Source: a virus
Lineage: Duplodnaviria; Caudoviricetes
Reading direction: 5' to 3' (one strand)
Virus record (IMG/VR): IMGVR_UViG_3300032280_000788
Coordinates: 1-63,300 of that record
DNA length: 63,300 nt
Shown here: positions 1 through 63,300 of the stretch, in pieces
Layout of the letters: each line of letters starts with the position of its first letter
Position numbering within the stretch: position 1 is the stretch's first letter
Notes under the pieces: model-generated
What the model was told of the DNA's origin: nothing
The model's input: the letters and a program-made list of their open reading frames with translations, nothing else
Databases searched by the model: none
Program-made: the position numbers and the translations under genes

Positions 1-141
1 GCCGATCCACCTGCCGATCCACCTGCCGATCCACCTGCCGATCCACCTGCCGATCCACCTGCCGATCCACCTGCTGATCCACCTGCTGATCCACCTGCCG
101 ATCCACCTGCTGATCCACCTGCCGATCCTCCTGCCGATCCA
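1..141. repeat. 12-bp tandem repeat GCCGATCCACCT, ~12 copies (left end)
   Basis: Directly visible, with variants GCTGATCCACCT and GCCGATCCTCCT. The same unit closes the window. Confidence 0.98.
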
Positions 142-176
142 ACCGGACGCAGGGTGCGGGGTGCAGGCAATGGGTA

Positions 177-271
177 GCAGGACGCAGGACGCTTTGCAAT
201 TGGATGCGGGATGCAGGATGCTTTGCAATTGGATGCAGGATGCTGGATGCAGGATGCAGGATGCCTTGCAA
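177..271. repeat. Heptamer-based repeat (GCAGGAT/GCAGGAC) with two GCTTTGCAATTGGAT inserts
   Basis: Directly visible low-complexity array next to the terminal 12-mer array. Confidence 0.85.
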
Positions 272-684
272 CGGGGGAGGTGCGACCGACACAAGCCCCG
301 GGGCTCGAGACGCGCAGGACCCCAAGCGGCGAAGCGTCCCGTGCTTCCAGATTCCAGAAGCCAGAGCCCAGAAGTTTCAGTACTTGTAACAATAATACAT
401 AATGCGGAGTCCTAGTGTTTATGCGGGTTCCAGCGCCATGTTCCACGATCCTTGATGCAGGAGAATGTTCCACGGCCAGAATGTAGGCACAATGTACCGA
501 CAATGTACATATAGTACGGGCGGGCACGCGCGCGAGTTGAGGCGGGCGCGCGCGGGCGTACGCGCGTGCGCGAGGCTACTGGTGGGGGGCGCACTTTTTT
601 TTGAGAGTCACATGTGTATATATCCCCCCTTGAGAAAAAATTTTTGCTTTATGGGGGCAAGAAAAATGATAAAGTTCACGAGAT

Positions 685-1284
685 TTGGACACCGAAGCAA
701 AAATTAAGGCGCACAGGCGCGCAGGGTTTGCGCCAGAACTAGGCCGTGTGCTGACACCGCAAGAATGGGAGAAACTTAAGCAATGGCTCATAGACAACCC
801 AGAAATGCGGTTAACGCGTCACGAAATTTATAAGGGCAAGGCTTTTTTCCAGTACACCATTAAGAGCAAAGGCGCTATGTTCTGGGCCAAGAAAGAACGG
901 TTAACCGAGTACAGCAGACGGAGAAAGACTATGACGCCCGCGCTAAGAGTCTTTGAAAAGGCCGCAAGAACTAGCTTCGATTCAAGATTCAAGAGGTGGG
1001 TTAACCGTAACACTTCTGGGGCAAAGAGCCGCGGCATCCCGAACACGCTAATACCAGACGAGCTCAAGGATATGTATGGGGCCCCGTGTTTTTTCTGTGG
1101 CCAGAGCCCAGAAACCGACAAAAGTTGGGGCATTGACCGTCTGCACAACAATATTGGGTACCATTATGACAACTGCGTACCGTGCTGCCGCACATGCAAT
1201 CTAGCGAAAGGCACACTAAGATTTGAAGAGTTTGTACAGCACATCAAGAAGATAGCCGAGAATATTGGCCGAACAACACCATAA
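685..1284 (+). CDS. HNH endonuclease
   Basis: CFFCG...GIDRLHNNIGYHYDNCVPCCRTCNLAK matches the zinc-binding HNH pattern. Confidence 0.85.
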   Translation: MDTEAKIKAHRRAGFAPELGRVLTPQEWEKLKQWLIDNPEMRLTRHEIYKGKAFFQYTIKSKGAMFWAKKERLTEYSRRRKTMTPALRVFEKAARTSFDSRFKRWVNRNTSGAKSRGIPNTLIPDELKDMYGAPCFFCGQSPETDKSWGIDRLHNNIGYHYDNCVPCCRTCNLAKGTLRFEEFVQHIKKIAENIGRTTP

Positions 1285-1289
1285 ACACT

Positions 1290-1586
1290 ATGAATATTCC
1301 AAAAAGCGTTACGATTGGGGGATGCAAGATTAAGATTCAGGTTAAAGACTTGGACGACGTGCACGGGCAGTTTCTGTACGACGAGAAAATAATCGAGCTG
1401 AACTCGAACTTATTAAGAAAACCTAAAGAGCTCAAAGAGACGCTCAGACACGAAATGGTCGAAGCGGCGCTGCTTCTTGCGGGCGTGGGCTGGGGCGAAC
1501 TGTACGACCAAGAACCGGTCGTTCGGGCCCTTGATAATATTTTCTGGCCCGCTTGGAGCAAAATCGAAAAGCGTTTGGCGATCTAA
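1290..1586 (+). CDS. Small metallopeptidase-like (zincin/ImmA-like) phage protein
   Basis: HGQF...IELN...TLRHEMVEA is an HExxH-like motif with the second His replaced by Glu. Confidence 0.55.
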   Translation: MNIPKSVTIGGCKIKIQVKDLDDVHGQFLYDEKIIELNSNLLRKPKELKETLRHEMVEAALLLAGVGWGELYDQEPVVRALDNIFWPAWSKIEKRLAI

Positions 1587-1634
1587 TTTTGGGGTCAACT
1601 GACCCAAAATCCGGTAGCGGCTGGCCTTTAGAAA

Positions 1635-1802
1635 AAACTATCCTACACGTTCCCTGCAAGGTTGAAAAGTATTTCAAAACGCGAAGGGGGTAATGTGTAG
1701 GATAGTTTTTTTACCCATTTTAACCCTTAAAACTATCCTACACATTACCCCCAAGGCAGTTTTAGTAAAAGAATATATATAGGGGTATGTGTAGGATAGT
1801 TT
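1635..1802. repeat. Four alternating-orientation copies of AAACTATCCTACAC, including a perfect 24-bp inverted repeat (1686-1709 / 1729-1752)
   Basis: Copies at 1635(+), ~1696(-), ~1730(+) and ~1789(-) in an AT-rich non-coding gap. Confidence 0.9.
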
Positions 1803-1844
1803 CTGGTTGACAGCCGTTCAAGACCCGTGTAAGCCGTTTCGCGT

Positions 1845-2303
1845 ATGGAAAAACATGAGCTGTCCAACTTCCCGCTATACTGGTTCGCGTCTGACGGAAC
1901 CCCGACCCGCAAAGAGCCGTCGCGCAGGGGACCCTCGGCCGGGTCTTACGCTTGCCCCGAGTACGCCGATAAGAAAGGCCGCGCGCACTACAAACTGAAA
2001 ACTGCATCTGGAATCCAGACCACAGTATACAAGCACAGTCTCGCTGAGGCCGTGCGCTCGCAACCGTTGGGAGAGTTCCTGTATCCTGTGCCCGGATTCC
2101 GTAGCTACTCCATTGACTCGTGCGGCACACCGTACCATATTTCTACGTGCGGCATTGTCCGTCAGCTAAACGCTGACATAGGAGCGCGCCGCGAGCGTTT
2201 TGTCTTGTACGATTGCTGGGGCCGACGCCGTGCTCTTAGCCGCTACGCGCTTCTTAGGTTCGTGGGGCGCGATTCTGGGTTCAAGAAACAACACAACTTT
2301 TAG
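1845..2303 (+). CDS. Hypothetical protein with NUMOD4-like segments
   Basis: PVPGFRSYSIDSCG and LSNFPLYWFASDG resemble NUMOD4 starts. Confidence 0.45.
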   Translation: MEKHELSNFPLYWFASDGTPTRKEPSRRGPSAGSYACPEYADKKGRAHYKLKTASGIQTTVYKHSLAEAVRSQPLGEFLYPVPGFRSYSIDSCGTPYHISTCGIVRQLNADIGARRERFVLYDCWGRRRALSRYALLRFVGRDSGFKKQHNF

Positions 2304-2304
2304 C

Positions 2305-2334
2305 TTGACATTGCCTAGCGAAACAGTTTATTTT
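2305..2334 (+). promoter_or_regulatory. Sigma70-like promoter
   Basis: TTGACA-N18-TATTTT just before the portal start. Confidence 0.5.
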
Positions 2335-2341
2335 TCGACCC

Positions 2342-4567
2342 GTGCCATTTCAAAAAAGCAACACGCAGTTCCAGACCGGACTTACCGAGCTCGAGCTGCT
2401 CAACCTAGACGAGCAAGGAAAGCCGCCGGTAGGTAGCAGGCTTACCGACGTAAACGCTGCTCAGGGAATCTTCGCGGCATTGTCGCGCGCGGACGAGAAG
2501 TCCAATATTAACCGCAGCCGCATTCAGGCTATGTTCGACGGCGCGCCGCCTTATGATCCGGCAATCCTGCGCAGCACCAACCAAGCGAGCCGGTGCAACC
2601 TTAATTTTGGTGAGGCTGGTCGGTTCTTGGACTTAGCAAGCAGCGGCTACGTTGACCTTATTGACAGCGTCGAGAACCTCGTTCAGGTCGAGACAACGGT
2701 CGGCGAGCCCGGCGCTCGCATGCGAAACGACACCGTGATCGCCGAAGAGGTCACCCGCGCGCTGCGCAACTGGCCGGACTTTTACAGCGCCTACCTGCGT
2801 CTTACCAACCAGTTCCTTATGCACGGGGTCGGTGTAACTTATTTCGAGGACGAGCGCGATTTCCGTTTCCGCACGTGCGGCCTTTCGGACTTTCTTATGC
2901 CGCGCCAGACACAGGCGAGCGAGCACAGCATTGAGGTGTCCGCCGCGCGCCGCTCTTACTTGGTCCACGAGCTCTACCAGTTTATCCAAGACCAAGAGGC
3001 CGCGGCTCGCCGCGGCTGGGACGTCGCTGAGGTCCAGCGCGTCATTACCACCGCGAGCACCCAGAACATGCCGCGCCAGTTTACGGACTGGGAAGACATC
3101 CAGCGCGAGCTCAAGAACAACGACCTCTACACCGGTATCCGCTCAAACGTGGTCAACGTCGTTAACATGTGGGTCCGCGAGTTCGACGGAACCGTTAGCC
3201 ACTTTATGTTTGCTGAGAATAGCCCCAAGGCTTTTCTTATGCAGCGCACGAGCCGTTTCCAGAACCCAGAGCAGGCGTTTCTTTTGTTCACTTATGGCGT
3301 AGGCACTAATGGTACGTACCACAGCATTCGCGGGCTTGGGCACCGAATCTATAACCACATCCAAACCAGCAACAGACTTCAGTGCCAGCTGGTAGACAGC
3401 AGCATGCTTAGCTCAAGCATTATGCTGAGCCCCGAAACGCCACGGGCCCTTAACGATCTTAGCCTGACCTTTTATGGTCCGTACTCGGTTTTGCCCCCGA
3501 ACTTTAAGGTCATCGAGAAGGGAATCCCGAACACCGCAACCACGGTCGGCCCGGCCTTGGAGAACCTAAGCAAACAGCTCAACGATAACCTTGACTTCTA
3601 CAGTAACCGCGGCGCCCTGAACGGCGGCCCTTACCGCAACAAAACCCAGATCCAAGCCGAGCTCGAGCAGGCAACACGGCTCACTAGCAGCCAGCTTAAT
3701 CAGTTCTACTCGAGCTGGCGCAGGCTCATGCGCGAGTGTGTTCGCCGCTTGGTGAACGGACCCAAAAGCGACTTTGCTGTGCGCGATTTTTACAGGCGAA
3801 CAGCCGCCCGGGGCGTCCCCGCGGAGGTCATTCGCAGCCTTGACTTTGAAAAGACCGTGGCTACCCGCGCGGTCGGGAGCGGCAACGCAACGAACAGAAG
3901 CGCGGCACTTATGGATCTTGAACAGCTTTTGCCTTTGCTAGACGAGGTCGGCAAGCGCAACGTTGTTTACGACAGAATCGCAGCCCGAGTAGGATATGAA
4001 AACGCAACAAGATACGTACAGAACCCAGAAGAACCCCGCCCGCCCCAAGACGCCAAGGTCGCGGAGCTCGAAAACAGTGTACTGCAGAGCGGCAGTCCCG
4101 TGTCAGTCCAGCCCGGAGAGCTTCACGAAACGCACCTTAACATTCATTTGCAAAAGCTGGTCGAGCTCACTGGAGCTGTTGACGCGGGCCAAGCAGACCT
4201 TGTTCAAACGCTACCCGCTCTGCAAGCTTACACAGACCACTGCGCGGGCCACCTTGAGCAGCTCGCCCAAAACCCCTCGGCAACGGTCGTCGTCAACCAA
4301 GCCCAGCAAGTCCTCCAGCAGGCCGGACAAAAAATCCTCAACGCCACCCGCGCGGCCCAAAAAGAACAGCGCGACGCCCAGCAAGGTCCGGCCCAAGAGG
4401 GACAAGGCCCAAGCCAGACCGAACTAAAAGTAATGGAACAACAAATGAAGCTTGACTTTTTGCGCCAGAAAGGCGAATTGGATTTGCAAATGCGAGCCGC
4501 AAAGGCCAGCCAAGAGCAAGCTCTGGCTGACGCCAAAATGGCAGCGCAGATTTCAAACCAGAAGTAA
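2342..4567 (+). CDS. Portal protein
   Basis: 741 aa, first gene of the head module, helical with a Q-rich coiled-coil C-terminus as in P22-like portals; lies upstream of scaffold and capsid genes. Confidence 0.75.
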   Translation: MPFQKSNTQFQTGLTELELLNLDEQGKPPVGSRLTDVNAAQGIFAALSRADEKSNINRSRIQAMFDGAPPYDPAILRSTNQASRCNLNFGEAGRFLDLASSGYVDLIDSVENLVQVETTVGEPGARMRNDTVIAEEVTRALRNWPDFYSAYLRLTNQFLMHGVGVTYFEDERDFRFRTCGLSDFLMPRQTQASEHSIEVSAARRSYLVHELYQFIQDQEAAARRGWDVAEVQRVITTASTQNMPRQFTDWEDIQRELKNNDLYTGIRSNVVNVVNMWVREFDGTVSHFMFAENSPKAFLMQRTSRFQNPEQAFLLFTYGVGTNGTYHSIRGLGHRIYNHIQTSNRLQCQLVDSSMLSSSIMLSPETPRALNDLSLTFYGPYSVLPPNFKVIEKGIPNTATTVGPALENLSKQLNDNLDFYSNRGALNGGPYRNKTQIQAELEQATRLTSSQLNQFYSSWRRLMRECVRRLVNGPKSDFAVRDFYRRTAARGVPAEVIRSLDFEKTVATRAVGSGNATNRSAALMDLEQLLPLLDEVGKRNVVYDRIAARVGYENATRYVQNPEEPRPPQDAKVAELENSVLQSGSPVSVQPGELHETHLNIHLQKLVELTGAVDAGQADLVQTLPALQAYTDHCAGHLEQLAQNPSATVVVNQAQQVLQQAGQKILNATRAAQKEQRDAQQGPAQEGQGPSQTELKVMEQQMKLDFLRQKGELDLQMRAAKASQEQALADAKMAAQISNQK

Positions 4568-4578
4568 AATAAAAAAGT

Positions 4579-4914
4579 ATGCCAGCGAAGAAAGTAAGCG
4601 CCGCGCCTAAAAAGCGGAGCGCGCCAAAGCCAATAGCGTTGCCGGTCACTCTTGAAAGATGGTACGCGGACCACGCCAATGTAGAGCAGCTACGTCAAGT
4701 ACTTGACAATCCTCAGTTCCGTATTGCTTGCGCTATCCTGCGCCAGCAGACCAAACCCACCGGATCAAATCTTGTGGCCGGGGACAACGCATTGGCTATT
4801 CGTCACGCGTATATTTCAGGCTTTTATGATTTTGAGGACCACCTGCAACAACTAACAGTTTTGCCAGCGGACCGAATTGAAATTCCCGAATGGGACTACG
4901 TTACACCACAATGA
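4579..4914 (+). CDS. Hypothetical protein between portal and scaffold
   Basis: 111-aa ORF whose stop overlaps the next start (ATGA). Confidence 0.7.
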   Translation: MPAKKVSAAPKKRSAPKPIALPVTLERWYADHANVEQLRQVLDNPQFRIACAILRQQTKPTGSNLVAGDNALAIRHAYISGFYDFEDHLQQLTVLPADRIEIPEWDYVTPQ

Positions 4915-6074
4915 GCGAACAAACAGCAACACCAGCAGCAGAGTCTCCAGCAGCGCCTACGGGGGACTTCTTTAGCGCAATCGAGCAGGCGTTTAATGCC
5001 GCGGAAACACCCGCTTCTGCAGAACCCGCACCGGCACCGGCACCGGAGACTCCTGTTTCCAGTAGCCAGAACACAGAACCCGTTACCGCGGACTCTGTGC
5101 CAGCGGTCGAGGACGGCACCAAAGCGGACAGCCCTTCTCTTCCTATTGATGAGAACGCGGATACTTCGGTATCCGAGTATAACGAAGACGGGCTAGTCGG
5201 CAAGTCCGGGCGACGCTTTAAGCAGCTCAAGTCCGAGCTAAAGAACGCCAACACCGAACTGCAGACTCTTAAGCAAACTCTTCAGGAGCGCGAGTCTCGT
5301 CTGCAAGAGCTGTCCGCTTCCAACGAGAACACCGAGCAGTTTCAGCAGCGCTTGGCCGAGTACGAGCAGGCCCTTGCGATCACCAAGCTCGAGGCCACCT
5401 CGGCTTACCAAGAACAAATTCAGGCTCCTATGGTCCAGCTTGTCGGGGCCGCAGAACTGATCGCAAAGCGTTATGAAATTGATAGCGATGAGCTCATTGA
5501 CGTGCTCTCGTATTCTGACAGAGACAAACAAGACGAGGCCTTGGACAACCTGCTGCAGGGGGTCAAGGAGCGCGACAAGCTCGCCATTTACGCTCTCGCC
5601 GAACAGGTCCCGCTCATTGTAGCGCGCAAGCAAGAGTTGTCCGACAACGCAGCCGCGGCGCTCGCCGAGCTCGAGCATCTTGACCAGCAAAAGCACCAAG
5701 AGCAGCTCGCTTCGCGACTGCAGGTTCGCAGAGAGGCCGCAGAACAAGTTCAAAGCAAGCTCGCCAGTAAGGTCCCGTTCCTGAAATCAATTGAGGGTCT
5801 TGACTTCGACAATATTGCCAAGCGCGCCGGAGAAGTAGACTTTGACGTGCTAGACACGCACAACAAGGTGTACAGCAAAATGGCCGGGGATATATTCCCG
5901 AAACTGGCTGTTGAATTCGCAAGCCTTCGTAACGAGCTCGAGGAAGCGCTCGACGAGCTCGAGGCGTTGAAGAAAGCCGAGCCCAAGGTTGGTGGCGGTT
6001 CTTCAAACGCAAACACGACAACCAAGTCGGCTGGCAACTTCCTTGATGCCATTAACGCGGCTCTTGGCGGTTAA
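4911..6074 (+). CDS. Scaffolding protein
   Basis: Acidic, Pro/Ala-rich N-terminus and long coiled coil directly upstream of the capsid gene; start taken at ATG 4911. Confidence 0.7.
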   Translation: MSEQTATPAAESPAAPTGDFFSAIEQAFNAAETPASAEPAPAPAPETPVSSSQNTEPVTADSVPAVEDGTKADSPSLPIDENADTSVSEYNEDGLVGKSGRRFKQLKSELKNANTELQTLKQTLQERESRLQELSASNENTEQFQQRLAEYEQALAITKLEATSAYQEQIQAPMVQLVGAAELIAKRYEIDSDELIDVLSYSDRDKQDEALDNLLQGVKERDKLAIYALAEQVPLIVARKQELSDNAAAALAELEHLDQQKHQEQLASRLQVRREAAEQVQSKLASKVPFLKSIEGLDFDNIAKRAGEVDFDVLDTHNKVYSKMAGDIFPKLAVEFASLRNELEEALDELEALKKAEPKVGGGSSNANTTTKSAGNFLDAINAALGG

Positions 6075-6102
6075 AATTTTTGTTGGTAGTGTTCATTGCA
6101 AC

Positions 6103-6140
6103 CTAGGGCTGTAAATTAATTTTTACGGCCCTAAGTTTTT
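6103..6140 (+). terminator. Intrinsic terminator-like hairpin
   Basis: TAGGGCTGTAAA...TTTACGGCCCTA followed by a T-run. Confidence 0.55.
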
Positions 6141-6143
6141 GTA

Positions 6144-6173
6144 TTGACACTGAGTATGTTTTGCGCATATATT
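6144..6173 (+). promoter_or_regulatory. Sigma70-like promoter of the capsid gene
   Basis: TTGACA-N18-TATATT. Confidence 0.6.
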
Positions 6174-6315
6174 ATTCGTGAACATTGAGTACCGCTCAAC
6201 CAAGCAACCTAATCGACCTGCCAGTAGGTCTAAAATACTGCGCTAATACAGGGTTTTTTGGTGAAAAGAGTCGTTCTTAAATGTGTCTGAACTCAACCTC
6301 TAAACTACTACTTTT

Positions 6316-7605
6316 ATGGCATTTACAAACGTTGGTACCCTGACCCAAGGTGGTTCCGGTACCGCAGTCATCAACACTATCCTCACCGAGGAAGCAAACC
6401 GCATTGGTTCCGATATCCATTCCGAAACACTGCACACGAGCCCGTGGATCGACCTCATTAAGAAGTCGGCGTTCCCTAGCGACATGGGTTATCAGCTGAA
6501 CACGATCATCTATGATCGTGCCCTCCCCGTCCGCGACGTTGACTCCGACGGCTCGACCGGCGACGAAGCTGCTACCGCAGTTGGTCTCGGTTCGTGGACC
6601 GCTCTCGGTACCGCTGAGTCTGGTCCCCGCACTGGTTTCCTTGGCTCGCCTGCGGTCAAAGACGTCCTCGGTCCTCAAACCGGTAAGGGCTTCGTTGACT
6701 TCACTCGTCAGCTCAAGAGCTACTCGCTTCAGCGCGCTATCATCGAGTCTCCTCGCATCAATATCGAAGATCTTCGCTTCGCGGCTCACCGCCAAGAGCA
6801 GCTTCGTGCGATCATGGATCTCCTGAAGCAATCGACCCGGTTTAGCTGGGAAGAGCGTTACCGCGACGAGTACGACCGCCTCTGCGGCTTCTACATCAAC
6901 TGCGCTGCCACCGGCACCAGTACTGGTGTGGCTAAGTCTGTTGCCACGACCGCGCTTACCGGTCTGACCGCAACTGCTGCTAATATTAGCAACAAGGTCC
7001 TCGACGGCGTGTACTTCAAGCTCGTTCGCGCTGGCGCTGGCGTCAAAGCCTACGGCCGCGAAAACGGTCGCCCCGTGTTCGGCCTCGTGCTCAGCTCGGA
7101 AGCCTCCTACGCGCTCCAAACCGAAGCTGGTTTCCGTGACGACGTGCGCTACAACAGCGCCAAGGTTTCGGATCTCATTGCTCCGCTTGGTGTCGAGAAA
7201 GCGTTCCGCGGCTTCTACCACTTGGTTGACGACCTTGCTCCGCGCTACACATTTGGTGGTGGCGCGTACAGCCGCGTTAATCCGTACACCCTTAACACCA
7301 CAACCGGTGTTATTGAACCCAACAGCACCTACGACTCCGCTTCTTTCGAGGCCGCGTACGTGCTGCACGAAGAGGTTATGGAAGCGTTGATCCCCGAACC
7401 AATTAGCGGTGTTGCTGGTCTCCAGTTCAACCCCGTTAACTACAAGGGTGACTTCCGCTGGACCAATATCCCGAACGAAACCACAAACCCAGACGGTACA
7501 ATTGGTTTCTTCCGCGGAATCCTTGCTGCTGCCTCGAAGCCGATCAAGACCAACTTCGGTCACGTGATCATCTTCAAACGCGACAGCACGACTCCTGCTG
7601 CCTAA
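6316..7605 (+). CDS. Major capsid protein
   Basis: 429 aa after the scaffold, strongly biased codon usage, own promoter and a downstream hairpin. Confidence 0.8.
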   Translation: MAFTNVGTLTQGGSGTAVINTILTEEANRIGSDIHSETLHTSPWIDLIKKSAFPSDMGYQLNTIIYDRALPVRDVDSDGSTGDEAATAVGLGSWTALGTAESGPRTGFLGSPAVKDVLGPQTGKGFVDFTRQLKSYSLQRAIIESPRINIEDLRFAAHRQEQLRAIMDLLKQSTRFSWEERYRDEYDRLCGFYINCAATGTSTGVAKSVATTALTGLTATAANISNKVLDGVYFKLVRAGAGVKAYGRENGRPVFGLVLSSEASYALQTEAGFRDDVRYNSAKVSDLIAPLGVEKAFRGFYHLVDDLAPRYTFGGGAYSRVNPYTLNTTTGVIEPNSTYDSASFEAAYVLHEEVMEALIPEPISGVAGLQFNPVNYKGDFRWTNIPNETTNPDGTIGFFRGILAAASKPIKTNFGHVIIFKRDSTTPAA

Positions 7606-7611
7606 TTAACC

Positions 7612-7657
7612 TGCTAGGGGTCACTGAGTAATCGGTGGCCCCTAGCACTTCCTCTTT
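7612..7657 (+). terminator. Hairpin/terminator after the capsid gene
   Basis: TGCTAGGGGTCACTGA-GTAA-TCGGTGGCCCCTAGCA followed by a pyrimidine run. Confidence 0.65.
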
Positions 7658-7663
7658 AATACC

Positions 7664-8092
7664 ATGCCTACTCTTGACGATCTCCCAACTCTTGCTACTC
7701 TCTCACCAACTGGTGATGACTTGCTTCCAATCTACGATCTTACGGCCCACGGCTCATCAAAGGTTCGTAAGGTTTCGCTGAACCAGATTAATGGTCTTAG
7801 CGCTTCGGATGTTGTTCTTGCTGCTGGCGATGCTGCCGTAGTTGCTACCCGACTTACTATCTTCTCAGGTCGGACTGCTGCAACTGCTGCAACCATTCCT
7901 GCTGCTTCTGGCGTTCTTCGTGACATCATTATCCAAAACGCTAACACGTCGGCTGGTGCTGTGACCGTCACTAGCCCGTCCACGAACATCTACACATCTG
8001 CGTCTGCTTCCGCATCCGCCACGAGTGTTATTGCTGTTGCCACTGTCGCTCGCTACCTTAGCGACGGAACCAACTGGTATCGCACCCACTAA
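7664..8092 (+). CDS. Putative capsid decoration/head fibre protein
   Basis: Ala/Thr-rich beta-type protein ending YLSDGTNWY, immediately after the capsid gene. Confidence 0.55.
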   Translation: MPTLDDLPTLATLSPTGDDLLPIYDLTAHGSSKVRKVSLNQINGLSASDVVLAAGDAAVVATRLTIFSGRTAATAATIPAASGVLRDIIIQNANTSAGAVTVTSPSTNIYTSASASASATSVIAVATVARYLSDGTNWYRTH

Positions 8093-8148
8093 ACCCAACC
8101 TGCATCCTGCAGCCTTAACCCTGCAGGATGCTACCCTTTCCTAACACC

Positions 8149-8415
8149 ATGCCTATGTACTTGCCAATCCCAGAAGGTCTTGAGATTCCAGAAACTGGAA
8201 CCTTCGATCTAGTAACCACGTTCGAGAACCGCGAAGGTCAACTTTATCCTATTGCCGTTGACGGAATTCCGTTCCCTGAAACTGAAACTGAAACTGAAGC
8301 AGAACCAGAAGCCGAGGCCGAAACAACAGCCGAAGTTGAAGGCGCTCAGGCACCAGACTCATTCATGACCGCTATTGAAAACGCCATGAACAAAAAACAA
8401 CAACAACCTAAATAA
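8149..8415 (+). CDS. Acidic hypothetical protein
   Basis: ORF with an ETETETEAEPEAEAE tract; the start codon is uncertain. Confidence 0.6.
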   Translation: MPMYLPIPEGLEIPETGTFDLVTTFENREGQLYPIAVDGIPFPETETETEAEPEAEAETTAEVEGAQAPDSFMTAIENAMNKKQQQPK

Positions 8416-8419
8416 CACT

Positions 8420-8572
8420 ATGAAAACTACTGCACTCGGTATCCTGACTATTGTTGCCACGCTCGCTAATGTCGGCGTGCAAGTTCTTAAAGGTGGCGCA
8501 CCCGATTTTATGGCTGCTTTTGCCGCTGTAACCGCCGGAATCGGTCTCATTAAAGCTCGCGACGACAAGTAA
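8420..8572 (+). CDS. Small two-TM membrane protein, holin candidate (50 aa; not in the ORF track)
   Basis: MKTTALGILTIVATLANVGVQVLKGGAPDFMAAFAAVTAGIGLIKARDDK, upstream of the lysins. Confidence 0.65.
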   Translation: MKTTALGILTIVATLANVGVQVLKGGAPDFMAAFAAVTAGIGLIKARDDK

Positions 8573-8748
8573 TGACCACAGACCAAGGCAAGGACTTTCT
8601 ACACGGTGTAGCCGGTACGGTAGCCCCTGCTCTTGGGGTTGTCACTTCGTTTCAGGAGCATCTGGAATGGGGCTTACGCATGACTTCACTGACAATCGGT
8701 ATCGTTGTGGGGTTGCTTTCCCTATTCCGACTGCTTAAGAAACTCTAA
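8572..8748 (+). CDS. Small membrane protein, holin/antiholin candidate (58 aa; not in the ORF track)
   Basis: MTTDQGK...TSLTIGIVVGLLSLFRLLKKL; TAATG overlap with the previous gene. Confidence 0.65.
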   Translation: MTTDQGKDFLHGVAGTVAPALGVVTSFQEHLEWGLRMTSLTIGIVVGLLSLFRLLKKL

Positions 8749-8791
8749 ATAGGTCAAGCCCTACTCGACCTACAGCACATAACTTAAACAT

Positions 8792-9346
8792 ATGAGCGTC
8801 ATCGGAATCTGTATTGGCCACAGCAGAAGCGGTGACAACGGCGCTGTTAATACGAACGGCGTCAGTGAGTACACTTTTAATAGTGATGTTGGCCGACTTA
8901 CCGCTGACCTGTTGCGTAAAGAAGGCCATACGGTACACGTTATTGATGAGTACAGCGGCGGTTCCTACTCCAGTGCTATCTGCTGGGTCTCTAATTATAT
9001 GGCGAAGCTCGGCGTAAATGTAGCTGTTGAGCTGCACTTTAACTCCGCCGGACCGTTCGCTCAAGGCCATGAGTGGCTACACTGGTTCCGCAGCACAAAG
9101 GGGCAGCGTCTGGCATCCTGTTTCAATCACGCCTTTAAGGAATCCTTTCCGAACGCTAAGGTTCGCGGCGTAAAGTCCACTAATAGAGAGGACAGGGGCA
9201 GCTTGTTCCTGCGCATTACTCGTTGTCCGGCGGTTATTCTTGAGCCTTTCTTCGGGTCCAATAAGTCCGAAACGGATTTTTATACGTCCAACCAAACCAA
9301 ACTGGCGGAGTGTTACGCCAAAGCCCTAACCGATTATTTAAGCTAA
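8792..9346 (+). CDS. N-acetylmuramoyl-L-alanine amidase (Amidase_3) endolysin
   Basis: IGHS...GAV...SE, ELHFNS and PAVILEPFF zinc-binding/catalytic motifs. Confidence 0.9.
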   Translation: MSVIGICIGHSRSGDNGAVNTNGVSEYTFNSDVGRLTADLLRKEGHTVHVIDEYSGGSYSSAICWVSNYMAKLGVNVAVELHFNSAGPFAQGHEWLHWFRSTKGQRLASCFNHAFKESFPNAKVRGVKSTNREDRGSLFLRITRCPAVILEPFFGSNKSETDFYTSNQTKLAECYAKALTDYLS

Positions 9347-9921
9347 TGGCCGAGAACAAAAGACTAGCCTCAGACGCCTTTGCTGTAATTACCCGGCACG
9401 AAGGATTTAAGCCAGAGCCATACCCGGACACCAATAAAAAATGGACTATTGGAATCGGTACGCTTATTGGTGACGGCTCCGATAAGGCTCTTAAGTCTAG
9501 TCCCTATTATGGCAAAAAGATTAATCAAGTTACCGCGGAGAAACTTGCTACCAAGGCAATGAACGAGAAGATTAATTTGGTAAACCGTCTTTTTGGGCCT
9601 GAGAAGTTTAATTCATTTTCTCCTGAGCTTCAGGCGCAGCTTGTTAGCGGGGCCTATCGCGGCGACATCACCCAGTCCCCCAAGGCCATGAAGCTACTTA
9701 AGCAGGGGGATTTTACCTCGGCGGCCAAAGAATACCTTGACTTTGACGAGTATAAGAACGCAGACAAGAACAACGCAGGCGGAATCCGCAAGCGCATGGA
9801 CGAGGCCGCCGCTGTAATTGCCGCTGAGGCTAAGAAAACACCAGCCAAGCCGCTTAGCTTTGCCGACGTAGTTGATAAGCGGTTCCTAAACGAAGTGAAA
9901 ATAATGTCCGGGCCGCCTTAA
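9346..9921 (+). CDS. Lysozyme-family (GH24-like) muramidase
   Basis: HEGFKPEPYPDTNKKWTIGIG carries the E-x8-D-x5-T triad; start at ATG 9346 overlaps the amidase stop. Confidence 0.8.
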   Translation: MAENKRLASDAFAVITRHEGFKPEPYPDTNKKWTIGIGTLIGDGSDKALKSSPYYGKKINQVTAEKLATKAMNEKINLVNRLFGPEKFNSFSPELQAQLVSGAYRGDITQSPKAMKLLKQGDFTSAAKEYLDFDEYKNADKNNAGGIRKRMDEAAAVIAAEAKKTPAKPLSFADVVDKRFLNEVKIMSGPP

Positions 9922-9924
9922 AGC

Positions 9925-9953
9925 TTGACATAGAGCTGGCGAATAACTATATT
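9925..9953 (+). promoter_or_regulatory. Sigma70-like promoter
   Basis: TTGACA-N17-TATATT, 8 nt before ATG 9962. Confidence 0.65.
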
Positions 9954-9961
9954 TGCCTACG

Positions 9962-10294
9962 ATGTCGGCAGCAAACTACGATCTCTCCATCTCTTGCGGC
10001 GAGGACTTCAACTTCACGTTGCGAGTCCTTGATGCTTTCGACGATCCCATCAATTTTAATGGATCTACCTACATTGCGGAGATCCGCGAGGAACACAAAA
10101 AGCCACTTATTGCAGCATTTGCAGTAACACCTTTGGGCGACGGTACACTCAAGTTTGCCTTAACGGATACCCAAACAAAGCTCATCAGCCCCACTCGAAA
10201 GTACAAGTGGGACTTCTTTTGGACCCAATCCGGTGTTACGACAAAACTGCTTTACGGTAGCGTAACTGCCATATCCAACATCAGCAACGTGTAA
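9962..10294 (+). CDS. Fibre-adaptor (BppU-N-like) protein, paralog of 14023-14400
   Basis: ANYDLSISCGEDFNFTL...AEIR...G.LKFALT...Y.WD...LLYGSVT. Confidence 0.6.
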   Translation: MSAANYDLSISCGEDFNFTLRVLDAFDDPINFNGSTYIAEIREEHKKPLIAAFAVTPLGDGTLKFALTDTQTKLISPTRKYKWDFFWTQSGVTTKLLYGSVTAISNISNV

Positions 10295-11913
10295 TGGCCT
10301 CTAACGAAACATCTAAATACAAGTTGTCCGTCGTTGACGGTACAGAGCTTCAGTTATCGTTGAACGGAGCCACTGGTGCTACTGGACCAGCCAACGTTTT
10401 GACGATTGGCACTGTCACGACTGGAGAAACTGGTGTATCAGCCGCCGCCACTATTACTGGTTCCAGCCCTTCGCAAGTACTGAATCTAACTTTGCCAAAA
10501 GGAAACACTGGCACAGCTGCTACTATCGCTGCGGGCACGACCACGACTGGAGCAGCGGGCAGCTCTGCATCGGTCACAAACGCCGGAACAAGTGGAGCTG
10601 CTGTCTTCAACTTTACTATTCCGCGTGGCGACACTGGAAATACGGGCGCAACCGGTCCGGCTAATACTCTTTCTATCGGCACTGTCGGAACTGGCGCGTC
10701 TCCGTCCGTTACTATTACCGGAACAAGTCCTAATCAGACCCTTAACTTTGTACTCCAAAAAGGTGACAAAGGAAATACTGGAGATACTGGCCCGCAAGGC
10801 CCAACTGGATTGTCTTCTACTGCATTTGAGTATGTGGCCAAAACTACTTCGACCAGCGGCGACCCGCTATCGTCATTCATCACATGGAATCAGGCAACTC
10901 AAGTTAATGCCACTGTTTTAAATGTTAGCCATATAGCAGCTGACGGCGATGACTATGATGTGTTTCTCGCTCTACTTAAACCGAATGACTTTATTATCAT
11001 CCAATCAAGAGCAAACTCTGACAAGTATCAGAAGTTTCTAATAACAGGCACTCCAACTATTGTTACGAATAGTTACGTCCAGATACCCGTAGCTAACGAC
11101 TCGTACGGCACAAGCCCAAAGAACTTCGCGAATAATGACACCCTCCTTTTTATTATTCAAGCTGTTGGCCCAACTGGCCCGACCGGACCATCTAATACAC
11201 TATCCATCGGAACTGTAACTGCCGGAGGAATCGGTGTTGCCTCTGCCACGATTACTGGCACTTCGCCAAACCAGACGCTGAATCTGGTTATGCCCACTGG
11301 CGCAACTGGTGCTACAGGAAATACTGGAGCAGCAGCTACTATTGCTGTAGGCACAACTACAACTGGAGCGGCTGGTAGCTCCGCCTCTGTAACTAACGTC
11401 GGAACAAGCGGGGCAGCTGTTTTTGATTTCACCATTCCACGCGGCGACACTGGAGCTACTGGTCCAGCTAATACACTTACCGTAGCGAGCACTACAACAG
11501 GCAACGCTGGTACAAGCGCGGCGGTAACCATCGCTGGTACTTCCCCTAACCAATCGCTGTCGTTCACCATCCCACGCGGTGATACTGGAGCCGAAGGCCC
11601 AACTGGACCAGAGCCATCACTGACGATTGGCGACAACGCAAACACTTCGATCACGCTTGCCGATGCAGACAACAACACAGTGGTGCGCTGCACCGCTGCT
11701 ACTGCCGTAACGCTCACTGTCCCATCAACGCTGGCCGCTGGCTTTAGCTGCATGGTGATACAATCTGGTGCTGGACAAATTACTGTCACGGCAGGAGCTG
11801 GCACGACGCTCAACTCATTTGGCGCACTCGTTAAAACCGCTGGCCTGCACGCGCCAGCGTCGATCATCCGCGTTGCTGCTGCAACCTATAATCTCTCTGG
11901 CAACCTTGTATGA
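10294..11913 (+). CDS. Collagen-like repeat tail fibre
   Basis: Repeated GxTGPAN-TL(S/T)IGTVT...F.IPRGDTG modules. Confidence 0.75.
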   Translation: MASNETSKYKLSVVDGTELQLSLNGATGATGPANVLTIGTVTTGETGVSAAATITGSSPSQVLNLTLPKGNTGTAATIAAGTTTTGAAGSSASVTNAGTSGAAVFNFTIPRGDTGNTGATGPANTLSIGTVGTGASPSVTITGTSPNQTLNFVLQKGDKGNTGDTGPQGPTGLSSTAFEYVAKTTSTSGDPLSSFITWNQATQVNATVLNVSHIAADGDDYDVFLALLKPNDFIIIQSRANSDKYQKFLITGTPTIVTNSYVQIPVANDSYGTSPKNFANNDTLLFIIQAVGPTGPTGPSNTLSIGTVTAGGIGVASATITGTSPNQTLNLVMPTGATGATGNTGAAATIAVGTTTTGAAGSSASVTNVGTSGAAVFDFTIPRGDTGATGPANTLTVASTTTGNAGTSAAVTIAGTSPNQSLSFTIPRGDTGAEGPTGPEPSLTIGDNANTSITLADADNNTVVRCTAATAVTLTVPSTLAAGFSCMVIQSGAGQITVTAGAGTTLNSFGALVKTAGLHAPASIIRVAAATYNLSGNLV

Positions 11914-13400
11914 TCATCCTGCAACAGACTCGCGGATTGCTTTCGAGCAACGACCAGCTCGCGCTCGACCTGCCATTTGCCGAGACCAAATCGCTCACCG
12001 CTCGGGTCGGCCCAACGCCAGTATTCACTCGCTCAAGTACAGGCACATATTTTGGGCCGCTCGTAGATGTGGCTGATTTAGGTGTTACAGGGTGGTCTAC
12101 AGTTGGAATTACGAATGGACGAGCGGAATGGACGAGCACTACTGCTGAAGTTTCCAGAGATCTTTTTTACACTGGAACACAGTGGAAAATTGAAATTGTA
12201 TATCCAGACGATTTCTACGAATACTTCGCTGCCGAAGGAAGTGAGTGGAGACCCGATCAAGCGAACTGGAGCGAGTCTGGACCATCAGTCACCACCAGTA
12301 GCACTTACGGAATCGTTCGGGTAGCAATCAACGAGCCGCGCTTCTACCATAATACCACTGCCCCAAATGCTTGCCATGGGTTGCTGATCGAGGAGTCTAG
12401 GACGAACACTTGCCGTCAGAGTGAAAACTTCGGAACTACTTGGACGAATGATGTTGGGCTTGTGGCGATTTCTCTTAACCAGACCACAAGCCCATCTGGA
12501 GCAATGGATGCCGACAAAATTTCAGAAAACACAACTGCATCCAATAGAAGAATATCAATTCAAACTCAAAGTTTTGCAAGTGGAACTACATACACATTTT
12601 CTTGCTTCGTTAAGGCAGCAGAAAGAGAGTTTGTTCAATTAAGGTTTGGTTCAGCATTTGGAGGACAATTCCAAAACTTTATTGTTGGTGGTGTTAATGC
12701 TGGTACAATCGGAAGCGGAGTTGGTGCTACCGCAGCAATACAAGCCTATCCGAATGGATGGTATAGGTGTTCGATCACAGCCGTATCCGCAGCGACTGTA
12801 TCAAGTCAAGTTACTATTGGCCCGCAAATCTCGTCAACTGCTGCGGCGTGGAGTCCATATATTGGAACCATTGGCAGTGGAATCTTTGTATGGGGCGCAC
12901 AATTAGAAGTAGGCCCCTCCCTCACATCCTACATCCCAACCACCACAGCGCCCTTGCTTCGCAGTGCGGATGTGTGTAGCATTACTTCATCAACATTGTG
13001 GAATTCGTCAGAGGGAACTCTCTTATCCAAGACGATAATTCCAAATGGTGGTTTTGAGTGTTACCCCGCAAACTGGCTTAATTTCTTTGGCCATAGGAGA
13101 ACAATCTCAAATACTCTTTCTGCCATCACACGAGGAGGAGGAAGTTTTGATATAAATCTTGGAACATTTGTTAGCGGTAGCCTTAGAGTTGCATCTACGC
13201 ATGGTGGAAACTTGGTGTCAGCGGTTGCTAATGGTGGATCTGTCGTTTCAGTGAGTGGCACTTTGGTGCTCAACCCAACTTCGCTCACAATCGGTTCCGC
13301 AGGAGGGGGTGGAACCACCTACATCAACGGGCCAGTCGATTCCATACGCTACTACCGCAAACGCCTCCCCAACGCGAAACTCCAAGCACTCACGGCATGA
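11910..13400 (+). CDS. Spike/fibre protein with carbohydrate-binding/LamG-like domains
   Basis: FTRSSTGTY, GLLIEESRTN, NGWYRCS, WGAQLEVG...TSYIPT motifs typical of phage spike proteins. Confidence 0.7.
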   Translation: MIILQQTRGLLSSNDQLALDLPFAETKSLTARVGPTPVFTRSSTGTYFGPLVDVADLGVTGWSTVGITNGRAEWTSTTAEVSRDLFYTGTQWKIEIVYPDDFYEYFAAEGSEWRPDQANWSESGPSVTTSSTYGIVRVAINEPRFYHNTTAPNACHGLLIEESRTNTCRQSENFGTTWTNDVGLVAISLNQTTSPSGAMDADKISENTTASNRRISIQTQSFASGTTYTFSCFVKAAEREFVQLRFGSAFGGQFQNFIVGGVNAGTIGSGVGATAAIQAYPNGWYRCSITAVSAATVSSQVTIGPQISSTAAAWSPYIGTIGSGIFVWGAQLEVGPSLTSYIPTTTAPLLRSADVCSITSSTLWNSSEGTLLSKTIIPNGGFECYPANWLNFFGHRRTISNTLSAITRGGGSFDINLGTFVSGSLRVASTHGGNLVSAVANGGSVVSVSGTLVLNPTSLTIGSAGGGGTTYINGPVDSIRYYRKRLPNAKLQALTA

Positions 13401-13720
13401 CCGACTACATCCTCAAATTCCCAAGCAAGCAGGTAGCTGAGCAGTTTGGCATCGCCAATGGATTTGCTGTGATTGATGAGTCCGGCGCGGTCGTCTCGAC
13501 GCTAGCCACCCACGAATATGCCTTGCATGAGGTAGGTGAGCACAATGGTTCTGACTTCTGGGTTCTTTTCCGCGATCTGATCGGCATCCCGATCCCCGAA
13601 GGTGGCGAGCAGTTTATTTTCTGGGCATCCAACCAAAGCATCATCAACGACGCTGGCAGCGAGATCTCCATTCCCAGACCAGAGTTTAACCCCGATGTTC
13701 CCAACATCTGGTGGGCTTAA
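13397..13720 (+). CDS. Hypothetical protein (possible fibre chaperone)
   Basis: ATGA overlap with the fibre gene; 107 aa. Confidence 0.6.
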   Translation: MTDYILKFPSKQVAEQFGIANGFAVIDESGAVVSTLATHEYALHEVGEHNGSDFWVLFRDLIGIPIPEGGEQFIFWASNQSIINDAGSEISIPRPEFNPDVPNIWWA

Positions 13721-13723
13721 TCC

Positions 13724-13752
13724 TTGACCCTGAACCCTCTACCCTGTAATAT
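13724..13752 (+). promoter_or_regulatory. Sigma70-like promoter
   Basis: TTGACC-N17-TAATAT, 6 nt before ATG 13759; similar to 22984-23012. Confidence 0.6.
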
Positions 13753-13758
13753 ACACCT

Positions 13759-14013
13759 ATGACTGACACAATCCTCAAACAAAACGCCGGACGCGGCGGT
13801 GCCGTAATTGTGACCGCTACAACCGTTCCTGCTGGTAATTACTGTGCCATGCAGTGGGTTACTTCTGGCACAATTACGACGGCCCTAAACGCTCCGCTTC
13901 TTTCTGGAACTCAAACGTCAATTACATATCCAGCGTTACTTCGCATTGATACCCCCATTACTGGCGGCACTGGCGTAATTACTGGAACAGCTATCTTCTA
14001 CAAAGCTATTTAA
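13759..14013 (+). CDS. Small virion-type protein
   Basis: 84-aa Thr/Gly-rich ORF in the structural module. Confidence 0.6.
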   Translation: MTDTILKQNAGRGGAVIVTATTVPAGNYCAMQWVTSGTITTALNAPLLSGTQTSITYPALLRIDTPITGGTGVITGTAIFYKAI

Positions 14014-14022
14014 GCTGAACCA

Positions 14023-14400
14023 ATGCTCGCCGCCAACTACGACATCACCATTGATCGAGCAGCTGAATACAGCTTCGTTCTGACGATTCAGAACCAGCTG
14101 AAAGTGCCAATTGATTTGGACCCGCCAGCGTCGGCAGCTTTCGACTTCTATGCCGACATCCGCGATGCCAACACTAAGAAAGAAGTGGTCTCGTTTACAG
14201 CAACAATCCTTGACGACGGCAACAACGGTCAAGTAGCCTTTAAACTTACCGAAGCCAACACTCTGTTGCTGAAGCCTTCTGGCAGCTACGAGTACGACAT
14301 CTTCATGCGACGCGGAAGCGTTATGGAACGTTTGCTTTACGGCTCCGTTACGGTTCGAGCCAACATTACCAAAGGAGCACCAGTAGACCCAATCAGTTAA
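14023..14400 (+). CDS. Fibre-adaptor (BppU-N-like) protein
   Basis: ANYDITID...ADIR...YEYD...LLYGSVT; clear paralog of 9962-10294. Confidence 0.6.
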   Translation: MLAANYDITIDRAAEYSFVLTIQNQLKVPIDLDPPASAAFDFYADIRDANTKKEVVSFTATILDDGNNGQVAFKLTEANTLLLKPSGSYEYDIFMRRGSVMERLLYGSVTVRANITKGAPVDPIS

Positions 14401-14404
14401 GACC

Positions 14405-17400
14405 ATGCCCTCAGATACCTACATCTTGACCATTTCCGACGCTGGAGTTTCAGTGCCGTCCACCCACGCCAGCACCCACGTTACCGGCGGTAGCGACGTA
14501 ATCCCAACTGCGACATCGAGCACTAGCGGCCTGATGAGTGCGGCTATTTTCGATCAGCACGTCACCAATACTGCTAAAGTCTCGAACATCACCCATACTG
14601 GCGATGTCACAGATGCTGGTGGTGTATTGACTGTCAATAAGATCAACGGCGTCTCGATGTCTGGTCTAGCTACTGGTATTGTAAAAAACACGACCAGTAC
14701 TGGTGCGCCGTCGATTGCTGTCGCTGCTGATTTCCCTACGCTTAACCAGAACACCACTGGTAACGCGGCTACTGCTACTCTCGCTACAACTGCTACAACC
14801 GCAGTTTCCACTATCGGAATTAATGGTATTTCATTGAAGGAACTAGGCACTGGCATTCTTAAAAACAGCACCAGCACCGGCACACCTTCGATTGCAGTTG
14901 CTATGGATTTTCCAATCCTTAACCAAGACACTACCGGAAATGCAGCCACCGCATCTTTTTCCAATCTTGCTAATTATGCTAATGCGGCGGGGTCTGCCAC
15001 CACAGCATCCACTGCGGAATTCGCTGCAGTAGCTGGTTCTATAGCTGGTGTTGTGGGCTCAGCTACATCATCTGATGTAGCCTTATTAGCTAGATTAGCG
15101 GAAAAGGCTACTAATATTGCTGGCGGAACAAATGGCTCTTTAGTATATCAATCATCTACTAATACGACATCTTTTGTTCCCTCTGGTTCATCTAACCAAT
15201 TTTTAAAGTCGAATGGTACTGGAGCCCCCTCATGGTCCGCTATTAATTTGTCGTCTGCCGAGTCAACTTCAGGCATACTACCACTTTCAAAAGGCGGCAC
15301 CGGAGTTGGTACTTTGACCCCCGGTGTTATAGTCAAAAACGAAGGTTTACTCTCGTCTGTTGTGGCGCCCTTAGGAAATATTGTAGGTACGACAGATACC
15401 CAAATACTGACCAACAAAACAATTACTTCTCCAACAATCAATTCCCCAATTATCTCTGGGGGGACTATATCGTCGCTAACGTCGGCAATCCCAGTCGCTT
15501 CTGGCGGCACTGGTGCCTCTACTCTTACTGGCTACGTGAAAGGAACAGGCACTACAGCAATGACCGCGAGTGCTACAATTCCAGTTGCTGATTTATCTGG
15601 TTCTATTAGTGTTCAGAATGGCGGCACTGGTGCCTCTACTCTTACTGGCTACGTGAAAGGAACAGGCACTACAGCAATGACCGCGAGTGCTACAATTCCA
15701 GTTGCTGATTTATCTGGTTCTATTAGTGTTCAGAATGGTGGCACTGGTGCCTCTACTCTTACTGGCTACGTGAAAGGAACAGGCACTACAACAATGACCG
15801 CGAGTGATACAATTCCAGTTGCTGATATTTCGGGAACACTCCCAGTTACAAAAGGTGGTACTGGGGTAACGCTATCTACAGGAACTGGCACAAATGTACT
15901 TTCAACTTCACCAACTCTTGTTTCTCCGTTATTAGGTGTACCGACATCCGGTACGCTTACAAACTGTACGGGTCTACCATTAACAACGGGCGTTGCTGGA
16001 GTTCTCCCCGTAGATAAAGGAGGTACTGGAAAAGCAACTTTTGATTTTTCGGGACCCCTATATTATGACGATATCACTGGTGAAATTGATATTAACGTAG
16101 CGGCGGGCATCACTCCAATTACAGCAGGAGGCACTGGAGCATCCTCCCTACCTGCTGGTTTTGTTAAGTCCAATGGCTCTGTTTTGTCAACTTCACCATC
16201 CCCTATCAGCGTTGCAGATGGTGGCACTGGTGCAACTACTCTTACTGGCTATGTGAAAGGAACAGGCACTACAACAATGACTGCCGCCACTACAGTTCCA
16301 GTTGCTGATATTTCGGGAACACTCCCAGTTACAAAAGGTGGTACTGGTATTACGACGATTAATGCCTACGGAGCAATGTACGTGAGCAGCTCCGGCGGTG
16401 TACTCACAGGTACGCTACCGATCACAAGTGGGGGCACTGGCATTACGGCGGTTACTAACAACGGAGCAATGTACGTGAGCAGCTCCGGCGGTGTACTCAC
16501 AGGTACGCTACCAGTCGCAAGTGGGGGTACTGGCCTTGCGACGCTTTCTAACAACGGAGCAATGTACGTGAGCAGCTCCGGCGGTGTACTCACAGGTACG
16601 CTACCGATCACAAGTGGGGGCACTGGCATTACGGCGGTTACTAACAACGGAGCAATGTACGTGAGCGGTTCTGGTAGTATGCTTACAGGTACGCTACCAG
16701 TCGCAAGTGGAGGTACTGGTCAGTCAACGTATGCAGACGGCAATACACTTATTGCGGGCAATCAAAATATTGCAATATCTAGCGCTGGCACTTTCACATT
16801 TATTAATCTTACCGGATCTCTTCAGTCTGGTACGAACATGACAAATGGCACCACAAATACTTTCTCGCTCCGTAATTCACTCACCGCAACAAGAAACTTT
16901 AATGTGAGAGCAATTGTTGAACTGGCCGTCGCTCCGATTACTATTACAGGTGTTACATTTGCAACCAACGTGGTTACTGTTACGGTATCTGGCGGACATG
17001 GGGTTCCATCAACGGCGATCAATATGGATGCAATTGTTACTGGGCTTACCTATACAGGTACAAATAACAACGGGAGTGTCTATATAAGTTATATTAATTC
17101 GACACAATTTAGTTTTCCAGTTACTGGGGTTACCGGTGTTGCGTTGGGGGCTACTCCTCAATTTGTGTACGCACAGACTGTCGGTATTCGTCTGGCTTCA
17201 GGATCATCTGGGTCGTTATCCACCATAACAGCAACAGAAACCCGTGGACTATTCATACCTCATGTTGTAATGTCCGATTATGGGGCCAATCTTATGACTG
17301 AGACACTAAGTCTTTCGCTTACTGCAGCACAAGAGGTGGCTGTGTATGTAACCAATTTTACTTCGACTAACTCTATTATTGTGCGTCGTGCTAAGCTTAT

Positions 17401-17419
17401 CGCCGAAACAACACTATAA
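14405..17419 (+). CDS. Long tail fibre with GGTG repeats
   Basis: Many LPVxxGGTG motifs; 117-bp and 93-bp internal tandem repeats. Confidence 0.8.
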   Translation: MPSDTYILTISDAGVSVPSTHASTHVTGGSDVIPTATSSTSGLMSAAIFDQHVTNTAKVSNITHTGDVTDAGGVLTVNKINGVSMSGLATGIVKNTTSTGAPSIAVAADFPTLNQNTTGNAATATLATTATTAVSTIGINGISLKELGTGILKNSTSTGTPSIAVAMDFPILNQDTTGNAATASFSNLANYANAAGSATTASTAEFAAVAGSIAGVVGSATSSDVALLARLAEKATNIAGGTNGSLVYQSSTNTTSFVPSGSSNQFLKSNGTGAPSWSAINLSSAESTSGILPLSKGGTGVGTLTPGVIVKNEGLLSSVVAPLGNIVGTTDTQILTNKTITSPTINSPIISGGTISSLTSAIPVASGGTGASTLTGYVKGTGTTAMTASATIPVADLSGSISVQNGGTGASTLTGYVKGTGTTAMTASATIPVADLSGSISVQNGGTGASTLTGYVKGTGTTTMTASDTIPVADISGTLPVTKGGTGVTLSTGTGTNVLSTSPTLVSPLLGVPTSGTLTNCTGLPLTTGVAGVLPVDKGGTGKATFDFSGPLYYDDITGEIDINVAAGITPITAGGTGASSLPAGFVKSNGSVLSTSPSPISVADGGTGATTLTGYVKGTGTTTMTAATTVPVADISGTLPVTKGGTGITTINAYGAMYVSSSGGVLTGTLPITSGGTGITAVTNNGAMYVSSSGGVLTGTLPVASGGTGLATLSNNGAMYVSSSGGVLTGTLPITSGGTGITAVTNNGAMYVSGSGSMLTGTLPVASGGTGQSTYADGNTLIAGNQNIAISSAGTFTFINLTGSLQSGTNMTNGTTNTFSLRNSLTATRNFNVRAIVELAVAPITITGVTFATNVVTVTVSGGHGVPSTAINMDAIVTGLTYTGTNNNGSVYISYINSTQFSFPVTGVTGVALGATPQFVYAQTVGIRLASGSSGSLSTITATETRGLFIPHVVMSDYGANLMTETLSLSLTAAQEVAVYVTNFTSTNSIIVRRAKLIAETTL

Positions 17420-20400
17420 TGCCAATATCCCAACTACCACAAGCTCCGTACAGGCAAGACCGTAAAGTATTTCCAACGCCAATCGTTGGAGATGTCTTGT
17501 TCAGTGAAATTCGTGATTGTAATCGCGGAAACGCTTTTCCTGAATATGGGACGCCACATCCGAACGCACAACGCTGGCCCGACCACAAGCTGGTTTTTAT
17601 CAAGCCAGTCGATATCGAACGCAACGAGATATTCGAGTTCTTTTATGCAGCAGATCGCGAGAATCAAGATCTCTACAACTTTTCTTTCGGTCTCCAGAGT
17701 GTCGGCACGAATCGCCAGTTTCGCGCCGTACAGCGCGAATATGTAACACTTCGTGAGAATTTTCAGCCGTTGGATATTCCGTTTGGGAACCCAATGCCAG
17801 ATACCCCAGAAGGCAAGTTTGATGGTGTTGAGTACGTCTTCTTTCAAAAACAGCAAAAACGGATAGATCAACAGGAACTCGATTCGCTATACGTCGCTGA
17901 AGCTCATACTTACATAGAGAAGGCTTTTCTTGACGACAAACTCTCTTACGCAACACAGCGTACTGATCCGCTGCCATCGAAGTTCCAGATTCTTGTTCCA
18001 GAACAGGTATTTGAGCAGATTGTTGAAGGCGCTGCTGAAATGCCAGTCCTTACTGGGTCAGATCTTTCGGTCAAAGAAGATCAACTTAATTTAGATTTAA
18101 AGCTAGTTCTTTCAGCCAGAGAAGACCAACTCAATCCGGATGTAAAGCTGGTTCGCACTGTTACGAGAGACCGCAGCCCCCTACCAGTTTCACTCGACCA
18201 AAAAGCTACCACTAACGAGAAGCAACTGGCCACAGTCACCGAAACAGTACAGTCTGGCGACACGATTGAGGAACCGTCTGCTACAGTAGATATCGAAAGT
18301 CAAGCATTGGGCGATGGCACTTATGTTGTCCGTAAGACCGAAGTACCAGAACTGTTCACAGCCAAATCTTATTCGGCGGAAAATCCGGACCTTGTCCCGC
18401 CGAAATTTCGTGCTGCGCTCCCAACTACGACCGAAGAAGCTAGTGAGGTTGGAGTTGCAGCTCCGATAACTTTAGAAAGTGGTGATCTAGCTGCTACTGA
18501 ACAGCAGCAAAATAAGTTCGTCAAACGGAAGAGAAAAACAAAACGGGATCTAACGTCTCTTCCGCAAGCTCTATATCAAAAGACGACTACGAATGAAAAG
18601 CAATTGGCAACAGTTGTTGAGACGCTTCAAGTCGGTGACACATCAGAATCACCGTCAGCGTTGGTTGACATCCAAAGCGAAGCGATGGGTGATGGTACTT
18701 ACGTTGTTCGCAAAGTGTCAGTGCCCGCACTTTTCACAGCTAAGTCTTATTCTGTTGAACGACCCGACGTAACTCCACCAAAGTTTAAGGCTCTTATTCC
18801 TGAAACTACAACACAGCAGAATTCTATTGGTTCTGCGGTCCAGCCAAGGCTTACCGATGGCGTCCTTGCAATTACAGAACAACAAGTTGATCAATTTGTA
18901 AAACGCGTGGTAACAAGCCAACGCACTGCAACCCTCCCGAAAATATTGACTCAAAAAGCTACCACGGATGAAAAATTAGTGGTTAAAATAACTGAAACTC
19001 TCCAAACTAGCGAAGCTGTTGAACCCGCCACCGCTAAAGTTGACATTCAATCAGAAGCATTGGGTGATGGGACTTATATTGTCCGCAAAACGGAAGCCCC
19101 AGAAGTATTCAAGGCTACGGTGTATTCAGAAGAACGCCCCGATAATGTGCCCTTAAAGTTTAGATCAAATCTACCAGTTAGAACTACAGAAGAATCTACT
19201 GAGGGGACTGTTGTTAAACCTGTTCTAAAAATCGGGCAGTTGAGCGTGGAGGAGAAACAACAGAATAAATATGTAAAGCGTGTAAGAACTTCAGAAAGAA
19301 ATATTGCCAACGCACAAGTACTCACACAAAAAGAAACAACTAATCAGAAACAAGTAGCTACTGTATTCGAAAGTTTTAAAGCTGGTGACACTGATGTACA
19401 ACCTTCTGCTACGGTTGACATTCAATCAGAAGCATTGGGTGATGGAACTTATATTGTTCGCGAAACAAGATTGCCGAGTTTATTTAAAGCCGAATCTTAT
19501 TCAGCTCAAAAACCAGATATTATCCCAGATAGATTTAAGACCGAACTGGAGACCGTTACAGAAGAAAAATTTGTAGAAGGAAACGCAGAGCCCGTAAGTC
19601 TAAATAATGGGGAACTTCAACGCACTGAACAACAGATCAACGCATTTGTTTATCGGGAGCAAGTAGTAAGAAGAGATCTTGCTGATAGCGTTGAGCTTGA
19701 TCCCGTAGAGCGTACTTATGTTGAAGGCACTAAAGTAACGGTCAAAGAAAAACTTTCTGCGGATAGCGCTGCTAAAACTGGGCTTCATATAGTTCAATCA
19801 GAAGTAACAAATGTCGGCGACGGCAAATTTATTGTGCAAACCGTTGAGGTAAGCCAGTGGCCTAAATTAACAAGTTCAGAGTGGGATTATGAATTAAATA
19901 CTCAAATTCAAAAAACCGAAGAATTTGTTGCACCGCCAACTGATTTTTCTGACGAAAACGTACAATTTAAAATTGTTAATGAGGACAGATCGTTAAAAAT
20001 AAAAGAAACGGCTCCGGAGGCAGAGTTGGAACAATATCACATGTCGTTCCCAGTTCGTATTGATGTTCAGTTACCTAATGTTCTAAAAAAAGTAGACGTA
20101 AAATGGATTAATGAAAAAGCAGAGGGTGACTATAAAACAGATTGGCAAGGAAGTTCTTCCGGTGATCGTGTAAGTCTAAGCGGGGGTGAGACCAACTCTG
20201 TAGATAGTTCTTGTACCGTGAGGCCTGAACTAGTTATTGATATTGAACAACCGTGGGGGGCCGATTTACCTGCGACAGCACATGTATTTTTTATCAAAGG
20301 TAGAGCTGGACGTATTTTTTCTGAATCAGATATTAGAGGTAAAGTCTCTGAACTAGCTGGTGGATCTGTACAAGCTTGGCCTGTTTTTAAACCCGTATCT

Positions 20401-20856
20401 CATACAGTACTTCTTCACGGTGTCAAGGCCACAATAACTGCAAAAACAACCGCTAATGCCTCATTGACTAGGGATAAGGATAGTCAATCTAATGATCTAA
20501 CTACTGGCGAGGGTGAGTCGTTTGATTACAACCACTCATTTACTGCTGTAACAATACCGCCAACCATCCACCAAGCTATTAATTTTTCTAATTCTGAAGA
20601 CCAAACAGAAAGCGTAACCGCTACATGTCAATCTGGGTGGGTTGGCTATGGTGGTTTTCCTTCGGCTAATGTGCTTTCTTCAGTTACAAGAGACGTAAAA
20701 GGAAAAGTTGAACCAAAATCTTTAGAAAAAACTTCACCAGAAGTAATACCTAGCAATGGTTTTTATATTATAAAAAGTACTGTCGAGCCCTACAAATGGG
20801 GTTACGCAAAATGTATGGTTATTGTGCTAGATGCTTCGGAAATAGGTCACGAATAA
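17419..20856 (+). CDS. Large repeat-containing putative structural protein (~125-aa repeats)
   Basis: QKxTTNEKQ...VDIQSEALGDGTY..RK recurs at about 18199, 18577, 18952 and 19327. Confidence 0.7.
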   Translation: MPISQLPQAPYRQDRKVFPTPIVGDVLFSEIRDCNRGNAFPEYGTPHPNAQRWPDHKLVFIKPVDIERNEIFEFFYAADRENQDLYNFSFGLQSVGTNRQFRAVQREYVTLRENFQPLDIPFGNPMPDTPEGKFDGVEYVFFQKQQKRIDQQELDSLYVAEAHTYIEKAFLDDKLSYATQRTDPLPSKFQILVPEQVFEQIVEGAAEMPVLTGSDLSVKEDQLNLDLKLVLSAREDQLNPDVKLVRTVTRDRSPLPVSLDQKATTNEKQLATVTETVQSGDTIEEPSATVDIESQALGDGTYVVRKTEVPELFTAKSYSAENPDLVPPKFRAALPTTTEEASEVGVAAPITLESGDLAATEQQQNKFVKRKRKTKRDLTSLPQALYQKTTTNEKQLATVVETLQVGDTSESPSALVDIQSEAMGDGTYVVRKVSVPALFTAKSYSVERPDVTPPKFKALIPETTTQQNSIGSAVQPRLTDGVLAITEQQVDQFVKRVVTSQRTATLPKILTQKATTDEKLVVKITETLQTSEAVEPATAKVDIQSEALGDGTYIVRKTEAPEVFKATVYSEERPDNVPLKFRSNLPVRTTEESTEGTVVKPVLKIGQLSVEEKQQNKYVKRVRTSERNIANAQVLTQKETTNQKQVATVFESFKAGDTDVQPSATVDIQSEALGDGTYIVRETRLPSLFKAESYSAQKPDIIPDRFKTELETVTEEKFVEGNAEPVSLNNGELQRTEQQINAFVYREQVVRRDLADSVELDPVERTYVEGTKVTVKEKLSADSAAKTGLHIVQSEVTNVGDGKFIVQTVEVSQWPKLTSSEWDYELNTQIQKTEEFVAPPTDFSDENVQFKIVNEDRSLKIKETAPEAELEQYHMSFPVRIDVQLPNVLKKVDVKWINEKAEGDYKTDWQGSSSGDRVSLSGGETNSVDSSCTVRPELVIDIEQPWGADLPATAHVFFIKGRAGRIFSESDIRGKVSELAGGSVQAWPVFKPVSHTVLLHGVKATITAKTTANASLTRDKDSQSNDLTTGEGESFDYNHSFTAVTIPPTIHQAINFSNSEDQTESVTATCQSGWVGYGGFPSANVLSSVTRDVKGKVEPKSLEKTSPEVIPSNGFYIIKSTVEPYKWGYAKCMVIVLDASEIGHE

Positions 20857-20877
20857 CTTATAAATTATTAATTAATA

Positions 20878-21102
20878 TTGTTGATGAATATTACCCAAGA
20901 TATGCGGGAAGATATTGAAGAAGATATGAACGAGTTTATGGAAAAATCACTAAACGATTTTTACTCCCTAAAAAAAACTCCTAATCTTACGCCGAGTGAT
21001 TTAGCAGATGTAATAGAAATTCGTAAAACAGAAGACCCATTACGACCAAGAAAGCTTGCAAAACCGCCGAAACCAATACGTATCTATGGCCCATGTAGAT
21101 AA
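20878..21102 (+). CDS. Hypothetical protein
   Basis: Short ORF in an AT-rich block; the start codon is uncertain. Confidence 0.45.
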   Translation: MLMNITQDMREDIEEDMNEFMEKSLNDFYSLKKTPNLTPSDLADVIEIRKTEDPLRPRKLAKPPKPIRIYGPCR

Positions 21103-21114
21103 AAGAATTAAAAA

Positions 21115-22506
21115 ATGAATGGTAATATTGATAAGCTCAAACGATCTCCTAGGGTAGATAATCAATTATTTCTTACCTCAAATAATTTTTATGGGGATAT
21201 TGATAAATTTGTAAAAAAATCTTTAGGGCAATTGTTAATACCAAAAAAATCTGAGCATATAGTCACGACTAAAACGCCCGCTACGGTATCACGCACTATA
21301 AAGCAAGACCCCTACCAGCCACGCATCGTTGAAGAAATAGTTGGAGTTAGGAAAATTAAAAAAATATTTAATCCCTGTATTGTCCCAATTCTTTTCCAAG
21401 TGAGAAAGGGATCTGGTTCTGCTTTTATCTCCAATAATAACCTCCATACAGGTACAAGTGGTCAAATACTTTACGCCAGCGCCACACTTGAATATAATGA
21501 TTCAGTATTTAAAGCAGCTGACTGTACCGTAAAAAGGCAGGGTAGTGGATCACATACTGCCAGAAAATATACTAGAAAGACCGGAAATCATATTATTACG
21601 GGTTTTGATGGTTTACCCTCCTCGACGTTTACTAAAACTTGCGATGATGCGGGATGTGAGGAATATGATTATGACTTTTGCCCGCAAGGACCAACTACGA
21701 CAGGTAAGTTGGATGTACTTAATATTGAGGGTAGAATTTCGTATTGTAATAGTGGGGACACCCAGACTGGTATTGGATCTTGTGTCAGCGGGGCTCAATG
21801 CAAAATTATTGAAAACTTGCAGTGTAGCGAAACTTCAAGAACATGGGTCATAAAACGGCTTGGTGAGCTTAACAATTTCGAGTATGAAACGTATACGGAA
21901 AAAATAAATTTATCAAATGGATATACTAGGGAAGATCCCGAGTCATGGGCACGCGCAAACTATAAATCTAGCACTATTGATTATCGGTCAAAATTTCCTT
22001 TTGACTTTGTGTCAGAAGTGAATTCTTTGGCCTATTCGACGACTAGTGCTTTTAATTCATTCGGCGGATTCACTAGTGACTCAGTGCTTCTATCCTCGTC
22101 GGTTACTATTGAGGGGGCTTCATCTTATAGATTAATTGTACCAGCTGTACGATCTGGTGAAGATACTTTTGCGCCGTCCCCTACTGGTTATTTGAAAGTT
22201 TGGTTAGAAAGAATTTTATATATAAGATTTTTTGACAGCACAGGTCCAGTATATGAGTATATTAGCGAAAAATTTACTAAAGTAATTAAAGACACAAAAC
22301 CAAAAAGTACAGTACTTTTAGGACCAGACTGGGATCCAGATTCTGGCCTCGGCGCATATTATCCATCAGATGATATACCACTTCGAGATCATTTAAACGG
22401 ACCCCTAGTTACCCCCAGCGTACAATTCGAGAAAGCCGTGTGGATTAATGTAATAGGATATACTACTGACGAGTATTATGAAGGAGACGATCCGCCACAG
22501 CAATAA
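21115..22506 (+). CDS. Hypothetical protein with a Cys-rich centre
   Basis: 463-aa AT-rich ORF. Confidence 0.7.
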   Translation: MNGNIDKLKRSPRVDNQLFLTSNNFYGDIDKFVKKSLGQLLIPKKSEHIVTTKTPATVSRTIKQDPYQPRIVEEIVGVRKIKKIFNPCIVPILFQVRKGSGSAFISNNNLHTGTSGQILYASATLEYNDSVFKAADCTVKRQGSGSHTARKYTRKTGNHIITGFDGLPSSTFTKTCDDAGCEEYDYDFCPQGPTTTGKLDVLNIEGRISYCNSGDTQTGIGSCVSGAQCKIIENLQCSETSRTWVIKRLGELNNFEYETYTEKINLSNGYTREDPESWARANYKSSTIDYRSKFPFDFVSEVNSLAYSTTSAFNSFGGFTSDSVLLSSSVTIEGASSYRLIVPAVRSGEDTFAPSPTGYLKVWLERILYIRFFDSTGPVYEYISEKFTKVIKDTKPKSTVLLGPDWDPDSGLGAYYPSDDIPLRDHLNGPLVTPSVQFEKAVWINVIGYTTDEYYEGDDPPQQ

Positions 22507-22537
22507 TTAACTGCATACATGATCTACAAAAACCATA

Positions 22538-22567
22538 AAACTAAACTAAACTAAACTAAACTAAACT
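22538..22567. repeat. (AAACT)6 microsatellite
   Basis: Six perfect copies ending 4 nt before ATG 22572. Confidence 0.95.
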
Positions 22568-22571
22568 TATA

Positions 22572-22976
22572 ATGGACAATACAGAGAACACAATACCACC
22601 AAAAGTGCGAAAAATAATGGACTATATCGCTGCGTCCAAAGAACAACATAAATTATATCATAATGAAGCATTTGGCCTTCAAGACCCAACTACCGACAAT
22701 CAACCTGATAAAACACAAGACTTAGATTTGAGTATTAAACCACCAGCTTTTACAGAGATGATTAGGTCGGCTAGTTCATCAGTATTTAACTTTGCACAAA
22801 GTGGTTTCTCAGTGGTGAATGCGGAGACTCTTTCTGCACGAGAATCCTTATGTAAAAGCTGTGAGTTCTGGGATTCAGAAGCTATTAACGGCACTGGTCG
22901 CTGTAAAATATGCGGGTGCGCAACATGGGTAAAGCTTAGGATGGCCTCGGAAGAATGTCCAATCGGCAAGTGGTAG
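22572..22976 (+). CDS. Cys-rich zinc-binding protein (DUF6171-like C-terminus)
   Basis: R...CKSC...RCKICGC...K...CPIGKW. Confidence 0.7.
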   Translation: MDNTENTIPPKVRKIMDYIAASKEQHKLYHNEAFGLQDPTTDNQPDKTQDLDLSIKPPAFTEMIRSASSSVFNFAQSGFSVVNAETLSARESLCKSCEFWDSEAINGTGRCKICGCATWVKLRMASEECPIGKW

Positions 22977-22983
22977 TCTGTTC

Positions 22984-23012
22984 TTGACCCCCAACCCTTT
23001 TTCCTGTAAATT
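22984..23012 (+). promoter_or_regulatory. Sigma70-like promoter
   Basis: TTGACC-N17-TAAATT. Confidence 0.55.
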
Positions 23013-23022
23013 CTGACCTGTT

Positions 23023-23151
23023 ATGAAGACCAAGACTAAAAAGCAAGTGGCCTACCTGCTTAGTAAAGTTAGCCCCCTCAGCGACAAACAAGAAGGCAAG
23101 CTGAAGCGTGAGCTTCACAGCGGTGAAGTCAAAATCAAACCCAAAAAGTAA
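23023..23151 (+). CDS. Small basic protein (42 aa; not in the ORF track)
   Basis: MKTKTKKQVAYLLSKVSPLSDKQEGKLKRELHSGEVKIKPKK; TAATG overlap with the next gene. Confidence 0.6.
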   Translation: MKTKTKKQVAYLLSKVSPLSDKQEGKLKRELHSGEVKIKPKK

Positions 23152-24074
23152 TGCACGCAACCACACTAGGATATCTAAACCAGCAGCTTAGTAGCTACAT
23201 AGCCCCGGGCCAAAGTTTCGCGCCGAGCCTTAACCAAGCGCTGGAAACCATTTACGGAATGGGCGCTTGGCGGGACCTTACAATTCAGGGTACCTTTAGT
23301 TGTGGCAACGGGTACTTTAGTTTACCAGACTTGGGCGAGAGTGTGTTGTACGCCGCTGTTGACAATCAGTCTGTGCGCGTGCGCAGCTTGTGGCACGACT
23401 ATCGTGTTAATGGATTTTCCGAAGACAACCTTATTAATTTTGGTATTGTCGATGACGGATTTAGACCAGTTCAGGTTGACTTGCCTTCTAGCGGAGTTGA
23501 CGTGTTGTTTGCGGTTCCGTCCGCAGAAGCTATTGGGAACGTGAGTCTGAACGAAAATAATGGCGAACAAATTAAAATAATTGGGTACGGCTCTAACAAC
23601 TATGTTCTCGCAGAGCAACTTGGAGCGACCTTTGACTTCCCAGAAATTGTTACCGGAATTCACGAGCTCCAGTATAGCGGGCTAGTTAACCGCTACGACA
23701 TTCGTTTAACTGCCAACGACCCAGCCACCACAATTGCGACCGTGGGTCCCGGCGACGCTGTTGCACGTTTTAGACGATACCGCGTCCCACAAGCAAAGGC
23801 CGGAAGCTTCGCCCACGTACTTTGTAAGCGAAGGTTTATTCCCGTTCAAAATGATTCCGATTCAGTATACATTAACAATATCCCGGCGCTAAAACATGCA
23901 TTGCTCGGAGTATTGGCTGAGGACAACGCAGACCTTGAGCGCGCTGAGATTCACTGGGCCAAGTGCCGCCAGATCTTGGATGAGCAGCTCGACCAGTACC
24001 GAGGACCTGCCCGCCCCAGTCTAGATCTTCAGCTAGCCGGGGACGGTATTAATAGCATTAGTAATTTTTACTAA
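23151..24074 (+). CDS. Putative head-tail adaptor/tail protein
   Basis: 307 aa with helical N- and C-termini around a beta core, an adaptor-like layout (inference). Confidence 0.5.
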   Translation: MHATTLGYLNQQLSSYIAPGQSFAPSLNQALETIYGMGAWRDLTIQGTFSCGNGYFSLPDLGESVLYAAVDNQSVRVRSLWHDYRVNGFSEDNLINFGIVDDGFRPVQVDLPSSGVDVLFAVPSAEAIGNVSLNENNGEQIKIIGYGSNNYVLAEQLGATFDFPEIVTGIHELQYSGLVNRYDIRLTANDPATTIATVGPGDAVARFRRYRVPQAKAGSFAHVLCKRRFIPVQNDSDSVYINNIPALKHALLGVLAEDNADLERAEIHWAKCRQILDEQLDQYRGPARPSLDLQLAGDGINSISNFY

Positions 24075-24085
24075 ACAGTAAAGCG

Positions 24086-24787
24086 ATGCCAGAGTCATTT
24101 CAACAGGCAGTAGAGTCTAGGTTTGCAGCCTTACCATCCGCTGCGGTTATCGCCGGGATTGAACAGGCTAGAAGAAAGTTACAAATTGGGACGGTGCCGG
24201 GGGCCTCTAAGGCTTTAGCTAACGTAAAACCTTTGGTCAAGGGGGCTCGAATAATAGACGGGGCTGTTCAACTTGGAAAAACTGCGTACCTAGTTGGTAA
24301 AGAAGGAGCTAGAGAAGGCCATGCAGAAGCTGGCGAGGCTTTGACAAAAAAGTCATTACCCCGCCAAGTTGTAGAGACTATACTAAATACAGCGGGCTCG
24401 ATGTCAAAGTACGGCGCGTATAAGGAAAAGTTAGATAAAAAAGCCTTTGAAGAATCCCTTAAGAAAGAACCTACGGCAAACTGGGTTGCCGAGCAAAATT
24501 ATGGTAAAAGACCTGACGGAACTGATAAAGGCCCCGGCTACCTCGGAGCTTTAAAGCTGCCCGACGGCAGCGTCGCTACGGAGTACACCACCCAAAGCGA
24601 CGCGGTAAAGGTCAAAGGAAAACGGATTGACTTCCCGACTCTGGTCCCTACCCTTAGTAAAGAAGAAGTCTCTGCGCTGCAAAACGATATTATTCCGAAC
24701 AAGAAAGATATTCCTGAGCCTGTTATGCGCAAGGCTATTGATCACGCTAACGCGCGGCTGCAAAAAGGTCTTAGCGTTTTTAAATAA
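24086..24787 (+). CDS. Hypothetical protein
   Basis: 233 aa; C-terminal YGKRPDGTDKGPGYLG...PTLVPTL domain. Confidence 0.7.
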   Translation: MPESFQQAVESRFAALPSAAVIAGIEQARRKLQIGTVPGASKALANVKPLVKGARIIDGAVQLGKTAYLVGKEGAREGHAEAGEALTKKSLPRQVVETILNTAGSMSKYGAYKEKLDKKAFEESLKKEPTANWVAEQNYGKRPDGTDKGPGYLGALKLPDGSVATEYTTQSDAVKVKGKRIDFPTLVPTLSKEEVSALQNDIIPNKKDIPEPVMRKAIDHANARLQKGLSVFK

Positions 24788-24791
24788 TACT

Positions 24792-25019
24792 CTAGTAATT
24801 TTTACTAATGTAGTATTGGACCGCGGCCCAGAGCTCGTACTGGATCTCAATTGGTCCAAACTCATCGTTGCGGAATCTGCTGTAGATAATTTCAGCGCAG
24901 TCCCGGCACCACTTTATTAGCGTCTCCTCGTCATTTACTGGCAACTCGTCAATGCCCATAGGTCCAGATCCAAACCAATGAAGTCTGGGCCGTCGCAAAT
25001 CGGCGTTGCGGCGACCCAT
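24792..25019 (-). CDS. Hypothetical protein
   Basis: 75-aa ORF ending the - strand operon. Confidence 0.5.
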   Translation of the reverse strand: MGRRNADLRRPRLHWFGSGPMGIDELPVNDEETLIKWCRDCAEIIYSRFRNDEFGPIEIQYELWAAVQYYISKNY

Positions 25020-25050
25020 AATTCTCCATACTCGCTTTGCAGAGCAAACT

Positions 25051-27189
25051 TTAGTTGTCCTTGCTCTGTGTCGATATAGTCCATATTCTACCGCTTCCTG
25101 TGCTGACGCTAGTTATGCTGCGCAGCGTTGGGTTGGCCTTTGAGTACTCTTCCGCGCTGCTCAGATCCCGCTGCAAACGCATTGGGTCCTTAAGTAGCGG
25201 GAACGTCCTAAGCTCTTCGACCTTGTTCATTTCAACGAGAAGCTCGGTAGTGGTGCCGGTCCATTGCTCAACTTTTGGATTCGATTCCTTAAAGTACTTA
25301 AGGAAGATGTCCAGTAGTTCTGTTGAGCCCTGACGCGTACTGCTGTCCCTTGCGCTATTCTCAATTAGCGGGTGGAAATAACTACGTACGCCATAACGTG
25401 CGTTACCTAAAACTCCTAAGCCCGGCTCGTAGTCTAGCAACCACTTGGCAAAATGCGGTAGCTCTTTGCGGATTAGGGCCTCTTGTTTGTCGTTAGCAAG
25501 GAACTCGTGCCTTGCGTTGTCGCTAATCCTAAACGCCATTAGCTTGTCCCTGTTGCTGCTCTCCAAGTTGGGGATCATGCTTAGACTGTTAGGGTCCTCG
25601 TTTAGGGTAATAATAATACGGCCGAACCATGGAATGCTAACGCGGTCCGCATACTTGGCCTCGACCGCAACCCGTGGGTTCGCCACGAGCCTTTTCAACA
25701 TTTCCACAAACTTACGGTGGTCCGCAAAGTTTGTCGCGCTAACGGTATCGTCCACGGCCCAGACAGGAGCCTCGCTTAGGCTCTTGTTGAAGTTGGTCTT
25801 GGCGCTAAGGAACTCACTGGCGTCTTCTGCTCCACCCATAAGCTCGCCCATTATGAACTGGCTAAGCAGGGTCTTGCCGCGTCCCGCCACGCCTACAATG
25901 ATCACTGCGTGGCCACTAAGCTGCTGCTTGTAGTGGCTGGCCTTGTACGCGCGGCTAAGCCATGCGTACCAGAAGTCCAAAGGCATTGCGCCAATCTCGT
26001 CCGCAACAGGATCAAATAGTCGGCTAAAGAAGTCATACAGCCACGGCCAGTGGATTGGATCTCCAGAATCTGCAGGCGTAATGGCTTTGCAGCGGCTGGT
26101 GTTCACGTAACGGCGACCATCGTTATCCGCAACTATTTTGTCGGACCGGAACACAAAAGGCCCCGCCCCGTCCACACGATTGTTTGTAATAATGTAGTGC
26201 AGCGCACTTTCTACGTCGGAAACTTTTTGCCCCTTTTTCTTGTCGTAGCTGAACCCCGCCATTTTTAAGTGCAAAATAACATTGTCCCGAATATTGCGGA
26301 CCGGGCCCTGCGGACCAAAGATCCAGAAGTCTCTTCCGTCGTACCAGATATCGCTTACCCCGTCCACAAGACGACGGGTCTCGTACTGCTGGATAAACTC
26401 ATTACCGAGGATTTCTCTCCAGCTAATGAACGGCGCGCCAGCACGGTCGCTGTAGCACAGCATGCCTTCCTGCTTCACCACCGCACCGTCACGGTCAATG
26501 CCATCCTGAATCCAGAATAGTGGACCCCGAGCCCCTTCTACAAAATCACCTTTCCAGCGGTTCGGGAATCTCTTTTCAATTTCCAAGGCTACAGATTCAA
26601 GAGGCACGTTAACGTCGGTTACGGTTGTTTTCCCGAGGCCCGTTTTGAATACCGCGGTTAGGACATCGTCGGCGCTAATTCCCCCACCAAGCGGGGTCCA
26701 CTTGGTCCCAATATCGAAGTACTGGGACGGATTAACGCTGGTCTTGTCGTACCCAGCGTGTAGCTTGGTGCCTTGCACTAGCTTGGCCAAGTGCTCGAGT
26801 ACCCCTCCTGCTGTAAACTCGTTAACAATAGCTGGCGTAGCGAGCTCCCACACCAGCCGCAAGTAGCCGCTGTACGTAACCACAGCCCATGTTGGTTTGG
26901 GGGTTCCCTTACACCTTTTCTCAAGGTCCGCCTCAAGCGTGCCCCAGCTTACCGGAGCATCATAGTCTAAAACTAAGGCATGAATTTTACAGGCTGGGTT
27001 GTCTGCGTTAATGCGTTCTGCAGGATTTAAGCCCTCAACTCCGCTAATAAATGCGTGCTTGGTGTTTGCGTCACCACACCACATGCGGAACGCGCTTTTG
27101 CTAGAGAACGCCGGATAGATTGGCGTGTAAGTTTTTGGGTCAATTTGGAAGGCCGTGGTTGACCGTAGGTTACTAATTGCGAAATACAT
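25051..27189 (-). CDS. Primase-helicase (DUF5906/SF3-type NTPase C-terminus)
   Basis: N-terminal VLDYD primase-like motif; Walker A GVAGRGKT, Walker B WAVDD, IITLN sensor; adjacent to the polymerase. Confidence 0.75.
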   Translation of the reverse strand: MYFAISNLRSTTAFQIDPKTYTPIYPAFSSKSAFRMWCGDANTKHAFISGVEGLNPAERINADNPACKIHALVLDYDAPVSWGTLEADLEKRCKGTPKPTWAVVTYSGYLRLVWELATPAIVNEFTAGGVLEHLAKLVQGTKLHAGYDKTSVNPSQYFDIGTKWTPLGGGISADDVLTAVFKTGLGKTTVTDVNVPLESVALEIEKRFPNRWKGDFVEGARGPLFWIQDGIDRDGAVVKQEGMLCYSDRAGAPFISWREILGNEFIQQYETRRLVDGVSDIWYDGRDFWIFGPQGPVRNIRDNVILHLKMAGFSYDKKKGQKVSDVESALHYIITNNRVDGAGPFVFRSDKIVADNDGRRYVNTSRCKAITPADSGDPIHWPWLYDFFSRLFDPVADEIGAMPLDFWYAWLSRAYKASHYKQQLSGHAVIIVGVAGRGKTLLSQFIMGELMGGAEDASEFLSAKTNFNKSLSEAPVWAVDDTVSATNFADHRKFVEMLKRLVANPRVAVEAKYADRVSIPWFGRIIITLNEDPNSLSMIPNLESSNRDKLMAFRISDNARHEFLANDKQEALIRKELPHFAKWLLDYEPGLGVLGNARYGVRSYFHPLIENSARDSSTRQGSTELLDIFLKYFKESNPKVEQWTGTTTELLVEMNKVEELRTFPLLKDPMRLQRDLSSAEEYSKANPTLRSITSVSTGSGRIWTISTQSKDN

Positions 27190-27191
27190 AT

Positions 27192-28934
27192 TTATTTTGT
27201 GTAAATTTTTGTAATTGATCCCTCAGCGCTCAAAGGAATATCTGGAATCCATGGTGGGGGTGTGCTCATAATCTCGGTAACATGCTGAAGTGTTCGTTCA
27301 GCATCGGCGTCTGCACACTCAATAATTACTTCGTCGTGGACGTGCAAGATTATTTTGTGGCCAGCGTTCTCAATATTCATGAGCTGGTAGCAAAAAATAT
27401 CTCTGGCCAAGCTCTGGCTGCAGTTTTCTGTAATCATGCCGTGCCACGGGCGCACAGCCATTGGCTTACCATTGCGGACTAGTGTGCACGTTACGGACTC
27501 TGTTCCTTGGGTTACGTTGCGGTATGTAATTGAGTTGCCGCTAGGCAAGTCGATTTTATACTCGTTGCTGGTCGCGGCTAACTTGAGTTGTCGTTTGTAG
27601 GTTCTCCAAAGTTCTACAACTTTTTTCATTTTTGTTTGGTATAGGTTTACGCTTTTGTTGGCCTCTTTTTCTGAGCACTTCATAATCATTGCGTACTTTT
27701 TAGCGCTTGCTCCGTATCCGCAACCCAACACCATTCCTTTAACGGTCTGTCTTAGCTCCTTATTATTCTCACGCAGGGAACCCTTTGATTCGTCCCACAA
27801 CCCGAAACGAATTGCAAACGCCCCGTAAATGTCGTCGCTTTTACGAATCTCTTCTAGCGTCTCGTGGTCTTGAGCGAGCCAGCAAAGTGTGCGAACTTCA
27901 ATCTGACTAAGGTCCACGACAACCAAGGTGGTTCCCGGAGCCGCCTCGATTTGACTTCTTAGGTCCACACCAAACATCTCACCTCGCGGTAAGTTCTGAA
28001 GATTTAAGTTTCCACCGCTTCCGCTAAATCTTTTTGTGTGAGCCCCGCAATACATTAGACCACCATAGTAGCGGCCCAGACTTGTTCCGCGTTCAAAACT
28101 TTCGACCTTTTTCAATAGCGAATTAATGCGCCTCCAGTTCCGCACAGCGTATACCCAAGGAAATTTATCTGCGTGCTCGTCCATCCATTTCTCGCAGTCC
28201 TCGTCACCCATTGCCCAGCTTAGGGGCGGCGTAATCCCCGCGCTGCGGCAAGCCTTGTTTGCTTCTTTGCGGCTTAGCAGCGCGCCGGTATCTTTCCAAG
28301 GGATATTTTGTTCTGCGTCCCACAACACAACCCTTAGTTTCGCGGCGTTCGCTGCTATTTTTTCCTCGTTTACTGGGATGCCGCGCCAGCAAATAACGCG
28401 AGTGTGGCGGCTATATGCACGCTCAAACTCCGGCCAAGTTTCCTGCATAGCGTCCCATAATTTAAGACACCAACGGCTATCTTCCAACGCGTACTCGGTA
28501 ACTTCTTTTTTGAATTCTGGGTCCATGGAGTGCCAGTCTAGGCCCTTCATGTTATCGCGGGTACCCTTACTTATGTCGTGACCAAAAGTGTATTTAACGG
28601 CTTCCTTTAGGCTCCGCGGTCTGCCACAATAAGCCGCCATGTCCGCTGTGCAATGCCACTCCTTGTAGGCCACTAACGGCCACCAATTCTGGTTGACACC
28701 GTATATGTAAAGAGACTCATCGAAAAAGGCGTTATGGCTTAGGACACGCTGATCTTCTAACAGCGTCCAATCAAAATCTTTAGGGTGGCCACAGAACTCG
28801 TAACCGGTATCACTTACAACCGATACCATATAAGCGTCAAACTTAGGATGGGAGAAATACCCACGAGGCCCGTATACCCTAACAGAGCACTCTTTGTCAT
28901 AGTATGTTTCAAAATCTACTGCGTACGTTTTCAT
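27192..28934 (-). CDS. polA: DNA polymerase family A with 3'-5' exonuclease
   Basis: DFET (ExoI), HNAFFD (ExoII), YALED (ExoIII); DLSQIEVR (motif A), RQTVKGMVLGCGYG (B), VHDE (C). Confidence 0.95.
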   Translation of the reverse strand: MKTYAVDFETYYDKECSVRVYGPRGYFSHPKFDAYMVSVVSDTGYEFCGHPKDFDWTLLEDQRVLSHNAFFDESLYIYGVNQNWWPLVAYKEWHCTADMAAYCGRPRSLKEAVKYTFGHDISKGTRDNMKGLDWHSMDPEFKKEVTEYALEDSRWCLKLWDAMQETWPEFERAYSRHTRVICWRGIPVNEEKIAANAAKLRVVLWDAEQNIPWKDTGALLSRKEANKACRSAGITPPLSWAMGDEDCEKWMDEHADKFPWVYAVRNWRRINSLLKKVESFERGTSLGRYYGGLMYCGAHTKRFSGSGGNLNLQNLPRGEMFGVDLRSQIEAAPGTTLVVVDLSQIEVRTLCWLAQDHETLEEIRKSDDIYGAFAIRFGLWDESKGSLRENNKELRQTVKGMVLGCGYGASAKKYAMIMKCSEKEANKSVNLYQTKMKKVVELWRTYKRQLKLAATSNEYKIDLPSGNSITYRNVTQGTESVTCTLVRNGKPMAVRPWHGMITENCSQSLARDIFCYQLMNIENAGHKIILHVHDEVIIECADADAERTLQHVTEIMSTPPPWIPDIPLSAEGSITKIYTK

Positions 28935-28950
28935 ATTAGATCAAAAATTA

Positions 28951-28983
28951 GGCCGCGCGCGTAAATCTATACGCACGCGGCCG
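28951..28983 (-). terminator. GC-rich hairpin/terminator upstream of the polymerase gene
   Basis: GGCCGCGTGCGTA-TAGATT-TACGCGCGCGGCC then TAATTTTT on the - strand. Confidence 0.55.
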
Positions 28984-28998
28984 TTAATTATTTAGGGT

Positions 28999-29220
28999 TT
29001 ATTCTTCAAGCTCGAACTCGAGTTGATCGGCGGGTGCTGGGTTTGAGCGCAGGCGATCCATTTCGTTTTCGATTGCTTGACGAACTGTCTTAAGACCTTC
29101 CAGTTGAACCGCCAACTTAGTGAGGTTGCCCTCGAGCTCCTCAATAACAGCCTTAACGCTGTTACTTTCGCGGCTAAGATGCGTAAGCGGTTTTTCCAGT
29201 ACGACTAGTTTAGGGTTCAT
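28999..29220 (-). CDS. Coiled-coil hypothetical protein
   Basis: 73 aa with a heptad pattern; coupled to the upstream gene. Confidence 0.65.
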   Translation of the reverse strand: MNPKLVVLEKPLTHLSRESNSVKAVIEELEGNLTKLAVQLEGLKTVRQAIENEMDRLRSNPAPADQLEFELEE

Positions 29221-29903
29221 TAGGCGTTACCTCCTGCTACAAGTCGATTAATAAAGGCCACAACAGCGTCCGAGGACTTGTTAATGCTACGTCCAAGGAC
29301 CGGCACGTACCAACTGTACTTGCCGCGCTCAAGAAGCATAGCGCTAAGGTTCCAAACTTGCTCGTGCAGTTTCACGTCGGGGTTGCCAACGTGGAAGCTG
29401 TTAACAATTTTGAACGTGTGGTCGTACGCAAAACTCTGCACCGTAAGGCGAGCGAGTTGGTATGGTGTGTCGTTAAGAAGGAACGGAAACAACTCGGAAG
29501 CTTCTTCCTCGTCCAGTCCGTTAATCTCTTCAATGTGCGGGATTAGCACCGTAATATCTGCGCGCGGCACAATCTCACGGTCGGTCTCGCGCCTAAGTTC
29601 TTCCAGCTGCTCAAGAGAATATGCAACACGTGGTTGAATATCTCCATCATAAGGAACCTTTTCGGTCCAGCTTTTATGAATTGAAACAACGTTCACGGGA
29701 ATTTTTTTGCCCGCCGGAACAACTGTAACGCGTCGGTCCATAACCAAATCGCCGGGGTTACCCTCGATTTCGCTCATTTTATGGATACAATTAAGACGAG
29801 GAATATGGAAGTCCTCGGCATTGAAGCCTGCATTAAAGCTAGGCGCTGTAATCACATTTGCTGCCGGAGCAGCCACTACTGTTTCTGTATTTGGTACACT
29901 CAT
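29220..29903 (-). CDS. Putative single-stranded DNA-binding protein
   Basis: D..IPRL...GD...KYSWYVP, positioned between nuclease and polymerase (inference). Confidence 0.45.
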   Translation of the reverse strand: MSVPNTETVVAAPAANVITAPSFNAGFNAEDFHIPRLNCIHKMSEIEGNPGDLVMDRRVTVVPAGKKIPVNVVSIHKSWTEKVPYDGDIQPRVAYSLEQLEELRRETDREIVPRADITVLIPHIEEINGLDEEEASELFPFLLNDTPYQLARLTVQSFAYDHTFKIVNSFHVGNPDVKLHEQVWNLSAMLLERGKYSWYVPVLGRSINKSSDAVVAFINRLVAGGNA

Positions 29904-29973
29904 AACTCTGTTTTCTTTTTTACAGCTATTGTTATTTTACTGGCTACAATTGCTGCGGTACTTGCCTTCAGTT

Positions 29974-31116
29974 TTATTCTTGGGTCAGGGTGAACCTTTC
30001 GGCGCCCTTATCCAAAATTCTTTCGGCCTGCATGCCGTCTTCAAATTCGCGAGCCCACGCGGTCTTTTTACCCTTAGGGGCTTTACTTGCGTAATGGTCT
30101 CTAATTTTGGCCAGTGGCACATCGCTGAGTTGAATAATGTCGAAAGCGGTCAGGCCGCGCTCAGAGGCATAACTGAGGAATCCAGCTTTGTCCACAATAA
30201 TCTTTCGGGAACCTAAACTTTTTAGGCGCAGGCCCGGCAACTCGTGGCCCTGCTTGGCCATTTCAACGGCACGGTATCGAATCCCTTCTGCCCACTTTTC
30301 TACAATTGTAGCAACAACGTACATGCGCGCCAGTACTTCTGGGTCCTCAATATCCTTGCCTGAGATGTTTCCGCTGGGAAGCTGTTCGGGACTATAACGC
30401 TTAACGACCTCCTGTGCGGTGTGACCCAAGGCGGGGCATCTGTCCTTGTGTAGGCAGTACTGGCAGCTGTTGCTAATGCTAAGCTGGCCCCAATCTGGGA
30501 CCCCGCCAAAGGACCACTGCGGTCGGGTACGCGTGGCCTGTTGAATTGCAGCGCTTAGCTTGTCAATGTACTCCGCGAGCTTCTCGCGGGTGTACTCGCC
30601 AACCAAAAGTTCGTTTCGCTGCGGCATGCTAAAGCTTGCAAATATGGAGTTTACTTCTGGGAACATTTGAAATACGCCAACGGCGTACGCAGTGCTCTGC
30701 CAATTTTCGGGCGGGGCGTCTACTTTTCCAATGCCTGTTTTGTGGTCATGGAGCACCGCGCAGTTACCGGCCACCGCGACAATGTCCGCGGTACCAAATG
30801 TTTCGCAGCCGTTAAGCTGCATTTCCAGACGAATTTCTTGGTGAATAACTGGCTCGATTTTTGTGCGTGTGCGCAGAAATTCAATTGCGCCGTCCATGTC
30901 CTCGAGAAGCTTCTCATAGATTTCAACTTCTTTCTCGTCATGCAGGGCGCTTGGGTTTCGGATTTCAACGGCTTCGTGGATACGTGTGCCCATTTCTGCG
31001 GCCGAGTTTGTGCCGCCCCTACTCTCCCAGCCGGGGCAGTTGTTAATGTGCTTTAGGCTGCTCGGTCCAAACTCTGCGTGAGGACGTGCGCTGTGGTCTA
31101 CGTTTTTATTTTCCAT
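29974..31116 (-). CDS. DUF2800-type PD-(D/E)XK (Cas4-like) exonuclease
   Basis: HAEFGPSS...CPG, AEMGTRIHE, FGTAD...DHKTG, CQYC....RCP. Confidence 0.85.
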   Translation of the reverse strand: MENKNVDHSARPHAEFGPSSLKHINNCPGWESRGGTNSAAEMGTRIHEAVEIRNPSALHDEKEVEIYEKLLEDMDGAIEFLRTRTKIEPVIHQEIRLEMQLNGCETFGTADIVAVAGNCAVLHDHKTGIGKVDAPPENWQSTAYAVGVFQMFPEVNSIFASFSMPQRNELLVGEYTREKLAEYIDKLSAAIQQATRTRPQWSFGGVPDWGQLSISNSCQYCLHKDRCPALGHTAQEVVKRYSPEQLPSGNISGKDIEDPEVLARMYVVATIVEKWAEGIRYRAVEMAKQGHELPGLRLKSLGSRKIIVDKAGFLSYASERGLTAFDIIQLSDVPLAKIRDHYASKAPKGKKTAWAREFEDGMQAERILDKGAERFTLTQE

Positions 31117-31324
31117 ATGGATTAATGTGTGTTTGAGTAATCTGTTCGGCGTCGGCCAGTAAGTGTTCTTTAACTGAGTTTAAGGATTTTAGCAATCCTT
31201 TTATTTGAACACTTTGTTTTGAGTCTGGCCCGCTGTACTTAACGCATAATTTATGCATCTGCCTTAGTGCTGCTTTTGATGTGCTTAGAAAAATTGCTAA
31301 TTGTTTGTGCGTCGTTAGGTCCAT
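31106..31324 (-). CDS. Hypothetical protein
   Basis: 72-aa ORF within the operon. Confidence 0.55.
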   Translation of the reverse strand: MDLTTHKQLAIFLSTSKAALRQMHKLCVKYSGPDSKQSVQIKGLLKSLNSVKEHLLADAEQITQTHINPYGK

Positions 31325-31339
31325 GGTAAGGGATAATTC

Positions 31340-32680
31340 TTACACTAAATCAAGATTTTCGTCAAGTCGCGTGTATTCAATACCGTGCAGTGTTTGGAGG
31401 TTCTCACACTTTTTGTTAATAATGTTGACTACGTTTTCTTCGACGGTTCCCGCCGCAACGACAACAAGCTGCAGCGAATCTGATTTAGCGCCGTTGCGGT
31501 GTGTGCGACCGAGCACCTGCAAGTGACTCTTAGCGTTAAAGGTAGGACTTATTAGTGACACACGCTGCCTTTTTCCGCTTACGTCATGGAGGCTGAGTCC
31601 AGTCCCACCAGCCTCAATGTTAATAACCAGAACTTGGTCAGTGTCGTTTTGGAAGTTGTCAATAAATTCTTGGCGTTTGGTGCTTAATTGACCGCCCTGT
31701 ACCACGTTACATTTAAGTTCTTGGGCTAACTTTTCCGCGGTCTCTCTGAAGTTAACAAATAAAATTACCGCCATATTCTGGTCAATATAGTCTTGTGCAA
31801 GCTGGACTAAATTCGCCACCTTATTAAGTTCCGCTTCCTGCCGAGCACGGAGCAACCGCACAATAAACGGCTCGCTTTCTTGTTCTTGGTCCTCGTCAAT
31901 TGTCGAATCAATAATGTAGCTCGTTAGTGCTTCCTCACTAATCTTGTATCTTGAATAAACATCCTTGGTGCAAGATACAGGAAACATGTGTACATGATTC
32001 TGTTTAAAACTATCGGGAAAATCTTTTACAGAAAGACGATACGCTATTCCACTGGGCCCGTAAAGTTGCTCTTTGAGTTCCTTTAGTTTTTCTTTATCGC
32101 GCAAGTACCAGCTTCCCCAAGTATCTTGGGAGCACCCAACAGAATACATCCACCCTACCCAGCTGCGCAAAGGAGCCTGCGGTGAGTTTAAATTATGCAG
32201 TCCGGTTGCGTAGCCCAGAGCACGCATTTCGGTTGGGTCTTCGCAAGCGGTTGCGCTAAGCAAATGCAGTTTATATTTTTGCTGGGCGGCGCTAATAAGC
32301 AGCTGAGCATTTTGGGAATAAGCCCCCTTGCACTTATGGACCTCGTCAAAAATAATTAGTGTGTCCGGCGGGAGCGCCCAGCGCATTATTTTTTTCCCTA
32401 CCTTTTTCAAGTAAACTGTGTTTCCTGTGCGCAGCGACTCGTAATTTAGGACAAACAAAGGTTCAATTCCATGTTCTGCAAGTTCACGCTTCCAGCTAAT
32501 TATAACAGATTTTGGGCAGACCACCGCCACCGGATAGCCAAGCGCAATTGCGAGGCTAACGCTAACCACAGTTTTGCCGGTCCCAACCATGCTTGTGTCT
32601 AGAGTATTTAAACCTCTATTACGGTGAACGCTTATAAAAAAATCTCTAGCTTTTTGCTGCGCTGGAAACAATGTTTTCAT
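31340..32680 (-). CDS. Superfamily 2 (SNF2/DEAD-like) helicase
   Basis: GTGKT, DEVH, SAT, GGTGLSL and QVLGRTHR motifs. Confidence 0.92.
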   Translation of the reverse strand: MKTLFPAQQKARDFFISVHRNRGLNTLDTSMVGTGKTVVSVSLAIALGYPVAVVCPKSVIISWKRELAEHGIEPLFVLNYESLRTGNTVYLKKVGKKIMRWALPPDTLIIFDEVHKCKGAYSQNAQLLISAAQQKYKLHLLSATACEDPTEMRALGYATGLHNLNSPQAPLRSWVGWMYSVGCSQDTWGSWYLRDKEKLKELKEQLYGPSGIAYRLSVKDFPDSFKQNHVHMFPVSCTKDVYSRYKISEEALTSYIIDSTIDEDQEQESEPFIVRLLRARQEAELNKVANLVQLAQDYIDQNMAVILFVNFRETAEKLAQELKCNVVQGGQLSTKRQEFIDNFQNDTDQVLVINIEAGGTGLSLHDVSGKRQRVSLISPTFNAKSHLQVLGRTHRNGAKSDSLQLVVVAAGTVEENVVNIINKKCENLQTLHGIEYTRLDENLDLV

Positions 32681-32958
32681 GATTCAGTATATACAATATA
32701 ATCAAAATATTCAAAACCGTTGCCGTCTACAAAGTACGGTTCGTATTTTATTTTAGTAATTTTTTCGTTAGTGTTTAGAAGAAAATTACCAACAATTAAA
32801 CACGGTCCGCCCGGAGGGTCCACCATGGTGTAACCGTCTGGGCCCCCAGCGAAGCTCCACGCCAGCCCGTCACTATCTACCCGCCAAATCCATTTATTAG
32901 GATTTAGCTTTACGAGTGTTACGTCGTTTCCGTAGCGGTTCTTGGATACTATTTTCAT
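32677..32958 (-). CDS. Hypothetical protein
   Basis: KNRYG...VDPPGGP motif; ATGA overlap with the helicase. Confidence 0.7.
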   Translation of the reverse strand: MKIVSKNRYGNDVTLVKLNPNKWIWRVDSDGLAWSFAGGPDGYTMVDPPGGPCLIVGNFLLNTNEKITKIKYEPYFVDGNGFEYFDYIVYTES

Positions 32959-33433
32959 TTGCGTATTTACCGATTAATGCTGCGTCTATAATGCCGTCGT
33001 GTGGTACTTTGCTTTTACCGACACACCAATCTTGAGTCGGCCAAAGCAGACGTGCTTTAGCCAATGCATAGTCTTTTGTCAAGCCTTTGGGCACTTTACT
33101 TCCTAACATATTTTTGTGCCACTCTGGAACCTGCACGCGCACATAAGGTATGTCCGCCGCGCTACACATTCCAATTAGTTTACCAAAGCTTATAGACATG
33201 CTCCTCATGCTCTGCAAAGTTGCCGCGTAGTAAAGTGGTTCCTCTATGGCTACCAGTGGGTCTTTCCAAACCTTTAACCATTTAAGAAGAGATTCAGGAT
33301 CTATTTCTCGGAGTCCTGCAAACTTAGTGTTCGGCATGCGTAGTACGTCTAGTATACGTCCGGTCGCCGCGTCCATTGCGCAGCAGCCTCCGTCTAGCCC
33401 GTTATCTATGCCGATTATATTTTTATGGGACAC
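32897..33433 (-). CDS. ruvC: RuvC-like Holliday junction resolvase
   Basis: IIGIDNG, AIEE, FGKLIG, P.W.K and HDGIIDAALI motifs. Confidence 0.85.
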   Translation of the reverse strand: MSHKNIIGIDNGLDGGCCAMDAATGRILDVLRMPNTKFAGLREIDPESLLKWLKVWKDPLVAIEEPLYYAATLQSMRSMSISFGKLIGMCSAADIPYVRVQVPEWHKNMLGSKVPKGLTKDYALAKARLLWPTQDWCVGKSKVPHDGIIDAALIGKYANENSIQEPLRKRRNTRKAKS

Positions 33434-33439
33434 CCATAC

Positions 33440-33469
33440 AACTTACTGTAAATAAGTTGCAAATGTCAA
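33440..33469 (-). promoter_or_regulatory. Sigma70-like promoter
   Basis: TTGACA-N18-TAAGTT on the - strand, 6 nt before GTG 33433. Confidence 0.5.
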
Positions 33470-33678
33470 GTCTGGTTAACAAGTTTTCGCGGGCGTACAA
33501 CAACCGGTTGTACCGTACTACGCTTTATTTTTACCCCGGTTAGCCTAGCCGCTAACGCTTGCGCGTGTTCGGGGGTCGGTGCAATTATGGCGTAATCTCT
33601 GAAATTAGGGTCTGTAAACGCTACGGCGTGCCAATGAAGTTTTCCTGTTTTGTTTATTGGTTCTAAATTATTTTTCAT
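33466..33678 (-). CDS. Hypothetical protein
   Basis: 70-aa ORF in a tightly packed operon. Confidence 0.55.
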   Translation of the reverse strand: MKNNLEPINKTGKLHWHAVAFTDPNFRDYAIIAPTPEHAQALAARLTGVKIKRSTVQPVVVRPRKLVNQT

Positions 33679-33850
33679 TATTTATTGAATCGACTAGCTC
33701 ATTAATCGCAATTTCAAGCAGGTCCAGTTCTACTGTTAATTGTTTTGTTGACCCCAACTTTTCCTTTTTAGCTCTTCTAAAGTAGGCCTCTTTAAGAGCG
33801 GTCAGGATCAGTTTCTGTATTATTTGTTTCTCTATCTGTTCTGTTTTCAT
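33668..33850 (-). CDS. Hypothetical protein
   Basis: 60-aa ORF. Confidence 0.55.
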   Translation of the reverse strand: MKTEQIEKQIIQKLILTALKEAYFRRAKKEKLGSTKQLTVELDLLEIAINELVDSINNEK

Positions 33851-33971
33851 GTGATTGTTCTAAAGCTATTTGTCTCCACCTCTCAGCCTCTGCTTTCCAT
33901 AACGCTGCTTCTTTAAGGGCTGCGTTTTTGTCGGCAATAATCGTTGAGATGGCGTCGTCTACAGCACTCAT
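33792..33971 (-). CDS. Hypothetical protein (59 aa; not in the ORF track)
   Basis: MSAVDDAISTIIADKNAALKEAALWKAEAERWRQ...; ATGA overlap with the upstream gene. Confidence 0.55.
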   Translation of the reverse strand: MSAVDDAISTIIADKNAALKEAALWKAEAERWRQIALEQSHENRTDRETNNTETDPDRS

Positions 33972-34180
33972 GGTCGATTTTTAATTTTACGTTTAATGAT
34001 GTCGAAGAGGGACATGTGTGCGATAATTGAATCGAAATGTCGAAGACTTTTTTCGCACGACGGACAGACGGGTTCTTTCAGCCGTTCATCTGGCGCGTTG
34101 TTACGGCGTCCTTTACAGCCGCACATCTTGCAGGTGTAGCGACGTGACGGCAGCTTAGTAGAACTCTGGTGGTTTGACAT
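33968..34180 (-). CDS. Zinc-finger protein
   Basis: CKMCGC...CPSC; start taken at ATG 34180. Confidence 0.55.
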   Translation of the reverse strand: MSNHQSSTKLPSRRYTCKMCGCKGRRNNAPDERLKEPVCPSCEKSLRHFDSIIAHMSLFDIIKRKIKNRP

Positions 34181-34400
34181 GTCTGAAGGGGTTTCCGCTT
34201 TTGGGTGGGTGTACTCCGTCCATCCAGAACGTCTGCGCTTGCGTTGTTCTGGCAAAACCCACACACATCAGGATCTCGAAATACGCTGACGGGTATTGTT
34301 CGGCCAGACGCATGGCTTCTGCCTGTGCGGCTTCAAGTGTGGCGTGGCGTACTTTAGGTGCGTTATTATTGTATCGGTATACGTAGTAGTATGGTTTCAT
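34155..34400 (-). CDS. Hypothetical protein
   Basis: PKVRHATLEAAQAEAMRLA...P...FEIL, a pattern common in small phage proteins. Confidence 0.7.
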   Translation of the reverse strand: MKPYYYVYRYNNNAPKVRHATLEAAQAEAMRLAEQYPSAYFEILMCVGFARTTQAQTFWMDGVHPPKSGNPFRHVKPPEFY

Positions 34401-34418
34401 AGATTTATTTGTTGGAAG

Positions 34419-34544
34419 CCCACATCAGTCCGACATTGGCTAGTGCATAAGCGCACCAGACTAATGCCCACGGATAGTTGCCGCTTACAGCGTGGGACAC
34501 GCCGACTACTGCGTACAGAACGGTAACTACGCCGATGATGTGGG
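34419..34544 (-). ncRNA. Candidate multi-branched structured RNA (class unknown)
   Basis: Closing stem CCCACAUCA/UGAUGUGGG encloses three hairpins; G-U pairs favour the - strand; it fills the intergenic gap. Confidence 0.55.
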
Positions 34545-34556
34545 ATTCGTCAATCA

Positions 34557-34811
34557 TTAGTTATAGTTTTCTTCACGAAACATTTTGTTGAGTTTCCGAA
34601 CGGCGTTGCCTGAATGAATGATGTTGAGGTCGTTGTAAAGCTCAATAAGCAGTCCTCTGTATTCGTCGCGCTCGCGTTCCAGCTTTTGGCATAAAAAAAC
34701 AATTGGATTTTCATATGTAATTTTGTTGGCATTAACCCAAACATCCTCCTGTAAGAATTTAAGATGCTTGTTTGCCTTTACACACTTGTCGGTTTCTGGT
34801 GTGTCACTCAT
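34557..34811 (-). CDS. Hypothetical protein, MSDTPETD...KLERERD family
   Basis: Paralogous to the second half of 34808-35275. Confidence 0.7.
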   Translation of the reverse strand: MSDTPETDKCVKANKHLKFLQEDVWVNANKITYENPIVFLCQKLERERDEYRGLLIELYNDLNIIHSGNAVRKLNKMFREENYN

Positions 34812-35275
34812 GGCTTCGGGGGTAGGGATTGGAGGACTGCCCTGAATGATTCAAAATCGTTTTCATCTAGCCATTCAGCGTGATCCCACGCATCGACAAC
34901 TTTGTCCAAAGCCTCCGCCAGCCTGTCGCGTTGCTCGCGCGACTGATAGACCATACGTTCGAGCATAAGAGTACCTTTGTGATTGGCTTTAATCTGCTCC
35001 GCCAGCCTGTCGCGTTCACGTTCAAGTTTTCTGGCGAAGGCTGAGAGAACAATGGAACCATCTTCGTGTTGGTATCCACCAACGTCGTAGGCTTGTGCGT
35101 CTGTTTCTGGTGTGTCACTCATTGTTTGGTCGGGTTGGTCGGGTTGGTTATCATCAACGTCTTCGCCGCAATCACGACAATAATAACCCATCGGTACAGA
35201 GCGCGAAAAGAACGGCTCATTGTTGCTTCCGCAATGTGGGCAATAGACGTGATTTGTTTTTGGTGTCTTACTCAT
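34808..35275 (-). CDS. Zinc ribbon fused to an MSDTPETD...KLERERD domain
   Basis: CPHCG...CRDCG followed by an internal MSDTPETD; start at ATG 35275 (ATGA overlap). Confidence 0.65.
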   Translation of the reverse strand: MSKTPKTNHVYCPHCGSNNEPFFSRSVPMGYYCRDCGEDVDDNQPDQPDQTMSDTPETDAQAYDVGGYQHEDGSIVLSAFARKLERERDRLAEQIKANHKGTLMLERMVYQSREQRDRLAEALDKVVDAWDHAEWLDENDFESFRAVLQSLPPKP

Positions 35276-35520
35276 TGTTTCAATTTCTCGATTTCTTGAA
35301 TCAACTTGCCCACAGCCTTCGCGATGTGGGGCCACTCATCGAGGTCAAAGTGGAGATTTTTTTCATCGCCCTCATCTGGAAGTTGCCTTATTTCAATAAA
35401 CGGTCCAGCGGCTTCGTCCACGATGCTGATCTCTGTGGCTTGCTCGCTAAAGATCGGATGGCCTTTCGGCAGTACTGTTATTCTTGATGTTATTGTGTTC
35501 ATGTTCCTGATCGGTGTCAT
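35272..35520 (-). CDS. Hypothetical protein
   Basis: IFSEQAT.ISIVDEAAGPF motif; 82 aa. Confidence 0.7.
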   Translation of the reverse strand: MTPIRNMNTITSRITVLPKGHPIFSEQATEISIVDEAAGPFIEIRQLPDEGDEKNLHFDLDEWPHIAKAVGKLIQEIEKLKQ

Positions 35521-35655
35521 TTAGTGTTTAGTTGTGTCTATTTCCTGTTTAGCTCCCGTGCGGGAATGCAGCCTTTTTGCTCAGAGTGCGCGGCTCGATC
35601 CACTGACCGCTACTGCCAAAACTGTCGTGTTTCTCCCAACCGGTACGGGAAATTG

Positions 35656-35730
35656 TGGAGCCCCTTGACGGAGTCGAACCATCATATCAAAATTACAAAT
35701 TTCGTGTAATAACCGTTATACTAAAGGGGC
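35656..35730 (-). tRNA. tRNA-Thr(UGU)
   Basis: Acceptor GCCCCTT/AAGGGGC + T + CCA; anticodon arm CGAAA-TTTGTAA-TTTTG; T-arm GATGG-TTCGACT-CCGTC. Confidence 0.9.
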
Positions 35731-35751
35731 GGAGATTGGTTGCTAAGATTG

Positions 35752-36063
35752 TTATTCCGTTATTCTTCGGCATTGCTTGTGGTCAGTTTCGTAATGAAAA
35801 ATTGAATGGCAGTTTGCACATAAAACTCTACATTTTTTAATTTCGGTTAAGATATCTTCTCGATTGCTATTCATGTTTACCATACGGCTGACACCATTCT
35901 TTTTCTCGTCTTTGTTTTTATGGTGAAATTGAATAACGGCAGGGTGAGAAGCACCGCACTCTTCACAAGAAAGTTTAGACTTAAAGTCCCAAAACCACTC
36001 TTTTGTTAATCGTTTCCAGTTTCGGTGGAATGCTTGTTGCTTTTCTTTGTCCGCGTATGGCAT
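35752..36063 (-). CDS. HNH endonuclease
   Basis: CEECG...FHH...EIKKCRVLCANCH. Confidence 0.85.
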   Translation of the reverse strand: MPYADKEKQQAFHRNWKRLTKEWFWDFKSKLSCEECGASHPAVIQFHHKNKDEKKNGVSRMVNMNSNREDILTEIKKCRVLCANCHSIFHYETDHKQCRRITE

Positions 36064-36075
36064 TTATTTTTGTTG

Positions 36076-36273
36076 TTAGATGCAGTTGTCCTCAAGGAAC
36101 TCACGATTGAACATGGACTCAGTGATGTTTGGATGCCATGTCATGTAGGTCATGACTGTCCGGAACACTGTGACAAGTTCCTCTAGCGGGACATCACGCG
36201 GAAACGTGAACTCCATCTTGCTTCCTTCATGTGGGATCTCCACGCTGATCTTCATTCGTCGGTCGTTATTCAT
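36076..36273 (-). CDS. Hypothetical protein
   Basis: 65 aa; ATGA overlap. Confidence 0.65.
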   Translation of the reverse strand: MNNDRRMKISVEIPHEGSKMEFTFPRDVPLEELVTVFRTVMTYMTWHPNITESMFNREFLEDNCI

Positions 36274-37010
36274 GGTTGTGGATCTGGATATTTGAGGTCG
36301 CAGTCTTCACAGATGTACCCGTAAAGCCAATGATAAATTTTACGGCGACCACATTTGCATTCGTCGTCGATTTGAGATTCTGGTATAAGATCACAATTTG
36401 TGATGAAGATGCGGTATTCTGGTACAGTGTTTTCTTCAAGGTCGCAATCTGCGACCTTACGGCGGTACAAATCAATGGATTCCACTTCTATTCCCATAGC
36501 CTTTACTATGCTCGTTTCTTTCCATTCGCCAACTTGTTCATCAAAGAACTCGTCGCCTTCTTGAATGAACTCTCCTTCTTTAAGGACGCGGTATTCTGGT
36601 ACGGTGTCTTCGTCAAGCGGACCCCAAAAGTCTTCGTACGACGCGCCTACTTTCGGAGAACCTTCCTCAGTTTCGTCGTTAGTGGGTCGCTTGTTCCTGT
36701 CATCCTGTAGCTTGCCACATACCTCTGCATCCATAAGGATGTTCGCGCTACAGGCAATATGTGCCAGATGCGTGATACCGGATTCAGGGTCCAGTGATTC
36801 GCCGTCCCGCCATGCGTTCAAGTGGCGCAGGATTGCGTTGACATAAGTGCTGGCACATACGCCAGCCTCGCGCCAGTTCCACGGACCGTACTTGTCTGCG
36901 CCCAACTTGTGGACCCATGAGGTTTGTTCCATTGCATACGGAGGGACTAATCCCAATGGGGCTTTCAGGGAGCCCGCTTGCCCTTTGGGGTCATTGTATT
37001 GTGTTTGCAT
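36270..37010 (-). CDS. dATP/dGTP diphosphohydrolase domain protein (DUF5664-like) with a composite C-terminus
   Basis: K.PL.LVP...GADKYGPWNW...AILRHL.AW..GE..DPESG..HLAH. Confidence 0.85.
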   Translation of the reverse strand: MQTQYNDPKGQAGSLKAPLGLVPPYAMEQTSWVHKLGADKYGPWNWREAGVCASTYVNAILRHLNAWRDGESLDPESGITHLAHIACSANILMDAEVCGKLQDDRNKRPTNDETEEGSPKVGASYEDFWGPLDEDTVPEYRVLKEGEFIQEGDEFFDEQVGEWKETSIVKAMGIEVESIDLYRRKVADCDLEENTVPEYRIFITNCDLIPESQIDDECKCGRRKIYHWLYGYICEDCDLKYPDPQP

Positions 37011-37016
37011 TGAATT

Positions 37017-37241
37017 TTAGTTAGTGAACACTAAAGAATTAAACTGTAAAGACCACAAGTTATCGCCTTCGTGGGTAGCCCGCAAAACCAACTCGCCTGT
37101 ATCTGGGTGTGTTATCATTTGAGTTACGCGTTTATTTTTAATTGGTGCTGTCGGCTTCACGCCAATGGATTCCATTAGACTAACGAAGTCTTCGTTGGTG
37201 GCTAGCCTAGTCTGACAGTTGTTTATTGTTTTGGTCTTCAT
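37017..37241 (-). CDS. Hypothetical protein
   Basis: 74-aa ORF between 30-bp direct repeats. Confidence 0.6.
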   Translation of the reverse strand: MKTKTINNCQTRLATNEDFVSLMESIGVKPTAPIKNKRVTQMITHPDTGELVLRATHEGDNLWSLQFNSLVFTN

Positions 37242-37290
37242 ATTTTAGTCGTTCTATTTTTTGTTTGTATTCTGCTGCCCTTTGGGGTCG

Positions 37291-37629
37291 TTATACATTC
37301 GGTTGGTTTTCTGTTTTAAGATACACAATGCCATCAATAAGTTCATATTGGGGGAGAGCATTTAGAGGTAAGCACGCTTTGGTTATGCAATAGGAGATGG
37401 AGTCTTTAAAAACAGCGCACGCCTGAAGTATCCCCCCACTATCACCCTCAGAGAAGTCCGGAGATTCTATGGCAATAGCCTTACCGTTACAGTAGATAGC
37501 GCAGTGATAAAAGAATCTTGTATAGTCGAAGTCAGTAGGCTCTCCAACGCACTTGCTGCCGGAAAACGGTGAGCGTTTGCTTATGGTAAGAGTAAATTTT
37601 GCTGGTAGTTCAAATTGTGGATCGCTCAT
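37291..37629 (-). CDS. Hypothetical protein
   Basis: 112-aa ORF between 30-bp direct repeats. Confidence 0.6.
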   Translation of the reverse strand: MSDPQFELPAKFTLTISKRSPFSGSKCVGEPTDFDYTRFFYHCAIYCNGKAIAIESPDFSEGDSGGILQACAVFKDSISYCITKACLPLNALPQYELIDGIVYLKTENQPNV

Positions 37630-37647
37630 AAAACTTTTCCTTTGGGG

Positions 37648-37866
37648 TCATTGTATTGTGTTTGCATTTAGTGTGTCTATTTTCCGATAGTATTCTGCTG
37701 CCCTGTCAAATTTTCCTTCTTCGATTGCTGTGTTGTGCATCTTCAGCAGTTCTGCAAAAGTAAATTCCCTCTGCTTGCGAAAGATTTCATCAAAGTGATT
37801 GCGATATGCTTCGCCATCTACGTGGCGCGGCAAATCACCTTTTCCTGCTCCAGATCCAAAACTCAT
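37648..37866 (-). CDS. Hypothetical protein (GAGKGD.PR...Y...FD.IF family)
   Basis: 72 aa with a recognisable small-phage-protein N-terminus. Confidence 0.7.
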   Translation of the reverse strand: MSFGSGAGKGDLPRHVDGEAYRNHFDEIFRKQREFTFAELLKMHNTAIEEGKFDRAAEYYRKIDTLNANTIQ

Positions 37867-37926
37867 AACGGGGATGGATTTAACCGATTAGCAAAAACTT
37901 TGCAAGAAAAAAAAATTGGACCCCGT

Positions 37927-38223
37927 TTACCACAGGTGTTTGCACGCCCAGTACCGCGCGGTGGTCTTGTCTTTGGCGGTCTGGCAACTATGACGCGCCC
38001 TGAAATTTGAGCGTCGTTTGGGGTCCTTGTGCTGGGTAAAGTCCTCGTACCCCCGCGCGCCGAACGAGACTTTTCTGACCTTATCGCCCTGCTTTCCGAG
38101 CACTACAAACTTTTTCTCGGAGTCCTTGGGCGCGCGCTTTGGCTTATTAAAGCCAGCGAACAATTCGCCGCGGAACTGGATCTTCCCAGACGGCAGTCTT
38201 TTAAAGTGTTTCGGTGCGGACAT
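37927..38223 (-). CDS. Basic protein, DUF5754-like
   Basis: KKFVV...VSFGARGYEDFTQHKD.KRR.NFRARH...TARYWA...LW; start taken at ATG 38223. Confidence 0.7.
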   Translation of the reverse strand: MSAPKHFKRLPSGKIQFRGELFAGFNKPKRAPKDSEKKFVVLGKQGDKVRKVSFGARGYEDFTQHKDPKRRSNFRARHSCQTAKDKTTARYWACKHLW

Positions 38224-38233
38224 GACAACAATA

Positions 38234-38827
38234 TTACTCCGCGTTGTGGGCCTCATCAAGTAACTCTGCTTCTACCGTAACCTGCTCAGCCTTAGCGCCT
38301 TTTGTAAGTACGTTCAGGTTAATTGCTAGGCCGCCGCTGGCCGCGCCCTTTGCGTTCAGGCCCATGTTGGTCCGCAGAATTTCGTTAAGGGTGGCGAGGT
38401 CCCTCATGTTTTTAACGGCCGGGGGCATTGCTGCTGTGGTCTTAAGGATGTTAAGGCCTAGCGCCACTATAATGGCCTGATACCGGTCCGCGGTATCGCC
38501 CGGCCTTTGGAGCGCCGTTTCAATTGCGGCCATGACCTGCTCGGCGTTCATTAGCCTTTCGGTCGGCGTAAGCACTTCTTCAACGGTTGGGGGCGGCGCT
38601 GCTAATTGAGTCTCCGGTTCGGCTTGGCCCAAGGCCCCGCCGTGGGTTACCCCGTTTTGCTTTACCCATCTGCGAATTGTGGTGGCGTCCACCCCAATGG
38701 CTCTGGCTATGTCCGGCACCGCGTGCCCTTGTGCGTATAGGGTCAAGGCTTTCTGGCGTACAATAGGCGGCTGCACTCGTCCCTTGCTGGGGTTGCTGCT
38801 GAGCTGGGGCTCTTCTTTGGCTTTCAT
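38234..38827 (-). CDS. HTH protein, putative terminase small subunit
   Basis: ALTLYAQG..VPDIARAIGVDATTIRRW helix-turn-helix, helical core and INLNVL beta tail; near terL. Confidence 0.6.
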   Translation of the reverse strand: MKAKEEPQLSSNPSKGRVQPPIVRQKALTLYAQGHAVPDIARAIGVDATTIRRWVKQNGVTHGGALGQAEPETQLAAPPPTVEEVLTPTERLMNAEQVMAAIETALQRPGDTADRYQAIIVALGLNILKTTAAMPPAVKNMRDLATLNEILRTNMGLNAKGAASGGLAINLNVLTKGAKAEQVTVEAELLDEAHNAE

Positions 38828-38836
38828 ATAATGTCT

Positions 38837-39061
38837 TTAAACGAGCGGATCGTATTCTTCAAACACATAGGCGTACGCGTAATCTTCTAGGTATGGGGGG
38901 ATATTAAGACGCGTAAGTAAACGATCAAATAGTACTTCTGCCCTATTTGGAAATTCAATAGCAAGTTCACGAAGCTCGTCGTATTCGCTTTGGTTCGCTA
39001 CAAGATGTTCAATAAATAGTGTTTCCACAACATTAATATTACAAACATAAATTACTTGCAT
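38837..39061 (-). CDS. Hypothetical protein
   Basis: Acidic ORF between the putative terS and terL; the start codon is uncertain. Confidence 0.4.
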   Translation of the reverse strand: MQVIYVCNINVVETLFIEHLVANQSEYDELRELAIEFPNRAEVLFDRLLTRLNIPPYLEDYAYAYVFEEYDPLV

Positions 39062-39092
39062 TTGCAAGAAATATTTGGTTTGTTCTTTGGTG

Positions 39093-40871
39093 ATGGCTAA
39101 GACCCACAAATACGACGCACTACTTTTGCCTGACGGAAGTTGGGACGTTGCTGGTATTGCGGCCCCCTCATGTAATGAACTTAGCGCGTTATTGTTTGCT
39201 TTTGCCGAGCACACAGTGCCCGCGGCTAGAGAACATATTTTCTGGTGTATTGCGGATATACTCTGGAACGGCCCTGAGCGGCCGCAGCCGTTGTTCGCGC
39301 GGCACCCGTGGGCCGAACAAATGATCCACGCAGCGAGCCGGGAAAAGTATTTGGCTATTGGTGGTGCCGCTTCTAGTGGTAAGTCTTATACAATGGCTGG
39401 CTGGGCTATTGTTAACTGGCTTGCCGCGCCAGACAGAACCTTGGTTCTTGTAACCAGTACCACTCTGCGAGAAGCGCGCAAGCGGATCTGGGGCGCGGTT
39501 ATTACTTTGCTGACCGCGGTTCCGGGACTGCCAATCAAGATTCGGGATTCAATTGGAAGCGCCAACTATATTGACGCTAACGGTGTTATTTATGACCGCG
39601 CAGGGCTAAGCCTTATTGCCGCCGAAAAGAGCAGAACACGCGAAGCGACCGGCAAACTAATCGGTATTAAACAAGAGCGTGTTATGCTGGTAGCGGACGA
39701 GCTTAGCGAGCTTAGCCATAGTATTATCCAGACCAGCTTAAGTAACCTTAGCAGCAACCCCAATCTTAGGGTTGTCGCTATGAGCAACCCGTGCAGTCGT
39801 TTCGATGCGTTCGGAGATTGGTCGGAGCCCAGCAAAGGCTGGGACTCTGTGGTATCTGAAATCGAGTACAGCTGGAGAACAAAATACAATGGGCTGTACC
39901 TACGGTTCGACGCCGAGCAAAGCCCTAACATTCTTGCTGGTGAAGATATCTATCCTTGGCTACCAACCCAGCAGCGCATGGATGAGGCCAAGGCAAACTT
40001 GGGCGAAAACAGCCGCGGTTTCATGCGCATGTACCGCGCTATATTCTTCGATAGCGATGAGGCCGAGGGCGTTTACGGGGAGAGCGAGCTAACGCGCGGC
40101 GGAGCCCTGCAGAGAACCACCTTGCGTGACTCTATTAAACTTGCGGCGCTGGACCCCGCGTTTACCAACGGCGGTGACCGAACCATGCTCCGGTTCGGTG
40201 AGCTGGGCTACGATGAGCGAGGCCAGTATGTTCTTCAGTTCACGGACTCCATGCTGCTCTTCGAGGACGAAACAAATAAATCAATTCCGCGGACGCACCA
40301 GATTGTTAAGCAGCTCAAAAGTGTTTGCCAGCAGCGAAACATTTTACCAGAAAATGTGGCTATTGATGCTACCGGCGCGGGCGCTCCGTTTTGCGACGTG
40401 GTGGCCAGCGAGTGGAGCCCTGAGATTCTAAGGGTGGTATTTGCGGGCAAGGCCACAGACCGCCGGGTCAGCATGAGCAACGCCACCAGCTGCTATGACC
40501 TGTACGCAAACCGCGTTACCGAGATCTGGTTTGCGGGCAAGGAACTAGTTCGTTGTGGCCAGCTTAAGGGGGTGGACGCTGAGCTCGCCAAGGAAATGAC
40601 CGCGAGGCAGTACGAGACAATTAAGGGCGGCGAAGGTTTAAGAATGCGGATAGAGGGCAAACCGGATTTCCGTAAGCGGACCGGATATTCTCCTGACAAC
40701 GCGGACGCCGCATTTTTGCTTGTTGATCTGGCGCGCAACAGGCACGGCCTTATTGCGCTGGAGTTAGCCTTAAACCCGCAAGATGGGCAGCCAGTTCAGC
40801 GGCAGATAAACTTTAAGGACTTGCAGGTTGAAGCGCGCACCGCGCACAGTATGCTCTTAGAGTTTACCTAG
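39093..40871 (+). CDS. terL: Terminase large subunit
   Basis: Walker A GAASSGKS, Walker B LVADE, SNP coupling motif; nuclease ALDPA...GGD, IDATG, SPDNADA. Confidence 0.9.
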   Translation: MAKTHKYDALLLPDGSWDVAGIAAPSCNELSALLFAFAEHTVPAAREHIFWCIADILWNGPERPQPLFARHPWAEQMIHAASREKYLAIGGAASSGKSYTMAGWAIVNWLAAPDRTLVLVTSTTLREARKRIWGAVITLLTAVPGLPIKIRDSIGSANYIDANGVIYDRAGLSLIAAEKSRTREATGKLIGIKQERVMLVADELSELSHSIIQTSLSNLSSNPNLRVVAMSNPCSRFDAFGDWSEPSKGWDSVVSEIEYSWRTKYNGLYLRFDAEQSPNILAGEDIYPWLPTQQRMDEAKANLGENSRGFMRMYRAIFFDSDEAEGVYGESELTRGGALQRTTLRDSIKLAALDPAFTNGGDRTMLRFGELGYDERGQYVLQFTDSMLLFEDETNKSIPRTHQIVKQLKSVCQQRNILPENVAIDATGAGAPFCDVVASEWSPEILRVVFAGKATDRRVSMSNATSCYDLYANRVTEIWFAGKELVRCGQLKGVDAELAKEMTARQYETIKGGEGLRMRIEGKPDFRKRTGYSPDNADAAFLLVDLARNRHGLIALELALNPQDGQPVQRQINFKDLQVEARTAHSMLLEFT

Positions 40872-40883
40872 TTTATTTTTTTC

Positions 40884-40912
40884 TTGCCTATTTTTAAATA
40901 GTCTAGTACATT
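40884..40912 (+). promoter_or_regulatory. Sigma70-like promoter
   Basis: TTGCCT-N17-TACATT, 7 nt before ATG 40920. Confidence 0.5.
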
Positions 40913-40919
40913 TCGCATT

Positions 40920-41375
40920 ATGTCTTTATTCAGATCAGCCCGGCCAATTGCCCCCGAAAGCGCAAGACTGTTTCGAGAAGCTAGGAGCGCAAAGCGTAAG
41001 GGGTTTGATAAAGTAGCCGAAGAATTGGCCGCGCAAGGCTTTGCGCAAAAAAGCACGGAACCTTCTATTTGGAAAAGCGGCGAACGGCAAGAAATGGCGG
41101 ACCTTAAGCAATCGCTCGCGAATACGGAAATCCAAAAGGCCCAAGAAAACGATAAGCAGCAACTTGCTGGCCGAATAATGTTTGCTGACGAGCTTAAAAA
41201 GAAAGCCGCCCAAGGCGACCAAGATACTTGGGACTACGCAAAACAGGAGAGCTCTAAATACGGAGTTACACCAAGCGCTCTGTCTAGTTTCTTTCAGCGC
41301 AATAAAATGGCGTATAACCCCTCAAAAGCTATTGATCTGCAGGGCGGACGGACAGAAATCAAAAAACAATCTTAA
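40920..41375 (+). CDS. Hypothetical (putative internal virion) protein
   Basis: Helical, Cys-free, upstream of the giant protein. Confidence 0.6.
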   Translation: MSLFRSARPIAPESARLFREARSAKRKGFDKVAEELAAQGFAQKSTEPSIWKSGERQEMADLKQSLANTEIQKAQENDKQQLAGRIMFADELKKKAAQGDQDTWDYAKQESSKYGVTPSALSSFFQRNKMAYNPSKAIDLQGGRTEIKKQS

Positions 41376-41378
41376 GTT

Positions 41379-42167
41379 ATGGCTAAAGAAACACCAGAGG
41401 AAAAAAGGAAGCGCGATGCCGCCGAGGCGGTTAGGAAACAAGTGTTGCCAACCCCCGCGGAAGTAAAAAGTAAACTGCCAAACGCAACTGTAGGCGAGCA
41501 AACAAGAGGAGCTGGCGGAGTGCGGCTTGACCAGCAAACAGCTCCTGCTGGTAAAGAACTAATCGGGATGCGTTCAGGGGTACCCATTTATGCTGACGCT
41601 AATGATGTTTATGGCAGCACCGCTCCAGCCAGTCCTGCAGCTGCTTCAATGGCCACGGCACCAACGGCTACCCCCGCGCAACAAGCCCCAGCCAGCCCCG
41701 TAGTTGCTCCAATGGCCGCAGCATCAACGGCTCCAGCCGCACCGAGCCCGAGCGTACAACAAATGCGGGACACGTACCAGACCGGCCCAACAGCTACGGC
41801 TACTCGCGCGCAACAAGCGCCAGCACAGCAGCCCACGACCGGGGCTACTGGCAGGTTCTTCAGTAAAGAATACGCGCAACAATTTAAAGCCGCGCAGGCA
41901 GCCGCAAACCAACGGGCCATTGATCGTATTGGCGCGCCGCGTCAAGATCTCGCCACCAGCACCACCAAAACAAGCAACGACGCGGCGTCCGCACTTAGAA
42001 ACGCAGCGGCGCAGCCAACTGTGGCTTCGGCCGAACAAGTTCGTGCGGCGGGGTTCGGACCAGAAAGAACCAAGCGGTTGTTGCTCGGGTTCGATCAAGG
42101 CAAAATCGTAGACGTTACTCCAGATTATCTTAAGCGTCTTACAGATAGAAGCATCAGGAACTACTAA
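41379..42167 (+). CDS. Ala/Pro-rich putative internal virion protein
   Basis: 262 aa, low complexity; TAATG-coupled to the next gene. Confidence 0.6.
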   Translation: MAKETPEEKRKRDAAEAVRKQVLPTPAEVKSKLPNATVGEQTRGAGGVRLDQQTAPAGKELIGMRSGVPIYADANDVYGSTAPASPAAASMATAPTATPAQQAPASPVVAPMAAASTAPAAPSPSVQQMRDTYQTGPTATATRAQQAPAQQPTTGATGRFFSKEYAQQFKAAQAAANQRAIDRIGAPRQDLATSTTKTSNDAASALRNAAAQPTVASAEQVRAAGFGPERTKRLLLGFDQGKIVDVTPDYLKRLTDRSIRNY

Positions 42168-43141
42168 TGGCTGAAAAAGATATGCCTTCTTTTGCGGTGG
42201 ACGCGGACATTACTCCGTTACAGGGCCGTTACTTTCAGAACGTGCAGAGCCGCATTTCTGACCCCCGTTTGCGCGCCCAAGCGTACGGGCTTATTAAACA
42301 AACGTTTGGGGGTATCCAACAGGCGCGCGATATACAGCGGACCCGACAGCAGGAAGAAGAAGACCGCGCGCTGAACATGGACGTGCGCCGCGCCCAGCTT
42401 GAGCAAGGTAAACTCGAGCTTAGTCTGGCCCGCGAAAAGTTCAGGAGACAACAAGAGTTGGCGGCGACTGGGGCTAATGTTTATGCTGAACTTGATCGTT
42501 TTGCAAAAGATCCCAAACTTACACCAGACGAGAAGGCTAAGGGGATTTATGGTGTTGCGGCACGAAATCCTGATTTGTTTACAGACAACCCGGTCGTAAA
42601 AAATAGACTTGAATATTCATTGGGTGAGGCTGGCCTAGGTAAAGGCAAAGCGCCTACCGCAACGACCCGCGCAAATGAAGCCGTAAGACTAATTAGTAGC
42701 GGCGCAAGTGTGCAGGCTCTTATAGAGGCGGGCATTGACCCGAACAGTCAAATTGTTAAAGATTTGTTTAAGCAGAGGGAAGAAGAGAAAATTGCTAAGA
42801 TGGGAACTCTTGCGAAAGACGCTATTAAACCGTATGAAATGGCCATTGATGTGCTCAAAACTGGCGATAGTAAAATTGATTGGCCCGAAGTTGACGAAGG
42901 TTTGCGCGCCTTGGATGAGCTAAATCTAGTGGACGAGCAAACCAAAAAAGAACTAGAAGAAGTTGGAGTGGGTACATTTAACCCAGAAGCTTCAAAGTAT
43001 AAGGCTAAATCTTCCGAAGAAGCTGCTGCGGCTAGGAAAAAGACTTGGAGTATTATTCAAAAAACAGTTCGTAAGGCCGGTAAACCCGGCGCAGCCCCGC
43101 GGGCCCCGGCCCCTAGCGGGTTTGACCCGGGCGGAATTTAA
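42167..43141 (+). CDS. Putative internal virion (ejection) protein
   Basis: 324-aa helical/coiled-coil protein directly before the giant gene, as in podovirus ejectosome clusters. Confidence 0.55.
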   Translation: MAEKDMPSFAVDADITPLQGRYFQNVQSRISDPRLRAQAYGLIKQTFGGIQQARDIQRTRQQEEEDRALNMDVRRAQLEQGKLELSLAREKFRRQQELAATGANVYAELDRFAKDPKLTPDEKAKGIYGVAARNPDLFTDNPVVKNRLEYSLGEAGLGKGKAPTATTRANEAVRLISSGASVQALIEAGIDPNSQIVKDLFKQREEEKIAKMGTLAKDAIKPYEMAIDVLKTGDSKIDWPEVDEGLRALDELNLVDEQTKKELEEVGVGTFNPEASKYKAKSSEEAAAARKKTWSIIQKTVRKAGKPGAAPRAPAPSGFDPGGI

Positions 43142-43143
43142 GC

Positions 43144-43173
43144 TTGACGTTCTGGGCAAACGCGTAGTAATGT
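43144..43173 (+). promoter_or_regulatory. Sigma70-like promoter
   Basis: TTGACG-N18-TAATGT. Confidence 0.45.
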
Positions 43174-43186
43174 CTAAATCTACGCT

Positions 43187-46100
43187 ATGCCGCAGATTAC
43201 TAAAGACCCTCTGGGAAACGATGTCGAACTTTTGAACCTGACCGAGTGGTCAGATAAAAATCAAAAGGAACTTAACGAAGACACGCTTAACCAGTATGCT
43301 GGGTACGCAACCGGACAATTCTTAAGGACCGGACAGAAGCCAGAAGACTTTCAAGATAAACTTTATAGTCGTCTTTTTCAGAAGGGCCAGCAGGCCGGAG
43401 TCTTTCAACCGCAGGACGAAGCACAAACAACTCAGTTGTTTGAGAGCTTTGCCAACAAGCCATTAACAGACGACGCGGCCGACCTTGACTTGGTAAGCAA
43501 AAGCTTGCTGAACACAGAGCCTGAAAAAGCGGCTCGTGTTGCTGATGTTTACCAACGAGTTAAGTCCGGCCAACCAGATCCTAATCTGGAGCTAGACTTG
43601 GAAGACGTCAGAAAAAATATCGCTACACCAGACGTAATCCAACAAGCCCGTATTGGTTATGCCAAAGAGCGTGGGCTCGGCTTTATTGACTATCCAACTG
43701 GTGAGCCCGGCAAACGGGACGTTTGGATTAATACCCAAGCGACCCCAGACCGCAAGGCCGTATATGATACTTTGGATCTGGCACAGGGTATTGTTGACCC
43801 ACGTTCAGCAGCGCTGGCCGAGGAATGGATTAAAACAGATCCGGGCCGCAAGGTAAACCGAGCCGAGCAGCGTATTAATTCGGAAATCCAAAGCCTTCTG
43901 CAAGAGCGTTTAAGTCAGTCTGATCCAGACTCTGCGTTTCAGCAAAACATGGCAAGCGCTATTGAATACGCAACCCAGAGCACAGAAGAATTTGGTACTA
44001 GCGTTGGCGCAATTACAAAGGCTTCGACCGATAGGCTTGCGGAGACTAAACAAGTTATAGTGACTCCCGCGGCTCCAGTTTACGCAGTGAAAAGAGTAGC
44101 GAGTAATCGAGTAGCTGACGCGGCTATTCGTTCTGCGTACCGCAACCTTAAACAAACAGATCCGAATAACTCTCTTGTTACAGAATTTAGCGAAGATCAA
44201 TTTACTAATGCTGCGCAAGATTATGTCTTGCAGAGGATTAATACTCCGACCAACCAAGACGACCCGACAAAAAACTTTGTCACGCTTACGGACGGGACTC
44301 GCGCGCCGTTGGCTAGCGCGGCGACTTTGCCGAAGGAAAAGTTTAACCAAGCTATGGACGCGCTTGGTCTCGACAAACAAGAAAGAGCCGCTGCCTCAGT
44401 TATCCGTACTGGTTGGATTTCCGCAAATATTAAAGAAATTACGGATGCGCTATATGACTTTGAGTCTGACGAGTATGTTAATTTCTACGAGAAAAATAAA
44501 GACACCTATAAAAATGATGTTGAGCTGACAGAAGCATACTTGGACCAGATGAAACCGGACGCGCTGAAGACATTCACCGCAAAGACAAAAGGTGTTGGTC
44601 GGTCCATACCAATGGCGTGGGGTGACCTTTTGTTTGGTGCAGGTGCGGGAGCTTCTATTCTAGTTAACTCAGACGCGGGCGAAGAATTTTTCACTGGTTT
44701 GCTAACGCAGAACGCGGAGCAAGAGCAGCGTCGTGGTACATATACTAAACTTTACGGAAGCGAAATGGGGCTTGGCTACACCTTGGCTACCCAAGCTGCT
44801 CCGTTGCTAGCAGATATTGCTATTTCAAGAGGTGCCGCAACCTTAGTTAAGGGTGGAACTAAGGTCGCCGCAAGTGCAAACATTTTGGCTAGGTCTGCAC
44901 CAGTAATAGGTTCTACCGTCCGCAGCGCGGAAGATCTAATGTCTAAGACCGCAAAAACATTTATTGGTAATGCGATTAAACCAGAAACTAAAGGTTTTGT
45001 TAGTAATTATCTAAAAGGCTTCGCAGTTGGGGGCGCAGAAAAAAGTCCAGCGCAAATTCTGCGTGCGGTTCGCCGCGATATTGAAGAAAAGTTTGTAGCA
45101 GGTACCGCAAGAGCTACACAAATTGGAACTGGGTTTGCTCGAAGCGCGCAAGGGGCATACGTCAACACGTCAATGGGTATGCGTCAGGAAACAAATCCAG
45201 ACGGTACGCCAAAGTATACAGAAGAGCAGATTAAAGAAGCAGCTATAACAAATGCTCTGTACAGCGGCGGTATTACTGCTTTGGTAGAGTTTGGGTTTGG
45301 TAGAGTATTTGGTGAAGGTGCTGACGTCACAGCAATTGGAACTGCAAATCTTCGTCAAATTAAAAGCTATAGCAATCGCCTAACCAATGCGTTGGAACGC
45401 GGAGGTTTTGGTGGCCAAGAACTGTTTGATACCGTTAAACAGGTAAGCCAAGAAATCGTTAATAAAGGTTGGGGCGACGCGGTAAAACAAATCCCAGCGG
45501 AAGGATTAGAAGAATTTACTGAAGAGTTCACCCAGAACGTTGTTCAAAACCTTTTGAGCGACGAGCAGATTAATTTTAAGCAGGCGTTCACGCAAGGATT
45601 GCAGGCTGCTGTTGTTGGTGGTGTATATGGTGGTGCGTTTGGTACAACCAATAAGATTGGTCTGAGACAAGCAGACATTGCGCGTGACACATTTGCGGGT
45701 ACCGCGCAGGCTATTGAGCGAGACCTAATGGACCGCACGGTGGTCAAGCTGCAAGAGTCCGGCGGCAGCCCGCAAACAATCGCGGCGCTTCAGGACCGCA
45801 TGCGCGTGGCACAACGGCGCGGACAAGCGATCAGCGAAAATATTCCGGTGCGCGCGGCCAAGCGAGAAATTATCGACAGGCTTGACGCGACTAGCGAGGA
45901 GCCATTTGAAATTCCTACAGCCCCCGCTGAACCACCTGCTGCTAAAGCTCCGGTGACTATAACAAGAAAGGCTAAAAAGAAGGCCGAAGAGTTGGCAGTT
46001 AGCGAGGAAGAGCTTAGTTTGATTCAGCCAAGCGGTACCGATAAACAAGGAGCTCCACAAATTACACCGAACGATGTGCTTGCTTTTGTTAATCGGCGCA

Positions 46101-49100
46101 CCGAACAAATGGGTCTGGACCTTAATAGCCTCTTGCCGGGCCCGAATATAACTGCCCCCGAGGGCGGCTTCCAACTTGTCGGGGACGAACAAGCGGACAA
46201 CCCAGAAAACCGTACGTTCAATGATCTTAGCAATAGAGTTGTCGTAATCGACGGACTGCGCGGAAGGCTGCGCATTGAAGACGAAGGAGTTATTCTTGAC
46301 CCCGAGGACGGCTCGACACCTTTTGAGGTAACGCCTAACAAGGACCTTCCAGTCAAGGACTTTGAAGGCTTTAACACTTTGCTCCAAGAAGGGGCCGTGG
46401 TTAGCCCGCGTCGCCAAGCTCGTGAAGTATCCGAGGTTACTGATGGCGGTCAAATTGTTTATGGCGATACAACTTACGATCTGCCTGAGCAGCCGCTAAT
46501 TGCGAACGTTAAAAAAGACGACACCGGCGCTGTTGAGTCAATGCACATGCGTGTGTTTAATAGCAAAGGTTTGGCCACGTGGGTCTATGTTGCGGGTGAT
46601 AACGTACCAAAAGTGGAAACGGCCTACCGTACGCGCGGCCCAGAAGCTGTTACCAATCTTGCAAGCGCCGTAGAAAACGCGGGGCGCGAAAATACACGTC
46701 GTAATATTGCAGCGCAAACCGCTAAGACCAAGCAAAGCAAGCAACGCCGCAAAGACAAAAGAGCAAAGAACAACGCGCCTCTGGTAACAGACCGCGGGCA
46801 ACGTGCGGCTGAGTCTGCCCCGGACTATCGGGTTGCTAATATTAACAAGCCTAATGCCCCGCAACAACTCGTTGATGAGATCCGCGCAGTAGCTCTTCAG
46901 CTGGGGATTGACCCAGAAGTATTTACAGACGACGCGGAACTGTTTGCTATGGTCGCCCCAGACTTGGCGGCTGGTATGGACCTTGAAACGTTCACGCCGC
47001 AACAAAAGAAACAAGCGATTGATAATCTTCTCCGCAATGGAAACAACCCGGAAACACTTTTGGAGTATCTTGTTAGTGACGAGCTTTTGCCGCCGGTAAA
47101 GCGCGTGGAGCGGGACTCCAATCTTGCAGCGCTTCGTGCGCGCAACAGTAACCAAATTAGAAAGCACGGCATTAAACCCGGAGCAGACATTAAAACGGTT
47201 CTTGAAAGCGCGGCCCGTTCTGCTACCAGCAAGGTTCACAGACAAACGGCCAAAGAACTTCTTATGCTTGGCGCGGACAGTGTGCCTGTTTCGATCTCAT
47301 ATCTTCCGAATAACATGGGCATGGCCGGGGCGTACCTGCCGCAAAGCAACGCGGTAGTTATTAACTTGGCCAGCGATAACGGCGGCGGGGCACTAGACGC
47401 TTTGCTTCACGAGCTCGGGCACGCGGTTACTGACCGCGTTGTAACGGCCCCTAGAAACGATTTCGAGCAGCAGATTCGCGATAGGCTTATGTCCTTGCGC
47501 GCCGAGTACGCGGAACGCGCTAACGCAAAGTACGGCAACAATATGCCGCCCGACCTGCGGTATGCCTTGGAGGGCAGGCAGCGCGAATCTGAGCCCTTTA
47601 GCGAGCTAGAGGGTGCGCGCGAACTGGTCGCGCACTTCTATGGTTCGGCTAGGTTCCGGGAGCAACTAGTTGAGCTTAGCCCCAAGGGTGAGCGAAACTT
47701 TGTTCAGAAATTTATTGATCTTATTGCAAGCCTGTTTAGCGGGCAGCCGGTAGCCAGCAAGCAGTACAAAGAGCTGGCCGAACTTATTGCGGACCTTTCA
47801 AAGGCTAACCAAACAATTGGTGCCAACCCGTACGGCAGAACCGTTGGCCGTGTGGCCGCCAGCCGTGCGGGCGTTAACCACGAGAACAGGGTCGGCCCAC
47901 TGTTTGGCGTGCCAAACCCGCACTCGCGTGACGACCTTGAGTGGATTCTGCACCAAGTGCAAACGCTGCGGTATTCGGATCTTAGTAGCGAAGAGATTAA
48001 CGATATTATTGTTAACCAGAGGTTCGGTATGTTTACCGGGGAAAACCCCAACGACACACAGTTCCCTGAAAAAGAAAACAAAGAGTTCAACAAGAAGGCT
48101 ACCCAATGGCTGCAGGACCACGGGTACCAAGTAATTCCAATTGTTGGCAAGTATAACCGCGGCGAGAATAGCTTCCTTGTTCCCGGACTCACGGACCAAG
48201 ACGCGGTTGACGCGGCCAACGAGCTTGTGCAGGACTCCGTTGTAACCAACACAGGAATGTACTTTAAGGGTGGCATGTACCACCCACGCGTTGGCGAGTC
48301 TATTAACCAACCAATCGGGGCCGACGATGACTTCTTTAGCACGCTGCTTGACACCAACGGCGACGTAACAACAATCCGCGTTGACTATGACTTTGGCACG
48401 AGTCTGGATTCTGGAATCAAGTACAGCAAGGGCGACCAACAAGCCGCACCAGTTACAAAGATCGCAAGAAGCTTGGCCGCGCAAGGCGAGTTCCAAGTTG
48501 TCGAGGACCGAGAAATTAACAAGCCCATGCAGTTCGTTGACGGACGCCTTGCTGTTAACCCAGCTCTGGCCGAGGCCCGCTACGAAGCCTACGATGCCGA
48601 GGATACTTTGGACCTGCAAGAGCTCGACACTAGACTTGCTGTTGCTATTGGCTTGGCGAACGGATCAAACGGCCCGGACATTCAGCTTAGCTTTGAAGAG
48701 GTTGGGCTTAGCCCGGACTCAGTTATTGAGCAGGCCGCCTACAATACCCTGACCAACTCCGATCTGCAGGACTTGCTTAAGGTTAAAGAGCAGGCCAAAC
48801 AGTTCGTCGCGTCCGCGTACTACCACATTGCGCTGCGAAATAACGGCGATAACGAAAGGCTGGCCACCGCGCAAAACCGAGTGGCGGATCTTTACCGCTA
48901 CCTTCTGCGCGACGGCGCAGGGCTTCCAGACGCCCCAGAAAAATTCAACGCGCTGGATATCAGTCCGGTAACCATGCAGCTCGCAAGCCGCGCCGCTAGC
49001 CCGGCACCAATTATTCGCTACAGCCGAGCCGCTGTTAATATTGATCCAGTACAGGTTCGCGCGCAAACCAAGGCTGGCAAGGCTGTGGGCACGCGCAACC

Positions 49101-52100
49101 CAACATCCGCTAAGGCCACCGAGGACGGTGCTGACCCGAGCAACTTGGTGGATCTGGCGTCACTGAAGCGCAACCCGCAAGCGTACCGCAAGAACGCGCT
49201 GCTTCTGCTCGAGTACCCAATCGTTGCTCGCGAGTTCCCGGAGCTCGCCAAAGAATACGCAGAAATTCGTGGTGCTGTTCTTAAAGAGCAGGACAAAGCA
49301 AAAGCAAACGGCATCAAGATTACAGGCGCAAAAGATGCAGCGAAGAAAACACTCGCTAATTATCTTGGTGTTACCAAAGCAAAGGTGTCCGGCAAAATGC
49401 TGGAAGACGCAATTGAAAATCCTGAGTCCACATTTATTACCAAGGAGCAACCCGGAACTATTGCTGGGAACAAAGAAGCAAGGGCGCGCAATAAAGCCTT
49501 GGCCGAGTTCAATAAGAACCTAGACCAGATTAAAAAGTACGAGGCGGAAGGCGCTGTTCTTGGAACAAACAGCAGCAAGGCGCTCAAGACGTACACCGAT
49601 ACGCTTGACAAGATTGCCAAGGACCCGGAACACCCAATCGCTAAGCAAGCAGACGAGATTTACAACACACTAATTGAGGTTACCAAGAGCAACCTGCGCA
49701 TGCTAATGGATGTTTTCCCAAGCGATATCCGCGACATCGCCAACCTTTGGTACGATGGCGCAAACATTATTGCGCAGCAGTTCGCCGGGGACAACTACTC
49801 CCTTGAGCAGAGCGCAGCTGTGCTTGCCGTGTTCAGTCCACAAAAGGATTGGTTCATGAACGTCGAGCTGGGCAAGCGGACAATGGAAATCTGGACCGCG
49901 GACCAAGAGTACGAGTGGGACGAAGCAATGAGCGCGCGCTGGCTTATGCGCGGCGGTGAGCCAGAGCTTAAGGAGAACAAGGACGGGACCATTGGTTATG
50001 CCAAGGGCATTAAACCGGACCTTGACGAAAACGGCGAGCACCGCACAGCCGAGAACGGCATGCTGTTGTTCCACGGCTGGGGCAGCGAAAAAGTAAAAGC
50101 AAAAAGGCAGCAAGCGTTTGAACGGCTTCAGTCCTTAAAAGGTAAAAAGCTCAAGGATCTTAGTACGGAGCAACAGGCTTGGTTTGTACGCATGCGTGCT
50201 GAAACCAAGTATGCCACTAGCTTCCCAATCGTTAGCCCGGACGGACGCTTTGGTACGCCTAGCTCAAGCACCAATAAAAAGGGCGTTACCAAAGAAATCA
50301 AGCTGGCGTGGGGGACCTACGGCAGCATTGGCAAGGCTATTAGAATCCTTACCGCGCCGCCCAAAACCCAAATGAAAGTTATTAGCGACGAGCTTGGCGA
50401 CCAGCACAAGGTTCGTAGCTTCTACAATAACATTGTGGACCCGCAGAACGCAGACGGCCACGTGACCATGGACACCCATGCTATTGCGGCGCTGTTCTGG
50501 CAAGCGTTCAGCGGCAACAGCCGCGAGGTCGGCCAGAACTTTGGAACCGCGAACACCGCCACCGACAGCCTTACCGGCGTTGGTGGTCTTTACCCAGCAT
50601 TCGCAGAAGCGTACAGAGCGGTCGCCGCTGAGTACGGAATGCTCCCGCGCCAAGTGCAAAGCATTACTTGGGAAGCCGTGCGTATGTTGTTCACGGCCAG
50701 ATGGAAGAGTAAGCCTGAAAACGTTAATGGTGTGCGCGCCGTATGGGTCCGGTACCAGAACAACGAGATTACGTTGGAGCAAGCGCAGACCGCAGTGTTT
50801 GCAATGGCGACCAACGGCAAGGACTTGGCAACCGCCGTGGCCAATAGCAACGACGAAGAGCTTGGTCTTGGTTTCCCAAGCTGGGCCGACGTTACTGAAG
50901 GCCCGGCCCCGGCCGGGGTCGGCATTGCCCGCAGCCGTGCACTTACCCAAGATGACGAGGCTATGTTCGCGAACAGCGAACGACGCAACACATGGTCCAA
51001 AGCAGCCAAAGAGTTCTTGGGCGCGCGAGTTCATCCGTCAGAGATCCCAGTGATTCAAGGAAGATATATGCGAATTTCGGATATGCCGAAAGCTTTGCAA
51101 GATCTTGCTACAGTCGCAGAAGTTTCTAAGAAACTTCAAAGAGAAACTGATATGGCCGGTAATGACATCTTGGATATTGTTACCTCACCGGTTGAAACCG
51201 ATACGGCTTGGTACGATCTTGACGCGGCTTTCAGAAACAAGCTTAGAACTGAGTTTGATCTGCGGACTCAAGCTCTTGACCGCATTAAGAAACAAACCAA
51301 GGGCTTGTATACAGATTCGGAAATCATTACGTACGCAATGAACTTGCCTACGGTAACTGATATTGAATTTGAAGATACAAGAATTGGGATCCGCTTGGGT
51401 GTTAATCTTAGTATTGCCCGCAGCCGTGCAGCGCAACTGGACACTGACTACCTCGCGGCAGTGGAGAAGGGTGACACCGAGGCCGCGCAGCGGATGGTGG
51501 ATGAGGCGTTACTGGACACCGACATCATACCTACAAATCTGAAGAGAGCATTCAAATCATTCTGGAATGCAGAAGGTAAAATCAATGAAGCATGGAACAA
51601 CCCAGCTCAAAACGCGGCAAAGACCCGAGCCGCAGCAAAACTCACAAATCAATTAGATGTTCAGTTTGAAAACGACATGGAAGCGTCTACGCGCTTCTGG
51701 AGGAATATCAATGAGTTGAGACGACCCGTAACCTACGACGCAGAGCGCAACGTGATCCCGTTGAGCAAGCGGTTTGATCTTACCAAACAAGACATTCGCC
51801 ACAGCAAGGCCACAGTTGCAACTGGCCAGCCGTACTCCACAACAGCATTCCACGGCGGCACATACAAGCAGGGTGTGGGTGCGCTGCGTCCGAGCAAGGA
51901 AGGCGCTCTAGGATCTGGTTACTACGTCACGCCAAGCGTTGACTCAGCGAAGAAGTATGCGCGCGAGGGTAGCCTCGGAGCAGGCGTTACCGGCGGTAGC
52001 GTTTCGGTGTTCGATGTTAGCCTACAGAATCCATTGGTGTTTGAGTATAGCCAAGCGTATCCAGCCAATATATTCCAAGCTCTTGGTGTGGACCCAGACA

Positions 52101-55100
52101 AGGCCGAAGCAAAGGCCGAGAAGATCCTAGAAGAGAAAGGCTATATAGGTAAGCAGTTCCAGACCATGGGTCAGAAGCTCGGCTACGACGGAATCATTAT
52201 TGTGAACAACAATGGAGACGTGCTCGAGTTGGTCGCGTGGAGTCCGACATCGCTTAAGGATGGTTTCACAGACGCAAACATCGCACTTAGTCGCGCCGCG
52301 GTTAACGCTGGTGATGTAAAGTGGGATGTCGAAGGCATTGGGTCAACACCCACCCAAGCAGACATTAGTTATTTTGGTTTTGAGGTGCCGATGTTGCCGT
52401 CTGATTTTAGAAAGATGGTACCTAAAGGTGTTTCTGGCTCAGATACTAAAGAGTTTATTAAAAAGAAAATACAAGAGGGAGAAGCTATTGCGCCACCCTT
52501 CTTACGTGCGACATGGGACAAAGAACGTAAAGTATGGGTTGTTAATCCAGAAGAACACGAAGGTAGAAGCCGCACTGATGCTGCCGCTGAAATTGACCCC
52601 AGCGCACCAATGCCCGTGTCGATCATACTAAACAAAGGAATGCGAGCAAGAAGTCTTACAGATGAGATGCGTAATGCGCCTTTTGTTCTGGATAGTAATC
52701 TGGATGAAGTTGTATTTACACCAACACAAGCTGTCGCGCTTAGCAAGGCCGGGCTCGACACCGCGCCCAAGGCTTTCCGCGGCCGCATGGTCCAGCTGAC
52801 CCATTGGTCCAAGGCCACCGAGCTTAAGGAGACAGACCCAAGCGAGCACGGTAATGGTGGTGCTGGCAAAGAACTAGAGCGCCGCCGCGAGTACGGAGAC
52901 ATCTACATGCCGCGGACTTATTTCGGATACGACAAGTACCGCCGCGAGACTCAGGTTGGGGTCAACCGCTACAGCATGCTGGTTAACGGCGATACCCTGT
53001 ACGACTTGGACCGTGACCCACTAGACTTGTACCCGGACGCAGACGCCCTGCAGAAGGCTGGCTACGCTAGGTTCGATAACCGCGCTGCACTTACACTGCT
53101 CGAGAAAGCGGTTAAGGATGCAGGATTCAAGGGTTATGTTAGCACGTCTTACCAAGCCGGGGTCCTGTTCAATAAACAGAAGGTAACCAAGGTAAAGGAC
53201 GGCGACACTAGCTTGCCGCTGGCCGCACCAGCCAACATAGCCAAGAGCCCGCGCTACAGCAAGGCTCTGTATGCTATTACGAGCCCGCACGTTGAAAGCG
53301 CGTACGCGGTTAGCTTGGACGACCTGTTCATTAACAACGCCACCGGTGAATGGGACGCGGGTGGACCAGTTAGCCGCTTGTTCCGCGCCAGTGGAAACAT
53401 GGACCCTCGCTTGTTCGAGGCCGCCAAGTACCAAGAGCGTGGGTTGCGCCTTGCCAAGGCGCGGCTCAAGGATCTTACGCAAGCGTTCCAAGCCGCACTT
53501 AAGTCGGAACCAAACGCAGACTTGGACGACGTTAACTTGGCGCTCGGTAGCACAGAGCCAACCGTAGGCGCGGCGCAACGCGACGCTGCAGAAGCGGCCA
53601 AGCGCGCACGCATTGACAAGGCTAACGATGTATTTGATAGGGCCCCGGCAAACAAAGCTTACATGGACGCCGTCAATACGGCGCGTGCGAACTATAAGAC
53701 ACACCGCAGCAAACAAAAGTATACTGCAGAAGTTGAACAGGCTCGCGCTGATAGAAAAAATAGCCCAGAAATTCAGCAAAGGGACGCAGCAATTGCCGCG
53801 GCCGAGGCCCAGTACAGCAAGGATACCCAAGACGCGCGTGCACAAAACCTCGCGCCGGTACGCAAGGCGCAGCAGCAAGCACAGCTTAGGCTGGAGTTGA
53901 ACTCCCCGAAAACTGCAATTGCCATTGCCAATTTCCGCGTGGCCGTGGACAAGCTTAGCTCTGAACTTTCAGACGAGCTGGGCTCCGGTAATTCGCTTCG
54001 TGCAATTATTGACCAAAATCTTGGAGTCTATCTTACTCGCACATACCGCATCCATCAGGACGAAGGCTACGCGCAACGCGTACTGGAGGACAGCGAGTTC
54101 GCGCACCAGCGTGCGCTTGCCCGTAACTTCCTTGAGAAGAAGTGGATTGACAATACATACGAGCAGTGGCGCAAGGACGTTGCGTACGAGCCGTACACAG
54201 ACTCAGAAGTCATGTCGCTTGTGCGAGCTGAAGCGGCCTCCAAAGATGTTGGAACGCGAGAGCTCTACAAGTTTATTGACAAGCACAGCGCGACGCCAAA
54301 AGTATTTGGAAGAGCAACCAGCCGCACTGATCTTACAAGATTCATGCAGAAAGGTGAAGTGCCGCCGGAACTTCGAGTGCTGCTTGGCGAGGTACAGAAC
54401 CCAATTGAAAATGCGCTGCGCACTTACGGAAACCTCGCTCAGTTTCTTGGTACCCAGAGACTGCTCACGCAGTACACCAAGCTTGGCCTCGACAACAACT
54501 GGCTTGTAGCCGCCGAAGATGTGGAGAACGATCCAGTTAAGTACCGCGGGTATGCTCCGCTAGTAAGCACCACAGACACCAACGGCGGCGATCCACTATC
54601 CCAGTACTACGCGCAGCCCGAAGTTGTTTCTGCGTTCCAAACTATGTTCGCTCCGGCACCCGCTCCAGAAGGTAGCGATGCTAAAAAGGTTTGGGACTTT
54701 GTACAGCTTGGTGCTAGCAGAACAATTGGTGCCAGTATGGCGTTCCTTACACTAGGAAGCGCTGGCTTCTTTGTCCGCAACCTTGTGAGTATTCCAATCT
54801 TTGCGTCGGCTAACGGGTTTGTTCCTACGCCTAGCAACATTGTTACAGCGCTTAAAGGTATTAAACAAGTGTACGGCCGCGACATGGACGGACTCGGAGC
54901 CGACATGGTTATGTTGGGAATCTCTGAAGGCAGCATGGTTACACAAACTATGCGCGACTTTATCCGCGGAACAATTGACGACCCTGAGCTGATTACTAAT
55001 CAGATTGAGTCTATGCTCAAAGAGGTCGGCACCCCGGGCAACTTCCTTGCCAAGGCGTGGAAGGGCGCGAAAGTTACAGTCGATGGTCTTGCAACCCTTA

Positions 55101-56437
55101 ACGATCAAATTGATATGCTCTACAAGGCCGCTTACTGGGCGCACGAAGTTGATGTGCAGACCAAAGCTAACAAGTACAGGAGCGTTCCGCTAACACCACA
55201 GCAAATTAAGCAGGAGGCAGCGCGTGTTGTCAGGCTCACCACGCAGGGGCGCGAGCGCGTGGCTCCGATTGCTAAAGAGTTCCAACGCAGCGGGCTTGGC
55301 ATGCTGTTCAATAGCTTCTTCCGCTTCACCGCAGAAATGTTCCGCCTTCCAATCGCGACGATCCAGCTCGGAGTAGACGAAGTGAAGAGCGGAAACCCAG
55401 TGCTCGTGGCGAGGGGCCGTAACAGGCTAATTGGACTTGGCACTACTCTTTCTGTCCTTGGGTACGGTGCTCCGGCCCTGCTGAAAGAAATGTTTGAGGT
55501 CGAAGACGAGGAAGAAGAAGGTGTTCGGGCTGCTCAACCACCTTGGGCACGCGATTCCAACTTGTTCATTACATCAGACCCAGCGGAAGGAACAGTAACA
55601 ACATGGGATCTCACCTACATTAACGGATTTAGTCCGATCACAGACGCCGTCGGCCGCAGCATTCACCATGCAATCAACGGCCGCTGGGAGAAAATACCGG
55701 GGGTCATGGCTTCGTCCTTGGCAAAGAGTTTCCTGAGCCCTCAGATTGCAGTGGAGGCTTTCGCGCAGGCCGGTATGAACAGAGACGACCGCGGCGGTGC
55801 GCTGTGGTTGGAGGACGATTCATGGGGAACCAAAGTTGGCAAGACCCTGAAGCATGTGGCCAATAACGCGTTCAAGCTCCGCACCCCGTTCCAGCTCTGG
55901 AAAGCCTACGAAGCTTACACCAACGGCGGCGTCTACGACAAGGACGCACGCTTCGAGAAGGCCGCTGATCTTGTGATCAATGAGTTCAAGCCGTTCCGTA
56001 TTCATACCAATAAAACAGAACAGATGGCCAGACGCGCGTTCGGTGGTCTTAAACAACAAATGGACGCGGCCAGAGAAACTCTTGGTGAGCTTAAGAGCTA
56101 CGAGCAGCTAGACAAAAAGCGCGTGGACGAAGTTTATGATCGCTATGAAACATCGTTGATCGCGATTAACGAAAGGCTCAACAAGTACGCGGCCGGGTTC
56201 GGGAAGCTGGGAATGAGCTACGCTGAAATGGAAAGCCAAGCCGACGATGTGGGCATTAGCAAGCGTCGCTTCAAGGACGCCGTGCATTATGATCGGGTCG
56301 AAAGGTTTAAGCCTAGCGAAGACGCGTACAAGGACTACTTGCGCGTTGGCGGAGAAGAGAACGGTGCCGCGCGTGTGCAGTACCTTAACGAGGCCGTGTA
56401 CGCTAGGCCGCAGTACTTGAAATTAAACACAAAATAA
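43187..56437 (+). CDS. Giant polyvalent/internal virion protein (4416 aa)
   Basis: Uninterrupted ORF. Zincin HELGH (~47408); ADP-ribosyltransferase-like AFHGG...GSGYYVT...AKKYA...GYDGII...E (~51840-52260); LPD38-like C-terminus. Confidence 0.85.
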   Translation: MPQITKDPLGNDVELLNLTEWSDKNQKELNEDTLNQYAGYATGQFLRTGQKPEDFQDKLYSRLFQKGQQAGVFQPQDEAQTTQLFESFANKPLTDDAADLDLVSKSLLNTEPEKAARVADVYQRVKSGQPDPNLELDLEDVRKNIATPDVIQQARIGYAKERGLGFIDYPTGEPGKRDVWINTQATPDRKAVYDTLDLAQGIVDPRSAALAEEWIKTDPGRKVNRAEQRINSEIQSLLQERLSQSDPDSAFQQNMASAIEYATQSTEEFGTSVGAITKASTDRLAETKQVIVTPAAPVYAVKRVASNRVADAAIRSAYRNLKQTDPNNSLVTEFSEDQFTNAAQDYVLQRINTPTNQDDPTKNFVTLTDGTRAPLASAATLPKEKFNQAMDALGLDKQERAAASVIRTGWISANIKEITDALYDFESDEYVNFYEKNKDTYKNDVELTEAYLDQMKPDALKTFTAKTKGVGRSIPMAWGDLLFGAGAGASILVNSDAGEEFFTGLLTQNAEQEQRRGTYTKLYGSEMGLGYTLATQAAPLLADIAISRGAATLVKGGTKVAASANILARSAPVIGSTVRSAEDLMSKTAKTFIGNAIKPETKGFVSNYLKGFAVGGAEKSPAQILRAVRRDIEEKFVAGTARATQIGTGFARSAQGAYVNTSMGMRQETNPDGTPKYTEEQIKEAAITNALYSGGITALVEFGFGRVFGEGADVTAIGTANLRQIKSYSNRLTNALERGGFGGQELFDTVKQVSQEIVNKGWGDAVKQIPAEGLEEFTEEFTQNVVQNLLSDEQINFKQAFTQGLQAAVVGGVYGGAFGTTNKIGLRQADIARDTFAGTAQAIERDLMDRTVVKLQESGGSPQTIAALQDRMRVAQRRGQAISENIPVRAAKREIIDRLDATSEEPFEIPTAPAEPPAAKAPVTITRKAKKKAEELAVSEEELSLIQPSGTDKQGAPQITPNDVLAFVNRRTEQMGLDLNSLLPGPNITAPEGGFQLVGDEQADNPENRTFNDLSNRVVVIDGLRGRLRIEDEGVILDPEDGSTPFEVTPNKDLPVKDFEGFNTLLQEGAVVSPRRQAREVSEVTDGGQIVYGDTTYDLPEQPLIANVKKDDTGAVESMHMRVFNSKGLATWVYVAGDNVPKVETAYRTRGPEAVTNLASAVENAGRENTRRNIAAQTAKTKQSKQRRKDKRAKNNAPLVTDRGQRAAESAPDYRVANINKPNAPQQLVDEIRAVALQLGIDPEVFTDDAELFAMVAPDLAAGMDLETFTPQQKKQAIDNLLRNGNNPETLLEYLVSDELLPPVKRVERDSNLAALRARNSNQIRKHGIKPGADIKTVLESAARSATSKVHRQTAKELLMLGADSVPVSISYLPNNMGMAGAYLPQSNAVVINLASDNGGGALDALLHELGHAVTDRVVTAPRNDFEQQIRDRLMSLRAEYAERANAKYGNNMPPDLRYALEGRQRESEPFSELEGARELVAHFYGSARFREQLVELSPKGERNFVQKFIDLIASLFSGQPVASKQYKELAELIADLSKANQTIGANPYGRTVGRVAASRAGVNHENRVGPLFGVPNPHSRDDLEWILHQVQTLRYSDLSSEEINDIIVNQRFGMFTGENPNDTQFPEKENKEFNKKATQWLQDHGYQVIPIVGKYNRGENSFLVPGLTDQDAVDAANELVQDSVVTNTGMYFKGGMYHPRVGESINQPIGADDDFFSTLLDTNGDVTTIRVDYDFGTSLDSGIKYSKGDQQAAPVTKIARSLAAQGEFQVVEDREINKPMQFVDGRLAVNPALAEARYEAYDAEDTLDLQELDTRLAVAIGLANGSNGPDIQLSFEEVGLSPDSVIEQAAYNTLTNSDLQDLLKVKEQAKQFVASAYYHIALRNNGDNERLATAQNRVADLYRYLLRDGAGLPDAPEKFNALDISPVTMQLASRAASPAPIIRYSRAAVNIDPVQVRAQTKAGKAVGTRNPTSAKATEDGADPSNLVDLASLKRNPQAYRKNALLLLEYPIVAREFPELAKEYAEIRGAVLKEQDKAKANGIKITGAKDAAKKTLANYLGVTKAKVSGKMLEDAIENPESTFITKEQPGTIAGNKEARARNKALAEFNKNLDQIKKYEAEGAVLGTNSSKALKTYTDTLDKIAKDPEHPIAKQADEIYNTLIEVTKSNLRMLMDVFPSDIRDIANLWYDGANIIAQQFAGDNYSLEQSAAVLAVFSPQKDWFMNVELGKRTMEIWTADQEYEWDEAMSARWLMRGGEPELKENKDGTIGYAKGIKPDLDENGEHRTAENGMLLFHGWGSEKVKAKRQQAFERLQSLKGKKLKDLSTEQQAWFVRMRAETKYATSFPIVSPDGRFGTPSSSTNKKGVTKEIKLAWGTYGSIGKAIRILTAPPKTQMKVISDELGDQHKVRSFYNNIVDPQNADGHVTMDTHAIAALFWQAFSGNSREVGQNFGTANTATDSLTGVGGLYPAFAEAYRAVAAEYGMLPRQVQSITWEAVRMLFTARWKSKPENVNGVRAVWVRYQNNEITLEQAQTAVFAMATNGKDLATAVANSNDEELGLGFPSWADVTEGPAPAGVGIARSRALTQDDEAMFANSERRNTWSKAAKEFLGARVHPSEIPVIQGRYMRISDMPKALQDLATVAEVSKKLQRETDMAGNDILDIVTSPVETDTAWYDLDAAFRNKLRTEFDLRTQALDRIKKQTKGLYTDSEIITYAMNLPTVTDIEFEDTRIGIRLGVNLSIARSRAAQLDTDYLAAVEKGDTEAAQRMVDEALLDTDIIPTNLKRAFKSFWNAEGKINEAWNNPAQNAAKTRAAAKLTNQLDVQFENDMEASTRFWRNINELRRPVTYDAERNVIPLSKRFDLTKQDIRHSKATVATGQPYSTTAFHGGTYKQGVGALRPSKEGALGSGYYVTPSVDSAKKYAREGSLGAGVTGGSVSVFDVSLQNPLVFEYSQAYPANIFQALGVDPDKAEAKAEKILEEKGYIGKQFQTMGQKLGYDGIIIVNNNGDVLELVAWSPTSLKDGFTDANIALSRAAVNAGDVKWDVEGIGSTPTQADISYFGFEVPMLPSDFRKMVPKGVSGSDTKEFIKKKIQEGEAIAPPFLRATWDKERKVWVVNPEEHEGRSRTDAAAEIDPSAPMPVSIILNKGMRARSLTDEMRNAPFVLDSNLDEVVFTPTQAVALSKAGLDTAPKAFRGRMVQLTHWSKATELKETDPSEHGNGGAGKELERRREYGDIYMPRTYFGYDKYRRETQVGVNRYSMLVNGDTLYDLDRDPLDLYPDADALQKAGYARFDNRAALTLLEKAVKDAGFKGYVSTSYQAGVLFNKQKVTKVKDGDTSLPLAAPANIAKSPRYSKALYAITSPHVESAYAVSLDDLFINNATGEWDAGGPVSRLFRASGNMDPRLFEAAKYQERGLRLAKARLKDLTQAFQAALKSEPNADLDDVNLALGSTEPTVGAAQRDAAEAAKRARIDKANDVFDRAPANKAYMDAVNTARANYKTHRSKQKYTAEVEQARADRKNSPEIQQRDAAIAAAEAQYSKDTQDARAQNLAPVRKAQQQAQLRLELNSPKTAIAIANFRVAVDKLSSELSDELGSGNSLRAIIDQNLGVYLTRTYRIHQDEGYAQRVLEDSEFAHQRALARNFLEKKWIDNTYEQWRKDVAYEPYTDSEVMSLVRAEAASKDVGTRELYKFIDKHSATPKVFGRATSRTDLTRFMQKGEVPPELRVLLGEVQNPIENALRTYGNLAQFLGTQRLLTQYTKLGLDNNWLVAAEDVENDPVKYRGYAPLVSTTDTNGGDPLSQYYAQPEVVSAFQTMFAPAPAPEGSDAKKVWDFVQLGASRTIGASMAFLTLGSAGFFVRNLVSIPIFASANGFVPTPSNIVTALKGIKQVYGRDMDGLGADMVMLGISEGSMVTQTMRDFIRGTIDDPELITNQIESMLKEVGTPGNFLAKAWKGAKVTVDGLATLNDQIDMLYKAAYWAHEVDVQTKANKYRSVPLTPQQIKQEAARVVRLTTQGRERVAPIAKEFQRSGLGMLFNSFFRFTAEMFRLPIATIQLGVDEVKSGNPVLVARGRNRLIGLGTTLSVLGYGAPALLKEMFEVEDEEEEGVRAAQPPWARDSNLFITSDPAEGTVTTWDLTYINGFSPITDAVGRSIHHAINGRWEKIPGVMASSLAKSFLSPQIAVEAFAQAGMNRDDRGGALWLEDDSWGTKVGKTLKHVANNAFKLRTPFQLWKAYEAYTNGGVYDKDARFEKAADLVINEFKPFRIHTNKTEQMARRAFGGLKQQMDAARETLGELKSYEQLDKKRVDEVYDRYETSLIAINERLNKYAAGFGKLGMSYAEMESQADDVGISKRRFKDAVHYDRVERFKPSEDAYKDYLRVGGEENGAARVQYLNEAVYARPQYLKLNTK

Positions 56438-56442
56438 AACAA

Positions 56443-56474
56443 AAAAGCCCCGAGCTTAATTGCTCGGGGCTTTT
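56443..56474. terminator. Bidirectional intrinsic terminator
   Basis: AAAAGCCCCGAGC-TTAATT-GCTCGGGGCTTTT between convergent operons. Confidence 0.9.
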
Positions 56475-56477
56475 GGT

Positions 56478-56741
56478 TTAACGGCTTTCAAGTGTGGCCT
56501 GAAGCCATTCGTTCATTTCTGTAGCTAGCTCGGGCATATCAGGATACAGTGACCCGAACAGCTGGTGGATCTTTGATGAAACCTCTGGGTCAACCGCGGC
56601 GCTTGCGCTACGCATTGTTCCAAACTTTGTTTTGTAGAACACATAAAGGAATCCTGAGTCCTTGTGCAACTCTACGCAAACGCGGTCGTGGTTGGCTCGA
56701 TCAAAGAATAAATGACTAACAATACAAGTATCACGAATCAT
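56478..56741 (-). CDS. Hypothetical protein
   Basis: 87 aa; last gene before the terminator. Confidence 0.6.
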   Translation of the reverse strand: MIRDTCIVSHLFFDRANHDRVCVELHKDSGFLYVFYKTKFGTMRSASAAVDPEVSSKIHQLFGSLYPDMPELATEMNEWLQATLESR

Positions 56742-56826
56742 GGCAGTGACATAATGATGTCGTAAATAGTAGCGGTCACCCCGAACAGGGTGGCCGCTAC
56801 TGTTATATACAACAGGTGCATATTTT

Positions 56827-57072
56827 TTATGCTAGTTGTGGCTCTGGTGCAAAAAAGCGTTGCACCACTTGGCGGACAATGCCGCTATGCTTACCGCGGA
56901 CTTGCTCGAGGAAACCAGCGGCTTCTTCGGCGTCGTCCAAGGTCTTACTGCACACCCCGTTGCGGAGGAGGATTCCCCCGTTGCGGAGAACACAATAGGT
57001 TCCGTTGCGGCTATTCTCGTGGTCAGCGCGCTCTTGCGCGTTCAGTCTTGCGATGGTATTAATGTTTTGCAT
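56827..57072 (-). CDS. Hypothetical protein
   Basis: 81-aa ORF with an A/C-rich leader. Confidence 0.65.
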   Translation of the reverse strand: MQNINTIARLNAQERADHENSRNGTYCVLRNGGILLRNGVCSKTLDDAEEAAGFLEQVRGKHSGIVRQVVQRFFAPEPQLA

Positions 57073-57098
57073 AATATTAGTTGTAGTCGTTTTTGGGG

Positions 57099-57257
57099 TT
57101 AGTGGGGGGGAGTTGGTACAGAGTAGTCTTCCGCGACAAGGTTGTCCACAAAAATAAATTCTGGGTCTTGAATATGCAGAAGATCTACGAGGTGGTCAAT
57201 GCTGGGGACCTGCTGGAGGTCCCCTGTTATGGTGGTGGTTAGTGTGTTGCCGATCAT
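57099..57257 (-). CDS. Hypothetical protein (52 aa; not in the ORF track)
   Basis: MIGNTLTTTITGDLQQV...; ATGA overlap. Confidence 0.5.
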   Translation of the reverse strand: MIGNTLTTTITGDLQQVPSIDHLVDLLHIQDPEFIFVDNLVAEDYSVPTPPH

Positions 57258-57490
57258 GGGATTCCTCTGGTGTTGATTTTACCACTCAAGTACGCGAGTT
57301 CCAGCGCTAAATTTAGCGCGTCGGTTTCGTTAATTGTGTGGCAATCTATTCCGTACTTTTCACACAACGGCATATCCAGTGTTTCGGTGTACGCTAGCCA
57401 GTTACGAATGGTCCTAACTTCGGCGGCTCCGTCGGGGCTATGCACGACCCGAACCGCGGGGTTCAGCGTGGACGCATAAATAGTTTTCAC
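57254..57490 (-). CDS. Hypothetical protein
   Basis: 78 aa; GTGA overlap. Confidence 0.6.
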   Translation of the reverse strand: MKTIYASTLNPAVRVVHSPDGAAEVRTIRNWLAYTETLDMPLCEKYGIDCHTINETDALNLALELAYLSGKINTRGIP

Positions 57491-57579
57491 AATGATGCTG
57501 GGGGGCTGGGGTCGTTTGGATCATTGCACATTAAAACTATTACAAGCACGATTAGTATGACAAACAAACTTGTGATCAT
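57487..57579 (-). CDS. Small single-TM peptide (30 aa)
   Basis: MITSLFVILIVLVIVLMCNDPNDPSPPASL; overlaps neighbours at both ends. Confidence 0.55.
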   Translation of the reverse strand: MITSLFVILIVLVIVLMCNDPNDPSPPASL

Positions 57580-57710
57580 GATTTTTTGAATAGTAATAGG
57601 TCTCTTCCAATCACCAAAGGAGTTGGTCTGCTTAAGGTTTTGCGCCCATTTTTTATTAGGTAAATGAAAGCGGCCTCTTGCGCCTTTAGTCTGCGTTCTG
57701 TGTATGTCAT
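57576..57710 (-). CDS. Small basic protein (44 aa; not in the ORF track)
   Basis: MTYTERRLKAQEAAFIYLIKNG...; ATGA overlaps at both ends. Confidence 0.5.
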   Translation of the reverse strand: MTYTERRLKAQEAAFIYLIKNGRKTLSRPTPLVIGRDLLLFKKS

Positions 57711-58282
57711 TTTTTGTAGCGGTTAGGGGTTTTCTTTTTGAACAACTCGAGCAGTTGTGGGACCAGCTCCCACTCCACGGCCAGCACGCAGTGATCGTGC
57801 AGGTCAAGGAACGCGCAGTGCTTAAGGTTATTCTGTTGCAACCAGAACGCCACTTGGTCCGATACCTCCGGCGACGACGCATCGTGGCTCCAAGGGAGCG
57901 TTACGCTCTTCTGGTACCGCGGCAAGGTCACCTTGACTCGGGTTGGGTAGTTATCTGTTGCGGGTAGCGTGCGGCAAACGACCGCGACTAGGTGTGTTAT
58001 GTTGTTATTCACTTTCTTTGTTTCTATTTTTTGTTTAACGTCCCAGACCGCGGGCTCGACTGGTTTCGAGACTCTGGATTCTGGAGACAGGATTTGTGTG
58101 TCGTTCGGCAGTTCGTTGTTGTACGCCTCGAGCGCGCTCGCGTCGCTGGACGCGCGCACCAACTTTCCGGTGGGGAAACACTGGTAGATTGAATTGGTTG
58201 GCTCCCCAGTAACAGGGCACCAACCATCCACATTCGATTTGCCGACAAGGATTGCTGTGGTTGCTTGTATTTTTGCTTTCAT
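57707..58282 (-). CDS. Hypothetical early protein
   Basis: Contains an LPATDNYPTRVK motif; start taken at ATG 58282. Confidence 0.65.
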   Translation of the reverse strand: MKAKIQATTAILVGKSNVDGWCPVTGEPTNSIYQCFPTGKLVRASSDASALEAYNNELPNDTQILSPESRVSKPVEPAVWDVKQKIETKKVNNNITHLVAVVCRTLPATDNYPTRVKVTLPRYQKSVTLPWSHDASSPEVSDQVAFWLQQNNLKHCAFLDLHDHCVLAVEWELVPQLLELFKKKTPNRYKK

Positions 58283-58284
58283 AA

Positions 58285-58926
58285 TTACCAAACATTTAGT
58301 GCTTTGAGCGCCGCGGCGTCGCGATCAAGAAAGGCTGGCCAAGCATGCTCGGCAAGTTTATTCAGCAAGTCTTTGGCGTTGCCGTTGGCGAACAGGACTG
58401 CGGTGGGCTGGACCTTCCACGGGTTGGGCTGTAGTCCGTTCCACGCGGCGTTGGCCAGCGGGTCCACGCTTAAGACTGGCGGCTTGGATAGCAGGCGGCC
58501 AGCGTGCTTGCCGTTCGAGGCCAGCGAGCGCCACACAGCCTCGATCTCGGAGTCGGTAAGCTGTGCGCGTTGGGCAATGGCTTTGACTATTTGACCGATC
58601 TGATCGCGGTCCACGCGAGCGGGTCGTTGCGGGGCGGGCGGGGCTTCCAGCGTTACCGGATCAGGAGCCGCTGGCGCGCTTTGAATGCGGGCTTGGACCC
58701 GTTCGACTCCGAACTGCTGGAGCACCTCGCGCAGGGCTTGCTCGGCCGCGGCCTTGGTCGGGCCCTTGGCGATTACCTGCCCGCAACGGGGGCTCGTAAC
58801 TGCCCAGCCCTTACCCGTTACCGAGCGGTGCAAGACCGCCGTGATTGGGGCGTCCAAAAGTAGGCCCCTGACCTTATAGAATCGGCCTTGTGAATAGGCT
58901 ACTGGTGTTTCTGTTTCTGTGTTCAT
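58285..58926 (-). CDS. Hypothetical early protein
   Basis: 213 aa ending DRDAAALKALNVW. Confidence 0.7.
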   Translation of the reverse strand: MNTETETPVAYSQGRFYKVRGLLLDAPITAVLHRSVTGKGWAVTSPRCGQVIAKGPTKAAAEQALREVLQQFGVERVQARIQSAPAAPDPVTLEAPPAPQRPARVDRDQIGQIVKAIAQRAQLTDSEIEAVWRSLASNGKHAGRLLSKPPVLSVDPLANAAWNGLQPNPWKVQPTAVLFANGNAKDLLNKLAEHAWPAFLDRDAAALKALNVW

Positions 58927-58946
58927 TGTTTTCTATTGGTTTGTGT

Positions 58947-59195
58947 TTAGACCACGAGGTCGATTCCGGCCAAGTGTAGCGATCGGAACTTTTGCTCGCC
59001 GCGGTCATCAATATCCCACGCGCGGACCACCGCGTAGCGCACGCCTTTCTTGCTAAACGCAACGCGGTTGACTTGGTCGATTTTGAATACTCGGACGCCG
59101 GTATTTGTCTGCCGCGAATCGAGCGCGATGTACCGAACAGTGCGGCCTACGAGCTCGCTTATGATTCTTTCAGTGCTTTTTGTTGTTGTTGTCAT
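58947..59195 (-). CDS. Hypothetical early protein (SH3/WYL-like beta fold?)
   Basis: ATG follows the conserved leader of hammerhead A; ends WDIDDRGEQKFRSLHL. Confidence 0.7.
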   Translation of the reverse strand: MTTTTKSTERIISELVGRTVRYIALDSRQTNTGVRVFKIDQVNRVAFSKKGVRYAVVRAWDIDDRGEQKFRSLHLAGIDLVV

Positions 59196-59221
59196 TGTTG
59201 TTGGAGCGGATTGGTTGGCTT

Positions 59222-59283
59222 CCGCGACCGCCCCGCCGAAGCGGTTTGGTTTCGACCCCAAGCCAACGGGTCTCATCAGGCGG
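59222..59283 (-). ncRNA. Type I hammerhead ribozyme A
   Basis: CCGC-CUGAUGA-GACCC/GGGUC-GAAAC-stem III (UUCG)-GUC^GCGG. Confidence 0.9.
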
Positions 59284-59430
59284 TTAACCGCGGTACTCTT
59301 CGTACGCGTCCTTGAGCTTATGCTTTATTAGATCAAACCGAACATCCTCAGTGTCACCAGCGACCAACTCAAGTAGGTCTCTCGCGATAGTGTAGATTTC
59401 CAGTACATTTTCGTCTTTCGTTTTTTCCAT
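59284..59430 (-). CDS. Small acidic protein (48 aa)
   Basis: MEKTKDENVLEIY...EEYRG, between hammerheads B and A. Confidence 0.65.
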   Translation of the reverse strand: MEKTKDENVLEIYTIARDLLELVAGDTEDVRFDLIKHKLKDAYEEYRG

Positions 59431-59455
59431 ATGTTTAGAGCGGATTGGTTGGCTT

Positions 59456-59517
59456 CCGCGACCGCCCCGCCGAAGCGGTTTGGTTTCGGCCGTTGCCACA
59501 CGGCCATCATCAGGCGG
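59456..59517 (-). ncRNA. Type I hammerhead ribozyme B
   Basis: CCGC-CUGAUGA-U-GGCCGU/ACGGCC-GAAAC-stem III-GUC^GCGG. Confidence 0.9.
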
Positions 59518-59809
59518 TTGGGTAACTTATGCCCTCGGGCAAGTCGTCCACAAGTATGATGCGGACTCCGGTGGCCTGCTCGAGCGTCTGGACAAGGCCG
59601 CGGATGCTGGTGCATGTTTCGCGAACATTGACCCAGTGCTCGGCGGTATCGCGGCCCCAGAAGGTGCGCTCGACGACCTCGTCACCATTGCGTATGCGCT
59701 GGTGCGCGAAGTCCCTGTGGTTGCCGCTGTATGGGGACTGCAGGAACAGGTCATAGGTTGGCGTGAAAGCGTCCTCGAGGGACAGCACATGTGATGTTTC
59801 TGTTTTCAT
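59510..59809 (-). CDS. Hypothetical early protein
   Basis: 99 aa; its stop is the UGA of the hammerhead B core. Confidence 0.7.
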   Translation of the reverse strand: MKTETSHVLSLEDAFTPTYDLFLQSPYSGNHRDFAHQRIRNGDEVVERTFWGRDTAEHWVNVRETCTSIRGLVQTLEQATGVRIILVDDLPEGISYPTA

Positions 59810-59812
59810 TGT

Positions 59813-60016
59813 TTAGTAGTGGGTTAAGTGGGTGATGTGGCTCTTGTAGAAGCCGCCTTGGTTGTACCATTGCAGGGTGCACTCGCCGTTGCTGTAGATC
59901 TCGACCAGTCGCCCGAAGCGGACCGGATAGAAGACCCCCTCAACGCGTTCTTTGGGCGGCGGCGGTAGAATCCTATAGGATTCTCCAACGCATAGTTTTA
60001 TAGGGATGTTTGTCAT
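59813..60016 (-). CDS. Hypothetical early protein (67 aa)
   Basis: ATG follows the leader of hammerhead C. Confidence 0.65.
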   Translation of the reverse strand: MTNIPIKLCVGESYRILPPPPKERVEGVFYPVRFGRLVEIYSNGECTLQWYNQGGFYKSHITHLTHY

Positions 60017-60042
60017 TTTTGTTGGTGCGGATTGGTTGGCTT

Positions 60043-60104
60043 CCGCGACCGCCCCGCCGAAGCGGTTTGGTTTCGGCCGTTGCCACACGGCCATCATCAG
60101 GCGG
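60043..60104 (-). ncRNA. Type I hammerhead ribozyme C
   Basis: Identical to copy B over the core and stems. Confidence 0.9.
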
Positions 60105-60107
60105 GGT

Positions 60108-60341
60108 TCAGCGCACCTTGAGGCTGTCAAGGTGCTCGAGCGTCTCTGGGTCGAAGTGCAACACATGGTTGCGGAACTCGGGGCCCAGCTTGTACGCGCC
60201 GTGGTGCGCTTGCTCTTCTTGCTCGGCCGTGAGGCCGGACACTTTCCACCCGGGAGGCAAGCCGCGCGGGTGAACAACGATTCGCGGGCCTTGCCCGCAG
60301 TAGTCTTGTAGCAGGTATGCTTTCATGGTTTCAGGATTCAA
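60108..60341 (-). CDS. Hypothetical early protein
   Basis: 77 aa from TTG 60341; ATG 60326 is an alternative start. Confidence 0.6.
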   Translation of the reverse strand: MNPETMKAYLLQDYCGQGPRIVVHPRGLPPGWKVSGLTAEQEEQAHHGAYKLGPEFRNHVLHFDPETLEHLDSLKVR

Positions 60342-60532
60342 GGTTCAGGGTTCGGATTGGGTGGTAGCTCGTCGTACGGGTCGTGCGGTAGCTCGTCGTA
60401 GTCTGGGTCGTGCGGTAGCTCGTCGTAGTCTGGGTCGTGCGTGTAGCTTGGCTGGCAGGCCGGACAACTGGTTTTGCAGTCCGGCCACCAACGGCTACCG
60501 CACAAGGTGCAGGCGAATGGTGCAGTTTTCAT
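60338..60532 (-). CDS. Zinc-finger protein with three HDP(D)YDELP repeats (64 aa)
   Basis: CTLCG...CPAC followed by 27-bp tandem repeats. Confidence 0.6.
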   Translation of the reverse strand: MKTAPFACTLCGSRWWPDCKTSCPACQPSYTHDPDYDELPHDPDYDELPHDPYDELPPNPNPEP

Positions 60533-60636
60533 CAGTGCAACAGGTGGCGGAGTAGGATTGCGGCCGCGATAAAAGCGGCCCCGCAAAGGGCGGAAATGCA
60601 AACGCCCAGCCAAATTGGTGGTTCAGGTATCTTCAT
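60532..60636 (-). CDS. Small single-TM peptide (34 aa; not in the ORF track)
   Basis: MKIPEPPIWLGVCISALCGAAFIAAAILLRHLLH; start/stop overlaps on both sides. Confidence 0.6.
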   Translation of the reverse strand: MKIPEPPIWLGVCISALCGAAFIAAAILLRHLLH

Positions 60637-60965
60637 TGTTCGGTGGTGGTTGATGGGCAGGCTCGCCCACGCCAGTTGTTGTAGTGCTCGTCGGTGGCCG
60701 CGTCAAGCGCGGGGTGGACTGTGTAGTCCGCCACCAGCTCTGCGGGTTCGTTCCCAAGGACGATGTACGCAGTGACGCGCGAGCCGTCGGTGTGGGCGAG
60801 CCGCACATGGCTTTCGTCGGTGGCGGTTATTTCGGCCACCGCAATCGCGATGGTGGAGGTGCTGACCCAGCCGTCGCCGTTGTTCACGGCGAGGGGCTCG
60901 AGCCCGTGTTTTTCAGCCGTGCGCAGGAAGTCGCGCACGGGGGTTGACCAGTTGTATTTTTTCAT
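60633..60965 (-). CDS. Hypothetical early protein (110 aa)
   Basis: ATG follows the leader of hammerhead D; VLGNEPAELVADY motif. Confidence 0.75.
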   Translation of the reverse strand: MKKYNWSTPVRDFLRTAEKHGLEPLAVNNGDGWVSTSTIAIAVAEITATDESHVRLAHTDGSRVTAYIVLGNEPAELVADYTVHPALDAATDEHYNNWRGRACPSTTTEQ

Positions 60966-60991
60966 TGTTTTTGGAGCGGATTGGTTGGCTT

Positions 60992-61043
60992 CCGCGACCC
61001 CTTGCGGGGTTTCGGCCGTTGCCACACGGCCATCATCAGGCGG
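60992..61043 (-). ncRNA. Type I hammerhead ribozyme D
   Basis: Same core; minimal stem III AC-CCC-GCAA-GGG-GU with a GNRA loop. Confidence 0.92.
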
Positions 61044-61125
61044 GGGGGGTGCGCGCCTCGCGGCCTGCGCCTGCTCTTACTCCTCCTCGGGTTGGGCGCG
61101 TGGCGCGTTCGATTCCTGGGTTCAT
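61036..61125 (-). CDS. 29-aa peptide with an RGGVRAGAGR motif (not in the ORF track)
   Basis: ATGA overlap upstream; its stop is the UGA of hammerhead D. Confidence 0.45.
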   Translation of the reverse strand: MNPGIERATRPTRGGVRAGAGREARTPPA

Positions 61126-61361
61126 GCTGTTGCGAGTTTGCTGAGTTTTGCCACGGCATCACGGATGCCGCCGTAGCCACTGTACGATTTCCCGCCGATT
61201 GGATCGGCACGGTCGATTGCATACCAGTCGCAGACGCTGGTGTATTTGCGGAGTCCGCATCCGGCGCGTTCGCTGATTGTCTTGCGCGTCACTTGGATGT
61301 TGTAGGAGTCCGTGATGTAGACCGCTGTGCCTTTGAAGCTGCTGATTTTGGTTGCTTTCAT
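61122..61361 (-). CDS. Hypothetical early protein (79 aa)
   Basis: ATG follows the leader of hammerhead E. Confidence 0.65.
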   Translation of the reverse strand: MKATKISSFKGTAVYITDSYNIQVTRKTISERAGCGLRKYTSVCDWYAIDRADPIGGKSYSGYGGIRDAVAKLSKLATA

Positions 61362-61387
61362 TGTTGTTGGAGCGGATTGGTTGGCTT

Positions 61388-61454
61388 CCGCGACGACCAG
61401 CACCCCGAAGGGGCTGGTCGTTTCGGCCGTTGCCACACGGCCATCATCAGGCGG
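61388..61454 (-). ncRNA. Type I hammerhead ribozyme E
   Basis: Same core; stem III GACCAGC-CCC-UUCG-GGG-U-GCUGGUC. Confidence 0.92.
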
Positions 61455-61866
61455 CTTGGCGCAGGCGGCGCGCGATGTGGCTCGCGCTGGTGCCTGCTAT
61501 GCTTTCGACCAGTCTGCCGCTGTCGCGGGTGGCGGTCCAATATACACCGGAGCCCTGCCCAGTCGCTCCGGTGAACCGGAAACGCCAGCTAGGAAACAGC
61601 GCGGTGAGAGCCGCGTGCTCTGCCCACTCAACGCTGTGGCCCACGGCAATATTCTCTATCCATGCGTCAGCGGCTCGTTGTGAGCGGCTACAGGCCCAGC
61701 GCAGGCCGCTTTGGTAAGCGTCAGCGTTTATGCTGGGGTGCAGGTACCAAGTGGACCTATGGGCGGCGGAGTGGATGACTAGGCCGCCGCGGCTCTTAAG
61801 AGCGGAGCAGGGTCTGTACGGGTGATTGGTTGGTTCCTTACGATTTTGGAATTGTGTTTGGCTCAT
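61447..61866 (-). CDS. Hypothetical early protein (139 aa)
   Basis: ATG follows the leader of hammerhead F; stop lies in the hammerhead E core. Confidence 0.65.
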   Translation of the reverse strand: MSQTQFQNRKEPTNHPYRPCSALKSRGGLVIHSAAHRSTWYLHPSINADAYQSGLRWACSRSQRAADAWIENIAVGHSVEWAEHAALTALFPSWRFRFTGATGQGSGVYWTATRDSGRLVESIAGTSASHIARRLRQAA

Positions 61867-61892
61867 TATTGTTGGAGCGGATTGGTTGGCTT

Positions 61893-61959
61893 CCGCGACG
61901 ACCAGCACCCCGAAGGGGCTGGCCGTTTCGGCCGTTGCCACACGGCCATCATCAGGCGG
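61893..61959 (-). ncRNA. Type I hammerhead ribozyme F
   Basis: As copy E with an A-U to G-U change in stem III. Confidence 0.92.
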
Positions 61960-62116
61960 CGTTGAATCTGTTAACAATGTTCTGAAGTTCGGCCCTGTAG
62001 TCGTCGCCACATTCGGACCCGAAGGATTCAAGGTCGTCAATGAGTCCACTCGCGAGGGCTAGCAATTCGGCCACGCAATTGGTGGCCACATCAATGGTTG
62101 TGTCAATTTTGTTCAT
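61952..62116 (-). CDS. Small acidic protein (54 aa)
   Basis: ATG follows the leader of hammerhead G; stop lies in the hammerhead F core. Confidence 0.65.
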   Translation of the reverse strand: MNKIDTTIDVATNCVAELLALASGLIDDLESFGSECGDDYRAELQNIVNRFNAA

Positions 62117-62142
62117 TATTGTTGGTGCGGATTGGTTGGCTT

Positions 62143-62208
62143 CCGCGACGACCAGCACCCCGAAGAGGCTGGCCGTTTCGGCCCTTGCTACGGGGCCTCG
62201 TCAGGCGG
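62143..62208 (-). ncRNA. Type I hammerhead ribozyme G
   Basis: CCGC-CUGACGA-GGCCC/GGGCC-GAAAC-stem III-GUC^GCGG. Confidence 0.92.
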
Positions 62209-62620
62209 GTTGTACAGCGGCAAGGAACGCCTCGTCGCTGGCGCCATTGGCTCGGGCGGCATCGAGCGCAACCTTGAGTTCGGCCGCGGCCTGCTCGAAT
62301 GTGACGAACAGGCTGTGCTTGTACTCGTATCCCTGCGGGTTTGGCCCGTCCAAGCGGCCGCGGCTCGAGGCCTTTTCGAGGACCGCGATCGAGTCCTGCT
62401 GAAGCACCACCGCGAGGTGGTGCGCGTGCCATCCGTCGGGGGCAAACCCTACCACAACAAGCGTGGGTTGCGGCTGGCCTTCCCACTCGCTTTCGTGCAG
62501 GATCGAGGCGTGAGCCTCAAAGCCCGTTGCGGCGAGCGCGGCGGCGGCGTCTTTACGGATGATTCTCTCGCCAGTCTTTTCGACCAGCAAGCCGATATTT
62601 AACTCGATTTCCTTTTTCAT
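62201..62620 (-). CDS. First early gene; possible SAM lyase-like protein (139 aa)
   Basis: LNIGL...W.G...PTLVV...LA..L.QDSIAV resembles phage SAM lyases; stop lies in the hammerhead G core. Confidence 0.55.
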   Translation of the reverse strand: MKKEIELNIGLLVEKTGERIIRKDAAAALAATGFEAHASILHESEWEGQPQPTLVVVGFAPDGWHAHHLAVVLQQDSIAVLEKASSRGRLDGPNPQGYEYKHSLFVTFEQAAAELKVALDAARANGASDEAFLAAVQPA

Positions 62621-62625
62621 TTTTT

Positions 62626-62712
62626 TGGTGCCCTCTGCCTTGGCCAGACTTGGGACTGGCACCGCGCGGCTTGCACCATTGCAGGCTTGTTCGCGGTGGT
62701 GGCATTGCACCA
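62626..62712 (-). ncRNA. Type P1 twister ribozyme
   Basis: P1 UGGUG/CACCA; C^AA; P2 UGCC/GGCA; T2 AC/GU; P3 CACCGCG/CGCGGUG; P4 CCAG/CUGG; L4 UCCCAAGU; 3' GAGGG (T1). Confidence 0.88.
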
Positions 62713-63169
62713 TGGCCCGTTACACTGCGGGCCAAAGATCGGGGACTGGGAAAGAACTGGGACCACCGCTTGGAACTCGCCGCCGGACCCCGTGCTGGGG
62801 CGGCGGCCGATCCGCTTTTGTGGGTGACCTTGCGGCCAACGAAAATCAATGTAGGGCAGGATCCGTTTTTGTCACCAACTTTTTTCGGAAAAGTTTGCAG
62901 GGTAGCACAAAACCCCTTGTTTTATAGCTTATTGACCCCGAAAATATTTTTCAAGAAAATGTCAAAAAGATGTTTTGTATACGCTTTTTTGCGAACTACT
63001 AGGAGTTTAGTATTTGAGCGAAATGTCGTTTTGTATACACCGCCAGAGCAAAGCAGGATGGTTGCATTTTGCGCAACTTTCCTGCGCCTAGCAACCAGCA
63101 ACCAGCGCCAAGACTACACTCGCCAAGTGTAGCGTTTCGGGAGCGTGTACCACCAGCCAACCAGCCCGG

Positions 63170-63300
63170 GCCGATCCACCTGCCGATCCACCTGCCGATC
63201 CACCTGCCGATCCACCTGCCGATCCACCTGCCGATCCACCTGCCGATCCACCTGCCGATCCACCTGCCGATCCACCTGCCGATCCACCTGCCGATCCACC
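63170..63300. repeat. 12-bp tandem repeat GCCGATCCACCT, ~11 copies (right end)
   Basis: Perfect copies running to the end of the window. Confidence 0.98.

Follow-up and report, generated by a model that had tools for sequence, protein, structure and literature searches.

How could a phage divide a long polycistronic transcript into gene-sized mRNAs by means of RNA alone? In phage T7, RNase III cuts the early polycistronic mRNA between genes, giving stable monocistronic or short mRNAs with structured ends. T7 relies for these cuts on a host protein enzyme, whereas at the locus described here the RNA is predicted to cut itself, leaving 5'-OH and cyclic-phosphate ends. The locus is a leftward operon of ~6.4 kb adjoining the terminal repeat of an uncultured lake phage, whose 63.3-kb genome, complete with terminal repeats, forms the window (the whole stretch of 63,300 bases that was analysed). 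A sequence-only reading of this DNA had placed seven hammerhead ribozymes between the small genes and a twister ahead of the first gene, and had implied that such a gene-delimiting array might be new.

The ribozyme array and its probable operon

The seven hammerheads were recovered on the minus strand where that reading had put them, by pattern search and covariance model alike. The pattern CTGANGA..GAAA..GTC had 13 matches in the window, nested ones included, against 1.25 expected, and none of 100 shuffles reached 13. Our own covariance model (R1), run with filters off across all 63,300 bases, returned exactly these type I hammerheads, with scores between 49.3 and 88.5 bits; the best match after them had 11.3 bits (E 0.57). 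A 23-nt sequence comprising the junction and leader occurred seven times on the minus strand of the window and not at all on the plus strand. The Rfam twister-P1 model matched the twister ahead of the first gene with E 1e-7 and 44.5 bits, short of its gathering score (67.2). The eight ribozymes, of two classes, are in sense orientation to conserved small genes, and all genes and ribozymes of the array lie on one strand, as follows.

62848..62875 (-): sigma-70-like promoter candidate, GTGACA-16 nt-TACATT, from a consensus scan; putative in function
62707..62841 (-): structured 5' leader, ~135 nt, predicted to be removed by twister cleavage
62627..62711 (-): twister of the P1 type whose P3 carries a long insert; predicted to cut between C62707 and A62706
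62201..62620 (-): unit 0, gene A (139 aa; ORF parse); its stop is the UGA of the HH1 core
62127..62208 (-): HH1 (hammerhead 62208-62143) with tail and CCGC; predicted cleavage after C62147; R1 65.3 bits
61952..62116 (-): unit 1, gene B (54 aa); stop inside the HH2 core
61877..61959 (-): HH2 with tail and CCGC; predicted cleavage after C61897; R1 71.3 bits
61447..61866 (-): unit 2, gene C (139 aa); stop inside the HH3 core
61372..61454 (-): HH3 with tail and CCGC; predicted cleavage after C61392; R1 72.7 bits
61036..61361 (-): unit 3, with gene D at 61361-61122 (79 aa) and, at 61125-61036, a possible ORF of 29 aa that terminates in the HH4 core
60976..61043 (-): HH4 with tail and CCGC; predicted cleavage after C60996; R1 88.5 bits; stem III short, with a GCAA loop
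60108..60965 (-): unit 4, four genes: E (110 aa), the hydrophobic F (34 aa), the Cys-rich G (64 aa) and H (72 aa)
60027..60104 (-): HH5 with tail and CCGC; predicted cleavage after C60047; R1 68.8 bits
59510..60016 (-): unit 5, genes I (67 aa) and J (99 aa); J stop inside the HH6 core
59440..59517 (-): HH6 with tail and CCGC; predicted cleavage after C59460; R1 68.8 bits
59284..59430 (-): unit 6, gene K (48 aa; ORF parse)
59206..59283 (-): HH7 with tail and CCGC; predicted cleavage after C59226; R1 49.3 bits
56478..59195 (-): ribozyme-free operon tail, genes L (82 aa), M (213 aa) and N (191 aa) plus some seven smaller ORFs
56443..56474 (-): intrinsic terminator, a 13-pair hairpin with a U-run; the single strong terminator

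An independent parse gave the same predicted 5'-OH positions (62706, 62146, 61896, 61391, 60995, 60046, 59459 and 59225) and the same unit lengths (560, 250, 505, 396, 949, 587 and 234 nt) as the earlier reading. The tail, which had been put at ~2.8 kb, measured 2,783 nt up to the terminator at 56474-56443, and within 56478..59195 it contained no ribozyme at E<=1 and no R1 match.

The genes of the array appear to be real, judging by homologues at 53-99% identity in related phages. Homologues of genes A (66-77% identity) and C (72-93%) were found in all four relatives, as were those of E and H (59-92%); gene I had homologues in three relatives and gene J in two (96-99%), gene K in G004 (92%) and G002 (57%), and gene B in G003 only (94%). 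Gene A matched no Pfam family and had one faint PHROG match of unknown function. The tail genes are syntenic in the relatives and 53-98% identical.

The array is probably one operon, as supported by the common strand, the conserved promoter-like site and the lone strong terminator, and a ~6.4-kb RNA is probably made as one unit from ~62850 to the terminator. Transcription from the promoter candidate is predicted to start near 62841. Across the alignment of four phages, both hexamers of this candidate hold their position and the TA...T pattern, the sequence between them being variable. The terminator serves the operon head-to-head with the end of a 4,416-aa gene on the plus strand; terminator-like sites as a class showed no excess (12 against 12.1 in shuffles), and the strong terminator is a single case. 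Among the 20 listed runs holding part of the locus, no RNA run is on record. The position next to the terminal repeat and the ORFan gene content suggest that the operon is expressed early.

Conservation of the ribozymes

In the seven window copies, the core elements CUGANGA, GAAA, A15.1-U16.1 and C17 are invariant. As the sequence-only reading had noted, the core varies only at N7, where copy 1 has C and the remaining copies have U, and by an extra U after A9 in copies 2-6. This U is tolerated; in the CChMVd hammerhead, an A10-to-U change raised the rate 3- to 4-fold, according to a review (PMC3705267). The seven copies fall into three types by stem II and likewise into three by stem III, and pairing is kept in all of them. 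In the five phages, 33 of 33 copies retained the core intact. Stems II and III covary among 26 distinct copies from the window phage and four related IMG/VR phages: 98.6% of 356 helix cells are paired and both sides have changed in 6 of 14 pairs, whereas slid controls were 22-46% paired.

A twister heads the array in all four relatives as well (38-45 bits). All 118 helix cells of the twister are paired, with compensatory changes in nine pairs, which stem from a single lineage (G002). The leader upstream of it is also conserved in the relatives, RNAalifold giving 33 pairs of which seven have changed on both sides.

These data bear on whether the elements might be inactive look-alikes, that is, structured intergenic repeats such as stabiliser hairpins or sites bound by proteins or RNases. 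In each hammerhead, stem I is just 4 bp long (CCGC/GCGG), and the check with Rfam models, which the earlier reading had proposed, gave a match below the gathering score for the twister and largely missed the hammerheads. No window copy was reported by the Rfam hammerhead models at the gathering score, nor at E<=10 in 4.8 kb; in short stretches, HH7 alone matched Hammerhead_HH9, and weakly so (18.8 bits; gathering score 52), while copy 3 gave no match. On the other hand, every copy has an intact base at each of the 13 positions that define the core, with correct core-flanking pairs, and a relative in another contig scored 28.4 bits on Rfam Hammerhead_1. All three stems covary across contigs, stem I appearing elsewhere as CCAC/GTGG and CCGT/ACGG. 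A covarying tertiary pseudoknot, described below, is of a kind important for activity according to Perreault 2011 (PLoS Comput Biol, PMC3088659). It is therefore very improbable that the elements are inactive, and we infer that they cleave themselves.

Sequences beside the predicted cut

Loop II is complementary to the 3' tail AAGCCAAC, which lies just 3' of stem I, and a pseudoknot is predicted between them. In HH7, loop II (GUUGGCUU) complements the tail perfectly over 8 nt; the complementary runs in the window are 8 bp in HH7, 4 bp in HH2-6 and 2 bp in HH1. Since the tail and stem I are invariant within the phage family, the support for this pseudoknot and for the hairpin described next comes from other contigs, which were chosen by a pattern that fixes part of the element. 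When the loop II of each copy was set against the tail of the same copy, the longest Watson-Crick run averaged 3.65, as compared with 3.24 for permuted tails, and none of 5,000 tail permutations reached the observed mean when kinship among the copies was ignored. The same was true of the 55 copies with no GCCA in the tail.

A CCGC located 12 nt beyond GCGG can pair with it after cleavage to form a 5'-terminal hairpin. An exact complement of the stem I 3' strand was present 3-22 nt downstream in 75 of 105 distinct copies, against 13-26 of 102-106 in four control windows. The predicted hairpin has an energy of -6.5 to -7.0 kcal/mol (z -2.4 to -3.1) and leaves the start region unpaired. The leader that follows has no Shine-Dalgarno motif, which is normal for this phage, as the motif precedes only 1 of its 28 large ORFs.

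The hairpin is built from the 3' strand of stem I, so that it and the ribozyme fold compete, and the downstream CCGC could rival stem I before cleavage and slow the cut. It was considered whether the array is a regulator of relative cassette expression and not a simple cutter, the cleaved fraction being set by folding kinetics or by translation of the upstream gene. The downstream and upstream CCGC would then vie for GCGG, and in most units a ribosome stopping on the core UGA would unfold stem I and the core. Besides the conservation of the competing CCGC, the upstream stop codon is the core UGA in five of seven window copies and in 24 of 33 across the five phages (7 and 18 in the other frames). 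Isolated HH2 and HH3 have the hammerhead as their minimum-energy fold (z -3.4 and -3.95), but that of HH1 and HH5-7 is not the hammerhead and has a weak z (0.19 to -0.61 for HH5-7), HH5-7 adopting an alternative. Regulated cleavage of phage hammerheads is also raised in the text of PMC3088659. However, the competitor is transcribed 12 nt after the complete ribozyme, so that the active fold is the first to form; other contigs show just a weak enrichment of stop codons in the core (45 of 96, as compared with 36 and 31 for the other frames); there is no apparent sensor or ligand-binding domain; and the prophage arrays whose tests are described in that paper cut efficiently during transcription. 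Conditional cleavage is unlikely here.

Cassettes, known arrays and the proposed mechanism

The ribozyme-array layout recurs in the four related phages, and the units that the hammerheads delimit behave as gene cassettes, whose presence and order differ across the five phages. Cassettes B, D, K, X and Y vary in presence or position, K for example taking a different place in the array of G004, while the repeat-free tail stays syntenic. Unit 3, with gene D, had no homologue in the four relatives and is, hence, unique to the window phage among them. In G003, a single hammerhead between C and E combines the HH3 upstream context with the HH4 stem III and downstream context.

Such variation is also what would be seen if the repeats served as DNA-level junctions, with ~80-115 bp of near-identity allowing homologous exchange of early-gene cassettes, or were selfish repeats spreading between genes, the ribozyme adding little to expression. 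The G003 hybrid fits this explanation, and short-read contigs end at every repeat; some contigs from other samples join different repeats, although their sides are just 26-31 nt and were flagged as unreliable. Recombination, however, needs no catalytic core, yet every copy keeps it, and the stem changes are compensatory only. Repeat orientation always follows the genes, a non-repeat twister heads the array in all five phages, and the design of hammerhead, short leader and start codon recurs in unrelated contigs with different leaders. We regard an explanation at the DNA level alone as improbable.

The ribozyme-punctuated arrangement is real, and it is of a kind already described in 2011 for other phages; the novelty implied by the sequence-only reading did not hold in this respect. 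As reported in the main text of Perreault 2011 (PMC3088659), clustered prophage hammerheads lie on either side of one gene or a short block of genes, which vary in identity, as here, and were proposed to convert long phage transcripts into gene-length mRNAs; ~2-kb native polycistronic fragments from C. scindens, A. caulinodans and A. tumefaciens gave the expected cleavage products, and pseudoknots take the place of loop-loop contacts in all three hammerhead types. Arrays of similar size were found elsewhere, with 6 and 7 matches in two other viral loci and 7, 7 and 5 in three Clostridia contigs. Compared with that main text, which concerns prophages of cultured hosts, the present array lies in the complete genome of an uncultured phage and has seven copies, all of type I, with a common stem I, tail and leader, a twister at its head, a stop codon inside the core and a downstream CCGC for a 5' hairpin. 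The new details are the 4-bp stem I, the loop II-tail pseudoknot, the downstream CCGC hairpin, the stop codon in the core and the cassette behaviour. The HF1/HF2 HHphage hammerhead, in the account given in PMC3088659, is located 13 nt ahead of the first ORF in an early polycistronic transcript, with a mapped 5' end no more than 3 nt from the cleavage site; it is a lone ribozyme with a variant core in an archaeal virus, unlike the array here. Twister and hammerhead ribozymes share gene neighbourhoods in bacteria and phages (Roth 2014 and Weinberg 2015, as cited in PMC6765202), for a biological reason that this review still calls undetermined. The present locus likewise has two unrelated self-cleaving classes in one phage gene neighbourhood. 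As compared with the neighbourhoods in that review, the places of the two classes are fixed in the five phages, the twister at the 5' end only and the hammerheads between cassettes only.

Based on these results, we consider it likely that one operon RNA is cut by eight ribozymes into gene-sized, insulated, exchangeable cassettes; that a long transcript cuts itself into gene-sized units is plausible from the sequence features. The cuts would occur during transcription or soon afterwards. The twister would strip the ~135-nt structured leader, its body remaining at the 5' end of the first mRNA. Each hammerhead, with its 4-bp stem I, canonical core, stem II and variable stem III, would cut after GUC, the loop II-tail pseudoknot standing in for the usual loop-loop contact. 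The upstream mRNA would keep the hammerhead body as a structured 3' end with a 2',3'-cyclic phosphate, and the downstream mRNA would begin with 5'-OH-GCGG, which may pair with the CCGC 12 nt on to give a hairpin flush with the end, followed by an unstructured A/C-rich leader and an AUG 30 nt from the cut. This re-pairing should render cleavage irreversible, shield the new 5' end and supply the same translation start context to every cassette.

An engineered element of this form exists. RiboJ is a hammerhead followed by a hairpin, and its cleavage leaves a terminal hairpin before the start region and 5' ends that are uniform regardless of upstream sequence; it raises expression 2- to 10-fold, and the levels of transcript and protein both increase (PMC6206723). 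RiboJ is an engineered derivative of the sTRSV ribozyme that is placed singly after promoters (PMC6206723), whereas the elements here form a natural repeated array in which the hairpin uses the stem I 3' strand itself. Since the junctions are all alike, the hammerhead-bounded units behave as exchangeable cassettes among related phages, and the array, if the proposed mechanism is true, would be a natural counterpart of the synthetic RiboJ insulator.

Hammerhead and twister motifs of the operon

Six copies with short stems, taken from this phage and its relatives, were used to build a covariance model (R1) of this hammerhead subfamily. When the whole window was searched with R1 with filters off, exactly seven copies were obtained (HH1 to HH7, numbered 5' to 3' along the minus-strand operon; 49.3-88.5 bits), the next match scoring 11.3 bits. 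All seven were on the minus strand at the positions claimed by the sequence-only reading, and stems II and III each fell into the three types that it had distinguished. A loose hammerhead pattern matched 13 times in the window, nested matches counted, versus 1.25 expected, and GTCGCGG with the 16-nt leader occurred seven times, every time on the minus strand. The copies read CCGC-CUGA[U/C]GA-(U)-stem II-GAAA-stem III-GUC-GCGG, the layout of a type I hammerhead whose 4-bp stem I is open; HH5 to HH7 have a 3x3 internal loop within a long stem III.

The copies were examined by the hammerhead criteria of Perreault 2011 (PMC3088659), in which C3, U4, G5, A6, N7, G8, A9, G12, A13, A14, A15.1, U16.1 and H17 are unmutated. 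CUGA[U/C]GA, GAAA and GUC were present in 7/7 window copies, and the constancy claimed for the core extended to the related phages, where it was intact in all 33 copies of the five phages (the window and four related IMG/VR phages, G001 to G004). For pairing, Watson-Crick core-flanking pairs 1.1-2.1, 10.1-11.1 and 15.1-16.1 and short stems free of multiple mispairs were required; G1.1-C2.1, G10.1-C11.1 and A15.1-U16.1 were found in 7/7 window copies. Five window copies carry a single inserted U between A9 and G10.1, a position at which a natural viroid hammerhead has an insertion and U is the most active residue (PMC3705267). Among the 33 hammerheads (26 distinct), 98.6% of 356 cells were paired, as against 22-46% when partners were slid by 1-3 columns, and both sides had changed in 6 of 14 pairs, in stems II and III, in an alignment that was fitted to the model and is thus biased toward the structure. 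Stem I showed only G-U changes within the five-phage family, and compensatory changes in other contigs. The copies would cleave site-specifically after H17. None of the 20 matches listed among sequencing runs containing the locus was on record as RNA.

The Rfam models, proposed by the sequence-only reading as a check, returned the twister but not the hammerheads. No window copy reached the gathering score of a hammerhead model, and there was no match even at E<=10 over 4.8 kb. When short stretches were searched, HH7 gave a weak Hammerhead_HH9 match (18.8 bits versus a gathering score of 52) and HH3 gave none. The misses are probably due to the shortness of stem I (4 bp), the length of stem III and the inserted U. 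The element at the head of the operon was matched as follows:

62627-62711, minus strand: P1-type twister (Rfam RF03160, 44.5 bits, E 1e-7)

This score lies below the gathering score of 67.2 bits, and sub-threshold twister-P1 matches (38.1-45.1 bits) also occur upstream of the array in each of G001 to G004. A twister-P1 ribozyme is expected to have two P4-loop pseudoknots and, as conserved sequences, AA directly behind the cut, GUCCCAAG and GAGGG. In the helices, 118/118 cells were paired (slid controls, 25-43%), and nine compensatory pairs were distributed across P1, P2, P3 and P4 in a set of only four distinct sequences, all changes coming from the divergent phage G002. With pseudoknot partners assigned by analogy with the helix order in a review (PMC6154101), CCC could pair with GGG and AC with GU in every copy, these columns being invariant. 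ACC ... AAGU replaces the Rfam consensus GCC ... AAGC, a double change that would keep a pseudoknot pair, and P3 is 26 nt long where the model expects 8; the two features explain part of the low Rfam score. The base preceding the cut is C instead of the usual U. The twister may cleave itself.

Operon genes, cassettes and genome setting

The exact junction was found in four other viral contigs, G001 to G004 (38.7, 62.35, 64.6 and 38.6 kb), which gave 6, 7, 7 and 6 strong R1 hits, respectively. Since the minus-strand ORFs of the operon have counterparts at 53-99% identity across the five phages, they were taken to be real genes (A to N, in operon order); none had a Pfam match above the cut-off, and one faintly matched a PHROG whose function is not annotated. 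All five phages show synteny over the ribozyme-free tail, which runs from gene L to the terminator, whereas the hammerhead-bounded part is variable, and no further ribozyme was found in this 2.8-kb tail at E<=1. Within the cassettes, that is, the hammerhead-bounded units, gene B is common to the window and G003 only, gene D occurs in the window only, genes of 97 and 57 aa found in relatives are missing from the window, and gene K occupies a different array position in G004. In G003, a single hammerhead links C to E, with an HH3-like upstream flank and an HH4-like stem III and downstream flank. Judged by its sequence, this hybrid is what would be left by recombination between two copies. A 25-nt coding stretch within gene N (58182-58206, minus strand) resembles a hammerhead tail and leader, with 12 nt in common (AGCCAACCAAT...); it may be left over from a lost junction or be a chance likeness.

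Four DNA runs were aligned with the window, and their contigs broke at every repeat. Cassettes K (59296-59427) and D (61144-61275) were uncovered in three runs from other samples; since no long-sided contig bridges these gaps, they were not taken as evidence. The repeat-to-repeat joints in these runs had sides of 26-31 nt, a class that is often false.

The window is an entire IMG/VR virus record of 63,300 bases with direct terminal repeats and was rated 100% complete. Its ends, 1-135 and 63170-63300, share a 12-nt tandem repeat, GCCGATCCACCT, in ca. 11 copies per end, which forms the direct terminal repeat; in relatives, the operon is preceded by another short tandem repeat, which is GCTGGTT-like. 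The genes include those for tail proteins, a family A DNA polymerase, a primase-like protein, a helicase, a PD-(D/E)XK nuclease, an amidase and a lysozyme. The best cultured-phage match of the DNA polymerase has 26% identity. A Shine-Dalgarno-like motif precedes 1 of the 28 large ORFs of the window. A giant protein is encoded on the strand opposite to that of the operon:

43187-56437, plus strand: 4,416-aa ORF (Pfam DUF7178, DUF3293 and a weak ART-PolyVal)

This ORF is convergent with the operon and shares a terminator hairpin with it. The idea that its product is an N4-like virion RNA polymerase transcribing the operon was dropped. Because Pfam gave only these three domains, the protein looks like a polyvalent protein. 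A search for relatives with its C-terminal 599 aa returned one match, a relative that was already known. A 246-aa protein (36270-37010, minus strand) has a dATP/dGTP diphosphohydrolase N-terminal domain (PF18909, E 5e-29), which hints at nucleotide-pool manipulation; no PurZ-sized partner was seen among window ORFs of at least 150 aa. A tRNA-Thr (35656-35730, minus strand) was called by both ARAGORN and Rfam. A tRNA-Ser call antisense to gene M (58646-58723, plus strand) came from ARAGORN only and is probably a false positive, since Rfam does not call it.

Junction anatomy and proposed processing

Loop II of the hammerheads is complementary to the tail, the stretch just 3' of stem I, over 8 nt in HH7, 4 nt in HH2 to HH6 and 2 nt in HH1, the support being weak for HH1. 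The complementarity was tested in the five-phage copies together with 101 R1 hits from 79 other viral loci (134 aligned rows, 129 parseable, 99 distinct). The pairing of each loop with its own tail exceeded that of permuted controls, 0 of 5,000 permutations reaching the observed mean, and this was also the case when the 55 copies without the majority GCCA in their tail were taken alone. Loop and tail vary together, as in UGGU/ACCA, GGAUA/UAUCC and GGUC/GACC. Such pseudoknots were shown in Perreault 2011 (PMC3088659) to act as the tertiary contact in all three hammerhead types.

In 75 of 105 distinct copies (131 rows parsed), a complement of the stem I 3' strand followed at a distance of 3-22 nt, versus 13-26 of 102-106 copies in control windows, and two of the three CCAC/GTGG stem I variants have a downstream CCAC. 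The 3' product is predicted to form a 5-bp hairpin (-6.5 to -7 kcal/mol) flush with its 5' end and to leave the start region behind it unpaired. TGA falls within the core in 129 of 134 rows, and the core UGA is the stop codon of the upstream gene in 5/7 window copies and 24/33 copies of the five phages.

A promoter-like site (62875-62848, minus strand) has hexamers and spacing that are kept in four phages, with a variable spacer, and the only strong terminator is at 56474-56443 (minus strand). A leader separates the promoter-like site from the twister cut:

62707-62841, minus strand: leader of ca. 135 nt, conserved in four phages

The leader has several hairpins, 7 of its 33 predicted pairs covary, and it matched no Rfam family. 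The operon most likely works as described below. A single, presumably early, operon transcript would be cut eight times. Twister cleavage would free the leader as a structured RNA of its own that bears a 5' triphosphate, the twister remaining on the first mRNA, and each hammerhead would stay attached to the upstream mRNA as its 3' end. The mRNA on the other side of the cut would begin with 5'-OH-GCGG and fold back onto the nearby CCGC; this fold-back would block religation, shield the end and present, 30 nt away from the cut, a start region that is unstructured and always the same. RiboJ, a synthetic insulator, combines a hammerhead and a hairpin, as proposed here, and raises transcript and protein levels (PMC6206723), and the junctions may insulate their genes likewise.

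The seven junctions have a common stem I strand, pseudoknot tail and hairpin. Since all are alike, the 5'-OH end (GCGG-AAGCCAAC) of any excised unit would fit the hammerhead body at its own 3' end, which would bear a 2',3'-cyclic phosphate. The array could, on this basis, be an RNA cut-and-join system, in which units dock end to end and are ligated by the reverse hammerhead reaction or a host RtcB-type ligase, giving circular mRNAs or reassortment. We regard this as very improbable; if true, its products would be exonuclease-proof circular phage mRNAs or RNA-level cassette reassortment, beyond mere cutting.

Occurrence elsewhere, precedent and meaning

At three other viral loci, R1 gave 6, 7 and 4 hits; a short conserved leader and a small-ORF start came after each, and a GGAGG-type motif was present in that leader at two of the three; three Clostridia contigs gave 7, 7 and 5 hits. 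The hammerhead junction design is widespread. A 14-nt junction piece was unspecific as a query (119 stretches), and 79 of these stretches served as a negative control for R1, the best scoring 22.6 bits. A pattern scan of genome contigs had a chance of ca. 3e-10 per position by our own arithmetic, that is, a few hundred expected matches in 596 Gb, and 21 of 80 loci among the matches listed had an R1 hit at E<=0.001. Because chance matches are many and few have model support, lone pattern matches were left uncounted.

When nine R1-rich loci were rescanned with Rfam (E<=0.01), one hammerhead match was obtained (Hammerhead_1, 28.4 bits versus a gathering score of 34). The phage type I subfamily with a 4-bp stem I and a loop II-tail pseudoknot, including the surveyed loci L165-L243 and L278-L357, is thus largely missed by Rfam models. 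Another phage locus, on IMG/VR contig L184 (193-3672), brings together in ca. 3.5 kb two type I hammerheads, two twister-sister ribozymes (88 and 79 bits) and a RAGATH-5 match just under threshold (44.5 versus 50).

The ribozyme-punctuated operon is real, and gene-flanking hammerhead arrays are already known. The suggestion that the array might be undescribed did not hold: Perreault 2011 (PMC3088659) reported clustered gene-flanking hammerheads in prophages, proposed the processing of long phage transcripts and showed cleavage of native polycistronic fragments, and a 2019 review places twister and hammerhead in common neighbourhoods (PMC6765202). What is added here is how the junctions are designed, how the cassettes behave and where Rfam coverage falls short. 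No account of the 5' hairpin switch, the core stop codon or cassette exchange at hammerheads was found among the titles and abstracts listed, with queries that did not name these features.

The function of self-cleaving ribozymes in bacteria and phages is "largely elusive" according to the same review (PMC6765202). The present locus is an unusually clean natural example, with a complete genome, one operon, eight ribozymes in fixed roles and four related genomes for comparison. Testable design rules can be read from it: a stem I of 4 bp combined with pseudoknot pairing between loop II and the tail, a core-embedded stop codon, re-pairing by which the cleaved state would be locked and the new 5' end capped, and identical junctions that would allow cassettes to be gained and lost. 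Should these rules hold, arrays of phage hammerheads would be natural insulators of the RiboJ kind, and early genes would become plug-and-play through them.

Follow-up and report, generated by a model that had tools for sequence, protein, structure and literature searches.

Seven type I hammerhead ribozymes lie on the minus strand between 59.2 and 62.2 kb of the window, the whole 63,300-nucleotide stretch of viral DNA (Caudoviricetes) that was analysed, and each is followed by the same 20-nt tail. We propose with moderate confidence, from sequence comparison, that each element is a pseudoknot-aided type I hammerhead in which a return strand in the tail then refolds one strand of stem I into a 5-bp flush hairpin at the new mRNA 5' end. 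The leader feature appears to recur in many unrelated or distant phages, with matching sequence changes.

Hammerheads and leaders in the window

The 20-mer GCGGAAGCCAACCAATCCGC occurs seven times, always on the minus strand and with no mismatches, at 59206, 59440, 60027, 60976, 61372, 61877 and 62127; 0.02 occurrences are expected in shuffled sequence, and 0 of 100 shuffles reach seven. No further copies were found in the 63.3-kb virus record. Each occurrence directly follows the ...GUC of an element with the layout CCGC-CUGANGA-stem II-GAAA-stem III-UC, and the cleavage site lies 30 nt from the AUG in six of the seven copies and 29 nt in copy B, a distance made up of the 20-nt tail and 9-10 A/C-rich nucleotides. 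A sequence-only reading of this DNA had described the same succession of hammerhead, GCGGA...UCCGC, A/C-rich nucleotides and ATG, and it is seen in all seven copies; its coordinates need a small correction, as the first ATG starts at 59195 rather than 59196 and all of the features are on the minus strand. These features, and those that surround them, are as follows.

56443 to 56474, minus strand: terminator-like hairpin, 13-bp stem and T-run, at the operon end
56478 to 62875, minus strand: block of about 17 co-oriented small ORFs (34-213 aa), with the twister candidate and the seven hammerheads inside
59196 to 59225, minus strand: leader A, hairpin 59206-59225 and 10-nt spacer, before an 82-aa ORF (ATG 59195)
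59226 to 59283, minus strand: hammerhead A, type I, no extra U, loop II GUUGGCUUG; the upstream stop UAA adjoins CCGC
59431 to 59459, minus strand: leader B, hairpin 59440-59459 and 9-nt spacer, before a 48-aa ORF (ATG 59430)
59460 to 59517, minus strand: hammerhead B, type I, extra U; loop II UGGC at about 59495-59498 predicted to pair with tail GCCA at 59450-59453
60017 to 60046, minus strand: leader C, hairpin 60027-60046 and spacer, before a 67-aa ORF (ATG 60016)
60047 to 60104, minus strand: hammerhead C, type I, extra U; predicted cut between 60047 and 60046
60966 to 60995, minus strand: leader D, hairpin 60976-60995 and spacer, before a 110-aa ORF (ATG 60965)
60996 to 61043, minus strand: hammerhead D, type I, extra U, short stem III CCCCGCAAGGGG; predicted cut between 60996 and 60995
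61362 to 61391, minus strand: leader E, hairpin 61372-61391 and spacer, before a 79-aa ORF (ATG 61361)
61392 to 61454, minus strand: hammerhead E, type I, extra U; predicted cut between 61392 and 61391
61867 to 61896, minus strand: leader F, hairpin 61877-61896 and spacer, before a 139-aa ORF (ATG 61866)
61897 to 61959, minus strand: hammerhead F, type I, extra U after A9, loop II UGUGGCAA; predicted cut between 61897 and 61896
62117 to 62146, minus strand: leader G, tail and hairpin 62127-62146 and 10-nt A/C-rich spacer, before a 54-aa ORF (ATG 62116)
62147 to 62208, minus strand: hammerhead G, type I, CCGC-CUGACGA-stem II (loop CGUAGCAA)-GAAAC-stem III-GUC; predicted cut between 62147 and 62146
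62627 to 62711, minus strand: candidate type-P1 twister ribozyme at the operon head, its 3' end 6 nt before the ATG of the first gene (62620)

Stem I is a 4-bp CCGC/GCGG helix in all seven copies. No copy has a U just 5' of CCGC; that position is A, C or G. Stems II and III show compensating changes between the copies, while the tail is invariant. Copies B-F have an extra U between A9 and stem II, which is lacking in copy A. The Rfam Hammerhead_1 model sees copy A only, with 16.2 bits, and recognizes none of the seven elements at its cut-off. If the extra U is read as position 10.1, it leaves a mispair beside the core of the kind rejected by the filter described in the text of Perreault et al. 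(2011; PMC3088659). That report on bacterial and phage hammerheads describes the same conserved core and three-stem design, a Watson-Crick pseudoknot in place of loop-loop contacts, and several ribozymes flanking single genes or short blocks in phage (prophage) DNA; it proposes the processing of long transcripts to gene-length mRNAs, as we do here. The return strand and the conserved leader up to the start codon were not found in its text, and its supplementary figures may show type I tails (Perreault et al., 2011).

The seven hammerheads and the twister candidate presumably belong to one early operon of the phage, transcribed as a single unit. A promoter-like match at 62875-62848 has a score not above chance, and the twister candidate (44.5 bits, E 1.2e-7 / 3.3e-10) falls below the Rfam gathering score of 67.2. 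The terminator-like hairpin is also the meeting point of the minus-strand operon and the end of a 4416-aa ORF on the plus strand. No function assignment was obtained for the operon proteins, 16 of which were tested. The stop codon of the upstream ORF is the UGA of the hammerhead core in copies B, E, F and G, and in copy C it is a UGA 3 nt before CCGC. The leaders lack a Shine-Dalgarno sequence, as had been claimed, but this is a trait of the whole genome and not peculiar to the hammerhead leader: by crude gene calls, a Shine-Dalgarno-like motif lies upstream of only 6 of its 74 genes.

Pairing of loop II with the leader tail

The complementarity claimed between the tail and loop II is present in every copy, as up to 8 bp in copy A (GUUGGCUU/AAGCCAAC), as the 4-bp pairing UGGC/GCCA in copies B-F, and with one A.C mismatch in copy G (UAGC/GCCA). 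For comparison with relatives, loci were collected with search patterns in which either stem I or the beginning of stem II was fixed. The loci obtained are related to one another and form an incomplete and biased sample. Among the matches listed, 98 of 169 distinct combinations of loop and tail have a complementarity of at least 4 Watson-Crick bp, compared with a mean of 48.1 and a maximum of 64 in 200 alignment-free permutations of the tails; at least 5 bp is reached by 44 of these combinations, against 14.1 when permuted. The pairing uses varied words, including UGGC/GCCA, GGUU/AACC, GGAUA/UAUCC and GAGAC/GUCUC. In an alignment of the matches listed (A2), 46.8% of the cells pair in the register seen in the window, a value reached by 5 of 500 shuffles; one column further on, 69.7% pair with a covariation of 0.235, and other slides give 27-36%.

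The permutation and column counts bear out the tertiary contact put forward in the sequence-only reading, and support the view that the pairing is a genuine, selected pseudoknot that covaries across relatives. It is an already known kind of hammerhead contact: Perreault et al. (2011; PMC3088659) predict pseudoknots between stems I and II in all three hammerhead types, with evidence from compensatory mutagenesis of a type II hammerhead and from the loss of activity in a truncated human hammerhead.

The return strand and its predicted competition with stem I

The second pairing, GCGGA with UCCGC, would close a hairpin of 5 bp around a loop of 10 nt (predicted dG -5.3 kcal/mol). It shares GCGG with stem I, so the two helices are mutually exclusive, and both are possible in all seven copies. 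With no pseudoknot term in the calculation, the hairpin-forced fold lies 1.2-6.3 kcal/mol below the stem-I-forced fold in six of the seven copies; in copy F the sign is reversed, and the stem-I-forced fold is lower by 1.3 kcal/mol, likewise with no pseudoknot term. Across the lineage of the window the return strand TCCGC is kept in 9/9 hammerhead-linked matches, found with a search pattern that left the return strand free. The same 20-mer is present in 18 of 20 lineage copies counted (the window, L049, L421, L440 and L448), two of which, in L448, duplicate two of those in L049. As the tail is invariant within the lineage, it can show no covariation of its own there, and its identity could come from concerted evolution of the repeats.

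This identity invites other explanations. An unlikely one is that only the pseudoknot is functional, that the UCCGC return strand and the hairpin are by-products, that concerted evolution or recent duplication of the cassette made the 20-mers identical, and that CCGC-like words after the tail in other phages come from the pseudoknot strand itself; the lack of covariation in the lineage counts in its favour. However, stems II and III and loop II vary between the same copies while the tail is constant, so copying does not homogenise everything, and L421 has changed the hairpin loop yet retained GCGGA/UCCGC. We consider it highly improbable that the 20-mer is chiefly a shared recognition site, either a hairpin operator for an RNA-binding protein, of the phage or the host, that would govern the translation or decay of seven early messages together, or a DNA-level linker at which cassettes recombine between related phages. 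Such a role would suit the loop AGCCAACCAA, which is conserved in 18 of 20 lineage copies beyond the need of a hairpin and a 4-bp pseudoknot, the fixed distance of the 20-mer from seven start codons, and the contrast, between the window and L049/L440, of shared ribozyme-leader modules with differing genes between the ribozymes. It sits poorly with the altered loop tolerated by L421, and no candidate binding protein was identifiable among the 16 operon proteins tested. Furthermore, the loop sequence differs in other lineages and tracks loop II, which makes pairing, and not a fixed sequence, the general constraint.

Evidence on the flush hairpin itself comes from the relatives. A hairpin of at least 4 Watson-Crick bp was found in 83 of 154 unique tails among the matches listed, against 7.6% with the heads of foreign stems I and 5.2% with all 4-mers. 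Low-redundancy representatives gave 69 of 148 (11.3% with foreign stem I) and an independent set of genome contigs 22 of 62 tails (7.3% in the control), both among the matches listed. The flush hairpin described in the sequence-only reading recurs in relatives, but about half of them do without it (79 of the 148 representatives among the matches listed), as would be expected if the pseudoknot alone mattered. In a mirror control, a competitor lies upstream of stem I in 6 of 190 cases and downstream in 91 of 190 among the matches listed, an asymmetry that speaks against a by-product. CCGC is the commonest 4-mer only in tails of the GCGG class and only at +8 to +32 (57% of 88 tails), with 7% in other stem I classes and 5% further downstream; in the 12 tails of the GUGG class CCAC takes its role (75% vs 20%), all among the matches listed. 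The near-identical loci L044 and L138 carry GCGG..CCGC and GUGG..CCAC, a clean compensatory change in the hairpin, while the upstream strand is unaltered and leaves a G.U pair in stem I. Outside the GCGG class, 19 of 60 representatives among the matches listed have the hairpin, and the permutations (mean 8.4, maximum 18) reach 19 in 0 of 2000 trials. A cyanobacterial clade has the same hairpin and pseudoknot architecture as the window in another sequence, with the pseudoknot strand in the loop of 6-9-bp flush hairpins that reach well past it.

Part of this signal may not be independent of the pseudoknot. Loops of 4 nt are the commonest (30 of 69 hairpins among the matches listed), and here the return strand overlaps the pseudoknot strand, so that one pairing may explain the other. 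When the return strand is required to be at least 6 nt away, 34 of 148 representatives retain a hairpin against 9.2%; outside the GCGG class the count is 8 of 60 against 5.0, which is not significant (reached by 113 of 1000 permutations), both among the matches listed. Separating the return strand from the pseudoknot strand in this way weakens the evidence for the hairpin. Coincidence accounts for part of the signal in the ACGG class: in one family, whose tail is a constant ...ACCCGUCGGC, CCCGU is retained with a GCGG as well as with an ACGG stem I.

The relative strength of the two helices bears on when the hairpin would act. It is improbable, in our estimate, that the hairpin is an OFF state before cleavage, with the RNA toggling between active hammerhead and inactive hairpin to give partial, timed or gated cleavage. 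The gate could be ribosomes, where terminating ones cover CCGC and the core and initiating ones, at an AUG 9-10 nt on, cover the return strand, which lies 10-14 nt ahead of it. The lineage hairpin, with 5 Watson-Crick bp, exceeds the 4-bp stem I (in L421 stem I has 5 bp with a G.U pair), as do the 6-9 bp of the cyanobacterial clade against a 4-bp stem I. The core UGA is itself the upstream stop in 48 of 180 relatives among the matches listed, as it is in copies B, E, F and G. In many relatives, the module is followed by an ordinary AGGAG. An ORF that enters the core in one of three frames must, however, stop at UGA, so the overlap may reflect tight packing only, and no dependence on ligand, protein or ribosome is visible in the sequence. 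For most relatives among the matches listed, stem I equals or exceeds the hairpin in length (most often the hairpin is 1 bp shorter), which better fits a role after cleavage; a hairpin stronger than stem I is therefore a trait of the window's lineage, not of the family.

Proposed sequence of events and likeness to other leaders

We propose that each type I hammerhead fills the gap between two small genes of the operon and would cut itself after GUC, leaving the ribozyme at the 3' end of the upstream message and GCGG at the start of the downstream one. Positions in the relatives agree with this: among the matches listed, 109 of 173 cleavage sites precede a start codon by 20-50 nt, against 30% for random positions, and in 133 of 180 cases the upstream ORF ends at the core UGA or within the 15 nt ahead of the core. 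In the active fold GCGG would pair with the upstream CCGC as the 4-bp stem I, while GCCA of the tail (AAGCCAA in copy A) pairs with loop II and keeps stems I and II next to each other. A pseudoknot that aligns these stems is a known route to full hammerhead speed. The return strand UCCGC would then take GCGGA from the upstream CCGC, giving a 5-bp hairpin from the first base of the cleaved message. After cleavage this hairpin would probably win, free the product from the ribozyme and make the cut effectively irreversible; it may also cap the 5'-hydroxyl end and shield it from 5'-end-dependent nucleases, while the A-rich start region 9-10 nt on, which has no Shine-Dalgarno sequence, would stay open.

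Parts of this arrangement are familiar. RiboJ-type synthetic insulators combine a hammerhead with an added hairpin ahead of the ribosome-binding site, and in the window, too, the hammerhead would set the 5' end of the message with a hairpin directly downstream, before the translation start. The RiboJ hairpin is a separate helix that involves no refolding of the stem I strand, and RiboJ is an engineered part, not a natural family; the window element would work like a natural counterpart. Stem-loops of the ompA-leader type, located at the 5' end or only a few bases from it, stabilise bacterial mRNAs, and like them the window has a 5' hairpin ahead of an open translation start region. Ends of the ompA type arise where transcription starts and bear a triphosphate, whereas the window's end would be a ribozyme-made 5' hydroxyl.

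The glmS ribozyme, though of another class, likewise cleaves itself in a bacterial 5' leader and thereby gives the coding fragment a new 5' end; no metabolite cofactor is implied in the window (PMC10810187, PMC6765202). Once glmS has cut itself, RNase J1 degrades the 3' fragment; the new 5' end is exposed to decay, and cleavage therefore turns the gene off (PMC10810187). The window's end, which can fold into a flush hairpin, would be the opposite design (PMC10810187, PMC6765202). It had been put forward as established that 5'-OH ends slow decay; in view of glmS this is too broad (PMC10810187), and, as a ribozyme-made end is not protective in itself, a 5' hairpin becomes more useful, not less. 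Of the earlier interpretation as a whole, this statement has to be narrowed, the pseudoknot stands, and the exclusivity of hairpin and stem I stands with the caveats given above.

A strand complementary to a ribozyme helix and placed next to it creates mutually exclusive folds whose outcome is set by the order of synthesis and relative stability, as described by Mahen et al. (2010; PMC2817708) for a designed system, a hairpin ribozyme in yeast. The competitor in the window and its relatives is, unlike that one, natural, conserved and downstream (91 vs 6 of 190 among the matches listed). Ribozyme assembly in vivo can be inhibited by a competitor that lies downstream, and the hairpin may therefore come at a price in activity; adjacent helices swap rapidly in vivo, and such a competitor can thus act before cleavage, in line with an OFF state (PMC2817708).

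For post-cleavage refolding, the closest likeness is to hammerheads of types II and III, whose 3' product acquires a flush 5' hairpin automatically, because stem I is closed by a loop, and whose loop I often pairs with the stem II side (PMC3088659, PMC10085705). The window's hairpin, with bases complementary to loop II in its loop, resembles that product (PMC3088659, PMC10085705). Its return strand is not followed by CUGAUGA, so the catalytic fold must use the upstream CCGC, as in type I, and hairpin and active fold exclude each other. In the hammerhead literature searched, we found no downstream strand that pairs anew with the 3' side of stem I in this way. The return strand would give a type I hammerhead the same flush-hairpin outcome as types II and III.

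Hammerhead modules in the window

The window is a complete virus record of 63.3 kb. Each of the seven intergenic gaps occupied by copies A to G, the minus-strand hammerheads between 59.2 and 62.2 kb, contains the same module: CCGC, CUGANGA, a stem II hairpin, GAAAC, a stem III hairpin, GUC, the 20-mer GCGGAAGCCAACCAAUCCGC, 9-10 A/C-rich bases and AUG. The 20-mer, which directly follows the cleavage site and is referred to here as the tail, occurs exactly seven times against 0.02 occurrences expected, a number reached in none of 100 shuffles. Cut site and AUG are 30 nt apart in every copy but B, where they are 29 nt apart. The sequence-only reading had described the tail, spacer and start codon correctly, with the same design in 7/7 modules; its placement of the module layout also stands, with the amendment that the strand is minus throughout and the first ATG begins at 59195.

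The core consensus set out in passages of PMC3088659, C3 U4 G5 A6 N7 G8 A9 ... G12 A13 A14 A15.1 ... U16.1 H17, is present in all seven copies as CUGAUGA (CUGACGA in copy G, position 7 being free), GAAA and UC. The layout is that of a type I hammerhead: of the three helices joined at the core, with base pairs adjoining it, stems II and III end in loops, and stem I is left open and carries the 5' and 3' ends. Stem I is the 4-bp helix CCGC/GCGG in the window copies; stem II has 5-6 bp and exists in three versions (GACCC/GGGUC, GGCCG/CGGCC and GGCCC/GGGCC), and stem III in three unrelated versions. That stems II and III differ between copies alongside an invariant tail indicates that the helices are kept by compensating changes. 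In A2, an alignment of 148 low-redundancy representatives of the related hammerhead loci, the three helices are 93.6%, 89.5% and 99.8% paired, values that are present by construction because the rows were chosen for having these stems.

An Rfam scan of the whole window at gathering thresholds returned tRNA only and no hammerhead, and a permissive scan of 58.0-63.3 kb (5.3 kb, E up to 10) likewise returned no hammerhead. Searched against the genome, RF00163 (Hammerhead_1) matched copy A only, at 16.2 bits (E 0.019), below the gathering cut-off of 34 bits. We class the elements as type I hammerheads on the sequence of their core and helices, and not on the Rfam model; site-specific self-cleavage to a 2',3'-cyclic phosphate and a 5' hydroxyl is predicted for the window copies. 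Among the sequencing runs listed as containing the stretch, none is of RNA. The same searches bear on two tRNA calls: a tRNA-Thr at 35656-35730 (minus strand) was found by both ARAGORN and Rfam, and an ARAGORN tRNA-Ser(tga) at 58646-58723 (plus strand), antisense to a 213-aa ORF and with no Rfam tRNA report at gathering, is probably a false call.

In copies B-F (for example at 59506 and 60093) one additional U follows core A9 before stem II begins to pair, and none of these copies matches Hammerhead_1, the only match being copy A, which is without that U. Viroids offer a precedent for an additional nucleotide after A9. The extra-U form is common: a pattern requiring it matches at least 118 loci in viral contigs and at least 120 loci in bacterial genomes, which among the matches listed include Clostridia, cyanobacteria, alphaproteobacteria, Paenibacillus, Bacteroidales and others. 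A look-up in PMC2632901 gave nothing relevant on an additional nucleotide in this position.

Pairing between loop II and the tail

The tail is complementary to loop II and so links the stem I side to it in a tertiary contact, with at least four Watson-Crick pairs in six of the seven copies. In copies B-F, loop II UGGC matches tail bases 7-10 (GCCA), in copy A the pairing extends to as many as 8 bp, and in copy G three of four pairs are Watson-Crick, the remaining one being an A.C mismatch. For comparison, relatives were gathered with three pattern scans and our own descriptor; each pattern prescribes either stem I or the beginning of stem II, and the loci counted are the matches listed, whose sequences are related to one another. 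Among the matches listed, 98 of 169 distinct loop II/tail combinations have at least four contiguous Watson-Crick pairs, against a mean of 48.1 and a maximum of 64 in 200 permutations of the tails, and at least five pairs are found in 44, against 14.1 when permuted. The words involved vary widely (UGGC/GCCA, GGUU/AACC, GGAUA/UAUCC, GAGAC/GUCUC and GUGGUG/CACCAC), and varied, matching word pairs are what covariation looks like at the sequence level. In the A2 columns that correspond to the window's register, 46.8% of cells pair, a value reached by 5 of 500 shuffles; sliding the register by +1 column raises this to 69.7% with a covariation score of 0.235, and other slides give 27-36% (all among the matches listed). 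The register is shifted by one because most relatives have a 5-bp stem I.

Both the permutation test and the A2 column counts bear out the complementarity of tail and loop II that had been claimed from the sequence alone, and by these comparisons the pseudoknot is real, but of a known kind. Hammerhead clusters in phage DNA and this pseudoknot are already known: passages of Perreault et al., 2011 (PMC3088659) report, for types I, II and III alike, hammerheads in which the stem I side forms a pseudoknot with stem II, about 40% of cases overall. One of these pseudoknots was proved by mutation and rescue, and hammerhead clusters flanking genes in prophages are described as well.

A predicted 5' hairpin formed by a return strand

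In 7/7 copies the first five nucleotides of the 3' product, GCGGA, can pair with UCCGC at nucleotides 16-20, a return strand that folds back onto the 3' strand of stem I. The resulting 20-mer hairpin has a predicted dG of -5.3 kcal/mol, and in each of the seven copies no predicted fold of the 3' product has a lower energy. Its predicted start, at nucleotide 1 of the mature RNA, is where a 5'-terminal stabiliser hairpin would be expected to begin; such hairpins, which lengthen mRNA half-life, are a functional class and not a sequence family. The hairpin and stem I are mutually exclusive because both use GCGG. When each was forced, in an energy model without a pseudoknot or tertiary-core term, the hairpin was lower than stem I by 1.2-6.3 kcal/mol in six copies; in copy F, stem I was lower by 1.3 kcal/mol under the same model without the pseudoknot term. 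In copies A-C the lower fold also pairs the 5' CCGCC with stem III, a pairing foreign to the hammerhead. These forced-fold energies plausibly place the two states close to one another.

The identical 20-mer is found in 18 of the 20 copies of the lineage made up of the window and the related loci L049, L421, L440 and L448, a count in which the two copies of L448 duplicate two of those in L049. One of the two deviating tails has a 1-nt loop insertion; the other has a different loop and keeps the GCGGA/UCCGC stem. As the tail is near-invariant, the lineage alone cannot separate selection from copying. An exact 14-mer scan gave nine hammerhead-linked matches in three loci of at least 119, the remainder being mostly chance. 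Compared with the window at 59.2-62.2 kb, the four lineage loci have the ribozyme-leader modules in common and differ in some of the intervening small genes; these differences suggest that gene cassettes may recombine with the module repeats as linkers. That the tail itself is a protein operator or a recombination linker is the least probable of the readings we considered.

Alignment-free tests were used for the wider set of relatives because return strands, having loops of variable length, do not share A2 columns. A flush hairpin was scored where the first four bases of the 3' product (the head) have a downstream Watson-Crick partner word with a loop of at least 3 nt. Return-strand loops range from 3 to 21 nt, and the subset anchored on a Shine-Dalgarno sequence comprises 18 rows only, of mixed geometry. 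Among the matches listed, flush hairpins were found in 83 of 154 unique tails of the first viral set, against 7.6% for heads of other classes and 5.2% for all 256 heads; in 22 of 62 members of an independent genome-contig set that includes some likely false hammerheads in coding sequence, against 7.3%; and in 69 of the 148 representatives, from which rows L205 and L271 were left out as coding false positives, against 11.3%. Outside the class with a GCGG head the count is 19/60 among the matches listed; 2000 permutations averaged 8.4 and never exceeded 18. A mirror control, scoring an upstream strand able to trap the 5' strand of stem I, gave 6/190, against 91/190 for the downstream strand (among the matches listed).

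The commonest 4-mer at +8 to +32 of GCGG-class tails is CCGC, in 57% of 88, against 7% for the remaining classes and 5% at positions further downstream; CCAC holds this rank in the GUGG class, being present in 75% of 12 against 20% elsewhere (all among the matches listed). With nucleotides 1-4 forced to pair downstream, a tail's own head gave -7.13 kcal/mol and composition-matched foreign heads -5.57 kcal/mol (n=190, among the matches listed); the Wilcoxon p of 8e-20 for this comparison is too favourable, as it comes from sequences that are related to one another.

No single example is clearer than that of loci L044 and L138, which are near-identical over more than 50 nt and lie before the same gene. 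They differ in having GCGG..CCGC and GUGG..CCAC, respectively, with the upstream strand ACCCGC unchanged, so that L138 has a G.U pair in stem I and the hairpin retains a Watson-Crick pair. After removal of 15 of 216 tails (the CGUCGGC family), nine pairs with similar tails and different heads remained among the matches listed; the hairpin is present in both members of five, in one member of one and in neither member of three, and two of these last three have offset or G.U-containing hairpins below the strict test. A cyanobacterial clade from genome contigs (L206, L214, L239, L193, L197, L185, L279 and L286) combines a 4-bp stem I with a flush hairpin of 6-9 bp, some pairs of which are G.U or bulge-interrupted, and holds the loop II-complementary word inside the hairpin loop; the architecture is the same and the sequences are other.

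The flush hairpin is absent in about half of the relatives among the matches listed. Its commonest loop is 4 nt (30/69, among the matches listed), and there the return strand overlaps the pseudoknot strand, so that one pairing could account for the other. Where the return strand lies at least 6 nt from the head, the hairpin is found in 34/148 against 9.2%, and outside the GCGG class in 8/60 against 5.0, a count reached by 113 of 1000 permutations (both among the matches listed). The ACGG-class signal is partly coincidence: one family, whose ...ACCCGUCGGC tail does not vary, retains CCCGU with a GCGG stem I as well as with an ACGG one. In most relatives among the matches listed the hairpin is no longer than stem I, the commonest difference being -1 bp; the window's lineage and the cyanobacterial clade are thus set apart by having the stronger helix in the hairpin.

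These limits are the ground on which the hairpin might be regarded as a functionless by-product, in which case the locus would simply add a clean case to the pseudoknotted hammerhead clusters already known from phages. Given the class-specific CCGC words, the mirror control and the pair L044 and L138, we consider this rather unlikely. Selection for the hairpin across relatives, as well as for the pseudoknot, is supported by these sequence comparisons with the caveats given, and the comparative results suggest a fourth, alternative helix common to many phage type I hammerheads in Clostridia-, cyanobacteria- and Bacteroidota-like contexts. We found no prior description, in the open-access literature searched, of a flush 5' hairpin that arises when a return strand takes over the 3' strand of stem I, and no such hairpin was found in the main-text passages of Perreault 2011 (PMC3088659).

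A large gut/Clostridia hammerhead family has a conserved motif of about 45 nt, ...ACCCGUCGGC...GGGG...CGCCGCCCC, followed by a U-rich stretch, in place of the start codon (loci L036, L088, L093, L095, L110, L126, L130, L137, L173, L215, L218, L230, L238, L242 and L296). The complementary words of this motif are interleaved, as in an H-type pseudoknot or a terminator.

Operon setting and proposed role

The features of the operon that frame the modules are as follows.

From about 62.9 kb to the terminator-like hairpin, minus strand: about 17 small ORFs (34-213 aa), all in the same orientation
62627-62711, minus strand: candidate type-P1 twister at the head of the hammerhead operon, ending 6 nt before the first ATG (62620)
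62201-62203, minus strand: core UGA (in CUGANGA) as stop codon of the upstream ORF, copy G
61952-61954, minus strand: the same, copy F
61447-61449, minus strand: the same, copy E
59510-59512, minus strand: the same, copy B
56443-56474: strong terminator-like hairpin at the end of the hammerhead operon, shared with the converging 4416-aa ORF

The 16 operon proteins tested have no assigned function, PHROGs giving one weak family of unknown function; a Pfam LAL_C2 match in an operon protein (19.6 bits against a cut-off of 29.4) is sub-threshold, and both results were treated as uninformative. A sigma-70 promoter scan found five sites against 3.3 expected, which is not above chance. The 4416-aa ORF that converges on the operon (43187-56437, plus strand) has an HExxH-like motif, LLHELGHAV, and a 64-aa ORF contains a 27-nt tandem repeat of 3.3 copies (60363-60448, minus strand) that encodes repeated ...YDELPHDPD... 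units. Elsewhere in the genome, a 678-aa protein (2531-4567) had no tblastn match among cultured phages, and the two window ends (1-141 and 63170-63300) consist of the same 12-nt tandem repeat in about 11-12 copies each, to which the record's 'direct terminal repeat' amounts.

The twister candidate scores 44.5 bits against RF03160, below the gathering cut-off of 67.2, with E values of 1.2e-7 (5.3 kb) and 3.3e-10 (genome) and full coverage of model positions 1-68. The model alignment places its cut site near its 5' end, so the message downstream of it too would begin with folded RNA.

The hammerheads are closely fitted between stop and start codons. Besides the four copies in which the upstream ORF stops at the core UGA, the stop of copy A is a UAA abutting CCGC and that of copy C lies 3 nt before CCGC. 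Copy A alone also has an upstream mirror hairpin, GCGG-UUAA-CCGC (59283-59294, minus strand), which extends across the upstream stop codon and might sequester stem I's 5' strand. Among the matches listed, the upstream ORF of the relatives ends at the core UGA or no more than 15 nt before the core in 133/180 (48 at the UGA, another 85 within the 15 nt), the cut site lies 20-50 nt before an ORF start in 109/173, against 30% for random positions, and an ordinary AGGAG follows the return strand in 61/123. The leaders of the window had been read as being without a Shine-Dalgarno sequence; it is indeed absent from them, but this is not specific to the leaders, as only 6 of 74 crude gene calls in the genome, whose leaders are A-rich, have a Shine-Dalgarno-like motif ahead of them. 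Because the sequence is missing genome-wide, the trait tells of the host and not of the leader. Starts that are A-rich and Shine-Dalgarno-less are typical of Bacteroidota.

As the most probable course of events, we propose that the pseudoknot helps the hammerhead to fold and that the RNA then cuts. After the cut, the 3' product would refold into the hairpin; this would release it from the ribozyme, in effect prevent the cut from being reversed and give the 5'-hydroxyl end a cap, and the ribozyme would remain as the folded 3' end of the upstream message. The sequence-only reading had started from the premise that 5' ends made by ribozymes protect in themselves. This is contradicted by glmS, for which passages of PMC10810187 describe degradation by RNase J1 of the fragment with the ribozyme-made 5' end; such an end can be a liability, and a flush 5' hairpin thus has a clear use. 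In type II and III hammerheads the 3' product already carries a closed stem I, whereas in the type I elements of the window the same outcome would be supplied by the return strand.

The same competition between helices could act before cleavage, with the hairpin as an OFF state that is possibly ribosome-gated. According to the abstract of PMC2817708, a competitor placed downstream can hinder a ribozyme from assembling in vivo. We consider the OFF state quite unlikely. In a fuller form, the module would be a ribosome-gated ribozyme switch, in which ribosome traffic on either side decides between cutting and the hairpin fold. The strand that closes stem I would lie under a ribosome terminating on the upstream gene, the stop being the core UGA in 4/7 copies, and the return strand under a ribosome initiating downstream, 10-14 nt before the AUG. 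We regard such a switch as very doubtful; if it were true, early polycistronic transcript processing would be coupled to translation, and the same logic would apply in many phage type I hammerheads with a return strand.

The roles of bacterial self-cleaving ribozymes were called "largely elusive" in a 2019 review (PMC6765202). The job we propose for the alternative helix is to cap the exposed 5'-hydroxyl end of the downstream message with a hairpin, a short and constant distance ahead of the start codon. If this is true, phage hammerheads would be natural "insulator" parts that set both ends of each message, with the ribozyme fold on the 3' end of one message and the hairpin on the 5' end of the next. 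This would explain the placement of hammerheads exactly between stop and start codons, and would offer ready-made parts for Shine-Dalgarno-less hosts.

Follow-up and report, generated by a model that had tools for sequence, protein, structure and literature searches.

Candidate type I hammerheads whose cores double as stop codons in a probable early-gene array of a tailed phage

Results

The window (the whole stretch of DNA analysed here) is a complete tailed-phage record of 63.3 kb with terminal repeats, and its gene content includes DNA polymerase, helicase, exonuclease, terminase and tail proteins. Between 58 and 63 kb every gene lies on the minus strand, and seven hammerhead units within 3 kb (HH1 to HH7) delimit one to four genes each. 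The features are given below in the direction of reading.

62627..62711, minus strand: twister-P1-like element (RF03160) at the array head, ending 6 nt before the first ATG
62201..62620, minus strand: g1, 139 aa, ending QPA-UGA on the HH7 core
62127..62208, minus strand: HH7, stem I 5' strand CCGC 62208-62205, core CUGACGA 62204-62198, 85.4 bits
Between 62147 and 62146, minus strand: predicted HH7 cut, with an alternative hairpin at 62146-62127
61952..62116, minus strand: g2, 54 aa, ending NAA-UGA-UGA on the HH6 core
61877..61959, minus strand: HH6, core CUGAUGA 61955-61949, predicted cut before 61896, 89.5 bits
61447..61866, minus strand: g3, 139 aa, ending QAA-UGA-UGA on the HH5 core
61372..61454, minus strand: HH5, core 61450-61444, predicted cut before 61391, 91.4 bits
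61122..61361, minus strand: g4, 79 aa, own TGA 86 nt before the HH4 core
61036..61125, minus strand: 29-aa ORF, doubtful gene, ending PPA-UGA on the HH4 core
60976..61043, minus strand: HH4, core 61039-61033, short stem III with a GCAA loop, predicted cut before 60995, 95.3 bits
60108..60965, minus strand: block g5-g8 (110, 34, 64 and 72 aa) with overlapping or near-overlapping stop/start junctions
60027..60104, minus strand: HH3, core 60100-60094, predicted cut before 60046, 92.0 bits
59510..60016, minus strand: g9 (67 aa, own TAA) and g10 (99 aa, ending PTA-UGA-UGA on the HH2 core)
59440..59517, minus strand: HH2, core 59513-59507, predicted cut between 59460 and 59459, alternative hairpin 59459-59440, 93.6 bits
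59284..59430, minus strand: g11, 48 aa, own TAA abutting HH1 stem I
59206..59283, minus strand: HH1, core 59279-59273, predicted cut before 59225, 76.2 bits
58947-59195, minus strand: g12, its start preceded by a 30-nt leader from the HH1 cut

All units share one order: CCGC (the last codons of the upstream frame), CUGA(U/C)GA, stem II, GAAA, stem III, GUC, the cut, GCGG, the leader and AUG. The leader from cut to AUG has a fixed length of 30 nt and carries no Shine-Dalgarno sequence. Searches of Pfam and PHROGs assigned no function to the array genes, returning two sub-threshold Pfam matches and a single weak PHROG match (unknown function); the latter belongs to g1, which has no Pfam match. 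As in the clustered phage hammerheads of Perreault 2011, runs of hammerheads bracket single genes or short gene blocks here and likewise in four related records. The element at the array head matches RF03160 over the full model length with 44.5 bits (E=1.6e-7), under the gathering score of 67.2, and on this sequence match we call it twister-like and not a twister member. The same element heads the arrays of the relatives G001-G004 (38-45 bits).

The hammerhead assignment was probed by pattern, alignment and model searches. The pattern CTGANGA-N(8-38)-GAAAC has seven matches in the window, all on the minus strand, against a shuffle expectation of 0.82, and none of 100 shuffles reached seven; the core C lies at 62204, 61955, 61450, 61039, 60100, 59513 and 59279. 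Residues C3-U4-G5-A6-N7-G8-A9 and G12-A13-A14 are present in 7/7 window units and are invariant columns in 29 related sequences. Helices in these 29 sequences are 94.1% paired (21-44% in slid-alignment controls), five pairs show two-sided changes, and the covariation score was equalled in 0/500 shuffles. The cleavage triplet is GUC in all seven window units, and the A15.1-U16.1 pair occurs in 29/29 related sequences. By element order all seven units have type I topology: stem I is open, stems II and III are closed and the core strand lies on the 5' side of the cut. Both closed stems fold as hairpins, each in three versions within the window, while stem I, of 4 bp only, has four covarying versions across relatives. 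Five window units and 79 of 114 distinct relatives carry an extra U between A9 and G10.1, a position at which an extra base is known in natural hammerheads of the viroid literature.

Rfam at gathering thresholds reported one tRNA only in the whole window, and its hammerhead families gave no match in 56000-63300 at E<=10. A direct search with RF00163 (Hammerhead_1) found HH1 alone, with 16.2 bits, and missed the other six; its gathering cut-off of 34 is the operational threshold of a 45-position model and not a structural criterion. The low score is probably explained by the 4-bp open stem I, the long stem III and the extra U. From the sequence evidence we infer hammerhead self-cleavage at the predicted sites. 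The pseudoknot hammerhead PDB 8YDC was considered as the closest match and set aside, helix II being replaced by a pseudoknot there, a different architecture according to the available text of PMC11300833. Nothing points to a MITE-like mobile-element origin of the units.

An earlier note on this DNA had claimed that the hammerhead cores double as stop codons, and this we could confirm: the TGA of the upstream ORF is U4-G5-A6 of the core, with lowest plus-strand coordinates 62201, 61952, 61447, 61036 and 59510. All five ORFs that it listed as ending GCC-UGA do read xCC GCC TGA (QPA, NAA, QAA, PPA and PTA before the stop), but the one at 61036 is doubtful as a gene. This 29-aa ORF is Arg/Gly/Ala-rich and overlaps the stop of the preceding 79-aa g4 (ATGA), and neither it nor g4 has homologues in the related arrays. 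We scored the HH4 junction as an own stop 86 nt upstream, so that 4/7 window junctions are solid cases of core-UGA sharing. A second in-frame UGA is indeed present in four of the five (CTGATGA at 61955, 61450, 61039 and 59513), the core at 62204 being CTGACGA. The two remaining upstream ORFs stop 0 and 3 nt before stem I, as had been described: TAA 59286-59284 abuts CCGC 59283-59280, and TGA 60110-60108, the own stop of g8, lies 3 nt before CCGC 60104-60101 of HH3.

The genes at the four solid junctions, g1, g2, g3 and g10, start at an ATG placed exactly 30 nt downstream of the preceding cut, or 6 nt past the twister-like element, and have homologues in relatives at 72-98% identity. Their dN/dS in the core-stop frame against relatives is 0.22-0.30, indicating purifying selection (g1, 0.25 and 0.23; g2, 0.27; g3, 0.27 and 0.22; g10, 0.30). 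The value for g11 is 0.32, and the range over the array ORFs, 0.10-0.42, shows that these are real genes. Orthologues retain the core stop despite changed last residues (QAA, QTA, RTA, KQSA; NFA versus NFESA). Stem I dictates a final Thr/Ala/Pro-Ala in the window units and mostly Pro-Ala in the other subfamily.

In order to see how stops are placed across the family, we took 162 hammerheads with a 4/4-bp stem I from related phage and metagenome contigs, which fall into 62 upstream-protein clusters. The core UGA ends 24/62 clusters, a count that rests on automatic longest-open-frame ORF choice, which mis-assigned some junctions (e.g. 59279, G004 counterpart); under a strict ORF filter it ends 20/51. 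By subfamily, the counts are 11/25 clusters with the AAGCCA tail and 13/35 of the other. The earlier note had proposed to test whether the GCC-UGA frame is kept across homologous arrays in more than one case in three, and frame 0 was found in 36/62 clusters (binomial p=5.6e-5 against 1/3), but this check is non-discriminating, because the UGA frame is the only one in which an ORF can persist after losing its stop, the other two running open through the ribozyme. The frames of own stops are even (12/12/14). Their offsets peak directly against stem I, at -8 (4 clusters), -9 (9) and -10 (7), and lie mostly 8-11 nt before the core. In 47/62 clusters (24 + 23) the stop coincides with the core or lies no more than 14 nt from it, and 15 of the 38 own-stop clusters lie further away, some of them probably through miscalled ORFs. 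N7 is U in 28 core users and 31 own-stop cases and C in 21 and 25, respectively; the tandem UGA (N7=U) is not commoner among core users. Junctions without hammerheads overlap too (ATGA), tight spacing being general in the genome. Stop sharing is possible only because type I topology places CUGANGA 5' of the cut, and it looks to be mainly a by-product of tight packing and in-frame junctions, since the second UGA is no commoner where the core is used.

Hammerhead matches were found in 7/8 records searched, with six hammerheads in G001, seven in G002, seven in G003 and six in G004; in G005 (L014) the DNA pattern matched and the model did not. Hammerhead-delimited cassettes vary in presence and order between these phages. 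The HH5 unit is 98% identical to the HH6 unit over 98 nt (repeat family D4), and g4, a gene found in the window only, is flanked by this kind of duplicate, a 98%-identical copy of the neighbouring hammerhead and leader unit. The g1 protein is a C-terminally shortened form of a 224-aa relative, joined to the hammerhead at CCC-GCC, the direction of the event (shortened or extended) being unrooted. In one ortholog pair, two contigs carry an own stop at -25 and a third uses the core stop, the difference being a 25-nt deletion. The suggestion that the element is a portable module of stop, cleavage site and leader gains comparative support from the cassette turnover, the duplicated unit beside g4 and the g1 junction.

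The contigs examined hold 114 distinct cores of this type I subfamily, and single copies of it occur in other phages, including a cultured Faecalibacterium phage. At least 22 loci with a regex hammerhead were found among the 206 metagenome loci screened (L054-L259, genome-contig loci included); loci L361-L417 were screened by regex only, and 17 of 134 model matches that could not be parsed as hammerheads were left out of the counts. In genome contigs the tail pattern gave 86 stretches, of which one passed the hammerhead regex; its core context is atypical, it looks like chance, and no prophage or host was found. Of the 20 data-set entries listed for this DNA, most with small portions of it, none is recorded as RNA.

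The stem I 3' strand GCGG can also pair with a conserved downstream CCGC, a copy of the 5' strand. This CCGC lies 9-34 nt after GCGG in 100/129 distinct tails, as against 16.5% of random 25-nt windows, and is missing from the other 29; in a second set, 78 of 90 GCGG units carry it. The three strands covary, as CCAC/GUGG/CCAC in one lake-type lineage and in 3/4 gut-type variants and as CCCA/UGGG/CCCA in three lineages, and one GUGG variant is without a downstream partner. Minimum-free-energy folding chose the alternative hairpin in all four window units folded, and in the nearest-neighbour model its advantage is 1.2-1.7 kcal/mol in HH4-7 and roughly 6 kcal/mol in HH1-3. Given that this model prefers the inactive pairing and that stem I has 4 bp, activity would depend on a tertiary contact. 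The candidate is loop II GGC, present in 100/114 distinct units, facing the tail GCC, although the tail is fixed by the search pattern and some loops (UAGC, UCGC) mismatch.

The conserved downstream copy of the stem I 5' strand is a feature that packing alone does not explain.

Discussion

On balance we consider it probable, with some reserve, that the 59-63 kb region is an early-gene array of a tailed dsDNA phage, in which a long leftward RNA is cut by a twister-like element and seven type I hammerheads, and in which stop sharing arises mainly from tight packing and in-frame junctions. Transcription would run leftward from the right genome end, and the long RNA would be cut into single genes or small coupled blocks. 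With the core strand on the 5' side of the cut, the core terminates any ORF that arrives in the frame xCC-GCC-UGA, whose stop therefore remains on the upstream product. Stems II and III and a cyclic phosphate would then form the end of the upstream mRNA, and the downstream mRNA would start exactly at GCGG, which would snap onto the downstream CCGC as a 5'-terminal hairpin. Each cistron would gain structured and protected ends in this way, like the T7 early mRNAs through RNase III sites. Own stops crowd directly against stem I. A deletion that takes such a stop away would be tolerated in the UGA frame only, and from then on the shared UGA would be retained as the working stop. A ribosome terminating at a shared or abutting stop would cover the 5' strand of stem I and may shift the balance of stem I pairing.

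The earlier note went further and supposed that cleavage depends on translation of the upstream gene. This is possible and physically reasonable, for a terminating ribosome must cover the stem I 5' strand: by established footprint geometry, a ribosome at a stop on the core or up to 14 nt from it does so, which would apply to 47/62 clusters. In a ribozyme gated by translation, the terminating ribosome would withhold the 5' strand, GCGG would pair with the downstream CCGC (off), and cleavage would proceed only with no ribosome over the stop region; processing, and with it the fate of the downstream cistron, would reflect translation of the upstream one, and this coupling would be what selects for shared or abutting stops. 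The two mutually exclusive pairings of GCGG, both conserved and covarying, are consistent with it, as are their closeness in energy in 4/7 window units and the crowding of own stops at the closest position that spares stem I. On the other hand, core users show no enrichment of the tandem UGA, own-stop frames are uniform, 15/38 own-stop clusters lie beyond 14 nt, the newest window cassette has an 86-nt spacer, and tight spacing is general in the genome, as the ATGA overlaps at non-hammerhead junctions show. Further, a 5' cap that forms after cleavage and guards against religation and nucleases would explain the alternative hairpin equally well. We regard gating as rather unlikely, although the covarying three-strand pairing leaves ribosome-sensitive cleavage possible. 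A stronger form, a two-state device read by the ribosome, in which the stem I 3' strand picks either its last-codon partner (active) or the downstream copy (inactive, later the 5' cap) and the terminating ribosome decides when or whether the cut is made, we find doubtful.

It is very improbable that the repeats are inactive, either relics or DNA-level repeats (recombination sites, promoters or terminators) with an incidental TGA. The Rfam hammerhead models do score below threshold, and the seven copies with their conserved 30-nt leader appear to mediate cassette exchange; but the invariant core is kept in 7/7 units and in 114 distinct relatives, stems II and III show compensatory substitutions, stem I covaries in four versions, a pattern expected of an RNA fold and not of a DNA site, and the same subfamily is single-copy in other phages, the cultured Faecalibacterium phage among them. 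Least credible is an ORF-calling artefact, with ORFs that are not genes or are read in the wrong frame: the 29-aa ORF at 61036, among the five, probably does not represent a gene and some family-wide longest-open-frame choices were wrong (e.g. the unit at 59279), but the start positions of g1, g2, g3 and g10, their 72-98% identical homologues with dN/dS of 0.22-0.30, and a core stop retained while last residues change largely refute it.

The family offers concrete handles on the role of hammerhead and twister ribozymes in phages and bacteria: it is a widespread type I subfamily in which ribozyme, stop and C-terminal residues overlap, so that one short stretch is protein end, RNA structure and predicted cutting site. 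It shows short ORFs being swapped, shortened and kept expressible between fixed RNA modules, and is a natural counterpart of synthetic ribozyme insulators. The conserved, covarying alternative pairing can be mutated and assayed, and the related single unit in a cultured Faecalibacterium phage makes bench tests possible. If the two-state device were real, a self-contained 90-nt module, source also of the stop codon and the next leader, would link phage early mRNA processing to translation.

Hammerhead arrays in phages are already known; the literature searched yielded neither the stop sharing nor the alternative hairpin. In T7, RNase III sites cut the polycistronic early transcript between cistrons, and hairpins at the ends stabilise the mRNAs. 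The present array resembles this in that a polycistronic early phage transcript would be cut between cistrons with hairpins at the new ends, but the T7 sites depend on a host enzyme and are located in spacers, whereas here the predicted self-cutting element overlaps coding sequence and stop. In RiboJ-type insulators, which are engineered, a hammerhead and then a hairpin precede the ribosome binding site. In both cases the hammerhead strips upstream context and a hairpin stands at the new 5' end before the start region; the RiboJ hairpin, however, does not compete with stem I, while the phage hairpin reuses the stem I 3' strand and covaries with it.

That CUGAUGA holds two UGA triplets has been pointed out in a speculative argument on the origin of the code (bioRxiv 10.64898/2026.03.05.709948), whose available text presents no real gene terminated by a ribozyme core. 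Neighbouring twisters and hammerheads have been described in bacterial and phage DNA, in phage-like gene neighbourhoods, where polycistronic mRNA processing was suggested and the function called unresolved (review PMC6765202); both self-cleaving classes lie side by side there as here, and the available text of the review has 0 mentions of stop codons. A close precedent is that of Perreault et al. 2011 (PMC3088659), where, in the text available, hammerhead clusters flank single prophage genes and cut 2-kb transcripts in vitro, cleavage being shown in vitro for three bacterial clusters, and both type I forms and loop II pseudoknot contacts are represented. The words 'stop codon' appear 0 times in the main text of that paper, the available text describes no competing stem I hairpin, and the supplementary alignments may contain members of the subfamily. 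As in the part of that work available to us, consecutive hammerheads here lie between short phage genes of varying identity, and cutting into gene-length mRNAs is proposed; what sets the present array apart from it is its seven units, its fixed leader, its twister-like head and the stops shared at 4/7 junctions.

The hammerhead array and its surroundings

At 63.3 kb, the window is a complete virus record ending in terminal repeats; it encodes a DNA polymerase, a helicase, an exonuclease, a terminase and tail proteins. The minus strand carries every gene between 57 and 63 kb. This array, whose genes we number from g1 in transcription order, begins near the right genome end with a twister-P1-like element, 6 nt from the end of the element to the first ATG. 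The element stands at the head of the array in four relatives too, and would remain folded at the 5' end of the first mRNA. Features of the region and of the rest of the genome are as follows:

1-141 and 63170-63300: about 11 copies of the 12-nt unit GCCGATCCACCT make up both ends
35656-35730, minus strand: tRNA-Thr, reported by both ARAGORN and Rfam
43187-56437, plus strand: polyvalent protein, a single 4416-aa ORF with DUF7178, DUF3293 and a sub-threshold ART-PolyVal match; adjoins the early array
58182-58219, minus strand: leader-like remnant (GGGAGCCAACCAAT..., repeat family D6) inside a 191-aa gene; the model matches it weakly, at 13 bits, and it may be an eighth unit that has decayed
58646-58723, plus strand: tRNA-Ser(tga) called by ARAGORN, antisense to g13
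60363-60448, minus strand: within g7, a 27-nt repeat in 3.3 copies encoding an HDPDYDELP-like peptide repeat, which comes after a Cys-rich N-terminal half
62627-62711, minus strand: twister-P1-like element, 44.5 bits, E=1.6e-7, under the Rfam cut-off of 67.2

Given the repeated unit at both ends, the 'direct terminal repeat' of the record is made of tandem repeats, and may be a genuine terminal repeat or result from wrap-around during assembly. The tRNA-Ser(tga) is absent from the Rfam results at the gathering threshold (whole window) and at E<=10 (56000-63300), and is therefore probably a false call. Protein-family matches placed the array genes in no recognisable family; they are kept in relatives at 57-98% identity, under purifying selection (dN/dS 0.10-0.42). 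Junctions free of a hammerhead overlap or nearly so (ATGA, TGATG, 3-9 nt).

A search for the pattern CTGANGA-N(8-38)-GAAAC gave seven matches in the window, on the minus strand throughout, against 0.82 expected in shuffled sequence; seven were reached in none of 100 shuffles. Read as RNA, each unit (HH1 to HH7) runs CCGC, CUGA[U/C]GA, a 5-6 bp hairpin, GAAA, a second hairpin, GUC, GCGG-AAGCCAACCAAUCCGC, a further 10 nt and AUG. Three versions of the second hairpin occur: two are capped by a UUCG loop, on a long stem or on one of 3+4 bp, and in the third a GCAA loop closes a 5 bp stem. By its sequence, the layout is that of a type I hammerhead, in which loops close stems II and III, stem I has open ends and the cut lies 3' of the CUGANGA strand. 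Cleavage is expected to separate the final C of GUC from the first G of GCGG, at a point that in every unit lies 30 nt ahead of the next start codon. From HH7 to HH1, the predicted cuts fall before 62146, 61896, 61391, 60995, 60046, 59459 and 59225.

All seven units keep eleven core positions, the A15.1-U16.1 pair and the GUC triplet. In an alignment of 29 distinct units, drawn from the window and from four related virus records, 94.1% of the cells in the three helices were paired, five helix pairs showed changes on both sides, and the covariation score was reached by none of 500 shuffles; sliding the partner strands lowered pairing to 21-44%. The Rfam hammerhead models found nothing at E<=10 in a scan of 56000-63300, and a direct search with RF00163 matched a single unit, at 16.2 bits where the cut-off is 34. 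We attribute this sub-threshold score to the limits of a 45-position model, which would poorly accommodate a stem I of 4 bp, a long stem III and the extra U that follows A9 in five of the window units and in 79 of the 114 distinct relatives.

Stop codons in the catalytic core

The earlier note had claimed that hammerhead cores double as stop codons. Indeed, five ORFs (stops at 62201, 61952, 61447, 61036 and 59510) end xCC-GCC-UGA on U4-G5-A6 of the core, one of them being doubtful as a gene. A second in-frame UGA follows in four, where the core is CUGAUGA; the core at 62204 is CUGACGA. The other two genes stop 0 and 3 nt ahead of CCGC (TAA at 59284 and TGA at 60108), likewise as described. The doubtful ORF, ending at 61036, is 29 aa long and runs across the stop of a 79-aa gene; the related arrays contain no homologue of either. 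We therefore counted this junction as having its own stop 86 nt upstream, which leaves four solid shared stops in seven junctions. At HH7 (62116-62203, minus strand), which has the single UGA of CUGACGA, the frame after the stop is open for 29 codons and in frame with the g2 ATG, so that read-through on uncut RNA would give a g1-g2 fusion.

In order to find relatives, public collections were scanned with parts of the 3' tail, and the matches were filtered with a covariance model (R1) and regular expressions. Because the sample was picked on the 3' side, the upstream stop is unbiased by the selection. It holds at least 162 hammerheads in which all 4 bp of stem I are paired, with 114 distinct cores among the matches listed, and falls into two subfamilies, one with an AAGCCA tail, to which the window belongs, and a larger one with a GAGCCA tail. 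Arrays extend beyond the lineage of the window, as seven gut-type viral contigs (L275, L298, L328, L337, L340, L319 and L346) have 4-6 model matches each within a few kb. A single unit (L260, 1495-1564, minus strand, 57.4 bits) lies in an unannotated gap of the cultured gut Faecalibacterium phage FP_Brigit. This unit belongs to the GAGCCA-tail subfamily, TAA-CCC-GCC-UGA closes the annotated CDS upstream, and beyond the predicted cut lies a GCGGG...CCCGC hairpin.

Grouping the upstream ORFs by blastp gave 62 clusters among the matches listed. The core UGA is the stop in 24 of these (20 of 51 under a strict ORF filter), and sharing occurs in both subfamilies (11/25 with the AAGCCA tail, 13/35 in the other). 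The remaining 38 have their own stop, at -8 (4), -9 (9), -10 (7), -11 (2) or -14 (1) relative to the core, or farther (15). The variable core base N7 is U, giving the tandem UGA, in 28 core users and 31 own-stop units, and C in 21 and 25. The last two codons of a sharing gene are set by stem I. They encode Thr/Ala/Pro-Ala in the five window units, and AAGCCA-tail relatives additionally end Ser-Ala, Phe-Ala, Ser-Val and Pro-Thr; endings in the GAGCCA-tail subfamily are mostly Pro-Ala, and a fifth pair there requires CCC. Were a stop shared in a hammerhead of type II or III, cleavage would part it from its ORF, because the core there is found downstream of the cut; judging from the known motif permutations, sharing is thus possible in the type I topology only.

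Origin of the shared stops

The note had further reasoned that cleavage may depend on translation of the upstream gene, and had proposed that the stop frame be compared with one in three across homologues. The frame excess itself was confirmed, as 36 of the 62 clusters lie in the UGA frame (p=5.6e-5 against one third). However, it consists wholly of genes without their own stop; own-stop genes are spread 12/12/14 over the three frames. Genes without their own stop can exist in no frame but that of the UGA, as both alternatives stay open across the GC-rich ribozyme and continue into the following gene; long read-through ORFs are seen in these two frames in the window. The excess therefore gives no proof of selection for translation coupling.

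The stop positions show that the stop tends strongly to lie as near the ribozyme as stem I permits, and the following cases show, as judged from the contigs, that shared stops were created repeatedly and independently. In one ortholog set the own stop lies at -25 in two contigs and the core provides the stop in a third, the difference being a 25-nt deletion. The g1 product (139 aa) is a form of a 224-aa relative; the gene meets its hammerhead at CCC-GCC, a site at which the long form has ...CCC-CCC-AAA / CCA-GCC-AAG. The core stop is kept among orthologues despite drifting last residues (QAA, QTA, RTA and KQSA; NFA vs NFESA).

The suggestion that the unit is a portable module gained support from cassette differences between relatives and from a duplicated unit before g4. 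A 97-aa gene lies ahead of the g5-g8 block in one related virus record (G001) and behind it in another (G003), genes of 57, 107, 62, 51 and 123 aa are present in some arrays only, and g11 is absent from the G001 array. The unit preceding g4, a gene found only in the window, is 98% identical over 98 nt to the neighbouring unit (repeat family D4), and the duplicated stretch spans GCCGCC, the ribozyme and the leader, to AUGA. These arrangements support a unit that would travel with, and express, new ORFs.

A possible second partner for the stem I strand

The GCGG that follows the cut has two possible partners, the CCGC in the last codons, which forms stem I, and a second CCGC 6-14 nt downstream. 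The latter was found in 100 of 129 distinct tails, vs 16.5% of random windows, and in 78 of 90 GCGG units of a second set. In middle-strand variants both partners change along with the GCGG position: CCAC/GUGG/CCAC occurs in one lineage of the window's subfamily and in three of the four GUGG variants of the other, and CCCA/UGGG/CCCA in three lineages. The exceptions are one CGGG variant with partial pairing and one GUGG variant without a partner. Plain folding was run on four window units and gave the downstream hairpin every time. With each pairing enforced in turn, tertiary contacts being ignored, the energy advantage of this hairpin was 1.2-1.7 kcal/mol in HH4-7 and about 6 kcal/mol in HH1-3; in the latter three, folding indicates that the upstream CCGCC could also invade stem III.

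The simplest role of the downstream copy would be a 5'-terminal hairpin that forms after the 4-bp stem I falls apart, rendering the cut irreversible and shielding the 5'-OH end. The upstream product would retain the stop codon and end in stems II and III. With two such partners, the ribozyme would also respond to whatever hides the upstream strand, above all a terminating ribosome, which would cover that strand of stem I and so may affect cleavage. We consider it fairly probable that the element is an end-maker, with stop sharing driven by packing, and regard gating by the ribosome as rather unlikely; functional coupling of cleavage to translation is put forward here as a hypothesis. The end-maker reading and gating by the ribosome are not mutually exclusive.

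Comparison with known hammerheads

The search of the literature, in a collection with few subscription journals, yielded no report of a gene terminated by a hammerhead core. The main text of PMC3088659 describes hammerhead clusters flanking single prophage genes, their cleavage in vitro and pseudoknot contacts; 'stop codon' never occurs in that main text, and no mention of a competing stem I hairpin was found. The accessible text of a 2019 review (PMC6765202), where 'stop codon' is likewise absent, terms bacterial and phage function unresolved. As far as their accessible parts go, a 2026 preprint (bioRxiv 10.64898/2026.03.05.709948) notes the two UGA triplets in CUGAUGA in an origin-of-code argument, and a 2026 paper on ribozymes in RNA viruses (PMC13725137) sets DNA-phage matches aside. 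Two traits are thus undescribed in the literature searched, recurrent stop sharing and the predicted covarying alternative stem I hairpin. The element itself, with its predicted self-cleavage, belongs to an established class of ribozymes, and arrangements of this kind are known as well.
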